A stretch of 64,000 nucleotides of DNA from Porphyridium purpureum (taxonomy: Eukaryota). Numbering within the stretch: position 1 is the first letter of the stretch; each line of letters opens with the position of its first letter. A model generated the notes under the pieces. The model was not told where the DNA came from and searched no databases. It worked only from the letters and a program-made list of their open reading frames with translations. Positions 1-64,000 of the stretch are shown here, piece by piece. The position numbers were made by a program, and so were the translations under genes. The stretch covers positions 62,001 through 126,000 of the forward strand of contig VRMN01000002.1 of NCBI GenBank assembly GCA_008690995.1, read 5' to 3'.

Positions 1-330
1 CAAGCAAAAAGGTCCACCCGCTGCTACAGTGGGCGCGCCACGAGGCCGGCACAAAGTGAAACGCGGACGTGCTCCAGTATGGCGCGGTCGAGGTGGGCGT
101 TCTTGGCATCCAAGAACAGTATGACATTCAGCCACCGCAGACGTTGTTTCACGTGTCACGCAGCGCGCTGCTGCACCCCCAGGTCTTAATGAGATATAGC
201 GCGAAGGCGCAGACATACGGGCATGAGCGCGACCTGCCGTTCAGCCACATTGCCGAAGCGAATCGGATACCGATGGCGCTTGTCGCGCAGTGCTTTGTGC
301 CGCACAAGCGGGCATCTGAGCGCGTCGAGC
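1..330 (-). pseudogene. Decayed non-LTR retrotransposon reverse-transcriptase fragment (CRE/SLACS-like), continuing off the left edge
   Basis: One minus frame read through two stops gives RYPIRFGNVAERQVA...DLGVQQ...VILFLDAKNAHLDRAILEHV. This resembles the RPI.VG..L.R / QLGV / LD..NAFN.LDR..IL motif order of non-LTR RT. Heavily degenerate. Confidence 0.4.
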
Positions 331-1942
331 GATTGTCCGCACAGATGTGCCGATCGCTTCGGGCCTAGTCGATAACGAGACGCAGCAGCACGAAAAATGC
401 GACCGCAACGTTGACCGAGATGCAATGCAACCCTGCGGTGCAAATCACACCGCAGCGCTTTCTAAAGATGCCGCTGCTGCGTAATCGCGAAACTGTCACA
501 AAACCCGGTTTTACGGGGTTTTGTGCCCCGGAGAGACCGCGAAGGCGTAGGGAAGAACTGCTACACGTCAGGCAGTGGGCCCGCCACCACGGATGTGAGG
601 TCGGTCTGCAGGAGGTGATCTTCAGAATCCCTTGCTGCTTATGAGGACAACAAACCCTTTTTAGCTGAATGTTCTTCACCACGCTCATCTCTGGTCCTCT
701 TTTTCTCCCGTCACTCGCTCGCAGGAGACGGGGTCCAATTTATATACTTCGCACGAGGTGACCGCTGTACGCCGGGCTGGCGTGGGACGAGATCCTGCAT
801 GGGAACGATCTTGCGAGGCTCGGCATAATCCCGTGCCTGTCGACAGCCCGGAGAAGCGATGCGAGGTGCATCTCTTAGTACAGTGGCTTGAAAGAGTGAA
901 CTTTCTGACAGAAACGGTGCTTTTTCACTATGCTCGTTCGAGCCCATATGCGAGAATGGCCATGCAATGCATCACCACTGTGACAACCTCGAGCAGGGTT
1001 CCTCTTCGAGATGCTCGCGAAGGGACGCAAGTTGATTACTGTGCAGATTTCAAAACACGCACCCGAGGGGTCGCCGCACAGGAGCAAATGGGTCGCGGCA
1101 CAGGCACAATGCACTGACCATTTGCCGCGAACGCGACTATAAAATGCGGCACGCCTGTGGCGGGGTGGAGCAAAGTAGAAGAGACACAATGAAGAAGCAC
1201 AGAAGAAGAGACAAAAGGTAAGTTGTTAAGATAAAAGAGTTTTATGCTGAAACTCATCGTTCTCAAACTTCCATCGTAATCGGAGTTAAGAACGAGACGA
1301 ACGGGCCATCGCGATCGCCTATTCGTCAGAAGCGGACAAGAATTGCAACAGTCACAGCCTGTCAAGCATTCACGCCTGGATCATAGACCCGGCGGCGGGA
1401 CTGGAAATCGAAGGCTGGCTTGACGCTGCCGTCGGGTGAGCGCCACGTGTAGGTTAATCAGGACCCTTGTCGCCGCGCGGGGAGCCTGAGCCATTCACTT
1501 TCGGAGACGGCACGACAATTGGACACACGTGCGTCGAACGGTGACGCCGGCGTGGGTCATGCTGTTCCCGGAAACATCTTGGCTCGGGAGCGGCGGCGCT
1601 GAAAAGCGTACACTACCTTTGCGTGCGCGCGTCGCCATGGAGAAGGAAGCATTCCGCGAAGTGGCGTCGGGACTCTGCTTCAGTTCGCTTAGACAAAGTT
1701 CGAGCGCTGCTTTCTAGATCTGCACGTTCTCGAGCTTGTTGTCCGGACGCCGCAGCTGGACAACTGTGACCGCTTCAACCTGTGGCTCGTCGCGAGCACG
1801 AACGTCTACAAACCTACCGAGCAACATGCCGCCTCGCGTCACGAACTCATCCGCTTGGATGCCGTCCCGGACAGAGCCAGTGCTTGCAATCAATGATTGA
1901 ACACCGAAACTCCCAGTAGACCCACTGGGCATTAGACACGCG

Positions 1943-2719
1943 TCATACTCCCGGCGCTTTGAGCCGTCTCCAGGAATACGCCATTACACCTATTTTGCTG
2001 CCGTCTCTGCTCGTTTCCGCCACGCGCCTGTGCCGCACTTTCATAAGGTCGTAAGGCACTTGATCAAAGTCACACTGCAAGTAAGCGGGCAAGAAATGCT
2101 CGTTGAGCAACAACACATCTTGCGTTGCCAACGTATGCACCACTTGGACAAACAAGTGAAAAGTCATGGGGCCCGATCCCTGTCCTATAGGAGACAGTTT
2201 CCAAAAGCATTTGAAGCAGTCATGAATGCACGCGCACGCGAGTTCGTACTTGGATCGAAAGGCAGAAACGAGCCGAGATCAAGGATGCCGCACGACGGCA
2301 AAGCCGAAGTACTTATCACTTTTGCTCATCATGAACGCTCGCGTCTCCTTCAGCTTGTTTCCGCGCAAAAAGAAGAGGTCGTGCTCTTCATCATCACGCT
2401 TGGTGTAGTCTTTCCTCCGCGCCGCCTCGCCCTGGTGCATGTAGCGCAGATAGTACATCCAGCTGGTGCATCCTGCCTTGGGGTACACACATCCATAGTA
2501 CTTTCTCAACTTGGAAAACATCTGGAAGCCTCTTTGATTTACATTCCCTGTTCCCAACGAACGAATCTGCGTGTCAGACATCTCTTCGGGCTTCACGCGG
2601 TTGGCGTGCGGGTACGGAAGCGCCCCGCACTCTGACGCCAGCATGGCGCTCAGCACCACGGCTGCGCCCACCACCACCACCACCATCTTTCTTGCCGCAA
2701 CCCACACTCGCGGATGCAT
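1943..2719 (-). pseudogene. Carbohydrate sulfotransferase (Sulfotransfer_2/CHST-like) with one in-frame TGA
   Basis: N-terminal anchor MVVVVVGAAVVLSAML; 5'-PSB motif CVYPKAGCTSW; 3'-PB motif FAVVRHP*SRLVSAF with TGA at 2279-2281; NEHF...C...VPYD. ORFs 2279-2779 and 1943-2167 are in the same frame. Confidence 0.8.
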
Positions 2720-5700
2720 CGTGCCTCCTATTGCGCTTGCACCACCCCACACCCACAACTGTAACCGGCCTCTGTCCACCTGGCGCCTTCACGTCTGGAT
2801 TTTACCCGCCAGCTCATTCACACCTGCCGCTTGCGAGCAGCGCGCACCCTTTTTCGACTGCCACGCGCGAGGCATTCAAACCAGGCTGTCTCGCGTGACC
2901 GCTTTTCGCAATATCCTAAAATCGAGCGCGCGTGTTTCTGCGGGTGTTCAGTCCGGGAGTACAGCGATCGGGTCTGGTGCGGCAGCTGGGACCGGCATCG
3001 CCGCGCGAGAACGGGGCTAGCATCCATCTGTGCATTCCGTCCTGGATACCCATGTCGGCTTGGACGTAGGGGAGTTTGGTAGCATCCGACTCAAGCATGC
3101 AGCTGCGGATTTCTGATTTGATGTTGTCTCCGTGGCAGTCGACGTGGACTTCCTGTTTGCACACTAGCGGTCCAAAGCCAAATGCTTAGTCGGCTCACTG
3201 CGTCATGAGCCCAGCCGCTACCCTTGCGGCCACGGTCCTCTGTGTCGTTCATCCTTACTCCTCGTGGGACTGTCCCGCGGGGCGGACGGATAAATCTTTT
3301 TCCAAACACCCTCAAACTGACACTCGTGTGGCAAAAAAATCACGGCTTGCTTCCCCGAAGGAGGCCTTCAACTCACGCCGAGACAAATGGATTGACACGT
3401 CCGCCAGCCGTTTGGCCACGGGCGTGGGCGCGTACGAGCATGCGGTAGTAAGGTACTACCCTCACGCGCTCACTCGCATGTCGCAAAAATTGGTTGTGTC
3501 TGCACGCGGTGACTGTCTTGCCTGTCCTCTCACCTTGCTCGAGTCCTCGGCTTACAGAAGAAGACACGGCGTGCGTATCACGCAGGCAAAAAGCTACGCC
3601 AAGTAAGCTGATACCACGGGGTAATTGAATTGATGACTGGAAACCATGACAGCTCGGATTATCGACAAAACAAAAATTGTGATTGCATTTCTTGCACACT
3701 TGGTGCGTTACGACTCATCAGACGCAATACCGGACGATCGTCGAGCCGTGTACTTTGAAAGATATTATCTTCTGCTAAAGTACGGGCAGTAGTCTTCGCC
3801 AGACGCGTAGCCTCCTCCACGGCCGCGCGGGGGCGGACGCGTTAAGAATCGTGCGCTCCTCATCTCCACATTTTTTCAAGCAACTGACTGTCAGGACACT
3901 CAAAATCGCGCACGTGCGTGTTCAACCGCGGGAGCGACTGGCGCTGAGCGCACAACTTGTCTCAGCAAGTGTCAAAGATTTGGGACGCCACAGACGTGAC
4001 GGGCTGAACACGAACCGTTCCAGCCACTCCCAGCTCCCCATTGTTGATCACTCCTACACATCCCCACGTAAAGTGTGGCGCACACCGCAACACGTTCCGC
4101 TCCATGTATCGTGATGCCCATTTCTTTTCCTGGGCCCACCCCACTTTGTCGTTCGCGGGTACGCGCTCTTTTCGAGTTCGATCCAAAAAGCGCCGAAACG
4201 TACGACTTTTTCCAGCTTTGTTATCGGGAAAAAAGTACCGCTTCCTTTCGTGCGGATTCTCCCAAATCAGCTGTGCTTTCTTCCTGAGTAAATCATGGAT
4301 GCATAGCTTCGTTGCCAGTGAACAGTAGAATCGTTGCTTTCAGAATTTAGAGTTGAGCGCTGGCGCTGAGGAGAGCAGAGACATCAAGGGACTCGAGCGT
4401 GAAGCGGGCGCCGGTATTCGTTTGCGCACAACACGCGCCGGGGTGCGCAAGCGAGTGACGGATTCAGCAACAATCTCCTTCAAAGCACAGACATGTTCGG
4501 GTGACGGCTAGCTCTAGCCTGATTTACATGTTCTATGGCTTACACTTACAGCCACTCGGAACCATCGGCGCCTTCGAGAATACCTCGACTTTTCGCGGCC
4601 TTTGGGCGAAATTCCTGGACCTTGCAGTTCGTTCAACTAACGCCTCCACTGGTACTCGATATTGCATCTGGACAACATTGACGTCATTGAGCGACGTGGA
4701 ATACGCGAATACATGGTCGTCGACTCATAGATGTGCATTCCCCAGTTGCTGCTGGCGGCGAGTTTTAAAATTTGGTAGAACGGGCGCTCGAAGAGCCACG
4801 CCAGACAAGTCTGTTTCTCAGTGACCGTCCAGATCGGCTGCCGTGAAGCGTGAACGTGACCGAGCCGCGGCGCACGGCAAGATTTCGCCTGCTCAAAAAA
4901 GCAACGGTACCAAGTGCGTGTCGTCTCTGCGTGGATGTGTAGGGTAGGAGTCTTGAATAGGGATGGCTCAGAAAAGGTGACGATGATGATGACAATGTCG
5001 ATGACGCCGACGTCAAAAATTGGTTTGGTTCATGGCTGCACAGCCGCGACGGCGACGCGGAAAGCAAAGTGTGTTTGAACTGATCATTCTTGTGTGGCAG
5101 CGAGCCGCGGTCCTCGTTCAGCGAACCGCATGGCATGTGGCAAGGAATCAGGCCGATCAAGCGGTTCGCGGTTTTGACGCTATATTTTGAGTGGCGCGAC
5201 CCGCGATTCAAGGACAAGGCACTCTCGTCATGCGCGAGTGCGTGCGGGCAAATGCGTTGCTTGTTCATTGCTGTATCGGTGACCAAATCTGGCCCACTCG
5301 GTGGCGGTCCCGCGCTACTCGGAGGGACCGTCGTCCAACACGACTCGGGCGAAGAATGCACTCGACTAGGCGAATCAAAGGCGGAGCATGAGCGTGCGGG
5401 TGGTGCAGTAAATAATCGACCTACAAGAGGGTGTGTGTTTCGACCTCTAGACGCTCGTCCTTTTTGTTGCGCTCCGGGCAAAACGCCATCAACGATCCGC
5501 CGCGATTGTTATTTCCACGTGCAAGTTGAATGCTGAAGTGTGCCGTGAATGACCTCGACTCGTTCTCATGGATGCAAGGGCGAGAGCCGAGCCGACTGTG
5601 ATTTACGACAGCACCGTTTCCCCCAACAATGCAGCGTCGGTATCAGCACGGTGATACCCGACCGAGGTCAAGACATTCCTCGGTGGTGCTGGCCGGAAGA

Positions 5701-6277
5701 GAGATGCGCGGAGGTTCGGCGCACGCCGTCCCGTCCAAGCACCGGTGCGCCAAAGTTTTTCCCGTCCTACCCGTCGAACAAAGAATCTACCGCGTACCGC
5801 CGCATCCCACGAAGAGATCGCAACCGCGTAAAGCCGTACTGCTTTGCCAACGCACAACAAACCAGCCTCATCCCTTCTCCTTTGCCATCCACAGCATGTG
5901 CCGTCGTCTGTCCGCCACTTAAACACGAGCGCACGCGGCACAAAGTCGGGCCGACGGGACGAGCGGCTGATCAGATCTGCGTGCAGGGGTCTAGCTACAT
6001 ACACAGCACCGTGTACGGGTTCCGACATCAAGGGCAAACGAGCGACGACTGCCGCGGCCGCGACGATTGATTGTGACGACAAGGCAGAACAGCCGGCCAG
6101 CGTCCGTGGCTTTGCGTTTGTCGAGGTTGACAAGCCGCAGCGTTAGCCACGTGTGTGTGTGTGTGTGAACGTGCAACGCGGTGCCACGCGGTACTGGCAC
6201 ACACGATCGAAGGAAGCATCGGTCTGATCGAAGGGCCCTGTTTTCGGCTCGCGGCGGCCGCAGCCAAAACACGTTTC

Positions 6278-8380
6278 ATGGCGCGCTCGGGCGTGCGCCT
6301 CGGCCTTTCACTATCGCGGCTCTGCGAGCCGTCTCCGCGGAGCAGGGTTGGGACATGCGGCGGCAGCAGCACCTCTGGGCTTCCTGGGCTGCTGAATGGG
6401 CTACTATGGAGCGGCAGCGGCATGTCCGCGTCCGGAGCCCGTGACCTCGGTATCCTGAGCGTGCGAGCGCGGTCTGTGTACATCTGGACGGTTCCGCCGC
6501 CTCGTGAGTCGGCCGGCACCGAGCCTGGTGCTGAGTGCGCAAGGCGCCGCGCGGCCGGTACGCCAGGAGGGAAGCACCGAGTCTCTCAATACGCAGCTCG
6601 AGTTTGCGTTGCAGCACCGTAAAGCTGGACCTGAGGACGCGCAGAAAGTATTGGATGCAGCTCATGGGACAAAGTATGACTATTGGACGCTGCTGTTTCT
6701 GATGCGCGCGGCGAGCAACGCGTCTCTGGATGACGCGCGCCGTACCTTGCCCTTTATGGTGCGCGCGCTTCAAAACGCGCGCAGGGACGGTGTCGGCTTT
6801 CATGCCATCGTGCTAAAGCACTTGGTGCCTGTTGCGCTGCGAGCCGGCAAGGTCAATATTTCGGTTGCTGTGAAGAATCTGATCCAGAAACAGCCCGAAT
6901 ATTCGGTGGTGAGTGCACTCGAGATGAAGTTGCTCATCAAGCAGTTTGCCGCCATGCATCGTACAAAGTGGATGCGGGCCGCGTTCGATGAGCTGGTGCT
7001 CGTGCATGGGCATGACAGCGTAGACTCAGATGCCTTTTCACACCTCCTCGAAGGCTACCTGAAGAACGAAGAGCCCGATGCGGCCATGGAAGTCTGGAAG
7101 ATGATGCGGAACGAACCCTTTCTCCAACGCATTCAAATGAATTCCGGCAAGCTCGAGCTAGGTGCGCGCATGTGCAGGGAAACAACAGTGACCGACGGGT
7201 TGTATGATATCACGGAATACATTGCAGATATGTATCGGGAAAAGGCACGACGGCGCGTGAGGTTCGTGCCGACCAATGATGCGCTCCACAATCTTGCTTC
7301 CGCATTCATCAGGCGAACTCATTGGGATCGCGCACTGAGCTGTTTGCAGAGGATGCAGAGTCTACAGTACAGAATACATGCATGGATCGTTCGCCAGTTT
7401 GTTGCCACCTGTGTGCGCGACATGGACTTGCGCGATCTCCCGAAGCTAGCAATTACCTTGAGTATGTGTGAGCCCGGGAGGTTCGCTTCATCTGATGAGC
7501 AGCGTTTGGATATACTGCATGCCATCATTGACGCAATTTACATGGGCGTCATCAAGGGGGCACTGGAGCCCAAGGCTGCCGCTTCTGCGGGGAAAGAAGT
7601 TTTCAGCCGTTGGCCGCGCTTGGTGGAAGACAAGTCGACGACAAGTGCCATCATGTACATGAATACACTTGGAAATAATTTAGAATATGCCGTCCGCACG
7701 GCCGACATTCACCACATGAAGTTTGGAAAGCAAGGTATGCTTCACACGTTTGCGTACAAAACGTTTGTGCGACGTTGTGTACAGAGAGAGATCAAACGAA
7801 ACACGCTCGCAAAGTTTCCGATGCGCCTGATTTTCAGGGAAAGCCACAAGGAAAAGACCGACGCGAGTCTTCGCGTGAAACTCACCGTTTTGTTTATGCA
7901 TGAGCTTGGCCGGCTGCATCGACTCGACCTATGCACAGCACTGTATGAGAAATACGTGCGTTTGTACAAGTTGAACCCGCACGTGATGACATCTTACATG
8001 TATGTTCTGGGCATGGCATCGCGCCCCGCAGAAGCGATTGTGACTCTGAAACGCATGCATGAAGCCCACGGACGACCCAAAGACGGCATCACGTACTCTG
8101 CGCTTGCGTCCGTCGTGCTGGTGAACGGACGGGAGGACCGTCTTTCGGTGGACATCATGACGCAGCTGCTCAAGTACATCGACGGGTACTTGAGCAACAT
8201 TCCAGACGCCGCGACGCGACGAGCCGGACTCGACGCTCTGCGCGAGCGCGAGCGCCAGCACAATCCTTGGTGCAGATGGAACTATTCCGCGCGCGGAGAC
8301 GAGCCAAGCACGTGGACAAGCTGCAGCGGAAAGCGGACGCCATCCGCGCGCTTCTCTCAAGCAAAGTGGCTGCCGCGTAA
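6278..8380 (+). CDS. PPR-like helical-repeat protein, paralog 1, probably organelle-targeted; apparent frameshifts near both ends
   Basis: Core ORF 6504-8513 has DAFSHLLEGYLKNEEPDAAMEVWKMMR, TSYMYVLGMASRPAEAIVTLKRMHE and ITYSALASV. A transit-peptide-like start (ATG 6278) and a paralog-matching C-terminus (ending TAA 8378-8380) lie in another frame. Confidence 0.7.
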
Positions 8381-8948
8381 TCCCCGCTTGCGCGCAGTCC
8401 AGCCGCTTCCACGCGCGCGGCGCGACGCGCGGTGCAGCGTTCGACTGTACCGTACAGCGTTTACAGTACAGCTTGCGAGCGTTACGTGGCGAGCGTTACG
8501 TGGCGCAACCTGATGGTTCAGCGACTTGATTGGGCGCACAAATCACCGATCGACCGGATCACCGGCGAATCGCCTTCGCGAGCTGTTTTCACACGGGGCC
8601 GCGCGTGCATGGCCTGACATGGCGTGTGTCGCCAGCGGCAAAATTGGGCGTCTGCGCCTATGGAAAATCTCCAGCCGTCTCGCGCGCACTGCGCGAATCG
8701 GATGTTCGCGGTTGCTATGAGAAAGGGACTGAATCGGGCCGCGGCTCGCGCATGGGCGGCGAGTATTTAGCCGCCAAGCTGCACACGGAGCGTGGTTTGG
8801 AGTGGCGTAGCAAACCTTGGAAAGGGCGCTGCGCTCCAGGTCGCTCTTTTAGCCTCCCCTGCGTGCGAAAAATCGTCTCACGACTTCCGTGTTGGATTTC
8901 GTCAAGGGACCTCGCAAGGTGCTGAGTGGTGGTGAGCATTCATTCGGC

Positions 8949-10643
8949 ATGTTAGCTAGTCCGGCAGCTGCGGCAGCGGCTGGCGCGCACGCCACCCGTG
9001 CCCCATCACGCTTGCGGCTGCTACTGAAAGTGGTAGTGCTCGCGGCCGTGGTGCGCATTCGCGCGGCGGCGAGCTCCATTGAAGCGCCTCTCACGCGGCC
9101 GGCGCCAAGTGATGTATTATTTGTATCCGATTTCGACACAGCGACAGAGATCAATTACTTTGTCGCGTACGCCAAGGAGCTTCGGGAGCGTGGCCATACT
9201 TGTCGCTTTGCGCTTCCGGGCCGCTTTGTAAGTATGGCACAGCGAAACGGATTCGAGACGTATGAAGTGGCCGATAATCTGTCCAATAATCCGCAGCGGT
9301 CGATTAGCGAACTTACGGGCCAGCTGTCGGAAACGGACAACGACCAGGACTACCTCCGAGTGTTTGGAAAGATCGTCGAGAGTACTGCATTCCAGTATGA
9401 AGCGACAATCACCTCCCTCAAGTCCATCTTGGAAAAGACTGGTGTTCCGGACCTCATCGTGACGACGTTTTTTTCGACGGGAACGATCGACTACGCGCAT
9501 GCACAAGAGATCAAGTACGTAGTGCAGGTCGCCTGTCCACTTGGGTCCTTGGGTGACTATGAGGCAGCCAGGGCGACTCCAAACTCGTTTCTGGACGTGT
9601 CGATGGCGGAACATCTGTCGTTCATCGGCCGCCTGAAGAGAGCAACAATGCTGCCGCGCATGATCATGGCCACGGCGGCGGGTACAACTCGCTTGAATGA
9701 GGCACGGGCTCGTGTCGGCTTGCCTCAATACATGGATCCTCTCACCAACATCCTGGGAAGGCGGGTTGTATCCCCCATCCCCATTGGCTTTGATCCCGTG
9801 CGAAAGCTTCTGCCGACGACGCACTTGATTGGGTTTTTGGCTTCGCGTTGGGAACGGCCGTGCGAGTCGGGCGCCATGTCACCAGATGACCAGGCGCTGT
9901 GGGAATGGCTAGACGCGGCGTCAGATGGCGTGGTGCTTGTTGCTCTCGGCTCACTGGCGCGCGTGCCTCAGCACCGCTTTGCCGAGTTGATGCGTGGCTG
10001 TGCTGCATTTGCCCAGCGAAAAGGCCCTAGCGCCAAGATCCTCGTCTCCAAGCGCAATGATGCTGCTTGGGACACGAGTGCGCTTGGCGCCGATGTTCTT
10101 GAGCGAGTGCGCTTTGAGCCGTGGTTCAATCAGCGCATGGTACTCGCACACCGGAACACGCTAGCATTTGTGACCCATGGCGGTCTTGCGTCCATTGGTG
10201 AGAGTGTGATGAGCCTCGTGCCCATGCTAGTACTTCCTGCATTTGGCGACCAGCCAAGCAATGCGTGGCGCCTGGTGGAGCTGGGTGTCGCCGAGCGACT
10301 GTATCGCCACAGCTTTACAGCTGCCGAAGTGGCTGCCAAATTAGAGGCGATTTCATCCAGCGATGAAGTCGCCGCGGCTGTGCGCCGGCTGTACCAGCTC
10401 AACTCGCTACCCCAATACGGCGTTTCCCGAGGCGCGGACGTGATGGAGGAGGAACTTCTTGTGGGAAGCTCGCATCTTCAGCTCGCGGAGGTCTCGCAGT
10501 CTTTTACTCAGCAATCGTTTGCGGATGTGTATCTGCTGCTGCTGTTGGCGGGTCTGGCTCCTATCGTCGCGTTTGCCATCGCCGTGCGCCTTTTGTCAGC
10601 GCGAAAGCGCTCGTCCATGTCTCAAAAGGCCAAGGACGCCTAG
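8949..10643 (+). CDS. UDP-glycosyltransferase (GT1), type I membrane topology
   Basis: UGT signature WFNQRMVLAHRNTLAFVTHGGLASIGES...PAFGDQPSNA; hydrophobic N-terminal segment; C-terminal TM helix and KxKxx tail (KAKDA). Confidence 0.93.
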   Translation: MLASPAAAAAAGAHATRAPSRLRLLLKVVVLAAVVRIRAAASSIEAPLTRPAPSDVLFVSDFDTATEINYFVAYAKELRERGHTCRFALPGRFVSMAQRNGFETYEVADNLSNNPQRSISELTGQLSETDNDQDYLRVFGKIVESTAFQYEATITSLKSILEKTGVPDLIVTTFFSTGTIDYAHAQEIKYVVQVACPLGSLGDYEAARATPNSFLDVSMAEHLSFIGRLKRATMLPRMIMATAAGTTRLNEARARVGLPQYMDPLTNILGRRVVSPIPIGFDPVRKLLPTTHLIGFLASRWERPCESGAMSPDDQALWEWLDAASDGVVLVALGSLARVPQHRFAELMRGCAAFAQRKGPSAKILVSKRNDAAWDTSALGADVLERVRFEPWFNQRMVLAHRNTLAFVTHGGLASIGESVMSLVPMLVLPAFGDQPSNAWRLVELGVAERLYRHSFTAAEVAAKLEAISSSDEVAAAVRRLYQLNSLPQYGVSRGADVMEEELLVGSSHLQLAEVSQSFTQQSFADVYLLLLLAGLAPIVAFAIAVRLLSARKRSSMSQKAKDA

Positions 10644-11250
10644 CCTTTTTCCGTTGCATTGGAAAAATTGTTGATCTTTTTGCGTCGGATGGTGTCCTTC
10701 CTGCTGAAAGGGCACCACTCCAACCAACGCTGTTTGGCCTTTATTGTGTCCGTGGCCGCGTGCCGAACACGCGGATAAGATTACAGGATGCGCGCTGGTC
10801 TTGTGCCGGATCTCAGTGGGGGAAAACCCAGGAAATAAAAATAGGAAGGAAAGACCGCGAGAGATTTGCTGCTAGCGTGAGCAAGACGCGTACGCGTGCA
10901 GCGCGGCGCGCATGTGCAACTGGCTTGCCGCCAACAATTACTGTGCTCCGCGCTCCCGGTTCCCGTTTCTGCGTGCGCCTGCACGTTCAGTGTACAGTCC
11001 TACTGTACTTTTCCGCCCGCGGCATGTCGCGGACGCGGGCAGCAGGAACTCGCGGGCTGCACAGTTCGAGAGCGTGAGGGCAGACGACGCAGAATTGGAT
11101 ACCGTGTTGTTGGCTGTTTCGCCTCCCGTCCGCTGGATCAGCTGCTGCCGCGACTTCTGATCAGAACCGCAAACCCCTGCGTTGGAAAATTCGGTACACG
11201 CTGGGAATCTCCGCTCCAGGCTGAATCCCGCAGAGTGCTAAAGGCATAGC

Positions 11251-13608
11251 ATGGCACTGGTGTATCCGGCCGCGACCGTACCGAAAGGGCCGTCCGTTTG
11301 GCGGAGCGCATTATGGAGTCTGACAGGTACTGCGCTCCGCGTGCGAGTCTCTGCCGTCCATCATGCGGAAGTGGGCGCACTGTACGCGACCGTGCAGCGC
11401 CCGTCAAGGCCGCATACGCAGCATGCTGCGCAGCAGGCGGACAACACAGAAGCGTCAGCCAAAAGTATAAACCGAGGTTACTTGGAGGGTCTCAAGTCCC
11501 ATGGGACCACCGCGAGTCTGCACACGAACCGTGGACACTTGTTGCCGCAATCTACAATTGACGTTCCGTCAGCGACAATGGTGACTCATCCTACGTGCCT
11601 CTGGATGGCCCCTTTTTTCCGTGCGACTTTGAGCGCACCTTTGTGCACGCGTAGACTCATGCGCGGCGCACATCATTGGGAACAGGTGAGGGCTTTCTCC
11701 ATGCGCCCACCAGAGCTTAGCGCATGGGAGCAAGATGAAATGCTCGACAGAATTCTGGCTGTTAACAACAAGCTAGACTTGGTTTTACACGATGATTGCA
11801 GCCTTCGCAAGGCGCAGGATATAATCAACCAAGCAGATCGAGACGCCTGCAATTTTTGGACGCTTGACTATTCCCTGCGCATAGCAAGGCGCGCGAAGGA
11901 CGCCACGATCCGGCAAAGGCTGCGCTTTGTCGTGCGCGCGCTTCAACTTGCTCGCGAGAACTCCGTCGCAGCCACATCTTTTACGCTGTCGCATATATTG
12001 GCTTTGGCCATGCCTTCCCGCAAAGTGAATTTGGCGCTGGTCGTTCGTGATATGTGCAACGAGGTACTCGACGCTCGCGCATACGGCGGGCTCATTGCCC
12101 TTTTCTCGACTTGCAAGCGCCCTAAGCTTATGGAAGAAGCATTTGTTGATCTACTCCGCATATACCGCACGGCTGATGCCGATGTCTTCCGGTTTATGAT
12201 GATGGGCTACTTGGCATGCAAGGACGCGCGCAACGCGATGTCAACGTGGAAGCTTATGCGCTCTCCTCGCTTCGCATCCACCGTCCAGATTGACCAACGC
12301 GCGCTCGAGCTGGGGGCCCGTGTCGCTGCGTTGGCCAATGATATTGACGAGGCCACCTGGATTGAGAAAAAGTGGGTCGAGCTGAAGCAGCAGCCGCTCG
12401 ATCGGCTGCATGAGATACGCGCTGTGGCCGTTTCGCCCAGTCGACTCGACCCAAGTGCTGCGCGACGCAACTTGCATCCAGACACGCGTATGCTGAACGA
12501 ACAGCTCCAAGTTGCTCACGATGAGAACGCCGATCTGCCTCGCGTACGGCAATTGCTGGAATCTGCTGCACTGGCGCCGCTGAATACCATGTCACTGATC
12601 CTACTGTTTCGTCTGTTCCGGTCGATGCCAGCCATGAACGTCATGCTTCGTCACCAGCGCCTCGCGTGCGCAGTGCGCGTGCTCCAGCGTGCCCGGAGAG
12701 ATGGCGTAATCTTTGACTCGTACCGAATTATGCACTTGACGCCGCTCGCTGTCTCGCTCGGGAAGGTGAACGTCTTGCTTGCGGTCAAGCACATCATTCA
12801 ACATCAACACCACCAGCAGCTGAATCTGCTCGCGTACAAGGCGCTCATCTCTCACTTTCGCTCGTGCTGGCGCCCGCAGCTCATGTTGGATGTATTCTAC
12901 GAGTTGTTGCAAGTGCACGGCGTCGCGGACGCCGACGCTTTCACGCGCGTTTTGAATGGGCTCCTGGAGGAAAGAAACTTTGATGCCGCGTGGGAAGTGT
13001 GGAAGGTGCTACGGACGCCTCCACACTCGGACCCGGGCCTTGTTGAGATTACGCCGACCCTGCTGGATACCGGAGCGTGGATTCTGTCTAGGCGGCTGGA
13101 TGCAGGCGAAGACGTGAAATGGATCGTGCGCAAGTACGAGGAGCTCGGCATTACCCCAACTGCTCGCAAAGTGGACCTGCTCACGACAGCCGCCATCCGT
13201 GCAGGATTGTTCCATGACGCGCGAGAACTGATGCGCTGGTCCATCCGTTGTCAGTATGTGGTGCACGAGCGTTCGCTCAATCTTTTCCTTTCTGAGTGTG
13301 TCTCATCCAAACAGTCAGAGGAACTGTTGTCCCTGTCCCGTGTTCTGATGGATGCTGAGCGCTTATGCTCGACTGACGAAGACCGCACCGCCTTTTTGCA
13401 TCGGTATGCGCACGTACTGGATGAAGTGGTGGAGCACAGGAAGCTGGACCCTATTGCGGCGTCTGAGAGCCTACAGCGCCTTTTCTTGCGCTGGCAGGTA
13501 AGTGATCACTTACCGATGGCTCACTCAATTCAGCAAGTAGCGTCGCGTATCCGCGATCGTGGCCGCAAGCGACAGCGGGCGCACGAGCCTGATATTCAAC
13601 GGGACTAG
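11251..13608 (+). CDS. PPR-like helical-repeat protein, paralog 2, with internal duplication
   Basis: 785-aa ORF with two copies of the module VR.LQ.AR...KVN...Y..LI..F...RP.LM...DAD.F. The true start may be a downstream ATG (MVTHP.../VRAFS). Confidence 0.75.
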   Translation: MALVYPAATVPKGPSVWRSALWSLTGTALRVRVSAVHHAEVGALYATVQRPSRPHTQHAAQQADNTEASAKSINRGYLEGLKSHGTTASLHTNRGHLLPQSTIDVPSATMVTHPTCLWMAPFFRATLSAPLCTRRLMRGAHHWEQVRAFSMRPPELSAWEQDEMLDRILAVNNKLDLVLHDDCSLRKAQDIINQADRDACNFWTLDYSLRIARRAKDATIRQRLRFVVRALQLARENSVAATSFTLSHILALAMPSRKVNLALVVRDMCNEVLDARAYGGLIALFSTCKRPKLMEEAFVDLLRIYRTADADVFRFMMMGYLACKDARNAMSTWKLMRSPRFASTVQIDQRALELGARVAALANDIDEATWIEKKWVELKQQPLDRLHEIRAVAVSPSRLDPSAARRNLHPDTRMLNEQLQVAHDENADLPRVRQLLESAALAPLNTMSLILLFRLFRSMPAMNVMLRHQRLACAVRVLQRARRDGVIFDSYRIMHLTPLAVSLGKVNVLLAVKHIIQHQHHQQLNLLAYKALISHFRSCWRPQLMLDVFYELLQVHGVADADAFTRVLNGLLEERNFDAAWEVWKVLRTPPHSDPGLVEITPTLLDTGAWILSRRLDAGEDVKWIVRKYEELGITPTARKVDLLTTAAIRAGLFHDARELMRWSIRCQYVVHERSLNLFLSECVSSKQSEELLSLSRVLMDAERLCSTDEDRTAFLHRYAHVLDEVVEHRKLDPIAASESLQRLFLRWQVSDHLPMAHSIQQVASRIRDRGRKRQRAHEPDIQRD

Positions 13609-14032
13609 GGCTCGTTGGTTGCATCCTCTGCGAGTCAGCCATCCACCGCGAGAACGCCGTAGCGGAGCGCGGTCTTTCCAATGGTCTTTCTGGGTTTTGC
13701 CAAGCTGATCAAACCACCCAGACGCACTGCTGTCCGACACTCAAGTGGTGTGCTTGGTTCCAAGTCGCAGCGTGCAGCATGATGCGTCCATCGCACTAGT
13801 CATTTGACAGTCGACTGCAAACGGTCTTCGACAGGAATGTAGATTAGGTGTTTTCCTGTGTCCATGGCAGGTCCAGACAGACGCCGTTCAGTTCATTTTT
13901 GCACTAGAAGAAGGAAAACGTGTTCTGCGCACTCACGCTCGTCCCCAACTCTTCGACCACACTTTCAAAGCTACCTCTATTTTGATTTCAGCACAGCGCT
14001 TGTCGTCACGCCGAAGGAAGAGTGCGACTACG

Positions 14033-16381
14033 ATGCTACGCGCGTATGCGCAGGCTCGCATGCACGTGATTCTCAAGTACGAAACAAGCGCGGTGCGATG
14101 GTATGGCGGGTGGAGGAAATGGCGCGCACATGTCAACTCTGTCACTTGCGAGAAGGTCGTCGCATGTTGCTGCCGACGAAACGCCGCTGAGATCATATTG
14201 GACCGCAAAAATGAAGGGGACGCTACGCATTATGTGCGCGTTTGCGGCTCAGCACGGTCATATTCCTCAAACGCGGACTCGAGAGCCGCGTCGCCGATAT
14301 ATAGCAAGCTCGAACAGGAACGCTCGCAAACGAGGGTGCTGAATGACGTGCTTCTTAGCGCCTTGAGAGGCAAGGCGAGCGTCATGGGATCGCTGCGGGC
14401 TCTGGAATCGAGTCGAGCACGATACGACAGTTATACGCTGGGCTTTTGTGTGCGTCTGCTTCGACAGGTGCCACCAGACGAAATGGATTCGCGACAGCGT
14501 CTGCTTTTTGCCGTGCGTGCGTTGCGGCGTGCTCGCCTTCACGGCGTTCGGCCAAATTCACACGTTCTTTCGCATTTAATGCCTCTCGCAAAGCCCTTGC
14601 GAAAGGTGAATATCGTTTTAGCGGCGTTCAACCTAGTCCCACGACGTGATGCGCTTGTTCTTCCGCTCATTACGAGCAAGGCACTCATCAGCTTCTACTC
14701 GATGTGCGGCCGCCCGGACCTCATGGTGCATGCATTCTACGACTCGCTGCGCATCCACGGTGCAGAGGTCGACGCCGACGCCTTTACCCGAGTGCTGTTG
14801 GGCTTCCTTGCTGTGCATGACGCACTGTCTGCCCGTCAGGTGTGGCAGGTGCTTCGCGCACCGCCGTTTTGCAGCGTGGTCCAGCCGGATGTCGCGCTCC
14901 TGAATTGCGGTGCCTGGGTGTGTTCGAGTGGTTCGGAACTGCCGATCGCTGACGAAGCGCGCTGGATTTTGGATCAGTTCAGTGTGCTACAAACGCTGCC
15001 ATCGCCTCGCGTTGCAAACCTCCTGCTGTCATCGTTCGTGCACGCAGGAGAGTTCGAGGCGGCGCGCGAGCACATGCGCTTAATATACGAGACATTTGGC
15101 TACCGGCTACAGGAGCGGCATGTGCAGCATTACATACCAGAGTGTGTGCGGCGAGGCGCTGATGACGAGCTACTGCCTCTTGCGCACGAGCTTGCTCGCG
15201 CTATGCGACTGCAGTTGCTTGGCTCGGATGAACGCGAAGCGATGCGGCTGCTGCGTGCGTACCTCAAACACCTGTACTGTGCCGTGAGCGAGCAACCGCA
15301 GCGGCTTGATGCGACGCATGCCGCTGAGGCTGCCCTTGCCGTCTTTCTGTACGATGACAGCATCTCAGCCAGCTACGTCGTCTACCTAGCGGCTGCGGGT
15401 GGGCGGCTTGACGACGCGTTGCGAATTGCCAACTGGTGTCACACACAGTACGCACCAAATATGGGCATGATGCATGCCTTTGCGTACGACGCTCTAGCCG
15501 AGCAGTGCGCGCACAGCGCGCGCGTTGTGGACTTGCTGCACATGCTGTTTGGGTCAAGCACGCAGCCCACGTGTGGCGGCAGTGGCGACGAGAGTGCGCG
15601 CATTGAGATTCATCCGCACGAACCACACCCTACGAGCATGACGAGCCTTGACGGGGAGCAGCAGCACGACCGCGCAGTCCCGTCCGGTGAAAGCGAGCTT
15701 GGAAAACAAGAAGCGCCTTCAACAGCCTTGAGCGGGGCCATGGTGAAGGTTCCGGATACCGCATCGCATGCTCTTGACGCAAAGGCCGGCGCGGCAGCCA
15801 AACTTGTTGAAACTTTTAGCCGGCTGGGCCGGCTGGACCTTTGCGATGAGGTTTACTCGAGATGTGTGGAACAGGATGCGCTGAGCATGGAGGTATCGAC
15901 GGCTTACATGTACGCGCTTGGTATGGCACAGCCGCCGCGTGCGGAGGAAGCAATTGCGCAGTTCCACGCTCTTCAAACGAAGCACGGTGGGTCGCTGGAT
16001 GTGGTCGTGTTCTCCGCGCTTGGCTCGGTCGTGACCAATGCGGTTGCGCAAGGCGCTATGAACGTGTCTCTCGCCGCAGAGATTCTGAGCCAGATGGAGC
16101 TGCATTTGTGCAGTATGCCTGACATGCGCGCGCACTACGAAAAGTTGCTCGACCAAATGGCAGATGCTCCCGTCGGCGCGCCGTGGCGCGCGAGCCTTGA
16201 GCGTGAGTTGAAAGATGCGGAATACAAGATCGAAGGCTTTACAAAGCTGGACCAGAAAGTGGCGCAGCTTAGGGCGCTTCTGAGTCACCAAGCAGATCCT
16301 CACTCTGTCGACGACGTGAGCATGCTTCCAAACACAATCACAACTTCAAAGCCAAGCGAAACAGACACGGAAACAACCTAG
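14033..16381 (+). CDS. PPR-like helical-repeat protein, paralog 3
   Basis: VRALRRARLHGV, KVNIVLA, RPDLM, DADAFTRVLLG, LGRLDLCDEVY, TAYMYALGMA, VVFSALGSV; ARSYSS presequence-like cleavage motif. Confidence 0.75.
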   Translation: MLRAYAQARMHVILKYETSAVRWYGGWRKWRAHVNSVTCEKVVACCCRRNAAEIILDRKNEGDATHYVRVCGSARSYSSNADSRAASPIYSKLEQERSQTRVLNDVLLSALRGKASVMGSLRALESSRARYDSYTLGFCVRLLRQVPPDEMDSRQRLLFAVRALRRARLHGVRPNSHVLSHLMPLAKPLRKVNIVLAAFNLVPRRDALVLPLITSKALISFYSMCGRPDLMVHAFYDSLRIHGAEVDADAFTRVLLGFLAVHDALSARQVWQVLRAPPFCSVVQPDVALLNCGAWVCSSGSELPIADEARWILDQFSVLQTLPSPRVANLLLSSFVHAGEFEAAREHMRLIYETFGYRLQERHVQHYIPECVRRGADDELLPLAHELARAMRLQLLGSDEREAMRLLRAYLKHLYCAVSEQPQRLDATHAAEAALAVFLYDDSISASYVVYLAAAGGRLDDALRIANWCHTQYAPNMGMMHAFAYDALAEQCAHSARVVDLLHMLFGSSTQPTCGGSGDESARIEIHPHEPHPTSMTSLDGEQQHDRAVPSGESELGKQEAPSTALSGAMVKVPDTASHALDAKAGAAAKLVETFSRLGRLDLCDEVYSRCVEQDALSMEVSTAYMYALGMAQPPRAEEAIAQFHALQTKHGGSLDVVVFSALGSVVTNAVAQGAMNVSLAAEILSQMELHLCSMPDMRAHYEKLLDQMADAPVGAPWRASLERELKDAEYKIEGFTKLDQKVAQLRALLSHQADPHSVDDVSMLPNTITTSKPSETDTETT

Positions 16382-16882
16382 AGAGGGCAAAGTTACGAGA
16401 AGCGGACCCTGCGCATCACAAAGCTTTCTGCTCAAATTTTCACGGCAAGGCGACTCGACATGGTTGCGAGATATGGCAACACTTCAGATGTACGCATGTT
16501 TTTTTTTCCGCAATTTGCCCAATCTTCTGGGTCGCTTTGGTAGAAGGACAAGGGACGCTAGGTCAGCCTCGCTTCAGCGTGTGAGAAGTCAAGTATCATC
16601 ATGAAGAGACAATAATGGAGTTTTTTTCTTCCTTTTTGCAGCATCACGTCGCAAAATCCAAGCGGACACGGTCGTCCCTCTCTTCCGACATGGTTTTCTC
16701 CCGTTGCTTCTTTGGACCAATGTACATTGCGTCCAGCTGTGTCATCCAGACGTGAACATGCAACGCTCTCGTGCGGATGTCGGCGTCCTCACCAACATTC
16801 CGCACTTACGAATAATACAGCAGACCCGAATCAACTTGCTAAAGACAGGCGGATATTATCCGAAAGAGCCAACGCCTCTGGA

Positions 16883-18757
16883 CTACCTCCAGCCGGTTGC
16901 TGTCGCGAAGGGCCCCGTGCGACTCACGTAGAGGCGGTGTAAGTGCATCAGAAGGCGAGGTAGAAAATAGGCTAGCGCAAGCGCGGCCCACAGCGCCGTC
17001 ACAGAGGGCTCAAAGCCCGCGCCGAAGCCCATTGCCAGGCCCACAGTAGAGGGGCGCGCCGCGGTGATTAGAGCAAAAACCGGTACGACCATAAGCGTCG
17101 CGGCAACGAGTGCGCGTGCATTAAAGGCATAATCTTGAGCACCAAATGAAAGCGCGTCGCGAAGCCACACCTGCGTAAAAACCGGATAGAGCAGCAGCAG
17201 CGCGCGCAACGTGCGCGTGGCCATGGCACGGACCGCAGTGTCCGACGCAAGTGCAGGCACCCACAGGTGCAGTGACGCTTGTGCAGCGAGCGCAATTCCC
17301 AAGGAGCTCACAAGACTAAGTCGCGCGGCGGTGGACACAAAACGGCGCGCCACGCGCAGAGCAACACGAGTCGGACGCAGTTGTAGGTAACGGGATGTAA
17401 GGATCTGACCCGCCACCGCGACACCGTCGTGCAAGTACCCGCAAAAGACAAATGCCGTGATTACGACCTGGTGCGCGGCGGTGTGCAGCACTCCCATGCG
17501 ACTTGCAAAGGCGCTCATCAGCGTCCACACAGACACGTTGGTGAGTTGGCGCACCAGCAGGGCAGATGACGCGCGGAAAAACGCCATGCGGTCGGCGCGT
17601 GCCGGAAAAGGCATGCGAGCATGGATGGCGCCGCGAATATCAAACCGCTGCGGCTGTGCGAGCACACGCTGAGCAAAAGCGAGTGCAACAATAATCTGCG
17701 CTGCCGAGGTGGCTGCGGCTGCGCCTGGTACGCCCCAGCCGAACTGGAACATAAGTAACGGGTCGAGCACGCAGTTGATCGCCCCACACAATGTCGACAT
17801 CACGAGAGGAGTGCGCGTGTCCGAGACACCTCGATGCGCACCGTCGCACACCAAGAGCACAAAAAGAAATGGAAGCGCGAGCAGACGCGCGCGCAAATAG
17901 CCTAGAGCGTGCGGCATGAGGGCGTCCGACGCATTCACAGCGCGAAGAAGCGGCTCTGCAAACTGCCATGCCACCAGAAGCAACGCGAGGCCTACACAGA
18001 CTGCCAGGGTACCAGCAAAGAGCACAATCTGAGCCGCTTTGCGCGCGTCGGGTGAACACAGCAGGCCATCTGCCGGCACTCCATCACTGTCTTCGGGGTT
18101 GCTTGCCATGTCGCACTTGAAACAACTGCTCACCGCCACAGACGTTGAGATGGTGAAAAGCGGCATCCACGCTGAGAAAATAAAGTTGAAAAGCGACGTG
18201 CACGGCCCTAGCGACGCGAGTTGAAGCGTGCCAAGGCGTGCGACGTACATGGTATCCACAATGGACAAAAAGGGGTCCACCAGCACTGCACCCATGGCTG
18301 GCACCGCGAGACCAATCAGTGCCTTTCTAAATTCGCGCTCCTGCTCGTGTCGTGGCGGAACCGCATCCAGAGCTGCGTCGTAATCACTATGTTCTTTGGT
18401 TATCGCCAAGGGTGACAGAGATGGCGTCCTATCTGTGGTGCCCAGCTCATCGGCGCCGGCCGCTATGACATCAGCCGCATTACCATCTGCATCCATATCC
18501 ATGCTGCTGCAGCTGTATCGCGTGACCTGTCTCACACGGTGACGCAGCGCCATCAATCTCCCAAGTGTTGGCTTGCGCGCACATCTGGGCCCACTGCGAA
18601 TCCAGCCATGACAGTGAGCGGTCTCTGTCACGCATCCTCCGGTCACGGAGCGCCCTTGTGCGCCAGCAACGCGGATACGCATATGCAAAGGCGATACATT
18701 GTCGCCCACGCTGCTGTTCAGGCGGCACGGAATCCAACCGCAATTGAAGGCTGCCAT
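16883..18757 (-). CDS. MATE (DinF/DTX-like) efflux transporter, likely plastid-targeted
   Basis: LAVPAMGAVLVDPFLSIVDTMYVARLG, GAHRGVSDTRTPL, INCVLDPLLMF.FGWGVPGAAAAT, AAHQV. Start chosen at MAAFNC; the ORF extends to 18865. Confidence 0.93.
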   Translation of the reverse strand: MAAFNCGWIPCRLNSSVGDNVSPLHMRIRVAGAQGRSVTGGCVTETAHCHGWIRSGPRCARKPTLGRLMALRHRVRQVTRYSCSSMDMDADGNAADVIAAGADELGTTDRTPSLSPLAITKEHSDYDAALDAVPPRHEQEREFRKALIGLAVPAMGAVLVDPFLSIVDTMYVARLGTLQLASLGPCTSLFNFIFSAWMPLFTISTSVAVSSCFKCDMASNPEDSDGVPADGLLCSPDARKAAQIVLFAGTLAVCVGLALLLVAWQFAEPLLRAVNASDALMPHALGYLRARLLALPFLFVLLVCDGAHRGVSDTRTPLVMSTLCGAINCVLDPLLMFQFGWGVPGAAAATSAAQIIVALAFAQRVLAQPQRFDIRGAIHARMPFPARADRMAFFRASSALLVRQLTNVSVWTLMSAFASRMGVLHTAAHQVVITAFVFCGYLHDGVAVAGQILTSRYLQLRPTRVALRVARRFVSTAARLSLVSSLGIALAAQASLHLWVPALASDTAVRAMATRTLRALLLLYPVFTQVWLRDALSFGAQDYAFNARALVAATLMVVPVFALITAARPSTVGLAMGFGAGFEPSVTALWAALALAYFLPRLLMHLHRLYVSRTGPFATATGWR

Positions 18758-19245
18758 TCCCGCAGAGCCAGGCGCACGGCCTCGGCGCCGCGTTCTTGCC
18801 TTGGAGCGCGCGCACAAAGGCAAGCGCGGCTTGTCACGTGCACACGCTTGAACGTCAGCCTCCACGGATTAAACGCAAATTTGTTCAAACACCCCCATAA
18901 AGCTTCTTTGAGAGTCACGCGCAGCCGACATGCTCACGAGCTGATCGTACCGCCTCGCGGACCTGCGGAACGAGGTCGCGGGCTCCCTTTTGCCAGACGG
19001 ACGCCGCGCGGAGAAAGTACCGCACCTTGGCAGTCACGGCGCGTCGTCCTGCGCGGCCAAAAGAATAGGAGAGCACGGTGTGCGGGACTTGGCTGCTGAT
19101 GCAAAAGCTGGAGCTTTTATTTGATCAGACCGCTTGGTTCGACAGCTTCGCACGTCTCCTGCGGTTGTGATTCGACGAACAAAGGACGCAGGGTCTGGCA
19201 GTCACGTCGTCGTGCCATGCGGGCATATGGCGAAGCGGAAGCACG

Positions 19246-20991
19246 ATGAACACGAATGAGAACAGGAACGCGCCCCGTGGGCTGGCGGATCTGGACGACG
19301 ACGCGCTCGCGCGCATTGCGTCCCAACTACCTCTCCGAACGCTGGTCGAATTGCAGTGTACAGCGCGAATTTTCAGCAACCTTTTGCACCCGGAGAGCTT
19401 GCTGTGGATTAAGATTGCACGCAATGCGCTCGCTTCTTGCCTCATCGGCTCTGCATCGGCTCAGAACTTCGACGGCGGCATCCGTGTCGCAGATGCAGTG
19501 GAGGCTCTCCCACTGGGCCAGGAGCATGCTGCTCATCCGTCCCAGGTCATGAAGATTCACTCTGCCAGACGTCAAGCGGAGAGAGGCGCAGATCGCGCCT
19601 TGGCAGCACTGTCGCGCCGCATAGCCGGGGCGCGCAACATCGCGCACTTTGTGCATGCGTACATGCAGCCTCTTGAAGGCTGGTGGGGAGCCAGCACGGC
19701 CCCGCGTGGTCAGCTGCTACGCGTGCGACTCGATGAAACAGGCCGCCTCGTTGCGGAGCGAGCTGCCATCCGATACGACGCATCGGACCGCGCAGAGGCT
19801 GCCGGTCTCAGTGCCATGAATCCGCACCTCGTTTTTGATCCGGTGTTTGCCGTAGAACCCTACGAGTCCAGCCAGTCCGGAAGCAATAGTCAAGACAGCT
19901 CATTCATGTCCGAAGCCGTGCGTCTGAACTTGCGCCTGGTTTGGTTTGAGCGTCCTCACGAAGGCGTCGACGCGCAGAACAACTTACTTTATTGCGACTC
20001 CCCGCCTCCCCCGCCATCGTACATCAACGCACTTGCCGTCGCACAAGCGAGGGCTGTGGCCAGTGAACCGCCAGCGAACCTGCCGCTTGTCATTGAACAT
20101 GGCGGCGGTCACACAGATGGCGAAAGTCGAAAGTTCACCGTGACGCGGCCGTGGTCATCACCACGGGCCGCACATGAGGTAAGTCAACGTGAGGGCCACG
20201 AGCAAGGCAGCACTCACGGCTCTAGTCTATCTCTGAATCAGGAGCAACCTCAGTCGAATGTTGATCTACTGGCGATCCAAGTCGCCACGCAGCTCGGGCC
20301 GTATACCACTGCGCACCTGGACTTGAGCGCGACACGCGCACAAGTGATGGAACGCTTTGTTCGCTACCTGCAACACGGCCATGTGCCCGTCGAGTATTGG
20401 CCGCGCCAAGTGATATATCGAAGTGTCGCGCCGCCAGCCGCTGGTCGCCGCCAGCGAGGTGAAAGCTCCAACCGTAATTGGAGGACGGGCTTGCTCGATA
20501 ACGCGCTATGTCCCTGTCCGCGGCGGGCTGGGCTTAGCTGGGGCCTGTATGGTCCGCATGGTGCAGAATTTGTCGAGTTGTCGCGGCGTGTTGGCTTTGA
20601 AGGTGCAGATGGCGAGTTCATTGTTGGAACAAAAGTCACAGGCGATCCGAACGTACCCGCGGGTCACGCCAGCTTTGCTGCACGCGCAGAGTACGTGGAT
20701 GATGAGGCCGTGTTCAGCGGGCTGCGCACCGCGCTCGTTGAACTGGCTCACTTTCATGACGAGGCCCATCACGTTGTGCACGTGCACCGCTGTCAGGGCC
20801 GCGTCGCGCAGCATGGCTTCCAGTATCCAGAGTGGGGCCCGGCCTTGCTGCTGTGTTATGGCGACTCGCGCATGTTTGGCGTTCTGTACGCCATGGACTC
20901 TTTTATTCTCGAATTTCACGAGCTCGAAGACGACGGCGCCCCCGAAGACAGCGCACTCGAGGCTGGCAGCCTTCACGGCGAGCTCGCGTAG
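19246..20991 (+). CDS. F-box protein with FBXO31/DUF3506-like C-terminal domain
   Basis: N-terminal LADLDDDALARIASQLPLRTLVELQCTARIF...LW; C-terminal WGLYGPHGAEFV and GTKVTGDPNVPAGHASF. Confidence 0.85.
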   Translation: MNTNENRNAPRGLADLDDDALARIASQLPLRTLVELQCTARIFSNLLHPESLLWIKIARNALASCLIGSASAQNFDGGIRVADAVEALPLGQEHAAHPSQVMKIHSARRQAERGADRALAALSRRIAGARNIAHFVHAYMQPLEGWWGASTAPRGQLLRVRLDETGRLVAERAAIRYDASDRAEAAGLSAMNPHLVFDPVFAVEPYESSQSGSNSQDSSFMSEAVRLNLRLVWFERPHEGVDAQNNLLYCDSPPPPPSYINALAVAQARAVASEPPANLPLVIEHGGGHTDGESRKFTVTRPWSSPRAAHEVSQREGHEQGSTHGSSLSLNQEQPQSNVDLLAIQVATQLGPYTTAHLDLSATRAQVMERFVRYLQHGHVPVEYWPRQVIYRSVAPPAAGRRQRGESSNRNWRTGLLDNALCPCPRRAGLSWGLYGPHGAEFVELSRRVGFEGADGEFIVGTKVTGDPNVPAGHASFAARAEYVDDEAVFSGLRTALVELAHFHDEAHHVVHVHRCQGRVAQHGFQYPEWGPALLLCYGDSRMFGVLYAMDSFILEFHELEDDGAPEDSALEAGSLHGELA

Positions 20992-21765
20992 GACGAAGCG
21001 TGCATCAGAGCAGGCACGAACGCAGGAATGGTGAAGGAGGCGCATGGCATACGTAGGCGCCAATTTGCGTCGCAGCTCGGAAGGATGGTGTTCTGGATGG
21101 AGACACAAGCCAATTCTGCGCGTATGCGGTCCTGCACGCTGACACGTAGCAGAATGGCTGTGTGCGTTATGCAAAGAACCCCGCGCATCAGAGTTGCAGT
21201 CATGCCAAAGAGGTATTGTGCAAGCGCGTGCTGTGCGCTCGCATCGAGTGACGTGCGCAGAACGAGCGCGCCGGTGATGCTGCACATTCTGTAGTTTTTA
21301 TAATCCAATGAAAGAAGTGGGAGCTGCTGTGCAGTATCTACGATTAAAAGTTACTGTGGGAACGACAGCTCCCGACCCCCTCTAAATGAAAAATGTTGAG
21401 TCTTCGCCGAGCAGCCTTGTTTGTGGCCGCGCGCACCATGTCTAATTTGTCTCACACAGTTGAGCTGCTGCACCGCGCGTGAGAAGGTGTCGTTGCAACA
21501 CGGAGGGCGGCTTTCCTGGACGCCACTTCCTTGCGAGCGTCCTGGCAGGAATTTCAGCGAATGCCAGTCGCGCATGCCGCTTGTCTCGCGCTCAGACCCG
21601 TGCACCATTCTTTTTCCAGTGAAGTTGCGGACGGTGCCACTAGCGGACACTGGCAGTTCGTTGAGGCCTACTGGCCACGTGTTTGTCTCTCAGCGTGAAC
21701 AGGCTACGCACAGGAAACTGGAAACTGCGTCCAGTCACGCGCCTAGACGGGGGGCTAACCCGATC

Positions 21766-22563
21766 ATGGTGGCGTTTGCTGCTTGCGACTCGTCATCACG
21801 GAGGCGGAGATTCGGCGTGTTCCAGACGCTTGCGCTTCTGTGGGCTTTTGCGCGGCTGCTCTCTGCCCTGAGCGACTGTGCCGAACGGCTTGGTTTGAGC
21901 TCGATCGAGGCGCATCTGCCAGTAGTGGCGGCATTTGAGCTGAGCCTGGAGGCCAACTCGGAAAAATGCTTCGTAGAGGCCTTCGAGCCGGACGTTGAGG
22001 TGCAAGTGGAGGCATGGGTGGTGCATGGGAAGGGTGACTTCCAGGTAGACCTGAGCGTGCGCTCTGAATTGTCTTCAGCGCACGAAGCGGCCGTTTTCGA
22101 GGCGCACGACATGGACCACATAAAACGTACCATTGCGAGCGGGTTAGGAGGTGATTTCCGTGTCTGCTTCCGCGCGACCTGCTCGCCCAACGGCGATGCA
22201 TCACGTGGCGGAGGCCGTGGAATGCACCTTCATTTGTCCAAGGCACCGAACACGGAGCGCATTGTCTCATGGCGTACGCAAGCAGCCATTCCGACTGGCG
22301 AAGACCGCCACGGCGAACTGGCCAAGGATGCGCAATTCACGCAGTTGCGTACCGTGGTTGACACTCTGCACGAACGCTTTGTTGTCATTGTGAAGGAGCT
22401 CGACGCCATCCGCGACGCCGAGATGCAGACTGCTGACAGCGCGCGCAGCAATGCTCTGCTCGTTATGGGACTGGGCACGCTCAGCTGCACGCTCATCGTC
22501 GCGACAGGTCTGTATACGGCCTCTTTCCTGCTCACGCGCCTCAAGCAGCGAAAGGTGCTCTGA
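21766..22563 (+). CDS. emp24/gp25L/p24 GOLD-domain cargo receptor
   Basis: FELSLEANSEKCFVE, GDFRVCF, coiled coil, C-terminal TM and RLKQRKVL tail. Confidence 0.88.
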   Translation: MVAFAACDSSSRRRRFGVFQTLALLWAFARLLSALSDCAERLGLSSIEAHLPVVAAFELSLEANSEKCFVEAFEPDVEVQVEAWVVHGKGDFQVDLSVRSELSSAHEAAVFEAHDMDHIKRTIASGLGGDFRVCFRATCSPNGDASRGGGRGMHLHLSKAPNTERIVSWRTQAAIPTGEDRHGELAKDAQFTQLRTVVDTLHERFVVIVKELDAIRDAEMQTADSARSNALLVMGLGTLSCTLIVATGLYTASFLLTRLKQRKVL

Positions 22564-22967
22564 GCGACGCTATCAGGTGGCACGCTGTGTCGCAAGAGGG
22601 ATGTGCGCGTCGCCTGACGGCACAGGTCTGGCGCAAATCGAGCAAGGTTCAATACAATAGTCAGTGGCGTGGGGTTCGTGCTCAGAATACTGCGGTGTCA
22701 TTTGTCAATCTCAAGCTCGTTGGGTCATGTGCGGTTTTACCAAGTCACTCCAGATATCCAAGGAAAGCGGACATCGCCCCCGTTATGAGTAGCCGAGCCG
22801 GAAAGATGCTACAGCTACCTCCCACGAGTTCAAGAAACGTATAAGATTCCGGTCACACACCGGGTAGCGCGGCGATTCAAATACAAAAGAGAACCAAAAA
22901 AGAAAAAAAGAGAAAAAGCAGACGTCCCGCGGGGGAAAGGAAAGCACAACCATAGCCGAGCAAAGCA

Positions 22968-25538
22968 CTATTTGCCTCCAAACATCGCAAAAGCATTCTT
23001 AAAGCTGGACCCTGCATCGTCCGCTGGTGGATCCGCCCGTGCGTCTACGGGGACTGTTTCGGGCGCCGCTACCGCCACATTCTCAACGATGTCCTCTGGC
23101 TCTTTCACCGCCGACCCACTGCCATCAAACGCACTCATCATGTCCTTGACTGACTTACCCCGCGAGATCTCACGGTCTGGCACGACGCCTCTCTCCTCCG
23201 GCGCGCTTGGCGATGAGCCGTCAAACGCACCCATAAGATCCCTGATCGACTTGGTGCGTGGCGCTTCTGGAACCGCCTCCTCAATAGACTCGGTCAGCTT
23301 TGGAGCCGTCGCTGCTGCTTCCGGTTCTACGACATCTTCCGAGTCAGACAGAGGCATTGCGACCTTTTCGTTAAACATCGCAAATCGCGACTTCATCTCG
23401 TCCGAGTGCTCAACTGGAATTGTCTTCTTTTCTTCCACTTGCGACCCCATATTGTTTTCAAACATCGCGAACCTTGACGCCAGCGAATTCTTGGCGGGTG
23501 CCGGTGCGACTTCTTCTTCGGTCGGAGGCGCCTCTTCTGCCACCGATGCCATCGCCTGGTCTTGTGCGAGAGCTGCGGACTCGTTGTCTGCTCCAGCGCC
23601 GCCCTCAAACCCGGTGGACAGACCACGCACCGTGCCCTTCGACAGGGCATCTTCTGTCGCAGCATCTCCACTGTCAGTATCGATAGGCGGTGCCCTCGTT
23701 GCGAATGCAACATCTTCTGAATCATTAGCGGCAGCATCGCCCGGCTGTTCATCCTCCACGTCCGCCTCCTCACCCTCCAGAATTTCCGAATCTGGTTCCA
23801 AGGCTGCATCGCCATCCACTGCCTCCTCATCATCTTGCTGCGCGACGTCGGCTTCATCTTCCTGTGGCGCGAAGACGACGGCCGGGTCATACTCTGGTGC
23901 AAGCTCACCGTCGTCGTCCAGCTCATAGAAATCAGAAATGTCGACGGCGTCAAGCGGCTCAGCAAACGAAATCATGGAGCGCGTGCCGTTCTTTTCCGGC
24001 AGCGGGACCGAGTGCATGAGCCGGGCGTTGCGCGCTGATACCTTCCACTTTTTGAAAATGCGAGACTCCTCCGAGAATGTGAGCAGGTTGAGCACTTTCC
24101 CGCCGTCCACCTCGCGAGTTGGCAGCAGAGCCATGACACCCACCGGCTCGCCGGCATGCGGCACAAACGCCAAAAGCGCTTCGCAGCTGTTTACGTCCCA
24201 CAGTACCACTTTGCCGTCCTCACCCGCAGAGAAGGCCAAGTTGTCGTTCACCCAGCAAAACTCGAGTGGTGTGCCCGTATGGCCTACCGTAGACACGTTC
24301 ACCGTCTCGTCGGACAGCACGGTGGTCACGCTTTCCGGGGCCGGACCATAAAAGTTGCCTTCATCGTCCATGAACGGAAGCGCCGACTCATCTCGCTCAA
24401 AGGCCCGAAGCTTGGCAGACTCGGTACGCACAGGGGGCACGGCGGCCTCTCGACTCTTCACGCTATCGCGAGCAGCCTCAACCTCAGCGTCAGAATCCGC
24501 ATCGGAATCCACATCGGAGTCCTCATTGGCCACGTCGGCAGCCATGGCGGCTGTGTCTTCCGGATCAAGTGCCTGATCCATTTGATCATCCGCATTCTCC
24601 TCGGCCTCCTCTTCCGCTACGGCAGCGCTCACTGCGTTACTTTCAAACTTTTGCGACAAACTGCGTACCGTAGATCCGTGCGATTTGGGCTCTTCGTGTT
24701 CTGCCTCGGCTAGCACTGCGTCACCATCTTCATCCTCGTCCTCATCTTCATCGGCTTCCACCGCAGCAGCCGTCGCCACGGCGGCCGCTTCCACCGATCC
24801 CCCTTCAAACCTCTGTGACAGGCTGCGCACACCGACAGAGCTCTGCGACTTGGGCTCCTCTTCGACAGGCGCTGACATCATTCCCGACGCGGATTCTGGC
24901 TCTGAAGCCATATCGGTCACCGCGCCTTGCTCAAACCTCTGCGACAGACTCTTTACCATGTCCGTACTGCCAGTCGTAACCGTCCGCTCCGGCATGGAAT
25001 CATCGTCGTTCACTGGCGTTCGCGGGCCCTCGGAGTACTTTTGCGACAGACCCCTGACCATATCCGAGCTGCCGCCTGTGACCACGCGCTCTGGCATGGG
25101 GTCGGCTTGCGCTGGCGTCGTGGAGCCCTCAGAGTACTTTTGCGACAGGCTCTTGATCAGCGGCGTCTGGGTGTCCTGCGCAGTTTCTGGGACCATAAAC
25201 TTCTGCGAAAGACTGCGCACGCCGCCGCCGCCACTGCTGCTGCTCGTGGGCGTCGCAGCAGAGGCCTCGACCGGCGCCGCCTCGAACTTTTGCGACGCGC
25301 TCTTGAACATGCTGCTGCTGCTCGGGATCGCCGCGGCGGCCTCAGTGGCGACGTCCGGTTTCGACCCGCTGCTCTCAAACTTTTGTGACAGGCTGCGCAC
25401 GCCCTCAGACACGCTGACGGCGGGCGCATCCGCCGCGACCTCGCGCGCGGCGTCTGGCGACGCGTTTGCAAATCCTTGCTCGAACTTTTGCGACAGCGAC
25501 TTGGCATACCCCGGCGGGGGCATCGCGTCCTCGTCCAT
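22968..25538 (-). CDS. Acidic low-complexity protein with repeated (V/I)(R/K)SLSQ(K/R)FE motifs and a partial WD40 region
   Basis: 856-aa ORF; about 10 SLSQKFE-type motifs; GHTGTPLEFCWVNDNLAFSAGEDGKVVLWDV WD40 repeat. Confidence 0.85.
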   Translation of the reverse strand: MDEDAMPPPGYAKSLSQKFEQGFANASPDAAREVAADAPAVSVSEGVRSLSQKFESSGSKPDVATEAAAAIPSSSSMFKSASQKFEAAPVEASAATPTSSSSGGGGVRSLSQKFMVPETAQDTQTPLIKSLSQKYSEGSTTPAQADPMPERVVTGGSSDMVRGLSQKYSEGPRTPVNDDDSMPERTVTTGSTDMVKSLSQRFEQGAVTDMASEPESASGMMSAPVEEEPKSQSSVGVRSLSQRFEGGSVEAAAVATAAAVEADEDEDEDEDGDAVLAEAEHEEPKSHGSTVRSLSQKFESNAVSAAVAEEEAEENADDQMDQALDPEDTAAMAADVANEDSDVDSDADSDAEVEAARDSVKSREAAVPPVRTESAKLRAFERDESALPFMDDEGNFYGPAPESVTTVLSDETVNVSTVGHTGTPLEFCWVNDNLAFSAGEDGKVVLWDVNSCEALLAFVPHAGEPVGVMALLPTREVDGGKVLNLLTFSEESRIFKKWKVSARNARLMHSVPLPEKNGTRSMISFAEPLDAVDISDFYELDDDGELAPEYDPAVVFAPQEDEADVAQQDDEEAVDGDAALEPDSEILEGEEADVEDEQPGDAAANDSEDVAFATRAPPIDTDSGDAATEDALSKGTVRGLSTGFEGGAGADNESAALAQDQAMASVAEEAPPTEEEVAPAPAKNSLASRFAMFENNMGSQVEEKKTIPVEHSDEMKSRFAMFNEKVAMPLSDSEDVVEPEAAATAPKLTESIEEAVPEAPRTKSIRDLMGAFDGSSPSAPEERGVVPDREISRGKSVKDMMSAFDGSGSAVKEPEDIVENVAVAAPETVPVDARADPPADDAGSSFKNAFAMFGGK

Positions 25539-25986
25539 CGTGCCTCTGCGTCTCCTTGATCCCTGAGCTCCCTACGCTCCCTCGCGAATCGCCGCCCGTC
25601 TCCGAGGCAGATGCAAGCCCACCTACCCACCAACGCCGCGTGCACGCGCCCACTCCTTCCCCGCCCCCCCCCGACCCGCGCGCGCGCTCTGAACAACAAT
25701 CACGCACGCACAGCTCTTCTCCCGCTCTTTCCCTTCGTTCGGTTGAAAGTACGTGAACGTGTACCTCCCCATCCCCCCGATTCCTATCAAAACAACACCG
25801 CCTGCTTATCAAGACGCCGTGGCGCCGTCTATTTTTACGTGAGGCGGCAGTAGCGGTTTTTACTTGCGCATTTGTGGGGGGGTTCAGTGCGGCTGCGGGG
25901 GGTTCAGTGCGCGTTTCATACTAAAACGCGCGCTCCCGATGATCGCAGCACGAGCGCGCGCGGACCGTTTCGTTTTGCGGCAAGGC

Positions 25987-26283
25987 TGTTGTGGGTTTTA
26001 GGGTTTGCCGACATGTTGTAGCACCGCAGAACATTCTAGATGCTGGTGCTGATGCACGCGTCCTGCGGCGGTAGGCGCTCCTGTGCCCGAGCAGGGAATT
26101 TGGTAGTGACGAGATTGCGGCTTTGCGGGTATAAAAGCGTGCTCTGGCGAGCGACCCGGCGGCGGCGTAATGGAGAAGAAGGGCTACGGATTTAGGGAGT
26201 GAAAAGCGTAACTTTGCACTGACGAGTATAAGTTGTTTGTTTTTTCTTAGACGAACATCTCAGTAGTGACAGAAACCATAACA
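25987..26283 (+). repeat. Copia 5' LTR
   Basis: TGTTGTGGGTTT...AAACCATAACA; I count 3 substitutions versus the 3' LTR; TATAAAA at 26130-26136. Confidence 0.97.
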
Positions 26284-26300
26284 CAAAGTTACTCTTTGCG

Positions 26301-27524
26301 ATGGCTCCCAAGGGACAGCCAACTGCGGCCGCAAGGGGCGGCGCAGGAGCGCGCGGCGGGGCCGCGGCGAGGCACAGAATCCTTACGTCGACGAGGACAG
26401 GCAAGCAGCAGACCGGGGGGGTTGCCAAATTGCCGACCTTGCGCTACCTACCGCGCGGCGAACTTCCTGCGGTTGAGGTTGTGACTTGGTTTAAAGCACT
26501 GGAGACGCACTCGCAGCGAGAGTACGGCGAAGTAGCGCGTCTTTTCTATCTTGGGGAAGGTGGAATGACATACCCAGTGTATGAAGACATCTCCGTCATT
26601 GGCCAGGATGAGGCCGTGATTGTGGATCCGTCGAGCGTTGAGTCCTTCGTGGCCCGAGAAAGGGTCAAGCATCAGATAGCACATTACTACAAGAAAACGA
26701 ACGAGCTGGAAGAACACAAAAGGCAAGTGTTCGGGCTCATCAGAGGCCAACTGAGCTTGGAGTCGGAAGCAGCGATTGTCAGGGTTGCAGGTATGGAAGC
26801 TGTCATGGTGGACGGGAACGACCCGAAGAAGCTGCTGGAGGCCATACTGTCGACACATCTGACGAAGGGAGCGAAAAGCTTGGTTGAGAATCAGAGCCAC
26901 GCCAGGAAGCAATACGATTCGCTCGCGGTGGGTGTTGGCGAAGGGTTGACGGCGTTCAAGGGCAGGTTTTATGCAGCGATCCGAGCCATGATTGTGGTCG
27001 GGGAGGCACCTCCCGATCAGGCGCGACAGACCGTGGACTTCCTGGGCAAGCTTCAGATGAGCACGCAGTACCGAGAGCCGGTAGTGTGGTTGAAGAACTC
27101 TCAGACCGACATGAACACGGTTGAAGAGGCGGTGTTCGAGGTAGGCGAGTACGTGTCGCCCATGTGGCAAAACCGCCCTCGCCCCGGCACAACATTCGCC
27201 GCGGGTGGTGCTCGGGAGAGTGATAGCGACACCGAGGATGCAAAAGCGGCAAAGCCCGACAGAGCATTTAAAGGCAAATGCTATGGTTGCGGCCAGTTCG
27301 GGCACATGTTTGCAAATTGCGACGTCGCCGCACCTGCGGCCGGCCGCCGAGCGCACCCGGAAGAGGAAACCATAGCTCTGCTGAAGGAGCAAGTTGCCTC
27401 GCTGATGGCCGAACGTGATGCGCCTGTGCGCGCCCACCGTAAGTACAAGAAGAAGACGGGGGCCGCACTGCTTGGCGGGCTAAGCGTGCTGGACGACGAA
27501 AGCACGTCTGAAAACGATGAGTGA
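26301..27524 (+). CDS. gag: Copia Gag with CCHC zinc knuckle
   Basis: CYGCGQFGHMFANC; ATG 17 nt after the LTR; ends in TGA, in frame with pol. Confidence 0.92.
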   Translation: MAPKGQPTAAARGGAGARGGAAARHRILTSTRTGKQQTGGVAKLPTLRYLPRGELPAVEVVTWFKALETHSQREYGEVARLFYLGEGGMTYPVYEDISVIGQDEAVIVDPSSVESFVARERVKHQIAHYYKKTNELEEHKRQVFGLIRGQLSLESEAAIVRVAGMEAVMVDGNDPKKLLEAILSTHLTKGAKSLVENQSHARKQYDSLAVGVGEGLTAFKGRFYAAIRAMIVVGEAPPDQARQTVDFLGKLQMSTQYREPVVWLKNSQTDMNTVEEAVFEVGEYVSPMWQNRPRPGTTFAAGGARESDSDTEDAKAAKPDRAFKGKCYGCGQFGHMFANCDVAAPAAGRRAHPEEETIALLKEQVASLMAERDAPVRAHRKYKKKTGAALLGGLSVLDDESTSENDE

Positions 27525-30500
27525 CGGGGCGGCACGTTGGGTCCTGAACGGACCCACCGTGCGACAGTGATGCAGAATGCCATGTTTGACCATGGAGAAG
27601 TGGGACTCGACACGTGCTCGAGCGACCACATATATCGGGACAGTAGTTTGCTGGCGGACGTGAAAGAGTCTGACTGTCACCTGTTGGTGAGTGGGATAGA
27701 CTCGTCGTCTGGACTGCTGCTGAAACGAGAAGGATTGGGAAGGTATGGCGTCGCATACACGTCGCATCGCGTGGGAGGAAATGTTGTTTCGCTGGGTAAG
27801 TTGCGAGCGGATGGATACAGAGTAGACTACTTAGCGAACTCTAATTGCTTTAGAGTGAGCGACAGTAAATCTGCATCTTACTTTCAAATGCGACCCGACT
27901 TCATTTATACTAATAGAGACAACACCCTTGACTCTGCCAACACGCGAAGGGCGGCGGCGTGCCCAGCCATACTGACCACGGTCGGTGAGCGCGAGGCACA
28001 ATTCACACCGAGGCAGGTGGCTGCGGCGAAAGAGGCTTTGGAACTCGTGCGGAAACTAGGATATCCTTCTATTCGCGCGGTGAGGCAAGGAATGATTAGC
28101 GGTGCGATCAAGAACTGCGATGTGACAGTACGCGACATCGATAGAAGCATCGCGCTCTGGGGACCTGCACTTCCTGCCTTGAAAGGACGTACGACGGGTC
28201 ACAAAACACCTGCCGTGCCCGAAGCTCCTCTGACGATGCCGTTCAGGGACGCACAAATGTGTTGCGATATTATGGCCGTGGACCGAAACCTGTTTTTGAT
28301 TTCAGTAGTCAAACCATTTCAGTTTTTCATGGCCACGCCAATTAGGAACAAATCAGCGGAGGACATTCACGCGGCCCTGACGAAGCAGCTGAAGACGTTG
28401 CGTGGGCACCAAGTGATCGTGAGAATGATACACTCGGATCGAGAGAGTGGCGTAAAGGCCGTGGTTGACTGGATGCACGAGAACGGGATATTGCCAGAGT
28501 TGACCGGGGCAGGGGAAGCGGTTCAAGCAGCCGAGCGCGGCATTCGACTGGTGAAAGAACGTGCCCGCGCGGTGATTAGCGGGTTGCCGTTTGTGTTGCC
28601 TCGCCTGCTCGTGCCTGCCCTTGTCGAATATTGCGTTCAGCGCATAAATGGCCTGCAGAGTAGTGTGTCCAGTGGCGCTCTTTCGGGTAGGTCCCCGAAA
28701 GAGGAGATGACGGGTCGTGTATTGGACGCGAAAAGGGACCTTGCCCTCGGGTTCGGGGACTACGTGCAAGTGCACGCCGCGCATGTGGACAATAGCATGG
28801 CAGAGCGCACAGTGGGGTGCATCGCACTACATCCCACTGAAAACTTGTCCGGGGCGTGGAACTTCTTGAATCTGAATACAGTAGCAATGACTGTGCGGCA
28901 AAGCTGGACTAGTTTGCCGACGCCTGATTTTGTACTTGATAGGCTCAACGAGCTCGCGGCGACAAGAGGGCAAGTGGAAGTCGGCATCGAGGGAAATGCG
29001 AGCGTCAGCCTGGACGAGCAACAGCAAGGGCTCCCCGCGGAGGGCGCAGGCGAAGAGGGAGAGTTGGAAGAACAGTCGGAAAACGAACTCCCAGACATGC
29101 TGGAGGGCGATTGGGAAGAGTCGATGGAAGATGGTGGGATACGGGATCCAGAGCATGCGATGAAGTCGAGCAAAGCATCTGTGACACCGGATGGTGAGGT
29201 GGAAGTTGAAGTGGCTGAGCAGAGGGACGTTCCGAGCGTCACGGACCTTCCAGCCGTGATGGAGCGGCTTGATGCAGAACACGAGACGCGAGAAGGTGGA
29301 ACTCTGGACCCTAAGAATGCTTTGCAACAGAGTCCGTCCATGGATACGTTCGTGAGTGCGGACCGTCGCGAACAAAGAAATATGACGGTAGTCTCAAATG
29401 CTCAGAATGCTTTGGAAGATCAAATTGGCTGCACGCGTGAGCTCAATGAGCCTCGAGGCGAACGACCGGGGGAATTGCGCAGTGTTGCGGGTCGGACGTC
29501 CGATAAGGCAGGCATAGATGAGCCGAGAGCGCAGATAGCTGGGAAACGAACACAAGATAACACAGGTGACGATTGGGAGCGCAACCTGCGCACGCGCATT
29601 ATGCCAGCGCGCATGCCGCACGAAACGGATAGTGCTGGACACGCAGAACAGCGGACCGGTCTGGCACGAAAAGCAAGTTTAGGTGCTCCGCAAGACACGG
29701 TGTTGTTTAAGTCTGAGGGACCAACGAGCGCAGCGAGTCGGAAAGCGTCGCGCCACGGCCCCAGGCGGAGCCTGCGGCCGGGGGTACAGTTGGAGGTACA
29801 GTGCCCTACTACTGATCCCGGGACTGCCGACGCTGTGCTGAGGGGCGCTGTAATCGATGCTCGGCTTGCTGAACTCGAGACTCGAGAGCGTCAGCTGCTG
29901 AGGGCCATAAGACTGGCCTCTATTGAGAAGCGATTGAAGGAAATCGATGCCAGGGAAGAAGAGCTGAGGCTGGAGAAACGGCTGAAGCGAAAATCTCGGG
30001 AGGCGGGGAACGATGAACACGCCGAGGACGATGCAGAAGCGGCGTCGACAAAACGCGCCAGGGCATTCGTGGTGAAGGCGGTCCGCGCGGGCATGGCGCT
30101 GAACTTATCTGTGAAGAAGGCGGTCAAGAAATTCGGGTCCAAAGCAATGGAAGCAATAGTGCGCGAGGTGGCCCAGTTGGATCAGCGCTACGGGTACGGC
30201 GTTGTGGAGCCTGTCGATACCAAGACCATGACGCCACAAGAGAGAAAGTCCATTATACCGTCACATATGTTTGTGAAGGAGAAACTGGACTCGACTGGGG
30301 CTGTGGAAAAGGTGAAGGCGCGTATTGTGGCAGGTGGCAACAAACAGGACGCCGTCCTGTACCCCGACAGATCGGCGCCCACCGCGGCCACAGATAGCGT
30401 TCTGATCTTGGCTGCCATTGCGGCGAGAGAAGGCAGATCCGTTGGGAAAATGGATTTCCCCGGCGCGTTCCTTCACGCGCCGATGCCCGCCGACGTGCCG

Positions 30501-31697
30501 GCCACTCATATGAGAATTGATAGCTTCCTGGCTGACGTGCTAGTCCGACTGGATCAAAAGTACGAACAGTATTTGCGAAAGGATGGGTCACTCGTTGTCA
30601 AGCTGACGAAAGCGTTGTATGGCACTTTGATCGCGGCACGACAATGGTACATGAAAGTTGCGGGGCTGTTCGAGGATCTGGGATTCGTGGTAAATCCTTA
30701 TGATGCATGTGTGTTTAATCGGGAGTCCGTGTCGATGATTCTCCACGTGGACGATGTCATGCTATTCGGCAAGTCGGAGGCTGCGGTGAAAGGTGTCATG
30801 AAAGAAGTTAGAGACAAGTACCCGGGACTGACGTGCGAAACCGGAGTCAAGATCGATTATCTCGGAATGCTGTTTGACTTTCGAAAAAAGGGATTCGTGA
30901 CCATCAGTATGCAGGGGTATGTTGATGCGCTCATTGAGGAGAGCGGCACGAGAGGCACCGCCAAAACGCCAGCAGGCGCTTCTCTGTACGAAGTGCGCAG
31001 CGATGCAGTTGGTCTCGGTGCAGAGCGAGCCAGAAGGTACCACACCCTAGTCTGCAAACTTCTGTATTTGGCCAAGCGCATACGACCAGACTTGCTCACA
31101 ACGGTGGCAATGTTGGTGACGAGGACGGATAAGCCGAGCGTAGATGATGAAATGAAGCTGAGCCGCGCTCTCAAGTACCTCAACGGTACCCGCGGCCTGC
31201 ATCTGACTTTGGGCGCGAGTGATGAGCTTGCAGTAATAGGAGCGGTGGACGCTTCATTCGCGGTGCATGCTGACTGCAAAAGTGTCAGCGGCACAGCAGT
31301 GACACTCGGGCGCGGGACCATATTTGCGAAAAGCGCAAAGCAGCGGCTGGTGACCAGAAGTTCGACAGAAGCGGAACTAGTCGGAGCCAGCGAAGCGCTC
31401 GGACAAGTGTTGTGGACAGCAAACTTTCTCAAGTCGCAGGGGTACAAGGTCAAGGAAAGCGTGATTTTACAAGACAATCTGTCCACGATTGCCATGTTGC
31501 AGCGCGGAAGGTCGAATTCTGCGAGGACCAGACACGTGAATATCCGTTATTATTTCGTGCACGACTACCTGAGGCGCGGCGAACTGAGAATAGAGCACTG
31601 TCCGTCCCAGGACCTTGTGGCAGATATACTCACGAAGCCGATCCAGGGTGATCGTTTTGTGAGGTTAAGAGACAAGTTGTTGGGTGTCACGGAGTGA
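27525..31697 (+). CDS. pol: Copia Pol (protease, integrase, RT, RNase H), in frame with gag
   Basis: PR LDTCSSDH; IN CCDIMAV...HSDRE...AERGIR; RT KARIVAGG, MDFPGAFL, KALYG, LHVDD; RH DASFAVH, SSTEAEL, QDN, ADILTKP. Confidence 0.97.
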   Translation, partial: RGGTLGPERTHRATVMQNAMFDHGEVGLDTCSSDHIYRDSSLLADVKESDCHLLVSGIDSSSGLLLKREGLGRYGVAYTSHRVGGNVVSLGKLRADGYRVDYLANSNCFRVSDSKSASYFQMRPDFIYTNRDNTLDSANTRRAAACPAILTTVGEREAQFTPRQVAAAKEALELVRKLGYPSIRAVRQGMISGAIKNCDVTVRDIDRSIALWGPALPALKGRTTGHKTPAVPEAPLTMPFRDAQMCCDIMAVDRNLFLISVVKPFQFFMATPIRNKSAEDIHAALTKQLKTLRGHQVIVRMIHSDRESGVKAVVDWMHENGILPELTGAGEAVQAAERGIRLVKERARAVISGLPFVLPRLLVPALVEYCVQRINGLQSSVSSGALSGRSPKEEMTGRVLDAKRDLALGFGDYVQVHAAHVDNSMAERTVGCIALHPTENLSGAWNFLNLNTVAMTVRQSWTSLPTPDFVLDRLNELAATRGQVEVGIEGNASVSLDEQQQGLPAEGAGEEGELEEQSENELPDMLEGDWEESMEDGGIRDPEHAMKSSKASVTPDGEVEVEVAEQRDVPSVTDLPAVMERLDAEHETREGGTLDPKNALQQSPSMDTFVSADRREQRNMTVVSNAQNALEDQIGCTRELNEPRGERPGELRSVAGRTSDKAGIDEPRAQIAGKRTQDNTGDDWERNLRTRIMPARMPHETDSAGHAEQRTGLARKASLGAPQDTVLFKSEGPTSAASRKASRHGPRRSLRPGVQLEVQCPTTDPGTADAVLRGAVIDARLAELETRERQLLRAIRLASIEKRLKEIDAREEELRLEKRLKRKSREAGNDEHAEDDAEAASTKRARAFVVKAVRAGMALNLSVKKAVKKFGSKAMEAIVREVAQLDQRYGYGVVEPVDTKTMTPQERKSIIPSHMFVKEKLDSTGAVEKVKARIVAGGNKQDAVLYPDRSAPTAATDSVLILAAIAAREGRSVGKMDFPGAFLHAPMPADVPATHMRIDSFLADVLVRLDQKYEQYLRKDGSLVVKLTKALYGTLIAARQWYMKVAGLFEDLGFVVNPYDACVFNRESVSMILHVDDVMLFGKSEAAVKGVMKEVRDKYPGLTCETGVKIDYLGMLFDFRKKGFVTISMQGYVDALIEESGTRGTAKTPAGASLYEVRSDAVGLGAERARRYHTLVCKLLYLAKRIRPDLLTTVAMLVTRTDKPSVDDEMKLSRALKYLNGTRGLHLTLGASDELAVIGAVDASFAVHADCKSVSGTAVTLGRGTIFAKSAKQRLVTRSSTEAELVGASEALGQVLWTANFLKSQGYKVKESVILQDNLSTIAMLQRGRSNSARTRHVNIRYYFVHDYLRRGELRIEHCPSQDLVADILTKPIQGDRFVRLRDKLLGVTE

Positions 31698-31745
31698 CGG
31701 AAGGATCGAATGGCGTGTCGCTGCGCACAGCCATGCTCGTGCAAT

Positions 31746-31758
31746 GAGCGAGGGAGTG
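31746..31758 (+). other. Copia polypurine tract
   Basis: GAGCGAGGGAGTG immediately before the 3' LTR. Confidence 0.75.
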
Positions 31759-32055
31759 TGTTGTGGGTTTTAGGGTTTGCCGACATGTTGTAGCACCGCA
31801 GAACATTCTAGATGCTGGTGCTGATGCACGCGTCCTGCGGCGGTAGGCGCTCCTGTGCCCGAGCAGGGAACTTGGTAGTGACGAGATTGCGGCTTTGCGG
31901 GTATAAAAGCGTGCTCTGGCGAGCGACCAGGCGGCGGCGTAATGGAGAAGAAGGGCTACGGATTTAGGGAGTGAAAAGCGTAACTTTGCACTGACGAGTA
32001 TAAATTGTTTGTTTTTTCTTAGACGAACATCTCAGTAGTGACAGAAACCATAACA
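31759..32055 (+). repeat. Copia 3' LTR
   Basis: Direct repeat of 25987-26283, followed by TSD AAGGC. Confidence 0.97.
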
Positions 32056-32437
32056 AAGGCGTCTCGATCCGGTGCAGGTACACCTCAGCTGCGGCTGAAG
32101 TACAGTGCGTGCGATCGTCTGTGAGCTGCAGGAGCTGAAGTGCGAGGTGGTGGTGGTCGTGGTGGCGGTCGTGGTGGCGGTCGCGGTGGTCGTGATTCAC
32201 GGCGCATGGTCGTGTCGAGGTCGGTTCTGCGTTGTATGGCTTTGTCCTTGGCAAAGAGCAGCAGCCACAGCGGCATGCTCCATGTCCAGCCGCATCGGTT
32301 GTAGCTGCACCTTCCATGCATGCACCCACAGAACAGAAGCTGCAGCAGAGCTCCCGCCCGCGCACACGCGGCCGAGTCTCAGACTCAGTGTCAGTCACGT
32401 GTACGTGTGGGTATGTGTGTCAGCCATCAGAGCCTGG

Positions 32438-33226
32438 TCACAGTTTGGCGTCACGCTGTTGCTGCTGCCACACAACGGGTCGGTTTGGAATGAGCGTGAT
32501 TTCAAGGGGGGCGACGGTGGGTGCCGTGCGGCAAATGTACAGCACGGCCGCCGCAACATCCTCCGGCTGGATGAGCGTGTTCGGATCGCCCGTGCCCAAC
32601 GGTCCCGAACGCAGCCCGAGCTCCGTGGCCGCCAACCCAAAGTTCAGCACCGATACTTTGATGTCGTAAGGGCGCAGCGTGTTGGACATGACACTCGCAA
32701 AGGCGTTCACTCCGGCCTTGCTGGCAAGATACGGCTCGATGCCGACGTACGCAGGGTTCACCGCGTCCCTGATGGCAAAGGTGCCGAGGTACACCACCGT
32801 GCTGCTCTGGTTGCGCGCCTTGTTTTGGATCATATACGGCACCGCAAATCGCGTCAGATGCATCACGCCATGCAGCAGATTGATCTTCATGACCTGGTCC
32901 CACACGGCCACGTCGACGCGCGTGATCTCGCGCCGCCGGTTCTGCCCCGCGCCGCAGATGAGAATGTTGATCCCGCCGAGCTCCTCGGCGCAGCGGCGCA
33001 GCGCGGCCTGCATCGCGTCATCGTCGACCACATCGCATGCTTCAAACAGACACGGCACGCCGAAGCGCTGCACAATCTCGGCGCGCACGCGCTCGAGCGC
33101 CGCGGCGTCGCGCCCGACCAAGAACAAGCGGCAGCCGCTGCGGCCCAGCTCCAGCGCAATGTGCCTGCCCACGCCGCGACTCGCGCCCGTCACGAACGCC
33201 ACCTGGTCCTTCAAGTCGGCCTGCAT
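32438..33226 (-). CDS. Short-chain dehydrogenase/reductase, likely peroxisomal
   Basis: VTGASRGVG, YLASK catalytic motif, C-terminal AKL (PTS1). Confidence 0.93.
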   Translation of the reverse strand: MQADLKDQVAFVTGASRGVGRHIALELGRSGCRLFLVGRDAAALERVRAEIVQRFGVPCLFEACDVVDDDAMQAALRRCAEELGGINILICGAGQNRRREITRVDVAVWDQVMKINLLHGVMHLTRFAVPYMIQNKARNQSSTVVYLGTFAIRDAVNPAYVGIEPYLASKAGVNAFASVMSNTLRPYDIKVSVLNFGLAATELGLRSGPLGTGDPNTLIQPEDVAAAVLYICRTAPTVAPLEITLIPNRPVVWQQQQRDAKL

Positions 33227-34153
33227 GGTGCCGCGCCACCACGCGCCCGCATCTGCCACCGCCACACCCTCCCCCCTCCACCCCCGCATCAGCGCGCGCG
33301 CACGCATTCCGCACCCGCAGCGGCTTACACCGCACCAACGTCCACGGTACACTGAGTACACTGAGTACGGTATGTACAGTGCGTGCCGCGCGAACCCTAG
33401 CGCACGTGCAGCAGCGCCAGTCCGCAAAACGGCGCGGTTTTGCTATGCGCCGCGTGAAACGGCAGCTGCGCGCGCTCGCGTCGTTTTGCGCAAAAGGCCG
33501 CAGTGGAAAAAGGCTCTCGCTGGTGAGGAGGTGAGGAGGTGGAGCGGAAAGTGGACATCGCGAGGAATCTTGGAGATACGCGAGAAGAAGATATAGAGAC
33601 AGACCCACACGCGCATTTGTTCCGAGCTGACAAGAAACGCGCGCGCGCGCGCGTAATCGTAAACTCGTACGTACATACACGCGTTCGCGTGGGAGGTGTG
33701 TTCGTCCGTGGCTGCGTGGCTTGCGCTTGGTTGGCTTCCAGTATCATTTTTCATTTCGCTGCGTTTCCATCTTCCGCTTGAGAACGGCGAGGTGGAAACC
33801 GGGAAGGGGTTGACTCTGTGTGAGTACGTTGGAGCAGACTCCCAAGCATGATGCTCTAAGCAACGTCGTTGTTTTCCCTCTGTTCCGCCGAGTCTCGTCT
33901 CGTCCGAGTGCGCGCGTCAAGGGGGCTCGAGGTGGGCGTTTCGCGCGCCATACTTGCAAACCGGGCTGACGGTCGCACAAGCCCAGGATTCAGCGCCAGA
34001 GTTGCGCTCAAGAAACTGGACACCCGCGCCGCAAAACGCAAGTGGGTCTTAGCGCTGTGCTCGTCAAAGCACCTGACAACGCGCTAGCCGACAAGAAATT
34101 CAATTTGTGCTTGAGTTTTTTTTAAACCTTTTCCAAGGCTGAACAGGGGCTCG

Positions 34154-34885
34154 ATGGACACGGGTCATTCTGACTGTAATGACGACGCGCCCGGCTGTGC
34201 AATCTGCATGGCGGAGCGCGCGGACATCGCTGAGGACGAGCTCGCGATGCTGCCATGTGGCCATGTGTTTTGCATCCACTGCCTTGTGAGCTGGAGCCTG
34301 CTGCAGTGTAAATGCCCGCTGTGTACCGCAGCGTTCAGCACAATGACCGTGCGGAGGGATCCCTCCACGGGCCGTCCGCTCAGCTACGGTGGGGAAGCTG
34401 GTGGCAGCGGTGATGACGCGGCCGAGCTGGCCTGGTTCGAGTGCGCGGTTGGAACTATGCAACGCGCCAGCTGGGTCCGCATCACCGAGCTGTGCTCTGC
34501 GCGTGAGGATATCATGGCGTCAATCCACCTCCAAAACAGCGTGGCATACGCCTTGGCTGACGGGCGTGGCGATAGCACATTGTTGTATCAGCGCAGCGAG
34601 CAGCACGAGGACGAGCTTGAGGAGGCATGTTTTGCTGAGGCTGGTGAGCTCTGGGAATCCTCTCGACGCGCCATGCGCCAAGGCGCTGGTTCCGGCAGAA
34701 AATCACGCGAGAAGAATAGCCTCGGCGCGACAAGCCTTCAGACCGCCCAGACGGGACCGATTCAGCGCGGCAGTGGAAATGCGCTTCACTGGGAGCGCGT
34801 CATGAACCGACCCGCCGCCATGCCTTCTGCTTCTTCTTCGTCTTCGCGAAAGGGCAAGCGCAACCGTGCGCAAGTAGTCATTTGA
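34154..34885 (+). CDS. C3HC4 RING finger protein
   Basis: CAIC...PCGHVFCIHCLVSW...CPLC. Confidence 0.92.
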   Translation: MDTGHSDCNDDAPGCAICMAERADIAEDELAMLPCGHVFCIHCLVSWSLLQCKCPLCTAAFSTMTVRRDPSTGRPLSYGGEAGGSGDDAAELAWFECAVGTMQRASWVRITELCSAREDIMASIHLQNSVAYALADGRGDSTLLYQRSEQHEDELEEACFAEAGELWESSRRAMRQGAGSGRKSREKNSLGATSLQTAQTGPIQRGSGNALHWERVMNRPAAMPSASSSSSRKGKRNRAQVVI

Positions 34886-35005
34886 CCGTGCGTACATGTC
34901 GACCTTTTTATTTTTTGCTTTACGCTCGTTCCATTTTGGTGGTTGTTTTCAACATGTTGCTTTTCTTCCCCCTCCTTTCGTTTCTGATGTCATAAGAAAA
35001 ATGGG

Positions 35006-35713
35006 TCAGGTTGCAAAGCCAGCTGATTTCCAGCCCGCCTTCTTCTCAAGCGCTAGTCGCATATTCTTGATCCGCTTGCGATTCACGTTTTGGTCGTCCG
35101 CGCCTGTCCTGGCCTGAGACCGATAGTCGACTGTCTTGTTGTCCGGGGCAAAGAGCGCCTCAAAGTCATCCACAAAACCAAAGGTGGGGCTCTCAAACTC
35201 TGCCGAAATGTACCAGCCGTCACCCCTGTCAGACTTGACCGGCTTGGACACTATGATCGTGGCGCCCGGCTGCTCGTTGATCACTTCGGTCACCTCGGCC
35301 ACCGCCTGAGAAAGCGTCTTGCCCGAGTAGTTCCACGGCGGAATGTACATCTGCGAGTCAATACTGTTGCTTGTGGAGACGCAGTTTTTCGACAGCGGGC
35401 ATAAGTTGAGGTATCGGCCTCCTCCCTGCGGCCCCAAGTACCCAGGCCGAGACGACGGCCACTTGAAGATCGGCGCCGCAGATGCCGCGTCGATGCCCGC
35501 TCCCGCCGCACACGCAGCTACTGCACCTACCGCTGCGCTGAGAAACGCGCGCCGCGGCGTGCTCCCAAGATCCAGCGTCGCATCTGTCTCGCTAGCCGAC
35601 CGCGCCGGGCCCTCGGCGCCAGGCGTTGTCTCACACATCCTCACCGCAGCGCGCTGGCCCGTGCGCGTCGCACGCAATTGCAGCTGCGGCTGCACAAATG
35701 CTGCAGCGTTCAT
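35006..35713 (-). CDS. DUF1499 family protein, thylakoid-lumen targeted
   Basis: MNAAAFV transit peptide; Tat motif RRAFL...AASA; CPLSKNCVST; FGFVDDFE; YRSQARTG.DD.NVNRKRI. Confidence 0.9.
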   Translation of the reverse strand: MNAAAFVQPQLQLRATRTGQRAAVRMCETTPGAEGPARSASETDATLDLGSTPRRAFLSAAVGAVAACAAGAGIDAASAAPIFKWPSSRPGYLGPQGGGRYLNLCPLSKNCVSTSNSIDSQMYIPPWNYSGKTLSQAVAEVTEVINEQPGATIIVSKPVKSDRGDGWYISAEFESPTFGFVDDFEALFAPDNKTVDYRSQARTGADDQNVNRKRIKNMRLALEKKAGWKSAGFAT

Positions 35714-36026
35714 CAAATACGGATCGGCTCACGTGCACACCAGTCGAACACGGCGTCTGCTCGGAAGCTGCGAGCGTGGCGCGCACCGTCCGCAATGTCT
35801 CTTTGTCGGTCCCCACCGATCTCGCCGCCTCCACACAGATCGAACGAAACATCTCGCTTACAACTGAACACCCCCTAATGGAGTGTCCAGTTGAAGTATA
35901 CCGCTAGTACAGCGGGGAGGTACAGTCGATCGTTGTGGAACTCGAACTCCGCGCGAGTAGCTGGGGCACGGACATTGGTGTCACTGGTGTGTTGCGGCGG
36001 CGTTGGCTGTGCCCAGGCGGCACGGC

Positions 36027-36875
36027 ATGGTGTCGTTTCTCGGTTTTGGCGCGCGCCGCGAGCAGGCAGGCTCCATTGATAAATCGGGCGACGGCTTTCC
36101 CGCCGCACGGCCGCCGCGCGAGGTGCCGGCGGGCGACCACGCGAGCACGCGCTTTGGGATCGGCGGCTCCCGCAGCGATGTGCCGCAGTATGACCACGTG
36201 TCGCCTGGCATCCCGCCAGAATTGTTTCCGTACGGCCTCCCGCAGCCGCCGCGCAGCTTCCTTATTGCCGGGATCGGGTGGGGATACGGATTGGGCTGCT
36301 CGCTGGGGCCATTCTATGGCACAGGCGTGGGCTTTGGCTGGCCCGGCGGCGTCGTTCTAGGCGCAGGCGCCGGTATCGGCGCCGTGTGTGGCGCAGGTTT
36401 TGGTGGGGGCGCACTCGCAGGGAATGGAAACGCCTACCTGCCGTTCGGCCTCATGCGCTCGTTCTTTTTCGCGCCCAAAGTGTTGTGGGCCGAGCGCGCC
36501 ATTGAGCGTTGGCGCATCGAAAACGAGCGCCGTATCCACCTCCGCCGCGTGCAGCGCTACAAACGCGGCGGCTTGTCGTCCTCGCAGCGTTTCTGGGCTG
36601 CGGTTGCGCAGCAGCTGTCGCGTTTCAACACCAAGCTCGTACAGTCGGGCGCAGACTTGGACGCCAAGCATCGCCAGAGGCAAACGGCCGAGACGCACAG
36701 GCCCGGAACAGACAGCGAGCGCGTCGACGATGAAGCAAGCGCTGTGCTACCGGCACCACCACCAGCTCATTTGTCTACTGCCGAGTCGCAACGCATGTTG
36801 ATGCACAAAATCCAGGCGCTGCAGCTCGAGAACGAAGCGCTGCGGCAAAAGCTGCTTTCGCCTGCGCACCAATGA
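36027..36875 (+). CDS. Glycine-rich (GxGxG) putative membrane protein
   Basis: GIGWGYGLGCSLGPFYGTGVGFG...GAGAGIGAVCGAGFG; C-terminal coiled coil. Confidence 0.7.
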   Translation: MVSFLGFGARREQAGSIDKSGDGFPAARPPREVPAGDHASTRFGIGGSRSDVPQYDHVSPGIPPELFPYGLPQPPRSFLIAGIGWGYGLGCSLGPFYGTGVGFGWPGGVVLGAGAGIGAVCGAGFGGGALAGNGNAYLPFGLMRSFFFAPKVLWAERAIERWRIENERRIHLRRVQRYKRGGLSSSQRFWAAVAQQLSRFNTKLVQSGADLDAKHRQRQTAETHRPGTDSERVDDEASAVLPAPPPAHLSTAESQRMLMHKIQALQLENEALRQKLLSPAHQ

Positions 36876-37105
36876 ACACGCACTACGCCAGCTTTTTGAG
36901 AACGCAACGCTTCATGATGGACCCTGGCCGTGACTGGGCTATGTGGGTTTGTGTGTGCATGTGCGCGCGTATGTTTGTGTCTATTTGCATGTGCATTTGC
37001 GCGTGTGTGGGTGGACCCACAAGTCGCCGAAGAACATATTACGTGTTGCGGGGACTGTTGGGCTTCGTGCAAGGCCGTGGCAGACACGCTGTGCCGCGAA
37101 AGCGC

Positions 37106-38455
37106 TCACGCCCAAGAAAGTGTCTCAGTCGGAGATATTTGACACGCTCCGACAAGAAGACGGTACGCGTCGTCCATTTCCCGCAGCCATGTCTCATTCG
37201 CGAGGTGCGCTGGCGCGGTGTCTTGTACTTCTTGCAGGCTGAGAATCTTGTCGCGCTTCTTGCTCTGAATCGAGTTGTGGCGGGCGGCCAGCAACGCTGG
37301 ATTCCACGAAGAGTCACCATCCTGTTCAGCGCCCACGCTGAGGCCCCAGAAGTGTGCGATGCGCGCATACGCCGTGCGGAAGGAGATCTGCTCAAGCTCC
37401 TCAACAGACGTTTCAAGCACGCGCAGTCGGCCCGATGCAATCGCAGCGGCGTGCCGGCGCAGCAGCGCCTGCCAGCGGCACTCGGTGTCATCCACGTACC
37501 ACAAGTATTTTTGGAATCGGTTCAGTTGCGTGCGCCACACGTCCAGCGGTGGTCGCAGAAGCACGTGCGCGTGATGCGGTGACGCAAACCAACGCAACTG
37601 TGACGTTTCATCACTGCGCATGGAGCCATTGTCCTGCCTGCGTTCATTTCCAGGTTTGCGGTCAATGTGAGCCCATGCGTCTTGCGACGCCGGCCCAAGA
37701 GCCATCAGGCTCAGCGCGAGCTGAATGCGATCCCGTCGCATGCGTACGATGCGCACGGTTCCTGGCAGCACCTCTAGCAACGAGTCTGCCATACCAAACG
37801 CCAGCGGCACGTGCCCGGTAAAGATATGAGTATGCACGCCTGGTCCGTGGCGTCGCATCTGATCGAGGTAAAAGGGCAGTCGGTTCTGTCGCACAAACGC
37901 CAATGCGGCCGCCTCGAACGACTTTTCGCTTTCTCCTTCGTATCCCTGGCCCCCTTTAACGCCCTGTATAGCATCGGGGGTCCGGATCTCACCGTCTTGG
38001 TCGCTCACGCTGGCGACCGCCGCACGAGGGAGACTGACCAGCTGCCGGTAGTAGCGGTCAACGAAAAGCTTGGTTGGCATGGAATTGTGTTCAGTCTGAT
38101 GCGTCACAAATGGCTGTGGTCGACTGGCCGACTGCGCATTTTGATGCCTGGCCAGGTCCAAGAATACCGCAGCGAGATGCGCAGTGGCGCATCGTCCTGT
38201 GCTGAATACAAAACCAAACACTGGACTGTCGTCCGCTGCTGCATTGGCTGACGTGTGCGGTGCGCCGTGACGCGTGCTGGCTCCCGAATCAGATGTATGG
38301 AATAAACCAGTCGAAAGAGTCGCGGTGTACCGACCGAGTCCTAAAGCAAAGATAGTCCAAACGCCGACTGCTGCGGCTATTCCAAGCAGCAGAACAGCCA
38401 CCAGCGCGACACGCACGACACGTTGTGGTACGGACACGTGCTGTTCGCCGGCCAT
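37106..38455 (-). CDS. Type II membrane sulfotransferase-like (P-loop fold) protein
   Basis: TM segment VALVAVLLLGIAAAVGVWTIF; FVFSTGRCATAHLA (STGRSGT-like) and RIVRMRRDR motifs. Confidence 0.6.
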   Translation of the reverse strand: MAGEQHVSVPQRVVRVALVAVLLLGIAAAVGVWTIFALGLGRYTATLSTGLFHTSDSGASTRHGAPHTSANAAADDSPVFGFVFSTGRCATAHLAAVFLDLARHQNAQSASRPQPFVTHQTEHNSMPTKLFVDRYYRQLVSLPRAAVASVSDQDGEIRTPDAIQGVKGGQGYEGESEKSFEAAALAFVRQNRLPFYLDQMRRHGPGVHTHIFTGHVPLAFGMADSLLEVLPGTVRIVRMRRDRIQLALSLMALGPASQDAWAHIDRKPGNERRQDNGSMRSDETSQLRWFASPHHAHVLLRPPLDVWRTQLNRFQKYLWYVDDTECRWQALLRRHAAAIASGRLRVLETSVEELEQISFRTAYARIAHFWGLSVGAEQDGDSSWNPALLAARHNSIQSKKRDKILSLQEVQDTAPAHLANETWLREMDDAYRLLVGACQISPTETLSWA

Positions 38456-39303
38456 GTGCGTGGCTTCCAATCGCTGCGTTGCGCCGCATTCCCGCGCATG
38501 CACCGGTCGGCGGAGGCGCGCATCCTCTGCGCGCGGCTTCACCGCCGTGGACGTCGCCATGCTCCGGCCACAGCTCCAGTTCGATACTCCCGATGTCGCA
38601 CCCACTCACAACATGCCGCGTGCGTCTCGCCGCTGTACAGTGCGGCAAATGTCGACGGCAATTGAGCGTGCCGCGGAAAAGGTGCGCGTGTTTTTGTTGA
38701 CGTGCGGCGTGCGTACCGTCGATGCAGGCCGGCGCAGTCGACAATATAGGCACGCCAACGCGACTGCGTGCGTCAAGCAGACTGCTGCTGGGCATGAGCG
38801 GGCGGGGCTGGATTGCGGGCTGTACAACTGGGCGTGGCGGGCTGGTCTAGCGGAGGTTTGGAAACGAGCGCACGCGGCTCCACAGAGCGTGGTGTAGCGG
38901 CGTGGCTTGGTTGGGCTTTGTGTGAGGAGCAAGAGCACGTCCGGACGTGTCCTGCATCTGTTTCTTGACGGCCCAATAGCTCAAGTCACAAGGGGGAAAA
39001 AGGGAGAAGAAAGCCGCGAGTATCGTCACTTGCTGCTGCCGGTGGAGACGTGAGCGCAGTGCTTCGACAAGGGGAGGGAGCAAGGTTCAGGCGGTGCGCA
39101 ATTCGAAGCAATCTCGTTTGCCGATACAAATCCCGTGCAAAGCGAAGAAGGGTCTCGGTGAGTGCAGAATTGGTTGACGGGCGGCGTGTACGGTTGATCT
39201 TAAAAAGTGAGACAGTGTGCTGTTGCGCGACCCTGGACAGTCCGCTGGGCACCTGTTGCACCTCTGCTTGACGCAAAAGCTTACAGGCGACGAGGAATGT
39301 GCC

Positions 39304-40284
39304 ATGTGGCAGTGGCTACTGACCTGCTGCGGACTCTGTGACCCTGCCTCAGATCCTGGCGCCGTGAGCAATGGCAATGGCGTGAGCCACAGCCAGAGCG
39401 GGACCGGTAACGCGAACAGCAATGGAAAGTACATGTACGCACTGGATCCGGGGCATGTGGACTTTGACATTGAAATGAGCAAGCGCGCGCTTGATTCGCA
39501 CTGCGGCGGTGACGCAAAGCACGCGCAGAAGCGCAGCAAGGTATTGCTAGGCAAATCGTTCGTTGTACTCGAGCGCGAGTTCAAGAACCGCGGCTACGAC
39601 GACACAGCCATTGCGTCAATGAGGTCCGTGTTCTCATGGATTTGTGATTCGGCCTCCGAGACGTCTTTGCAGCTCTCGCTCTACCCCGATTCAGAGGACA
39701 AAATCACTAACATTGAGGACGATCCTGAGTATCAGGAGTGGATGTCGCAGTTGGCCGACATTAACGACACCAAAATGCTATTCTTTGATGAAGAGGAGGA
39801 GGAGCAACGGCAGCGAAAGAATGAGAAGCCTCGGCAACAGCAGCCGTCTGAGCGTCAGCCTCCTGCCATGCCATCGTCTACTTTGCCAGGGCATGCGCAG
39901 GTGTCGCCCCAAGAGGCTGGACAAGGCTCTGAAAATCAACCAAAGCACTCTTCGTCAGAGCGCAATCGTCAGATGGAGCAACGCACCGCTGTGGAAGCGC
40001 TGACGCTGGAGCGGCCCGAATCGCCCCGTAGTGGAGAAAGAATTGCACCGGAACTGTACGCACGCGCCGATGAGCAGCAAGCGGCGATGCGCGAGTCACG
40101 TGAACACGAGAACCAGGTCGCGATTGCAGAGCGTATTGTGAACCATAAACAGGAGCGCACGCTCAGCCAGCCGGAAAATGAGACGTCGCCTGATGGCGCC
40201 GCGTATATTGTGATGCGGCAGGATCATGAATCTGAAACGGCTGGTGAATTGGCATACGCACCATCAAGCGTGGACACACTCTAG
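39304..40284 (+). CDS. Hypothetical protein with Cys-rich N-terminus and disordered C-terminus
   Basis: Long ORF starting MWQWLLTCCGLC; E/Q-rich tail. Confidence 0.65.
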   Translation: MWQWLLTCCGLCDPASDPGAVSNGNGVSHSQSGTGNANSNGKYMYALDPGHVDFDIEMSKRALDSHCGGDAKHAQKRSKVLLGKSFVVLEREFKNRGYDDTAIASMRSVFSWICDSASETSLQLSLYPDSEDKITNIEDDPEYQEWMSQLADINDTKMLFFDEEEEEQRQRKNEKPRQQQPSERQPPAMPSSTLPGHAQVSPQEAGQGSENQPKHSSSERNRQMEQRTAVEALTLERPESPRSGERIAPELYARADEQQAAMRESREHENQVAIAERIVNHKQERTLSQPENETSPDGAAYIVMRQDHESETAGELAYAPSSVDTL

Positions 40285-40455
40285 TCGAAACCATGCGCAC
40301 AGAACGCTTGTGGGTGCTTAATCAATGTATACACACGTACATGAGTGCACTCCATGCTTGTTCAGAAGCAGAACAGCTTTGGGTGCCAGTCTACGCGCAG
40401 GCACGGCGCGCGGGATACGTCCGACGATGTGACAAGCAGGAAATGAATCCATCCT

Positions 40456-40471
40456 TGTGTGTGTGTGCGTA

Positions 40472-40503
<32 letters not shown>
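40456..40503. repeat. Interrupted (TG)n microsatellite
   Basis: Run of tgtgtg with a few substitutions. Confidence 0.9.
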
Positions 40504-40504
<1 letters not shown>

Positions 40505-40708
40505 ACGTCTGAATGTCAGCTTTTTCAATGTGGTATATAAATGGATGACAACATGTGGCTTTGTGTCATCATAGAAATTCTGCCATGCGAGATTCTTCAT
40601 CATGTACACGGAGTTGAGTGAGCGGCCCCAACATGTCGTCAGGCACCACTCCACCACCGCTCGTCACCACACTCGCCCTCGGCTGCCGTTCGTGCCCGCT
40701 CCTTCACA

Positions 40709-43700
40709 TCACCAAAACATGGAAAGCAAAAAGTCGTCCGCGATGGCAGAGCGGGGCCGGCTGGTGTTGCCGACGACGCGGCCTACGCGCATATAGAGGC
40801 GCGCGCCGAGGTGGACGGCACTAGCTCCGTCGACACGTGTGAGCATGCTGTTGACAAAGCGCACGATCTGGTCAAACTCACCCTCTGGCAAACGGAGGAT
40901 TCGATCACGCTGATATACGAGCAGCGCCGCAGCCATGTACAGGTGCAGCTCACCTGCCGCAACATGGTCGAGCCACAGGAGCTCCCATACATTGCAAATC
41001 TCGTCGAACGGAAACTCACGCTTGTACTGCACAAGCACCCAGCGGTACAATGAATAGTAGTCTGGGTCAGTTCGCTCAAAGTACTGCGCCAGCTGCGAGT
41101 CCACAACTGACACAATGCGTCGAATGTGCGACAGCTGCTTGCGGATGCTTACCTGATCTGGGGAGAAATTACTTCCTACACGCTTCATCAGACGGCAAAA
41201 ACAGCCAAACACAAGCGCTTCGCTCTCGGTCGCCTCGCGCGGGCTCACCCAACGCATCGCACCATTTGTCTGTTGCCCCGGCTGCTCGGTCACCACATAC
41301 AGTGCGTGCACCAACGGCGATAAAAAGTCAGACATGCCCTGGCAGTACCCAATACTCTTGTCCTTCATAGCATATGCAGATAGTACGCGCTGCATTACGC
41401 TCAAGTTGGCGTTCGAGCTTTCGTCGCCTTGCTCAAATGCACCGACGCTGCGGTCCGTGCGAACCACGTCTTTCAAGATTTGTGCTCGGATCTCCGTGAC
41501 GTACGCGATATGTGCTGCAAAGTTGCTTTGCTCTGGCAAGGGCGCGGCATCACATCGGCTCGCCGTCTCAGTCGCCAAATCATTTGGCTCCTGCTTGTGA
41601 TCACGTTCCTGACCATGCCCGCCACTCACCGCGCCCTGTGCAGACGCCAGTGGGAGCCACTCATCCGAGCTGGTACGCCCTTGTCTCTGCAAGTCGCAAG
41701 ACGGCAACGAGCCTTCAAGCTGCTCTTGCGCCTCGAATGCTTCAAGATCGACCCCACCCAAAGCCAAATCCAGGCCGTTGCTTGCGCCCGTCGCGCTGTC
41801 GCTCTTCTGCTGTTCGGCAAGCGTGAGCAAAGCACGCATCCAAACGCGCGTCCATTCCGCGTACTCCTGCACCAGCTCGTCGATGACATGCTGACGCGTC
41901 GTCGCGTCCGAGTCCCACGCAAACACACCAAGAATAAACGGAATGCATTCACGTCGCGCGTCGCGGGCCAGCCCGCCCTCAAAAATCGCCTGGCGAAGCG
42001 TCAGCGGATCAACCACCTGCATTGCGCTCGGGCCTGCGGCACTGGCGCTCATATTGTAAAGTATCGCATCGAGAGTGACTTGGACGCGCTGCGCCTCAAA
42101 GCCGTGTCGTCCCAGCGGCAAGGGCTCGACCAGCATAGACATTGAGCGCTCCGCCACGCTTTCGTCGCCGTCGTCGTGCGAATCTGCCGAGGGAACAGCG
42201 GAGCTCTGGGGCGGCCGATAATTTCTCACGCCGCGCATCTGATGTTTGCTCCTGCGCGAAAGAGACTGTCCGGGACCCTCAGGACTTGCGCTGGGACGGC
42301 CCGAAACCTGGTCGCCTGGACCGTAACTGGGCTGGGCGTTGGTGAATATACGACCCAGCTCGTTCTGCACGCCGCGCGCGGCAATCGTAATGCGCGAGAA
42401 TGGCTGTAGCAAATGGATACGCCACTGATCATCCTCAATCTGTTTGCGCAGCTCCTGCTCCACTTCGCGGCGCAGCGAGTCCTGCTTGTCGAGCTCCTCG
42501 AGCGACCGCACGGTACCTGTGTTTGCGGTTCCTTCTGCGCCGCGTTCATATGTCCTCTGCGTGGCGGACAAGGAACCAGTGCGATCAGTACCAGACGCAA
42601 CGCTCCTCCGCTCAGCGCTGTCGCTGTATCCCTTCTGGTTCAGCACCTTTCTCATTCGCTGCGGTATGAACTTTTCACCCGTCACGCCGTACAGGGCGGC
42701 GTCGACCGCATCTGCGTCATATGGGTCCCAAAACTGCAGAAACGATGATGATGCGCGGTGCGTGGCCTGTGCCTGCTGCACCAGGTACAAGTGGCGGTCT
42801 TCTCGGAACGGCGACACGCCCGCGTACCCGGACAGACCCACTAAGAATTGTTCAGCGGCGAGGTCACTGCGCAATTTAAGCTCTATGAGTACTCGTGCGC
42901 CTCTCAATGTGATGCGGAACCACCCGCTCACCGGTGAAATCTGCGGGTTGCGTGGGTCTGCCTGCAGTGCTCGCACTGTCAAAAAGTGGGACAGGGCAAT
43001 CGGAGCACCGAGCACACCCAACTTTTTGGTCAGAATGTGCTCCACCAGCAATTGCGCGCATGTTGCCAGCGCCGTGCGCCGTCGCGAGGCTATATCTGTT
43101 TCTGCGTCAGCTGCTAGCAAGCTCGAGCCGAGGACGCCGCGGCTCGACGACTTTCTTCTCGACGATTTTGATTTAGACGCTTTTGCTCCGGATGCCTTGA
43201 AAGCATTGCTGCTACTCTCTTTCCGCCGTTGCGACTCAGGATGAGAATCAAGCAGCGGTTGTAGCTCTGCATCCTTGCTCCTGGAAGGGCCTCCTTTCAA
43301 TGACGTGCTCCGAGCAGATTCAGCGTCACCGCGCGGCGAGAGCTCGACATCGTCGTGCTCCCATCCTCCAGAAACCGATTCAAGCACTGCCGTGACGCCA
43401 GCTAAAAGCTCGCCCGTGTACGGCTCAATCCGAAAGAACACTTCATACGGCGCATCTGCCACGGGTGCCGCGCTGCTGTTCTTGCTCCTGCTATCGATGC
43501 GCGGAGGCGGCGGTGGCGCGGCGGGGTTGATAGCATGATCCGCCGCGGCGAGCGCGGAGTGCGATGACGTGGACGGCAGCTCCACCAAACAGATACGCGC
43601 CTTGACCGGCCAGCGCGCCGGGAACAAGCGTTCCAGCGCCTCGTCCACGGGCAGGGCACCGCCGACCAGCTGCTGCAACGCACGGCGCTTGCTTTCGCCT

Positions 43701-43918
43701 GTCTGCTCGGCCGCGGCGTGACCATCTGCATCCCGTCTTCTTTGCGCGTGCAGCTCGAGCAAGACGTCCGCCGCGTCGTCGTGGTACAGCATGGCCAATG
43801 CGGAGCGCAGCTTGATGCAAGATTCCCGCACGCCGCGCGCGTTGCACTGTCGTGACGCAGCTGTTGAGTCGCGGACTGGTGAGCTTCGGGCGCGTGCTTC
43901 GGCAATGGCGTGGCGCAC
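40709..43918 (-). CDS. TBC-domain Rab GTPase-activating protein (Gyp7/TBC1D15-like)
   Basis: QILKDVVRTDR (arginine finger), GYCQGMSDFLSP (glutamine finger), YRWVLVQYKREF. Start uncertain; may be ATG 43792. Confidence 0.93.
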   Translation of the reverse strand: MRHAIAEARARSSPVRDSTAASRQCNARGVRESCIKLRSALAMLYHDDAADVLLELHAQRRRDADGHAAAEQTGESKRRALQQLVGGALPVDEALERLFPARWPVKARICLVELPSTSSHSALAAADHAINPAAPPPPPRIDSRSKNSSAAPVADAPYEVFFRIEPYTGELLAGVTAVLESVSGGWEHDDVELSPRGDAESARSTSLKGGPSRSKDAELQPLLDSHPESQRRKESSSNAFKASGAKASKSKSSRRKSSSRGVLGSSLLAADAETDIASRRRTALATCAQLLVEHILTKKLGVLGAPIALSHFLTVRALQADPRNPQISPVSGWFRITLRGARVLIELKLRSDLAAEQFLVGLSGYAGVSPFREDRHLYLVQQAQATHRASSSFLQFWDPYDADAVDAALYGVTGEKFIPQRMRKVLNQKGYSDSAERRSVASGTDRTGSLSATQRTYERGAEGTANTGTVRSLEELDKQDSLRREVEQELRKQIEDDQWRIHLLQPFSRITIAARGVQNELGRIFTNAQPSYGPGDQVSGRPSASPEGPGQSLSRRSKHQMRGVRNYRPPQSSAVPSADSHDDGDESVAERSMSMLVEPLPLGRHGFEAQRVQVTLDAILYNMSASAAGPSAMQVVDPLTLRQAIFEGGLARDARRECIPFILGVFAWDSDATTRQHVIDELVQEYAEWTRVWMRALLTLAEQQKSDSATGASNGLDLALGGVDLEAFEAQEQLEGSLPSCDLQRQGRTSSDEWLPLASAQGAVSGGHGQERDHKQEPNDLATETASRCDAAPLPEQSNFAAHIAYVTEIRAQILKDVVRTDRSVGAFEQGDESSNANLSVMQRVLSAYAMKDKSIGYCQGMSDFLSPLVHALYVVTEQPGQQTNGAMRWVSPREATESEALVFGCFCRLMKRVGSNFSPDQVSIRKQLSHIRRIVSVVDSQLAQYFERTDPDYYSLYRWVLVQYKREFPFDEICNVWELLWLDHVAAGELHLYMAAALLVYQRDRILRLPEGEFDQIVRFVNSMLTRVDGASAVHLGARLYMRVGRVVGNTSRPRSAIADDFLLSMFW

Positions 43919-44169
43919 AGCAGAGCAAGCACCACACTCGCTCGAGATACCTCCTCTGCGACTCCCTGCGAACTCTGCAGCAACATGTGGAAGGAGTACA
44001 CTAAGTGTACCTAATTAACCGTTTCCAAATCGGTTTACTGTACATCGATCGTTCCGGTTCCGGTTCCGGTTCAGGTTCACTGAACCAGATGGGCTGCCGC
44101 CATTCCCTGCAGAGGCACATCTGCTGCTGCTGATGCTGTGGTTGTTGTCCTCCGAGGTTGTCATTGGAG

Positions 44170-45428
44170 CTATTGGTGTTCGGTGTTAGCAGTGGAGACC
44201 ACGTTGCCAAGGGCGTCCAAAACGGTGAGCCCATTCGGCATGCGCCTGGGCGGCAGCTCCCGGATCATGCCGCGTGATACGTGCTCTTTGAGCTTGGCTA
44301 GCGCAGCAGCTGCTTCGGAGCTACCCAGACGGTCTTCCTGCGCGGCGTCGCGCCGTCTAAAGATGCCGTCTGGGCTGGGGACAGTGTACGCGTTCGCTTG
44401 CCGGTAGTCTGCAGCGTAGTTGAGGTCCTCCAGCGCACCCAGGGTCACGCGACTCAAATCGGCAACGCGCGGCGTAGAGCTGCCGAGGATCGTGTTGGAG
44501 ACGCTGGTCATGAGCTCGTCCACCAAGGTCGCCTCACCCCAGTGATTGCAAATGGTGCCTTAGCCCGCCATCACTGAACTCAACTGGCGGCATGCCGGCA
44601 AAATCTGAGCCGCCCTCATTGATCCACTCGCGTTTTGCGGCGGGAAACAAGTAGTTGCCCCGCATGCCGGGAACACAGTCGATGCGCGCCCGATACCCAA
44701 CAGAGTCAAAGTCGATCTTCCGCCAAAAAGGTGCCGATGCCTAGCATATGAAGCAATTCGTGCGTGACAAGATCTACCCACAACTCCTCCCACAGCGGCG
44801 CGTCCGACATGAATGTAAAGTCGGACACGTCAAACTGGACGACGCCCACGGTCGGCATCAGGTCGTACTGGCACCCAGGCAAAGTTTGTGACGGGTATGA
44901 TGTGGAGCCGTTTACGGGCGATACGCACACGCCAAAGCGTTCTTGGTTGAAGGCCGAGCCCAGGACGCCACCCACGCCATCGATGGACTGGACGCCCCAC
45001 AAAACTCTGAGCACTACATTGGCGTTGATCAGGCTCTGGCCCGTGACGATCTGCGCCAGCCTGCTCTTCGCGAGGTCGAACACGCGCCGCGCATCGGCCG
45101 TGTGCGCCTGCTCGGGGCTGAACATCTCCAGCTCAATGGAGAATGTGGGTGTCGGCAGTTCTGACACATACGCAACCAGCAAGCAGAGGTCAATCGCGCA
45201 TACCGGGTTGAAGCAAGGAACCATCTCTGCCTCCTCGCGGCACATAGCAGTCGCCTCGAGTGCCGAGCTCGCGACATAAACCTCGCAAATCTGTGCCAAG
45301 CACGTGGCCTCCAACGAATAGCACATGGTTGTCTCCAGCTTGCACGGTATGAGCAGTGCGCCTGCCCGCGATGAGAGCGCCGCGCTCGCAGCTACCATCA
45401 GGAGCACGAGAATCCACGTCTCGTGCAT
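44170..45428 (-). pseudogene. Secreted leishmanolysin-like (M8) zinc metallopeptidase broken by two 1-nt insertions
   Basis: Signal peptide; IDGVGGVLGSA; HELLHMLG; reconstructed GTFW...PPVE...GTICNHWGE...ELMT; LSRVTLGALEDLNY. Confidence 0.82.
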
Positions 45429-47040
45429 CACAGCGATGGCCAGGCCGAGTCGTACTTTGCGAGCAAGCGTCGACTGTGTAAAGCAGAAATCATTCAGGCT
45501 GCAATTCCAGATCGTATCTTATACTACCGGTAACGGTGGCCATCGGCACGCACCGCGCGCCGACCGCCTGCCGGCGGCGGAGGCCGGGTTGCGCCACATG
45601 TCAAATCGGACCTGGCTATGCAAATTGGGGTAACATCCAGAGCCGCACGCCCAGGCGTCCCATGAGTAAATTCACCGCGCCACCCGCGCACGTGCCGTGA
45701 TTACGCGTGTTGCGGGTGTCGTCGCGCAATCTCTGGATCATCGAGTCGCGACCATTATCATCATGAACCTCTTTAACCTCTGCAAAAGCTTCCTAAAACC
45801 CTCACCTCTCTCGCATAGTCGTCATTTGCCATTCCTTATTCCCCCCTTCCCCGCCTAAAACAAGCAAAGCAACTGGAAAACCTTGTCCCATTTTGGAACG
45901 TTGAAAGGCGGGACGGCTGGAGTGGAGAGGGGTGTGACATGATGTGGCTCTTGTGCAAATGCGCCGGTATCTATCTCTAACCCTGGAGTTGATCATGAAC
46001 GTCACGCGCTCCCGATGTACAAAGAAAAAGAGCGGAGGAGCATGACGGAGGAATAGCAGGCGCGCGCCTCGCGCTCTTCCCGTCATTCCTCTTCCAGCCA
46101 GCCCACACCACGCGCGTGCCCATTGGTTTGGTGCCGCAACTTGCCAAAGTGGGGAAACGTGCATCGTCAATCAAAGATTGAGCGTTGCGCTTGGTTGGTC
46201 AGTCCGTAAGCTGTTTGTCCCGGTAGTCTTGGCTTGGTGGTTCGGGAGGTACAGCTGGATGATTAAAATAATATTGTTTTTTAAACATTGGTCGAACTGG
46301 TTCGCGCGTGTTGGAGAGAGTAAGGTGCGACCAGAACGGATAGGGGACAGTAAAATTTCTAAGAACAATTAGACACTTCATATTAAATTTTGACTTTTTA
46401 CTAGGAACATGATTTGGGGCGGGCGGGTGGTGCCGGCATGCAAGAAATTTGTTGCACAAAACGGATAGGGGACAGTCACGGGAAGCCTTATATCTCGGAA
46501 AGAAATGAAGGAAAGGAAGTGAAGAGACGTGCATCGAGCCAAACTCGTAAAGAGCTTCATTTCGATACCAAAAATCGCAATATTGACCCCTCGGATGAGA
46601 AGATATGACACTTTCAGGGCCTTTGGGAGTGGGACAAAAAGTGAGAGCCATTGTGACATACATTAGGTGCTTTATGCAATGCAATTTATTCTAGGTAGAT
46701 GCTCCCATCGTACACGTACATAGTTTCGCTTCTGCGGACGCTCCAAACCGCACAAAGGCATGAAAAATCAAGATTTATGACATCAAAAGGATTCGGCCCG
46801 TAAATAATGGCCGGCAAATTTGTGCTACACAACGCATTTACCGTGTAATTCAGATCCTAAATTCAATGGCAATCAGGACAGCAATGAGCTTAACCAGTGC
46901 GCGCAGGAGAAATCCAGCTCATGTACCAGTCTGTGTCGTTGAAACGTTATATACTGTACCTATGTAAGGTGAAAAGTGTACTTACACAAGTCGACTATGC
47001 ACGGATATAAGTTGTGTAGACATTATATTTATACCATATA

Positions 47041-48584
47041 CAGTCCTGGCCAAGATGTTTGCAACACCCTCATAAAAAGTGAAATTCGTGTAAAAGTGAA
47101 GAATCTTGATAGACAAGGGCATGTTTTGAGCACGCCAATCGATCGCGCGTCCCAAGAAATACTGGGGCGCGTCCAACCGGGAGGAAAAGGCAAGGAAAGA
47201 GCGCTTGGGCAATGGAGACAGCAAAAAGGGGGTGTTGGCGAGCGGCGCAAGTTTTGGAATGTGAGAAAGAAAACACGAAGATCAAGAAGGATGAGACTTT
47301 AGTACTTGGTGTGGTGGCCGCGCGCGTCCAGTACAGCTTGAAGACGGCGAGGCATGGACTCTAAGAGTGGAACTACGTACTTTTGGGCCACGGTCGCCCA
47401 CGCCGCAAGCACGACAGCCTTAAGTTCTGCGACGCGTGCGAACTGGCGGCCTTTTCGGTAAACCACGCGCGGCAAGACGCCCCAAATGTTTTCAATTGGG
47501 TTAAGGTCCAGAGACCTTGCAGGCCACGGCAGCACAGTGACGCCGAGTGCGTCGAGCCACGCTTTGGTCGAGTTGGCCGTATGTGCCGGGGCATTGTCTT
47601 GCTGGAAAGTGTAATTGAAGTCATACATTTCCAGGCCGAACGGAAGCAAGGCTTCCAGCAAGACTTGTTGATACTTCACGGCATTCAAGCCACCCTCGAC
47701 GAAGACGGCCATTGTTAGGCCGCGCAGGGACATACCGGCCCACATGTGAACCTTGCCACCTCCAGAGTGCTGGCGCCTGGCGTACGAACTTGACTTGGCG
47801 CGACAGTCGACCCATCGCTGCGAGGAGCCGAACGGGCCATCGCAGCTCCAAATCTTCTCGTCTGAAAAGACCACTTGATGCCAGAAAGCCATTGGTTTCG
47901 CAATGAATGCGGTGGCAAACGCCAATCGCTTCCTGATGTTGTCATACGACAGCGAAGGTTTCCGCGAGACTCGCTTGTAGCGAAGAAAGCCTGCTGCTTG
48001 AAGCGTCCGACGCACTGTCCTGGCCGAGCACTGCAAGTGCAGCTCGTGAACCACCTGTCCGGACGTCAGTGCATCAACAGATACGGCGCGAATGATGCGG
48101 CGTTCCGATTTGCAACTCAAAAGCCGTTTCGGACCTGGCTTCTTGCGGACGATCCGGTGCCCCGTTGGCACAAGAAAATGACTGACAGTTGCATAGGATG
48201 GCCGCGAGCGATCTGGGCGCGTCATGAAGCCTTCGCAATTGCTCGTGCCGACAGCTCCTGGCCCGCAAGGGCGTCGATCTGCCCTTTTTCGTGTTCCGAC
48301 AGTCACGGCGCCATCGTTCGGCCGTTGCGCGCTCAATTTCGATCTGGAGACTCTCCACTTGCGCACGACGAGATGGATCAGCGAGCGAAGATCCTTTGAG
48401 CACCTTCTGATGGTCTGGGAAAAACAAAAACGCGCGCGCCGCGCCTTGGTTCATCGTCATGCTCGATGTGGACAATGTTAAAAAAGAGTTAAAAATAAGC
48501 TTTCTATTAAAATGGGCTATTTTACTATAAGATCCATTTTTTTGGACCAAAATGCAGGTGTTGCAAACATCTTGGCCAGGACTG
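47041..48584 (-). mobile_element. Tc1/mariner DNA transposon (DD34E), 1544 bp
   Basis: Perfect 28-bp TIRs CAGTCCTGGCCAAGATGTTTGCAACACC (47041-47068, 48557-48584) flanked by TA. Confidence 0.97.
47299..48314 (-). pseudogene. Tc1-family transposase with disrupted N-terminus
   Basis: FSDEK, FQQDNAPAH, SLDLNPIENIW (34 residues between D and E). The HTH start MAP*LSEHEKGQIDAL (ATG 48314) has a TGA and is out of frame with the core. Confidence 0.85.
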
Positions 48585-48736
48585 TACATGTTCCAGTCTG
48601 ACTCATAAACGTACATTTACGCCTCTTATACGTACAGTATATCCTGCCTTCAAGACATTATATCTGTATATTCTACGCCCTACATACGTATAGTATAAAT
48701 GTGTATTGTTTAGTCATATGTGTACCTTTTTATCAT

Positions 48737-49026
48737 TGTTACCAATGCTGTGCCTTTATTCTCTCTTACCTCTTCTTCTGTCTCCGAGCAAGACCTGACC
48801 GGCTAGTCCGGGCAGGCGCGTCGCCTTTTTATACCCTTACTTCCGCTAGGGACAGCAAGGCGCCAAGAGAAATGACAATGCAAACCATTGGCATTTCTGC
48901 GCGCGTCTAGAAGTTTCTGGAACCTCTAGAAGCTTCTAGAAACGGTTAAACGGTCTGCCGGTTTAACGGCTTACCGGTTTTGGATTAACCGAACCGTTCT
49001 AGGTCACTGGGGTCGAACGGATAACA
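48737..49026 (-). repeat. Gypsy 3' LTR (290 bp)
   Basis: Direct repeat of 53897-54192; differs by a few substitutions and a CT-rich indel patch. Confidence 0.96.
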
Positions 49027-49040
49027 TCTCCCCCCCTCTT
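49027..49040 (-). other. Gypsy polypurine tract
   Basis: Minus strand AAGAGGGGGGGAGA abutting the 3' LTR. Confidence 0.9.
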
Positions 49041-49145
49041 GGCTCGACGTCTCGGCGAGACTCCAAACTAAGTTGCATTCTTGGCTCGAGGAACCCGCGC
49101 TCCGGGAGAAAACATCTGCCTAGCAAACTTCTCACAATACCCAAG

Positions 49146-52100
49146 TCATTCAGAGTCAGACTCTTCGATAATTTTCAACAAGTCTGGCTCTGAATCGGAC
49201 GCTGGCAGGTCGTCGGGTACTTCTTCATCATTTTCCCCTGCCATGTAGTCTTCGCGTCCATAGTATGGCTTCAGATGCTGGATCGGAAAAACATCATGAC
49301 AAGCCACACCCTCAGGCAAAATCACTCGGTAAGCATGCGAGCTTACCTTCTCAATGACAGGCACCGGACCAAGAAACTTTGGTGCCGCCAAATCACTCTT
49401 GTTCGGCCGCAGTTGCGGCGCCGTGACCAACACTTGATCACCAACTTGAAACTCCCGGGCATCCTTGCGTCGATCGAAGAACTTCTGCATTCTCCCCTGG
49501 GCTTCGATCAAATTGTCGCGGACTTCTTCATGGACTTTGCACAGGCGAAACCAGTGCTCCGCCATGTCCTTCGTCTGTCCGTCGCGCGCAGGCGTCCACC
49601 CTTCGCTCGGTGGAAACCAAGGATCCCTTCCATATACCACTTTGAACGGCGCGAATCCAGTGGCACTGCTTGGTGCGGAGTTGTACGCAAACTCGTACAA
49701 CGGCAAGTCTCGTACCCAGCCACTATTCGTCGCCATCAACTTGAGCATTTCCCGAATCACGCGGTTCACTCGCTCAGTTTGGCCATCTGTCTGCGGGTGG
49801 TTGGCGGTAGACATAGCCAACTTCATGCCCACCCGCTTGCTCAACTGCTGCCAAAACGTTGACGTAAACAGCGGATCTCGGTCCGACACAATTGACTTGG
49901 GGTATCCGAAACGGCTCACGACGTGCTTCACGAACAAGTCAGCACAACGCTTTGCTGTCAAGTCCTTGCGCGTCGGGATAAACAGCGTCATCTTCGAATA
50001 GCGATCCACCACAGTCATGATTGCATCACAGCTGCCTTCGCTCCGAGGCAGCTCTGTCACAAAGTCCATCGAGATGTCGACCCAAGGTCCTTCTGGGATC
50101 GACAAGGGCTTCAGCTTTCCAAACGACCGATTCTCTGACTTTGTCACTTGGCATGCGTGACAAGTCTTCACAAAACGGCTCACGTCTCGCTTCATCTTTG
50201 GCCAGTAGAAGCGAGTGATCAAAGATGCATACGTCGTGTCCGCTCCACGGTGCCCTGCTGTCGGGATATCGTGGTGGAGCTGCATGACACGCTCTCTGAA
50301 CTTCCTCGGCACGCAAACGCGATTCCTCAAGTACAAGAGCCCAGCTTCGGTTCGAAAACCTTGGTGGGTCGGTAAATCTCCCATCAAAGTACCAAAGTCT
50401 GGGTCACTCGAGTAAGAACCCACGAATGCCTGGAAACCCATACCAAATTCATCACACCGAACTTGGTACTCTAGCGCGTGCAACTCCGGCTTCCTCGACA
50501 AAGCATCGGCTACCACGTTCGACTTTCCCTTCACATAGTCGATTGTGATATCAAACTCGGCCAAAAAGTCCAACCACCGTGCTTGCCGGCCATTCAGCTC
50601 CTTCTGCGTCATCAAATGTTTCAACGCCTCATGATCTGTGTGAAGCACAAACTTTGCCCCGTACAGATAAGGTCGAAACTCTCGCAGACAATGAATGACG
50701 GCCATGAGCTCTCCTTCATAGCTGCTGTACCTGGTCTCTCGGTCCAGCAGCTTCCTCGACGTAAACGCGACCGGTCTGCCTTCCTGTGCCAGCCATCCCC
50801 CCACCGCGACTTCGGAGCGGTCCGTGTACACCTCAAATGGCTTTTCAGGGTCTGGCAAGGCCAACACCGGCGCTTCCGTCAACATCCCGACAATCTTCTT
50901 GAAGGCGTTCTTGCCTTCATCTCCCAGTTCGATCAGCTGCTTCTTCGACTTTGCGTTCTGCAACAGCGAAGTCAGCGGCGCCACGACGGTAGAGTATCCT
51001 TTGACAAACCTGCGAAACCAGTTTGTCATTCCCAAAAAGGATCTCAACTCTGTCACCGTCTTTGGCACTGGCCAATCTTTCAAAGCTTCCACCTTCCGTG
51101 GATCCATCTTCACGCAACCGTTGCCGACAATGTTCCCCAGGTATTCGACTTCAGAAACGAAGAAGCTGCACTTCTTGCGCTTCAAACGATACCCCGCCTT
51201 TTGCAAGCGCGACAACACTTCCTTCAGGACCTCGCCGTGCGACTGCCGATCCTTGGTAAAGACCAAAATATCGTCCAAGTAGACAATGACGGTCTTGTCC
51301 AGCAGATCTGCAAACAGCTCGTTCATGGCCCTCTGAAAAGTTGCCGGCGCGTTGCAAAGACCAAACGGCATCACACGGAACTCGAACTGTCCGTACCTGG
51401 TCTGGAACGCGGTCTTCGGCACGTCCTCTCTCCGAACACGCAACTGGTGGTATCCCGATGCCAAATCCAACTTTGAGAAACAGTGAGCTGCGCCCAGTCG
51501 ATCCAGCAACTCATCCATGTTCGGCAACGGATACCGGTCCTTCACAGTTGCGTCGTTCAACGCCCGATAATCAACGCACATCCTCATGCTGCCGTCTTTC
51601 TTCTTCACGAACAGCACGGGTGCTCCAAACGGGCTCTGACTCGGCTGGACGAATCCTTTGTCCAGCAAGTCATCCAAAGTCTCTCGGAGGACTTTCAACT
51701 CCGCAGGGCTCAGTCGGTAGACCCTGCCCACTCTCACAGGCTTCTCATCTTTCAGCCTAATCACATGCTCCACTGTTCGGCTCTCAGGCAGCCCTCGCGG
51801 CTCCTCGAACAGATTTTCGAAATCATTGAGCATCTTCTTCACAGAGTCAGCTTCTTTGCGCTCCACTGAACAGGGCTCCTCCCTTCCTTTCAGCACGCCG
51901 AGGTAGCACTCTTCTACCTCCTGACTCTTCAACAGCCGACGGAGCTCTTTCCGCGGCACCAGCATCTGCGTCATGCTCCAGGCCCTCTTCTCTCCGTAGG
52001 CCAACATGCCAGACTGCCAATCAATCACTGGGTTCTCCCGCTTCAGCCACTCCATGCCCAAGATTGCGTCTTGTCCCGCAATCCGGCAAATGGCAAAGTT

Positions 52101-52544
52101 AGCGGTTCCTGAGTACCCATCGCTCAGTGTAAACTTGACATTGGAAACTTCTCCGGCTGTCTCCAATACAGACCCGTCTGCCAGGGTCACATGATCTCTC
52201 TTCCACGACGCCTTCTGCTTCAGGCCGTCGGATTTCAGCACAAAGTCCACGCTCATAAAGTTGTCCGTCGCGCCACTGTCAATCAAAAACGTGGCCTCTC
52301 CATCGGACTTGTGCACTTTTCCGCGAACTCGAAGAAGCATGGCAGCTCCCATCCCTCCAAGTTCCTTGATCACGGGCTGATTTGCGCTCGAGTTTCGCCC
52401 ACAAGGTGTCGGACAGCCAGACCTTGGCTTACCAAGGCCACCACAGCGGTCTCCATTGCCGCCCCTAGAGGTCTCGTAACGTCTGCGAGCCTCCTTTCCC
52501 TCTGACTGTCCGAGGAACCTCTCTACTCGAGCTCCTCGTTTTTT
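49146..52544 (-). CDS. pol: Gypsy Pol, in the -1 frame relative to gag
   Basis: PR LIDSGAT; RT MCVDYRALN, LDLASGYHQ, MPFGLCNAP, YLDDIL; RH; IN HH...GH...CHACQ, SMDFV, IVSDRD, QTDGQTERVN. Confidence 0.97.
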   Translation of the reverse strand, partial: KKRGARVERFLGQSEGKEARRRYETSRGGNGDRCGGLGKPRSGCPTPCGRNSSANQPVIKELGGMGAAMLLRVRGKVHKSDGEATFLIDSGATDNFMSVDFVLKSDGLKQKASWKRDHVTLADGSVLETAGEVSNVKFTLSDGYSGTANFAICRIAGQDAILGMEWLKRENPVIDWQSGMLAYGEKRAWSMTQMLVPRKELRRLLKSQEVEECYLGVLKGREEPCSVERKEADSVKKMLNDFENLFEEPRGLPESRTVEHVIRLKDEKPVRVGRVYRLSPAELKVLRETLDDLLDKGFVQPSQSPFGAPVLFVKKKDGSMRMCVDYRALNDATVKDRYPLPNMDELLDRLGAAHCFSKLDLASGYHQLRVRREDVPKTAFQTRYGQFEFRVMPFGLCNAPATFQRAMNELFADLLDKTVIVYLDDILVFTKDRQSHGEVLKEVLSRLQKAGYRLKRKKCSFFVSEVEYLGNIVGNGCVKMDPRKVEALKDWPVPKTVTELRSFLGMTNWFRRFVKGYSTVVAPLTSLLQNAKSKKQLIELGDEGKNAFKKIVGMLTEAPVLALPDPEKPFEVYTDRSEVAVGGWLAQEGRPVAFTSRKLLDRETRYSSYEGELMAVIHCLREFRPYLYGAKFVLHTDHEALKHLMTQKELNGRQARWLDFLAEFDITIDYVKGKSNVVADALSRKPELHALEYQVRCDEFGMGFQAFVGSYSSDPDFGTLMGDLPTHQGFRTEAGLLYLRNRVCVPRKFRERVMQLHHDIPTAGHRGADTTYASLITRFYWPKMKRDVSRFVKTCHACQVTKSENRSFGKLKPLSIPEGPWVDISMDFVTELPRSEGSCDAIMTVVDRYSKMTLFIPTRKDLTAKRCADLFVKHVVSRFGYPKSIVSDRDPLFTSTFWQQLSKRVGMKLAMSTANHPQTDGQTERVNRVIREMLKLMATNSGWVRDLPLYEFAYNSAPSSATGFAPFKVVYGRDPWFPPSEGWTPARDGQTKDMAEHWFRLCKVHEEVRDNLIEAQGRMQKFFDRRKDAREFQVGDQVLVTAPQLRPNKSDLAAPKFLGPVPVIEKVSSHAYRVILPEGVACHDVFPIQHLKPYYGREDYMAGENDEEVPDDLPASDSEPDLLKIIEESDSE

Positions 52545-53329
52545 GACTCCAGCGAGTCTCCCTCCAGCTGCTGGATAGTCTTCCTTGCCTCGGGACACTT
52601 CCTGGCGATGTGTCCCGGCCTTCCACAATTCCAGCATTTGAGCTCGGTACGAACACGCCTCTGACCCTGCACATGTCCCAGCTCCATCGGGACGGGTCCT
52701 TCCTGCGCTGCGCGACCGAAAAATGGCGTCCTCACACTTGAATCACGCACGCCGCGGGTCGCATGAATGGCGTCGTCCACGACCACCGCCACCTGCGCAG
52801 CCTCCGCAAACGTGCTCACTCCTCGCTTGTACACTTCCAAGCGGACCTCGGGCTTTAGACCCCTCACAAAGCGGTCCATCATTTCTGCGTCCGACAAGTC
52901 CGGAATCACAAGTGCCGCGTCCTGAAAAGCCGCCACATACGCATGGGCCGGGCCTTTCTGCGAAAGACGCGTCAACTTGTCCCTTGCACGCCTGATCGAA
53001 TCCTGCGGCGTGAACCGAGCACTCACGAGGGCAGCAAAATCATTCCACGTCCTGGGGATCTCCTGCGGGTAGAGCTCGCAGTTCAGAACCCACCAATGAA
53101 GCGCCTCTCCCTCGAAATAGTCTGATGCCAAGTCCACAGCACGCCTCTCCGCAAGCAGACGTTTCTCCAAATCGTCCGGGTGGATGCTCTCCAACAACCG
53201 GCCCAAGATCTTCTTTCTCGCCTGGAACAACCACGTCTTCACAACCAGAAGGTCACGCTTCCCGTCGAACCTCATCAGACGGGCCTCCTTCGGGCCACGT
53301 GGTCCCAGCGTCTCCGAATCAATCTCCAT
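52523..53329 (-). CDS. gag: Gypsy Gag with CCHC knuckle
   Basis: TWNDFAALVSARF, LSQKG..AYVAAF, GPVPMELG, CWNCGRPGHIARKC. Confidence 0.95.
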   Translation of the reverse strand: MEIDSETLGPRGPKEARLMRFDGKRDLLVVKTWLFQARKKILGRLLESIHPDDLEKRLLAERRAVDLASDYFEGEALHWWVLNCELYPQEIPRTWNDFAALVSARFTPQDSIRRARDKLTRLSQKGPAHAYVAAFQDAALVIPDLSDAEMMDRFVRGLKPEVRLEVYKRGVSTFAEAAQVAVVVDDAIHATRGVRDSSVRTPFFGRAAQEGPVPMELGHVQGQRRVRTELKCWNCGRPGHIARKCPEARKTIQQLEGDSLESKNEELE

Positions 53330-53879
53330 GCTTTCTGGACTAAAGCACGTTCAACGATCACGACAACACGAACAGCAAGCCTCCGATGCTCACTTTCTCC
53401 AACAGCTGCGCGAACCACAAACGGGCTCGGTCGCCCTCACGAACACAAACCGACACACGAAGCTGTCCTCTCACGCACACACACGCACAGCAATCTTCTC
53501 ACGTACACACGACAAAGCGCACAGCAATCCTCCTCTGTTGCGCTGGATGGGGAGCGGCCCGGGCCTTTGCACTGGGGCGGGGATTATAGATGCGATCTTG
53601 TATGGAGGTGTTCGGCGCCTACCTTCGCAAAGGTGGTCGTGCGACACTAGGATGAATCCTAGTGAAGGCTGACCGTTACGGCTCTTGCCTACTAATACGT
53701 GCTAAGGCAGAGAGCGAGTCCGCCGTCAAGGCCTAGGCCTATCGTACAGCCAAGACTGAGACCCGCTTCCACCCGTCGCACCCTCCGGATCGACTTACTC
53801 GAACCCCCTTACCCGCAGACTCTCCCACCCAGGCAACCCCGGAGAAGCTCTAAGAGAACCTTAGAGCAACCCCAGGTAA

Positions 53880-53894
53880 CCAGCGATGATACCA
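53880..53894 (-). other. Gypsy primer-binding site (initiator tRNA-Met type)
   Basis: TGGTATCATCGCTGG, 2 nt after the 5' LTR. Confidence 0.85.
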
Positions 53895-53896
53895 AA

Positions 53897-54192
53897 TGTT
53901 ACCAATGCTGTGCCTTTTACTCTGCTTCTTCTTCTTACCTCCTCCGTCTCCGAGCAAGACCTGACCGGCTAGTCCGGGCAGGCGCGTCGCCTTTTTATAC
54001 CCTTACTTCCGCCAGGGACAGCAAGGCGCCAAGAGAAATGACAATGCAAATCATTGGCATTTCTGCGCGCGTCTAGAAGGTTCTGGAACCTCTAGAAGCT
54101 TCTAGAAACGGTTAAACGGTCTGCCGGTTTAACGGCTTACCGGTTTTGGATTAACCGAACCGTTCTAGGTGGCTGGGGTCGAACGGATAACA
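53897..54192 (-). repeat. Gypsy 5' LTR (296 bp)
   Basis: Followed by PBS on the minus strand; TATAAAA at 53993-53999 (minus). Confidence 0.96.
54075..54108. promoter_or_regulatory. Two perfect three-unit heat-shock elements in gypsy U3
   Basis: AGAAG-GTTCT-GGAAC and AGAAG-CTTCT-AGAAA match nGAAn-nTTCn-nGAAn; copy at 48909-48942. Confidence 0.7.
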
Positions 54193-54397
54193 ATCATTGG
54201 TTCACGGTTTATGTTTGTCAAGTATAAGCGTACATACATGACTTCTGTATTTACATAAAGGGATATATATGCGTATGGTATATAGTACATGAAAACGTCT
54301 AGTATATTTATAGTATATTGATGAAATATATACGGACCAACACGGCTTTTAGTGGATTGCTATACTATGACGTATGCACAGAGACTGCAATCGTGCG

Positions 54398-54628
54398 ACA
54401 AGCACCGAAGAAAACAGACAATACGCACGACAAACACAGCGAGCAATAACGCAGTCGTACAACAAGCACCGAAGAAAACAGACAGGAAGCAGGACAAACA
54501 CAGCGAGCAAGAACGCAGTCGTACAACAAGCACCGAAGAAAACAGACAATACGCACGACAAACACAGCGAGCGAGAACACAGGCATACGACAAGCACCGA
54601 AAGAAACAGACAAGAAGCACGACAAACA
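54398..54628. repeat. Tandem repeat, 64-bp unit, about 3.6 copies
   Basis: ACAAGCACCGAA(G/A)... recurs at 54398, 54462, 54526 and 54590. Confidence 0.93.
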
Positions 54629-54781
54629 TGGTACGTGAATAAAAAAATCAAAAGTCAGAGGGTTGTCCGTACGGAAATGCTCGAGCCAAGAGGACTGGTA
54701 TGGCGTTCCGAAACTGATGTGTACCAACGTACCAAACGCGTGACATGCACATTCAGAGATACTTCGAGGTACCTCTGTTCA

Positions 54782-56659
54782 TCAGTCGTCCAAAAGCCGC
54801 GCGTCGACAACAGTCGCAAGACCACTCTTGATGGTGGTTTCATTGTCGGGATCGAGCGAAAGTCGCGTACGCGAAGATAGGGATGAGTCGCTCATTTGTC
54901 CGTTCATCTCCTCCAGCGTTTTCATCAGGTCCATGTTCTTCTGTGCGGTACCGCGATCAAGCACCTGCAGCTTCATGCGAATTTGTTCAAGCTGCATGAC
55001 GACTTTCTCGTGCCCGATCGGGATTTCGCACGTCGTATTTGCGAACGCAGACCATTCAATTGGGGTATCCCAAGGCCATTCAATGGTTCTCTGTGCGGGC
55101 ATCGGTGTATCGTGTACACGAATGTATTCCTCTCCGTCGCATTCTACCTCTGCGCTTCGAGACCCGGTATCGGACTGCAACGCGCACGCTACAGTTCTTA
55201 GGATCTCCATGCAGATGATCTCGTAGCGCATCAAGCAACGGATTGCCTCACGTGACAAGCCGTACGGTGATGCCTCAGTGGCTGTGGTCGCGGCATATGC
55301 CTGCAATGGCGTTGGCGCGTGCGCTTGCAATCGTCCGTGGGTCGTACGGCTACGAGGCCAAAAAGGATTGCTTGGTTTCGAAACGCACAAAGCAAGAATT
55401 CCGTGTACAATGACTTTTACAAGCTTCTTCCTCCACTTCATCACAATTTGGTCGTGTGACGAGAACAGGCTTCGCACCTTGTGGAGTTCGAATGCCTTCG
55501 CGATTGCCGGGTACCCGAACACCTGCTTCACCATGTCCACGGCTCCACTCGTTCCGGTACCGGGATCAATCTGAAATGTGTGATGAAACATTTCATGCAT
55601 TGCGCTCCTTGCGCGGCGTACCATGATCTGCAGAACAGCGCGCAAGGTGAACCGCAATTCCCGGAGTACTCCTTTCGCCTTGTCCAAATCGCTGTGCATG
55701 TCCATGAAGTTCTCTGAACTTGAGCACAACGAGGTACCTCCAGCTTTGAGCGCACACAGCAACTCGAACGTTTCGAGCGGAGGGACCACAGAGCTGCCGC
55801 TCTCGGAACCCGCGTCCCAAGTCTTGCGTGCATTCTCGAAGTAGTATGGACTGGTACCAGAGCAGAGGGGCAAGAGTCCGGTACGGAACAAATTGCGCGT
55901 TGACATGTCGCACACCGAACCACGTGACCGACGCAGTTGGCTCGGCCTTGGTTCCATCGCATCAACATTGCCGTGCGGCTCTGTTTCTGTTCGTGTGATA
56001 TCCGCGTGTGCGCCCGATGTGTCGTGCGACGAGCCATCTTGCACATTCCTTGCACCACTCACAGCACTACGCCCAGCATTCGACAGCTCACCGTCAATAT
56101 GCGGGGTACCCCTCTGCATTAGAGCGGATTGTAAGGTCTCCGACGCAAGCGGATCGCCCGGTGCGTTACGAGCGCTTTGTGGTTCCTCTGTTGCGCGTGC
56201 GCGTTCATCCTGCGCTGCTGTATTTGTCCTCGCTGCGGTGTCCGCACTCTCGCAGCTGTCCAGCCTTGATACCAAACCCGTATTACTTTGCGGTACTGCT
56301 ACTACGTCAACTGTCTGTCGACCACCCGCAAGTCGGTTTGATCGCGACGAGCTACTTGTATTCGAGTGCGCATCATCCACCTGTGCAAGTCCGGTACCAG
56401 GATGATCTTTCGCAGTCTGTGATCCCGTTCGCTGGGCAGTACTGCATGCCAGGGCAAGCATACGCTGCCGCGTGGCCTCATACGGCTCGCTCCTCTTCTC
56501 GATCGAGACAGAGGTACTCAAAGACCCGCCGACCTCGCCTCCGGACGTGCGTGCCCTTTTTTTCCGGCCCACCGTACCCGCATCAGCCTCCGCTGCCTTC
56601 GTGGAAGGTTTGCGCGTACGCGTTTTGGAGCCGGGCGTACCCGCGTGTTCCTGTTCCAT
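54782..56659 (-). CDS. Orphan protein: NLS and disordered N-half, helical C-half; probable transposon accessory gene
   Basis: Long ORF (693 aa from 56863; likely ATG 56659); RKKRAR; no family recognised. Confidence 0.7.
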   Translation of the reverse strand: MEQEHAGTPGSKTRTRKPSTKAAEADAGTVGRKKRARTSGGEVGGSLSTSVSIEKRSEPYEATRQRMLALACSTAQRTGSQTAKDHPGTGLAQVDDAHSNTSSSSRSNRLAGGRQTVDVVAVPQSNTGLVSRLDSCESADTAARTNTAAQDERARATEEPQSARNAPGDPLASETLQSALMQRGTPHIDGELSNAGRSAVSGARNVQDGSSHDTSGAHADITRTETEPHGNVDAMEPRPSQLRRSRGSVCDMSTRNLFRTGLLPLCSGTSPYYFENARKTWDAGSESGSSVVPPLETFELLCALKAGGTSLCSSSENFMDMHSDLDKAKGVLRELRFTLRAVLQIMVRRARSAMHEMFHHTFQIDPGTGTSGAVDMVKQVFGYPAIAKAFELHKVRSLFSSHDQIVMKWRKKLVKVIVHGILALCVSKPSNPFWPRSRTTHGRLQAHAPTPLQAYAATTATEASPYGLSREAIRCLMRYEIICMEILRTVACALQSDTGSRSAEVECDGEEYIRVHDTPMPAQRTIEWPWDTPIEWSAFANTTCEIPIGHEKVVMQLEQIRMKLQVLDRGTAQKNMDLMKTLEEMNGQMSDSSLSSRTRLSLDPDNETTIKSGLATVVDARLLDD

Positions 56660-57130
56660 CTGCCCGGACACCGACGCCTGCCTCCTACACCGCCCCTTTC
56701 GTCGACCAACGCGCAACACTTGTCGCTCGACTCTGCGTCGATCCTGGCCTTCGAGCCATGCGCGGCAGAGGCGTATGCCCGTCCAGGTCCCTAGATATGT
56801 AGGAAAACATTCCCTTTTGATACGAAAACATATACAATACACTCGGTTTCTTCTGTACAGCATGTATCAAAACGCACTATGTTTCATATAAAGTACGCAC
56901 GAAACCACACGTGAAACCGAAAAAGAGCCTATGTTCCTGGGAAAAAAAGGCGCGCTCAAAGCAGAAACAGGGGTGTACCCTAGGGCCCCGGTGCCCAGTG
57001 CTTCAAAATATGTAAGCTTTACGCGCACAACTTCGCGTGCGCGCGCGGAGTTGCCTGACTTTGTGTGTGCGCAGAGGTGACAGAGCTCTCGTGCGAGTCG
57101 ATTGGGGAGCTGGAGTAGTTGGGTGCAAGA

Positions 57131-58174
57131 ATGGGCAGCGTTCAAGGAGCGAGAGGCGTGATCCATTCATTGCTGTACAGCGTCGTAGAGCGTCTGGATG
57201 ACTGTGCCGCACGGCTCGACAGGATGCGTGCTACGGTTGGCCGGCATTTAGAGATGCTGGGCGACTCGGACGAGACAGATCACGTACGTGCAGATGAGGA
57301 AGCACTCGCTCAACGTGAAGCACACTCACAGGTACCTGCAGAAGAAGAGTCTGAGAGAACGAGGAGCAACAGCCCTATGCGCAGGCGCAAGTTGCGAAAG
57401 GTCGGGGAAGCAGGTCGCGTACGTGTCGATGGCGGCGAGCGCATGAATCGCGTACGCGTTGAAGAAAGCGAACGTGCGAAGCGTGCAGAAAAGCGCACAC
57501 GCGTCAAAGATGGAAACAGTACGAAGCGCGTACGCGATGATGGCAAAGACCAGTCTGTGAGGCGCGCACGCGATGAAGGAGATGCCCGTCGGCTCGATGC
57601 GCTTAGGAGTGCAATCGAGGCTATAACCAGCGGTGACGCGAAGCACCTAAAAATGTACATCCCTTGCAGGACTCTGGACGTCGTGTGCAAAGCTGAACAG
57701 CAGATTTGGTGGCCTGCAAATGTGGTCGTGGACGAGCGTCAGATTCCTGCGTCTGTTAAACGATTGCGAGAGCAAATTCGCGCACGCGTAGGTGAAGAGG
57801 TTGCATTGGCTGCCGTACGGTACTATCCTGTCACCCGCAGAGAATGGGGCATTGTACGCGTCGTCCCGGAGAAGTTCATTCCTATTGAAGTTTTTAAGCA
57901 GAATGCCTTTGCTGTACAGCGATACCACATTTGGGACAGTATTCCTGCTGCGATGAGCGAAGCCTTCAGTGAAGCATTCCTGAGCACGTGCGAGGAAAGG
58001 GACGATGGATATGCTCTCGCACGAGACGTCATAAGCAGTGCGCGACTACCAGGGGCGTCTGAGGTGCGCCGCAACATTTCTGACCATGCGCATAGCCACG
58101 TGGATTTGGAACATCGTGTACACGATCTTAATACATATCATAGCCAGTTTTCTTCATCATCAAGTGAGCATTAA
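57131..58174 (+). CDS. PWWP-domain protein
   Basis: LDVVCKAEQQIWWPANVV...VRYYP...EWGIV...KFIPI followed by helix EAFSEAF; basic N-terminal region RRRKLRK. Confidence 0.65.
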   Translation: MGSVQGARGVIHSLLYSVVERLDDCAARLDRMRATVGRHLEMLGDSDETDHVRADEEALAQREAHSQVPAEEESERTRSNSPMRRRKLRKVGEAGRVRVDGGERMNRVRVEESERAKRAEKRTRVKDGNSTKRVRDDGKDQSVRRARDEGDARRLDALRSAIEAITSGDAKHLKMYIPCRTLDVVCKAEQQIWWPANVVVDERQIPASVKRLREQIRARVGEEVALAAVRYYPVTRREWGIVRVVPEKFIPIEVFKQNAFAVQRYHIWDSIPAAMSEAFSEAFLSTCEERDDGYALARDVISSARLPGASEVRRNISDHAHSHVDLEHRVHDLNTYHSQFSSSSSEH

Positions 58175-58278
58175 ACGGGTACCCGCGTGGGCACGTTATT
58201 GAGCCGAACATTTCATATCGCTCGGAAGTTTCAGTCATGCGCGTCGGATCTGTGGCGTCTGTGATCAGCGCGTGCGCG

Positions 58279-59175
58279 TCATTCGTCGTCTGCTGTGGAA
58301 GAGATGACAGCTTGTATAAGATCTTCTGGTTCCGAGAGAATACTTGCACTTGCTTGCGTACGCAGAGATGCTCGCAGATGTCGATGCTCAGGTGTCTGTG
58401 GGCTTGACTGTGGCGGTGTCGCAACGAAAATGGTGGGCCCTCTGTCACGGCTATCTCCACCCGGCAACCGGTCAGCTGGTACCAGACGTTGTTGGACAAC
58501 TTCGGATTGAACCAGGTGGTCAACACCGCCGTACTCTTGTAGGCATGTGTGAACAGCATACGCGTCCAACGCGAACACCGGCGGTTCTGCCCAGCGATAC
58601 TTTCTGCGGCCGTACGGCAAGGCTTGTCCACCAGTATCTTTCTCGAACAGCTTGCTGGCCGTCCACTGATGTTGAAGCTGACACCACGCCAGCCACATGC
58701 GCTCGTCCAATTCGGGTACCCGCAACGGTCCATCCTCAGGGTACAACGCGGTCTCGAAGACTGTCACCGAAAGCGCGGCACATTCTAGTGCGAGTTCCCA
58801 GAATTCAAACGCGTATACCAAACGCCTGTACTTAATGTCATCTACCGACGCGATGCTGCCTTCCCCGAATGGCTTATCATTGAGGATTCTTCCATGATAC
58901 TGGGGGTACCCCTGGTAACTGCGATTCGGAGCCTGCAAGCGCGCAATGTCGTACCCTGGTACTTTGTCCAGGATATCCTTGGAGCGCATACGCCACATCT
59001 GTCGCGCGACCGCTCTTGTACAGTCCGAGAATATCGTCCAGTCTCTCTCCGTTAAGCGAAAGAAGTCACGCACCGCTGGTATGGAATAAGCGCGTACGCG
59101 AGGCAGAAACGACCCGACCAAGCCGCGGTCCCATGCCCAATAGTGCGTGGACAACAGAGCCGGATCAACATCCAT
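58279..59175 (-). CDS. Orphan Trp-rich protein (paralog A)
   Basis: Intact ORF; shares motifs with the divergent gene at 59516. Confidence 0.7.
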   Translation of the reverse strand: MDVDPALLSTHYWAWDRGLVGSFLPRVRAYSIPAVRDFFRLTERDWTIFSDCTRAVARQMWRMRSKDILDKVPGYDIARLQAPNRSYQGYPQYHGRILNDKPFGEGSIASVDDIKYRRLVYAFEFWELALECAALSVTVFETALYPEDGPLRVPELDERMWLAWCQLQHQWTASKLFEKDTGGQALPYGRRKYRWAEPPVFALDAYAVHTCLQEYGGVDHLVQSEVVQQRLVPADRLPGGDSRDRGPTIFVATPPQSSPQTPEHRHLRASLRTQASASILSEPEDLIQAVISSTADDE

Positions 59176-59515
59176 TTCGTGCTCCGTCCAATTGGCGTGC
59201 GCCCTTTTCCCCGAAACCCCAATATCCTGCTTCCTGCCCTCTTCCCCGAAACTCCAACAACATGCTTCCAACCCTCCCGTTTCCAAAGCCTCGTCACATG
59301 CGCACGTACGTGTCTGCGCTTTCTGTCACACCCTCGACGGCCGCACCGATTGCTCGCAAGCATTTGAACATCGGCGACACAGACATTGGAGTTCATGCGC
59401 AGAGTATTTACATGTTCAAGCAGAGGCGAGTGCGTGAGTGAAGCATTTCGTGTACGCGAAAGGAATTGCGGTGCACAGGCTGGTACGCGTACGCGACACT
59501 TGACAATCTGACAGG

Positions 59516-60805
59516 ATGGCAGAGCGTGCGCTGGACAGCCCTAGGCGGCGGGATGTATCGGTTGGAGTCGCGCGCCGAGAGCTCATCGACCTGCTGAGCA
59601 AGCAGCGCGGTGTCGGATACGACCGGGAGCTCCAGCGGCTCGCAATGGGTGAGCCGCTCTCGTACGAGGAATAGACCGTTTTGCACCGGGTAACAGCCAT
59701 GCACTTCATCTTCAGTAGGTACAACACGATGCATGGCTCGGATCTTGCATACGCCCAAAAGCTGCAAGTTCAGTACGCTGGTTCCGGGCACCTGCGTACT
59801 CCTGAATTGGGCTGCGGCTGGCCGCACGGCAGACGAGCACGAGGCGCAGTACGCCATTATCCCGAGAAGACCTCGGCGTACTGGATTTGGTCGCTCGCAC
59901 GAGTCTGTGCACGGCGTGCCGTACGGCGAGATTTGCGTTTCCGTGGCGTCGACGTCGACGACGCAGATGCTGCGTCGAATTTCTCGAACGAGTACGACCT
60001 GGAACCAGTCGAAAAGGAGAATATCCTTTGGTACGCGTGGTGCATGTTCAATCACGCGTACGCGTCAAGTCACGCCTTTGAGAAGGTCGATCCAGGTACC
60101 AGGGAGCAGCCATTCTGTGACACACCGTTAGGCTCTCCGTTGCAATTGAGTGCGGTACCGCTTTCGTATTCAACTATGTGGATGCCGCGACTTATTGCAG
60201 ACTATGCCGTACGGCCCACAGATCCCGAATGGATTGTGCTGGTCCTCAACCGGTTCGTCGCACAGGCCGACATCACGAACGTGGTCGAGCCGCAATTGGG
60301 CGACCTGGCCAACCCAACGTACGTCCGTGAACTCCAGAAACAGCCTCTGGACCCAGGCGAAGGATCGTTGAGGCTCGTACGTGCATAGCTGCGCATGGAG
60401 CGTAGCCTGCAGGCGTTTCAAACGCGGGAGGCTGAGGTACCTCTGCATGGGAGCACACACGTGGTGGATCTCTTCGAGCCTCAGGGCCATGAGACGGCGA
60501 TCGGCGAGCAACAGCCAACGGAAGGATGGCCGTCTTTTCAGACGTTCCTGCCGCACGGCTACTTTGATGCTCTGGGCTTGTACAAGGGACCAGAAGACAT
60601 GCGCAACGTGCGCGGCTTCAGCGATACCGCTAATCATCCAAGTGCTCTCTTTCGGACGCGCGACAGATTCGGAGAAGAAGGCAGGATGGCGGCGACAGGT
60701 GCGTATCAGCCGAGCCTCCGCCTCGCGCACGCGCTTTCAGTCAGGAGCACAGGAACGCGTACGCGACAATACACAAGATGTCCCAGACATCGATTACGGG
60801 ACTGA
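59516..60805 (+). pseudogene. Orphan paralog B with two in-frame TAG stops
   Basis: ATG 59516 and ORFs 59681-60388 and 60395-60805 are all one frame, broken by TAG 59672-59674 and TAG 60386-60388. Confidence 0.65.
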
Positions 60806-60983
60806 GTGGGGCGAGATCCCTTGAAAGCGAGCCGCGGCGACTGCGGGGCCTGTCGATGCAGCACGTCGTACGACAGATGGCGAAGGGAGTCCACGCATTC
60901 CACGATTCCGAAGAGCTTCTGAGTTTGGTCATGATGACCAACGGGACCCGAAGATTCGCCGTACGGTAACTACGGGAGTTCCT

Positions 60984-61694
60984 GTGCAGGCACGCGCACA
61001 GCATATGCATGCTTTTCCTCCGCGGACGCCTGGATCCGTGCGGCGCCCAGAAAATGAGGGCGTAGTTGAGGTATCTTCCTGGGGTTACCGGGCATCCGCG
61101 CGTAGGCCGAGGCCCATGTATGATGAACGCGTGCGCGTTTCGCAGGGCACCGAACCGTTTTATCGTCATGTTTTGAGACCCGTACTATCGCCTGGGGTAC
61201 CCCCTCTGTATGGACAGGGCTCAAGGCCGTACGATGAGCCCGTCGAGTGGCCATACGAAAGATGGCCTGCACCAGTGCAGGCCCAAGACTATGCGGTGCC
61301 CTTTGCAAGCACGCGTGCACCGATGTATGCACCTGTTCGTGCACGCGCATTGCATGAAGTACCAGATGAGACTGCGCTTTGGGAAGCATTGCAGCGGCAA
61401 GAGTATGATCCGCATGCACGGACGTACGTCAGATCTCCAGGCACCTGGCATGAAGCAGGTGCTTCTTCGCACATGCCTCCTGGAGGATGGCCCCAACCCG
61501 CACGGGCGCCTGCCGCGTACGAAAGGTCTTTCGGGTACGAAAGGCCTCCTCGCTACGAGAGACCTTGGCCAGCGCAACGTGTACACGAGAATCCGGTTGG
61601 GTACGACAGTTCATCCTTTCCATTGCGCTTTCGTGTACACGATGTTCCCACCGGGTATGAAAGGCAGCATCTGCCCCCCTGCACACGGACTTGA
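60984..61694 (+). CDS. Pro/Tyr/Arg-rich ORF (YERP-like repeats); possibly the C-terminal part of the 59516 gene
   Basis: PYERWP, AYERSF, GYERPP, RYERPW, GYERQ. Confidence 0.45.
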   Translation: MQARAQHMHAFPPRTPGSVRRPENEGVVEVSSWGYRASARRPRPMYDERVRVSQGTEPFYRHVLRPVLSPGVPPLYGQGSRPYDEPVEWPYERWPAPVQAQDYAVPFASTRAPMYAPVRARALHEVPDETALWEALQRQEYDPHARTYVRSPGTWHEAGASSHMPPGGWPQPARAPAAYERSFGYERPPRYERPWPAQRVHENPVGYDSSSFPLRFRVHDVPTGYERQHLPPCTRT

Positions 61695-61939
61695 ACCAGC
61701 CGGATAAACGCACGTGCATGACGCTTCGGGTCATTCGTTTCACGGTAGCGTCTCTGATTTACCATCGGGTCAGCCGACAGACGAACAGATGTACATCAAT
61801 CCAGAGCATGAGCCGGAAGCGTCTGACCCTGCGAGCTGGAGCTTGCACTAGTTGTGAGCTGTACAGCATGTGCTTGCTGTAGACGCTGCTCAGAGATGTT
61901 TGTTGTCGAATAAACGACGTACGTCCTTGTTTCCACACT

Positions 61940-64000
61940 TTACGCCCACAACTCTATACCATCGAATATATCGGGTCGTAGAATGAACCACCACCTAGCA
62001 GGTACCTGTTCATCAACACCTGCACGCCCAATACCACAGCGCGAAGCGCATTGAGATGAAGAAGCATACGCTTCACCTGGATCAAGAGCGGTACCGCTAT
62101 TGTAAGTATCCAGAAAGGCTGTAATCTTGCAACGGAGCTGCGACGCAAGCACAATTTTGACTTCATCGTCTTCACGTACGTGATCAAAAATGCCTCGTAA
62201 GTGTGTACATACTGTCGCGCCACCACGGCTCCGAGGCACACGCTCTACTTTCAAGTGTCGTACGATGGCGATATCCTGTACAGACGGCATACCCTGCACA
62301 GGGTCCCGTGGTAATACTCCTTTCGTCTGGATTGGATGTACATCAACGTCGATTGTCCCAATCAAGACGAGACGGGCATATCGAAGACGCTGACGTACGT
62401 CATCCCAATACTGAATAAAGTCATACCTTTCCTTGCCGTAGTAGTCCCAGTACGCAACAAAGCGCTCACTCTGCATGTTCGCATGGTTGTGCCGCACGGC
62501 GATACGAGGCGTATAGCACACCTTATACTCTTGCTCGTACGAGTTTTGCATTTCATCCGACATCCATGTGCGCCGACCCTTCTGAACGTGATGCGTAAGT
62601 GAGTCCCACACCGTGACTGCTTCTTTCATGGTCGATGTACATCCAACTGACGCTGAGACCGTGTGTGTAGTGCTTGGAAACGAAGGCATCGCCGTCACTT
62701 GAAAAGACCATTCATCTGTCGATCGCGCACGGACACAGGTCCAGGAGTAGACAATCCCTTCCGGCCACGACCCCGTGCATACCACATCTTCCGGTACTGG
62801 AGCTGCTCTAAACTCTAAAGGATGTGTCGGTTCACCGATTCCATGGTCGTGCGACATTGACGGGATGCGCTCTGCCGGATCTAAAAGTAAGCTACTGATG
62901 TCTGCAAGATCGAATCGCTCATGCTGTTCAAGCATGTATCTATGCGGTACCGCCAGATTTACGCCAGCCACTTTTCTGTGCACCCTTTTGCATATGCGCA
63001 TGAGAGACTCGCTTGTACAAGTGTCGTGTAATCGCTTGCGCCCGAACTCCTCCAGATCTTTGCACAGATGCAAGAGCGCATGAAGTTTTGGCGCATCCCA
63101 AACAATTCCCGTCAAGTACTTGAGCTGCTGTATCTTATCCATGAGACTCGATACTAGATCTCTTCCTTCACGTACGTGTGCATCTGTTGGTCGAGCAAGA
63201 GACATCTTCGCGTACACGGATAAGGCTTGACAACACGTGATAAGATACACTGCTTTCCAGGCAGGGCCCATGGTCTTGTAATATCCATCGCAGGCGACAG
63301 CCACAATGACTTGTACAAGTAGTCCTGGCGAGTACTTATTCTCCACCATCTTGGACAACTGCTCGAACGGATTTGGCGTACGTCGGATCGGAATGTATAC
63401 TCCGGAAGAACGTGATAGACGCTCACGATCTTGTACCGTGCTGATTACAACCAAGCACTTGCCCAATGCAGAGTTACGAATGCGTGTAATGTTGTCAGCC
63501 GTTCGGCGTCCACCACTTACCTTTCGGCGTTTCTTTTGTCGTGTGGTACCACCATCATCACCGTCACTCGTTTCCGAGGAGGTGATCTCGTCACTGTCAA
63601 TTTCCATATCTTGCCCGAACCCAGACGCGTCGAGTTGCGCCACGGAAGCTGTTCCGCGTATGCGTCTGTCTTGTGCGTACCGGTCCAGAATGTACAAGGC
63701 TATGTTTGCCAGTTGACGGAGTATTCCAAGCTTGAAGCCATGCATCCAGTCCACACCAACGAGTGCAAAGAGACCGCGTTTATCCCAACGATTGAGGTAC
63801 CTCGCTTTTGCACCTGGAATATGGCGTATATTATATTTTGCACGCTGCCTGGCAGCACCTCCGCCCGACTGCTCAGCTATCGCAAACATGGGCTCTTCTT
63901 CGCGGTACTCAAAGCTCGTGTACGCGTTGAATGCCTCAGATCCAGGAACAAGACATACTTGACAGGGCCGCTCCTGAGTCATACGCGAGTTCAACGTAAC
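61940..64000 (-). CDS. Plavaka/CACTA(CMC)-like DDE transposase, C-terminal part (5' end beyond window)
   Basis: PCQVC, VDWMHGFKLGI, PKLHALLHLCKDLEEFG...TCTSES...K, ERYDFI, RYARLVLI. These match the D.MH...LG / PK.H...H....FG...T...E motif series of this transposase group. Confidence 0.75.
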   Translation of the reverse strand, partial: VTLNSRMTQERPCQVCLVPGSEAFNAYTSFEYREEEPMFAIAEQSGGGAARQRAKYNIRHIPGAKARYLNRWDKRGLFALVGVDWMHGFKLGILRQLANIALYILDRYAQDRRIRGTASVAQLDASGFGQDMEIDSDEITSSETSDGDDGGTTRQKKRRKVSGGRRTADNITRIRNSALGKCLVVISTVQDRERLSRSSGVYIPIRRTPNPFEQLSKMVENKYSPGLLVQVIVAVACDGYYKTMGPAWKAVYLITCCQALSVYAKMSLARPTDAHVREGRDLVSSLMDKIQQLKYLTGIVWDAPKLHALLHLCKDLEEFGRKRLHDTCTSESLMRICKRVHRKVAGVNLAVPHRYMLEQHERFDLADISSLLLDPAERIPSMSHDHGIGEPTHPLEFRAAPVPEDVVCTGSWPEGIVYSWTCVRARSTDEWSFQVTAMPSFPSTTHTVSASVGCTSTMKEAVTVWDSLTHHVQKGRRTWMSDEMQNSYEQEYKVCYTPRIAVRHNHANMQSERFVAYWDYYGKERYDFIQYWDDVRQRLRYARLVLIGTIDVDVHPIQTKGVLPRDPVQGMPSVQDIAIVRHLKVERVPRSRGGATVCTHLRGIFDHVREDDEVKIVLASQLRCKITAFLDTYNSGTALDPGEAYASSSQCASRCGIGRAGVDEQVPARWWFILRPDIFDGIELWA

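Follow-up and report, generated by a model that had tools for sequence, protein, structure and literature searches.

What kind of locus occupies the right-hand end of this window, the 64,000-nucleotide stretch of Porphyridium purpureum DNA analyzed here, where a transposase-like reading frame lies beside two divergent gene pairs? A sequence-only reading had proposed an algal element of at least 10 kb with several genes, and this much was borne out. The block recurs as a multi-gene unit of at least 11.3 kb, a length that follows from a probable end at position 46927, and its transposase has a RAG1/Transib-type fold. Its genes are multi-copy, with FVE85 paralogues in the same order. Near-identical copies (99-100%) of the transposase, gene A, and the PWWP gene lie on one other P. 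purpureum scaffold, a 1.85-Mb contig with FVE85_2719/2720 and a 99% transposase copy. A 379-kb contig carries the diverged paralogues FVE85_7758/7759/7762 in the gene order of the window, and a relative of gene A, FVE85_9542, was found on a fourth contig. The paralogous transposase subfamily, on another scaffold, is 74% identical and keeps the gene order, and several further multi-copy subfamilies of this transposase occur in the same genome. Sequence depth over the element body was about 2-4x that of the flank in three DNA runs, a ratio that reflects summed contig depth and not copy number. Scans of alignment A4 against metagenome and viral contigs, and of P0006 and P0018 against viral contigs, returned no related locus. 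A 20-base left-end pattern gave two metagenome matches, which we attribute to chance because they are otherwise dissimilar to both the DNA and the proteins of the window.

The transposase frame had been picked out by the motifs DWMHGFKLG and PKLHALLH...FG...T..E, and both are present at 61940..64000 on the minus strand. This interval holds the 3' 686 codons of a 1091-aa protein, the 405 N-terminal codons of which lie to the right of the window. The predicted fold (pLDDT 55) is of the RNase H-like DDE type. RAG1 provided the top Foldseek matches (E 3.6e-4), and VIA gave Z 12.3 against RAG1 and 12.2 against HzTransib (rmsd 4.9 and 5.4, 368 aligned); the C-terminal domain is BAH-like, with Z 8-9 against BAH. 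D297, D397, and E736 are conserved across the family and are putative catalytic residues, and the conserved D of other copies is replaced by E297 in the window copy. Using the C/H motif definition given for the CMCT clade (PMC12730594), we found C418xxC421 in 11 of 11 and H712xxxH716 in 15 of 16 family alignment rows covering those positions. With its RAG1/Transib-type DDE, its C(2)C and H(3-4)H motifs, and its dispersed unit copies, the transposase belongs to the CMCT clade, and the block is most likely a cut-and-paste DNA transposon of that clade. The window element and the CMCT elements of PMC12730594 have in common the DDE core, both motifs, the RAG1/Transib fold, and probably a 5'-CA start.

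The more specific name, Plavaka/CACTA, was not supported. Pfam Plavaka (PF18759), searched to E 10, matched 0 of 17 family members, as did Transposase_21, and no Pfam match to Plavaka or CACTA was obtained for the transposase; a PDB sequence search with it found nothing significant. Lineage ends are reported as TGT..ACA for PlavakaA, CATCA..TGATG for PlavakaB, and CAC(TA) for EnSpm (PMC12730594). The probable end of the window element, CAGTC, fits none of them, differing from CAC, TGT, and CATCA alike if 46927 is the natural end. The element has no Pfam match to any CMCT member, and no TET/JBP cargo was seen.

Where, then, does the element begin? The boundary first placed at 54198 has to be moved, since the TA-rich tract there forms the right side of an AT-rich terminal stretch that has been split by a Gypsy and a Tc1 insertion. 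The probable left end opens the first AT-rich terminal piece (46927..47040), which starts 5'-CAGTCTGTGTCG, with CAGTC at its head. To its left lies a separate multi-copy repeat (46322..46926) with many flanks before 46320-46322, which is the insertion site of the window copy and not part of the element; other copies of this repeat read GCTGACAC after 46927. The repeat takes a different continuation after 46927 in all four runs, alternative left neighbors precede 46927 (run X2) and 46931 (X4 and X7), and the window's own left junction is spanned by an X1 contig. We consider 46927 the likely natural left end of the element. These junctions also bear on whether the block is mobile at all. It could instead be a cluster of domesticated genes copied by segmental duplication, or one portion of a larger composite that starts at 46322, which we regard as very improbable. 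Such a cluster would be in keeping with a window copy that combines E297 with a broken gene D, and with the lack of a right end or target-site duplication in view, the right end being outside the window. It would also fit the terminal piece having, among the neighbors listed, a single one on its left in each run despite a depth that suggests 1.5-2.7 copies. A static cluster would not be expected to have three different left neighbors joining the same sequence within 4 bp, at the CA start, or to preserve its gene order alongside the transposase on a different scaffold, in a subfamily of 74% identity, in a genome that holds several other multi-copy transposase subfamilies. The palindrome trace described below is, moreover, confined to exactly the five genes.

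The two insertions in the AT-rich end are nested and no part of the element proper. A Tc1/mariner element (47041..48584, minus strand) has inverted ends, a TA duplication, and DDE_3 and HTH_Tnp_Tc3_2 domains. Contigs run from 47042 directly into the second AT-rich terminal piece (48587..48736) in four of four runs. This is followed by a full-length Gypsy LTR retrotransposon (48737..54192, minus strand) with 97% identical LTRs, a duplicated ATCAT, and Pfam gag/RT/RH/INT domains. The Tc1-free joint (47038>48585) and the Gypsy-free joint (48731>54193) were each recovered in X1, X2, and X4, and for each of the two insertions there were contigs free of it in three of three DNA runs. The third terminal piece (54198..54665) comprises the TA-rich tract and the 64-bp tandem array that had been noted at this border; the array spans 54387-54628 in 3.8 copies, and neither it nor the rest of the piece contains a perfect palindrome.

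Between the terminal pieces and the transposase lie four cargo genes, and the two divergent pairs (56659-/57131+ and 59175-/59516+) start where they had been placed. Gene A (54782..56659, minus strand) encodes 625 aa from the ATG at 56659, and its database copies begin at an upstream ATG, giving 693 aa. Its N terminus looks disordered and its C-terminal 350 aa are conserved, among copies that include FVE85_2719 (100% over the searched region), FVE85_9542 (64%), and FVE85_7758; no Pfam, PHROG, or PDB match assigns it to a known family. Gene B (57131..58174, plus strand; 347 aa; copy FVE85_2720, 99%) carries the divergent PWWP domain that had been recognized from the letters. PF00855 misses the Pfam cut-off (25.6 bits) in the window protein (16.5 bits, E 0.012) and passes it in the paralogue FVE85_7759 (32.4 bits, E 1.4e-7), with which the window protein aligns across the domain. 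Compared by eye with the PWWP consensus, KAEQQIWWPA keeps the Trp and a Gln stands at the first cage aromatic. Gene C (58279..59175, minus strand) is an open frame for a 298-aa orphan without Pfam or PHROG match or homology to gene A, and its single-sequence structure model (pLDDT 35) was unusable. Gene D (59516..61694, plus strand; true 3' end uncertain) is broken in the window copy by several stops (TAG 59672, TAG 60386, TGA 60803) and at least one frameshift, and a 2-base insertion at 60738 is seen in X2, X4, and X8; read with X at the stops, it matched no family. Intact counterparts of C and D are probably FVE85_7760/7761. No TET/JBP, SET, or methylase domain was detected by Pfam in the cargo within the window. 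Contigs from RNA run X8 cover gene A at 54572-56728 (0 differences) and gene C at 58003-59258, but since they also cover the flank and the Gypsy element they do not prove transcription of either gene. A bacterial promoter scan stayed at chance level and is irrelevant here.

The block had also been described as rich in GTAC and CGTACG, and counts agree: from 54001 onward each 2 kb contains 22-27 GTAC, against 3-13 in the rest, or 12.5/kb in the element versus 3.7/kb. The excess is due to perfect 10-bp palindromes of the form NNN-GTAC-N'N'N', which are dispersed over 54666..63926 as 59 perfect and 67 one-mismatch sites. Perfect palindromes account for 59 of 123 GTAC sites in the element versus 3 of 175 in the host (Fisher p 7e-24), 0 of 16 in the nested Gypsy, and 0 of 10 in the three terminal pieces. 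Their arms are free, with 23 different arms among the perfect sites, although the outer pair is C or G in 57 of 59. Pairing runs at 0.65/0.63/0.63 across arm positions 3-5 and then falls to 0.22, so that symmetry breaks off abruptly after 5 bp. Perfect sites are never less than 46 bp from one another; random placement would give 12.0 shorter gaps, and shuffling the perfect labels over the 126 sites would give 8.2 (0 of 20000 shuffles matched the observation). The 46-bp limit was itself taken from these data, and in a stricter site set the exclusion has p 0.27 at 30 bp and p 0.0004 at 46 bp; pairs of a perfect and a one-mismatch site do occur within 46 bp. Of the 133 listed palindrome sites, 110 fall inside gene bodies. 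There is no periodicity (score 17.5, null 95th percentile 35) and no direct-repeat signature beside the sites. Several familiar sources of such a pattern were rejected or disfavored. RIP-like mutation fails because CpA/TpG are not depleted and the high-copy Gypsy has no signal; codon bias fails because the palindrome excess survives synonymous shuffles; a fixed binding motif is incompatible with 23 arms; and mRNA hairpins are unlikely given the lack of a sense-strand G.U preference (6 G.U versus 10 A.C).

The palindromes shape the protein sequences of the element, and this feature is common to the diverged subfamily. The trace covers exactly the five genes, which contain 11, 7, 6, 4, and 14 palindromes against synonymous-shuffle means of 0.3-1.0. 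Among four-residue words that are identical in both subfamilies and could be encoded by a palindrome (n=17), 14 are perfect palindromes in the window and 3 are one base off; among 84 control words in host and retrotransposon reading frames, 1 is perfect and 7 are one base off. The shared words carry 3 changes in about 44 synonymous sites, an argument that needs a branch dS, here assumed, of at least 0.2 (p 0.02; p 0.35 at dS 0.1). Of 16 cores compared, GTAC ranks first in six of six close relatives and in 0 of 10 distant transposases, in which no other palindrome core stands out either (best z 2.1, 16 cores each). No significant trace appears in the 405 N-terminal transposase residues (9 versus 6.5; 40 of 200 controls reach 9). 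Amino acid identity at perfect sites (0.84, 0.80, 0.54) is close to the survivorship prediction (square root of 0.74, 0.59, 0.40), indicating no extra protein constraint, and of the 12 residues that differ between near-identical copies, 4 lie within the sites, which cover 14% of the sequence (p 0.08), so the sites are not visibly protected.

We tentatively read the element, at a little short of even confidence, as a CMCT transposon whose palindromes form a selected self-recognition mark that is read by one of its own proteins. The main competitor is that they are functionless, decaying scars of an element-restricted reaction that wrote 5-nt inverted copies in an ancestor without changing length, for example hairpin formation and opening by a RAG-like transposase or fold-back fill-in at GT/AC. 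We consider this unlikely, but several results suit it well. An abrupt 10-bp limit with equal pairing at the three arm positions has an enzymatic look, and RAG1/Transib, which form hairpins, are the nearest solved structures. One-step writing would account for more than 100 sites arising in coding DNA, and the proteins show no extra amino acid constraint. In addition, 59 perfect sites with excesses of about 53 one-mismatch sites, which lie between the perfect ones (67 observed, about 14 expected), and about 21 two-mismatch sites fit Poisson decay at about 0.9 changes per site. Neutral decay, however, does not explain the 46-bp exclusion among perfect sites, which perfect/one-mismatch pairs do not obey. 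Nor does it explain why arms are intact more often than cores, as seen from 47 core-mismatch (9.2 expected) versus 20 arm-mismatch sites (4.8 expected). In the paralogue, 0 of 32 perfect sites call for a change of arms, which gives no sign of continued rewriting, and ten related transposases show no trace of the reaction. Hairpin footprints normally alter length, whereas the two subfamily transposases align without internal gaps.

Some changes are concentrated in the core. GTAC toggles with GCAC/GTGC while the arms are kept at 24 window sites, and exactly this change accounts for 6 of 32 perfect sites in the paralogue proteins. Such toggling would be expected if the sites were targets of a DNA-modifying enzyme, such as an adenine methylase resembling PAG2 from florideophyte Plavaka elements and encoded by gene D or to the right of the window, whose modification of the central TA marked the element and raised mutation there. 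Red algal Plavaka and Ectocarpus Sola elements do carry putative N6-adenine methylases. Nevertheless, this account is distinctly improbable: Pfam shows no methylase domain in the cargo within the window, a sequence-reading methylase has no need of symmetric free arms, and GTAC sites of the host are not palindromic.

Under the self-recognition reading, arms that are free yet symmetric suggest a reader that would respond to symmetry or structure (a 3-bp stem, a GTAC-type loop, and an outer G-C pair) and not to a fixed sequence; a 3-bp stem is not stable unaided. The reader would bind about once per 50-150 bp, occupy close to 46 bp each time, and cover the body of the element, while the terminal 730 bp would stay open to the transposase. 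Together with the PWWP cargo and the BAH-like domain of the transposase, the coat could shield the element from being packed into silent chromatin, the part that VANC plays for VANDAL. Neither a reader nor a writer protein could be named: A, C, and D have no recognized family or fold, and the PWWP has no PDB sequence match. The weakest steps are which cargo protein would be the reader and the origin of the sites, which probably arose by a one-step copying event and not by stepwise point mutation. A stronger version, that the lineage writes and maintains a symmetry-based self code over its whole body, through a factor of its own that makes or recognizes the sites at a spacing of at least 46 bp, with any arms, and overriding codon and amino acid choice, we hold to be doubtful. 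If true, it would be a new kind of DNA self/non-self marking, read by symmetry and not by sequence.

Abundant short palindromes are known from HIP1 in cyanobacteria, REP elements, and integron attC sites. HIP1 also occurs within genes but is a fixed sequence found genome-wide, REPs are longer and extragenic, and attC sites are variable in sequence and read by structure. All three are prokaryotic, and none is known to be confined to one eukaryotic transposon lineage. In the literature searched, we found no description of such a GTAC-palindrome array in a transposon. What sets the element apart is a measurable signature in its DNA, over 100 free-arm palindromes, which host genes and nested transposons lack, and whether read or only written, they point to a DNA transaction for which no description was found.

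Algal giant cargo transposons are already known. The closest comparison is with the giant Plavaka (EnSpm/CMCT) elements of Bostrychia and other red seaweeds (bioRxiv 10.1101/2025.02.11.637652). Both they and the window element are red algal DDE transposons that exceed 10 kb and fall in the same clade, with several accessory genes linked to chromatin or DNA, a repeat array beside the cargo, and a proposed self-binding. The seaweed cargo consists of PAG1-3 (N6-adenine methylase + SET; ParB + 2OG oxygenase), none of which was detected by Pfam in A-D; PAG1 and PAG3 are themselves reported without a Pfam domain. The seaweed repeats are local tandem inverted repeats, in contrast to the dispersed free-arm palindromes in coding DNA seen here, and palindromes are not mentioned in that main text. 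Giant Plavaka elements are reported there only for Bangiophyceae and Florideophyceae, with Porphyridium absent from the main text; the window element adds a cargo-bearing CMCT lineage in a unicellular red alga that belongs to neither class.

Arabidopsis VANDAL/VANC (PMC5735166) is the functional model for the self-recognition reading. It shares with the window element dense, element-specific short motifs and extra genes that travel with the transposase. VANDAL is Mutator-like, unlike the window element, and VANC motifs have a fixed sequence (YAGTATTAY) without palindromic symmetry, lie mostly in non-coding DNA, and multiplied through tandem duplication. The sites described here have free arms and are symmetric, mostly coding, and over-dispersed, and the 64-bp array lacks a perfect site. 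Giant EnSpm/KDZ/Sola elements of Ectocarpus (PMC12477816) carry other cargo, with no palindrome array described there, but they too exceed 10 kb, contain orphan accessory genes and nested unrelated transposons, and often have a broken gene in a given copy. Porphyridium is transformable, and with near-identical recent copies and sites that can be removed synonymously, transposon self-recognition is directly testable in this host.

Between 54198 and 64000, GTAC occurs 12.5 times per kb, against 3.7 in 1-46926, which bears out a richness first noticed by eye. Many of these tetranucleotides form the core of a longer palindrome, NNN-GTAC-N'N'N', with three bases in each arm. Perfect palindromes of at least 10 bp surround 59 of the 123 GTAC sites in the block; in host DNA the figure is 3 of 175, and in a nested Gypsy element 0 of 16. 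The 15 remaining palindromic cores show no such excess in the block. The sites are spread over all five genes, fall in every codon phase and also lie between genes; synonymous shuffles of each gene gave means of 0.3-1.0 and maxima of 2-6, where 4-14 were observed. The terminal 730 bp contain 10 GTAC sites but no perfect palindrome.

The palindromes are short and uniform in size (10 bp, n=49; 12 bp, n=9; 14 bp, n=1), pairing at arm positions 3-5 being 0.63-0.65 and dropping to background at position 6 and beyond. There are 23 different arms, and the outermost base is C or G in 57 of the 59 perfect sites. Sites with one mismatch are also in excess, both with the core changed (47 vs 9.2 expected, 24 of them GCAC/GTGC) and with the arm changed (20 vs 4.8). 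Perfect sites are never separated by less than 46 bp, a threshold taken from the same data, whereas 12.0 shorter gaps are expected at random; 59 draws from 118 real GTAC positions lacked a gap below 46 bp once in 10,000. At 40 bp the permutation p was 0.0009, rising to 0.017 when the site set was made stricter, and no periodicity of the sites was detected in the block. The array is statistically unambiguous and the surprising part of the element.

The block recurs as a unit. The transposase-like ORF (61940-64000, minus strand; 1091 aa in full), the divergent pairs formed by gene A (54782-56659, minus) with the PWWP gene (57131-58174, plus) and gene C (58279-59175, minus) with gene D (59516-61694, plus), and a 64-bp array all lie where the sequence-only reading placed them. 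A transposase copy of 99% identity lies on a contig of 1.85 Mb, and a paralogue of 74% identity, FVE85_7762, on one of 379 kb; the same two contigs carry PWWP genes FVE85_2720 (99%) and FVE85_7759 (41%), and FVE85_2719, FVE85_7758 and FVE85_9542 are relatives of gene A. Database proteins with 99-100% identity bear the name Porphyridium purpureum. Locus tags FVE85_7758-7762 leave two genes between PWWP gene and transposase, as in the window, and from these tags we infer that they are C and D, whose exact sequences were absent from the protein collection searched. Summed contig depth over the element body, which is not a copy number, was about 2-4 times that of the flank in three runs and fits several copies. 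Of the 11 alignment rows that cover position 297, only the window transposase has E, the remaining 10 having D; because of this change and the broken gene D, this copy is probably non-autonomous; cut-and-paste movement by way of an intact copy is very likely. Sixteen runs, filed under six organism names plus one label for marine metagenome, contain at least half of the words sampled from 54200-64000; strains, synonyms or co-cultures are the probable cause.

When 1.84 billion representative sequences were searched with a profile, 13 matched the transposase; the ten that were identified comprise four proteins of P. purpureum, five from JGI metagenomes and one Logan fragment. Conserved residues of the family are D297, D397, C418xxC421, D489xxH492, P709-K710-x-H712xxxH716 and E736. 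An RNase H-like DDE fold had been anticipated, and the AlphaFold model (pLDDT 55) found RAG1 as its first structural match, with VIA Z scores of 12.3 to RAG1 and 12.2 to HzTransib; residues 808-1074 matched BAH domains of ZMET2, ORC1 and DNMT1 (Z 8-9, VIA). The earlier Plavaka naming was not supported: no Pfam family matched the transposase, and since neither of two Plavaka features tested was found, it is assigned to CMCT only, a clade that PMC12730594 defines by features such as these. At least three further subfamilies of the transposase occur in P. purpureum (P0013-P0015, P0017, P0019-P0021), two of them with three near-identical copies each and all annotated as hypothetical, and JGI metagenomes hold four full-length relatives besides partial ones.

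The age and spread of the array were judged from proteins only. The window transposase contains 35 palindrome-capable four-residue words and FVE85_7762 contains 32, where controls with mismatched arms give 19; none of 200 controls reached either count, and 0 of 200 and 1 of 200 did so in a repeat run. Among 16 cores, GTAC came out on top in all 6 close relatives but in none of 10 distant transposases. Three genes offer 32 perfect sites for comparison with the paralogue: its sequence is compatible with an unchanged palindrome at 17 and with unchanged arms around a GCAC/GTGC core at 6, matches neither at 7 and has a gap at 2, and no site calls for different arms. The array thus predates the subfamily split, and it is the reason why words such as HVRE, QVPA, DVHP and GGTS recur. 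GTAC is also the best core, though weakly, in two fragments of 42-48% identity (P0010 and P0011; 19 and 18 of 200 controls do as well), a hint that a further lineage shares the array.

Since there is no G.U bias on the sense strand, the palindromes point to action at the DNA level. Proteins that read structure select for free arms around a fixed centre. We tentatively favor, at somewhat below even chances, the view that a protein encoded by the element reads the symmetric sites and thereby maintains them; it would coat the body and, together with the PWWP and BAH domains, counter silencing. In favor of selection, each of the 17 conserved compatible words is at most one base away from a perfect palindrome in the window (14 are perfect), close perfect pairs are excluded, and arms outlast cores. 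Across about 44 synonymous sites these words show only 3 changes, an argument that holds only if dS is at least 0.2 per branch. Against selection, amino-acid identity at palindrome sites is also what survivorship predicts, 4 of 12 differences between near-identical copies fall in sites (p 0.08 for excess), and the N-terminal 405 transposase residues carry no significant palindrome trace. The palindromes could instead be functionless scars, a less probable reading that nonetheless suits the sharp length limit and Poisson-like decay classes expected of a one-step writer. That they are targets of DNA modification is improbable. Pfam and PHROG searches, with a PDB sequence search for gene A, found no reader or writer protein and left A, C and D as orphans.

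The motifs bound by VANC are fixed in sequence and mainly non-coding (PMC5735166). Red seaweeds harbor giant Plavaka elements that carry accessory genes and, next to them, arrays of inverted repeats (bioRxiv 10.1101/2025.02.11.637652), and in Ectocarpus orphan cargo is found in giant elements of the EnSpm, KDZ and Sola groups (PMC12477816). We found no transposon described as having dispersed free-arm palindromes in a search that left most subscription literature and Repbase Reports outside.

The left boundary first proposed is the edge of the nested Gypsy, which spans 48737-54192, has LTRs of 97% identity and is flanked by an ATCAT duplication; to its left lies a nested Tc1 (47041-48584, TA duplicated); contigs free of each insertion were present in 3 of 3 DNA runs compared. 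Shared element sequence stops at 46927, where it begins CAGTC, and in all 4 runs examined the neighboring repeat goes on from there with a different sequence. Alternative left neighbors, one listed per run, meet the element at 46927 (run X2) and 46931 (X4, X7), and on the neighbors listed 46927 is likely the left end. Without nested elements, 10,067 bp lie inside the window, and with 405 further transposase codons the element is at least 11.3 kb. The junction of the window copy (46923-46927) directly follows GTAC in the target and two other left neighbors end in ACAT and ATAC, so that no clear target rule emerges.

The neighboring multi-copy non-coding repeat (46322-46927) starts sharply behind a TA; this left end is present in very high copy number, and 20 bp of it occur again inside the repeat (46332 and 46457). 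The repeat is probably a non-autonomous DNA element. Gypsy depth exceeds 100 times the flank in DNA runs, and its gag and pol (49149-53350) overlap in different frames, implying a putative frameshift. Elsewhere, a full Copia (25987-32055; LTRs 99% identical, AAGGC duplication) has ORFs at 26232-27521 and 27525-31694 in one frame, parted by a single TGA followed by CGG, which is either read-through or a recent nonsense change. Three long PPR/TPR-like ORFs cluster around a UDP-glycosyltransferase at 6459-16378.
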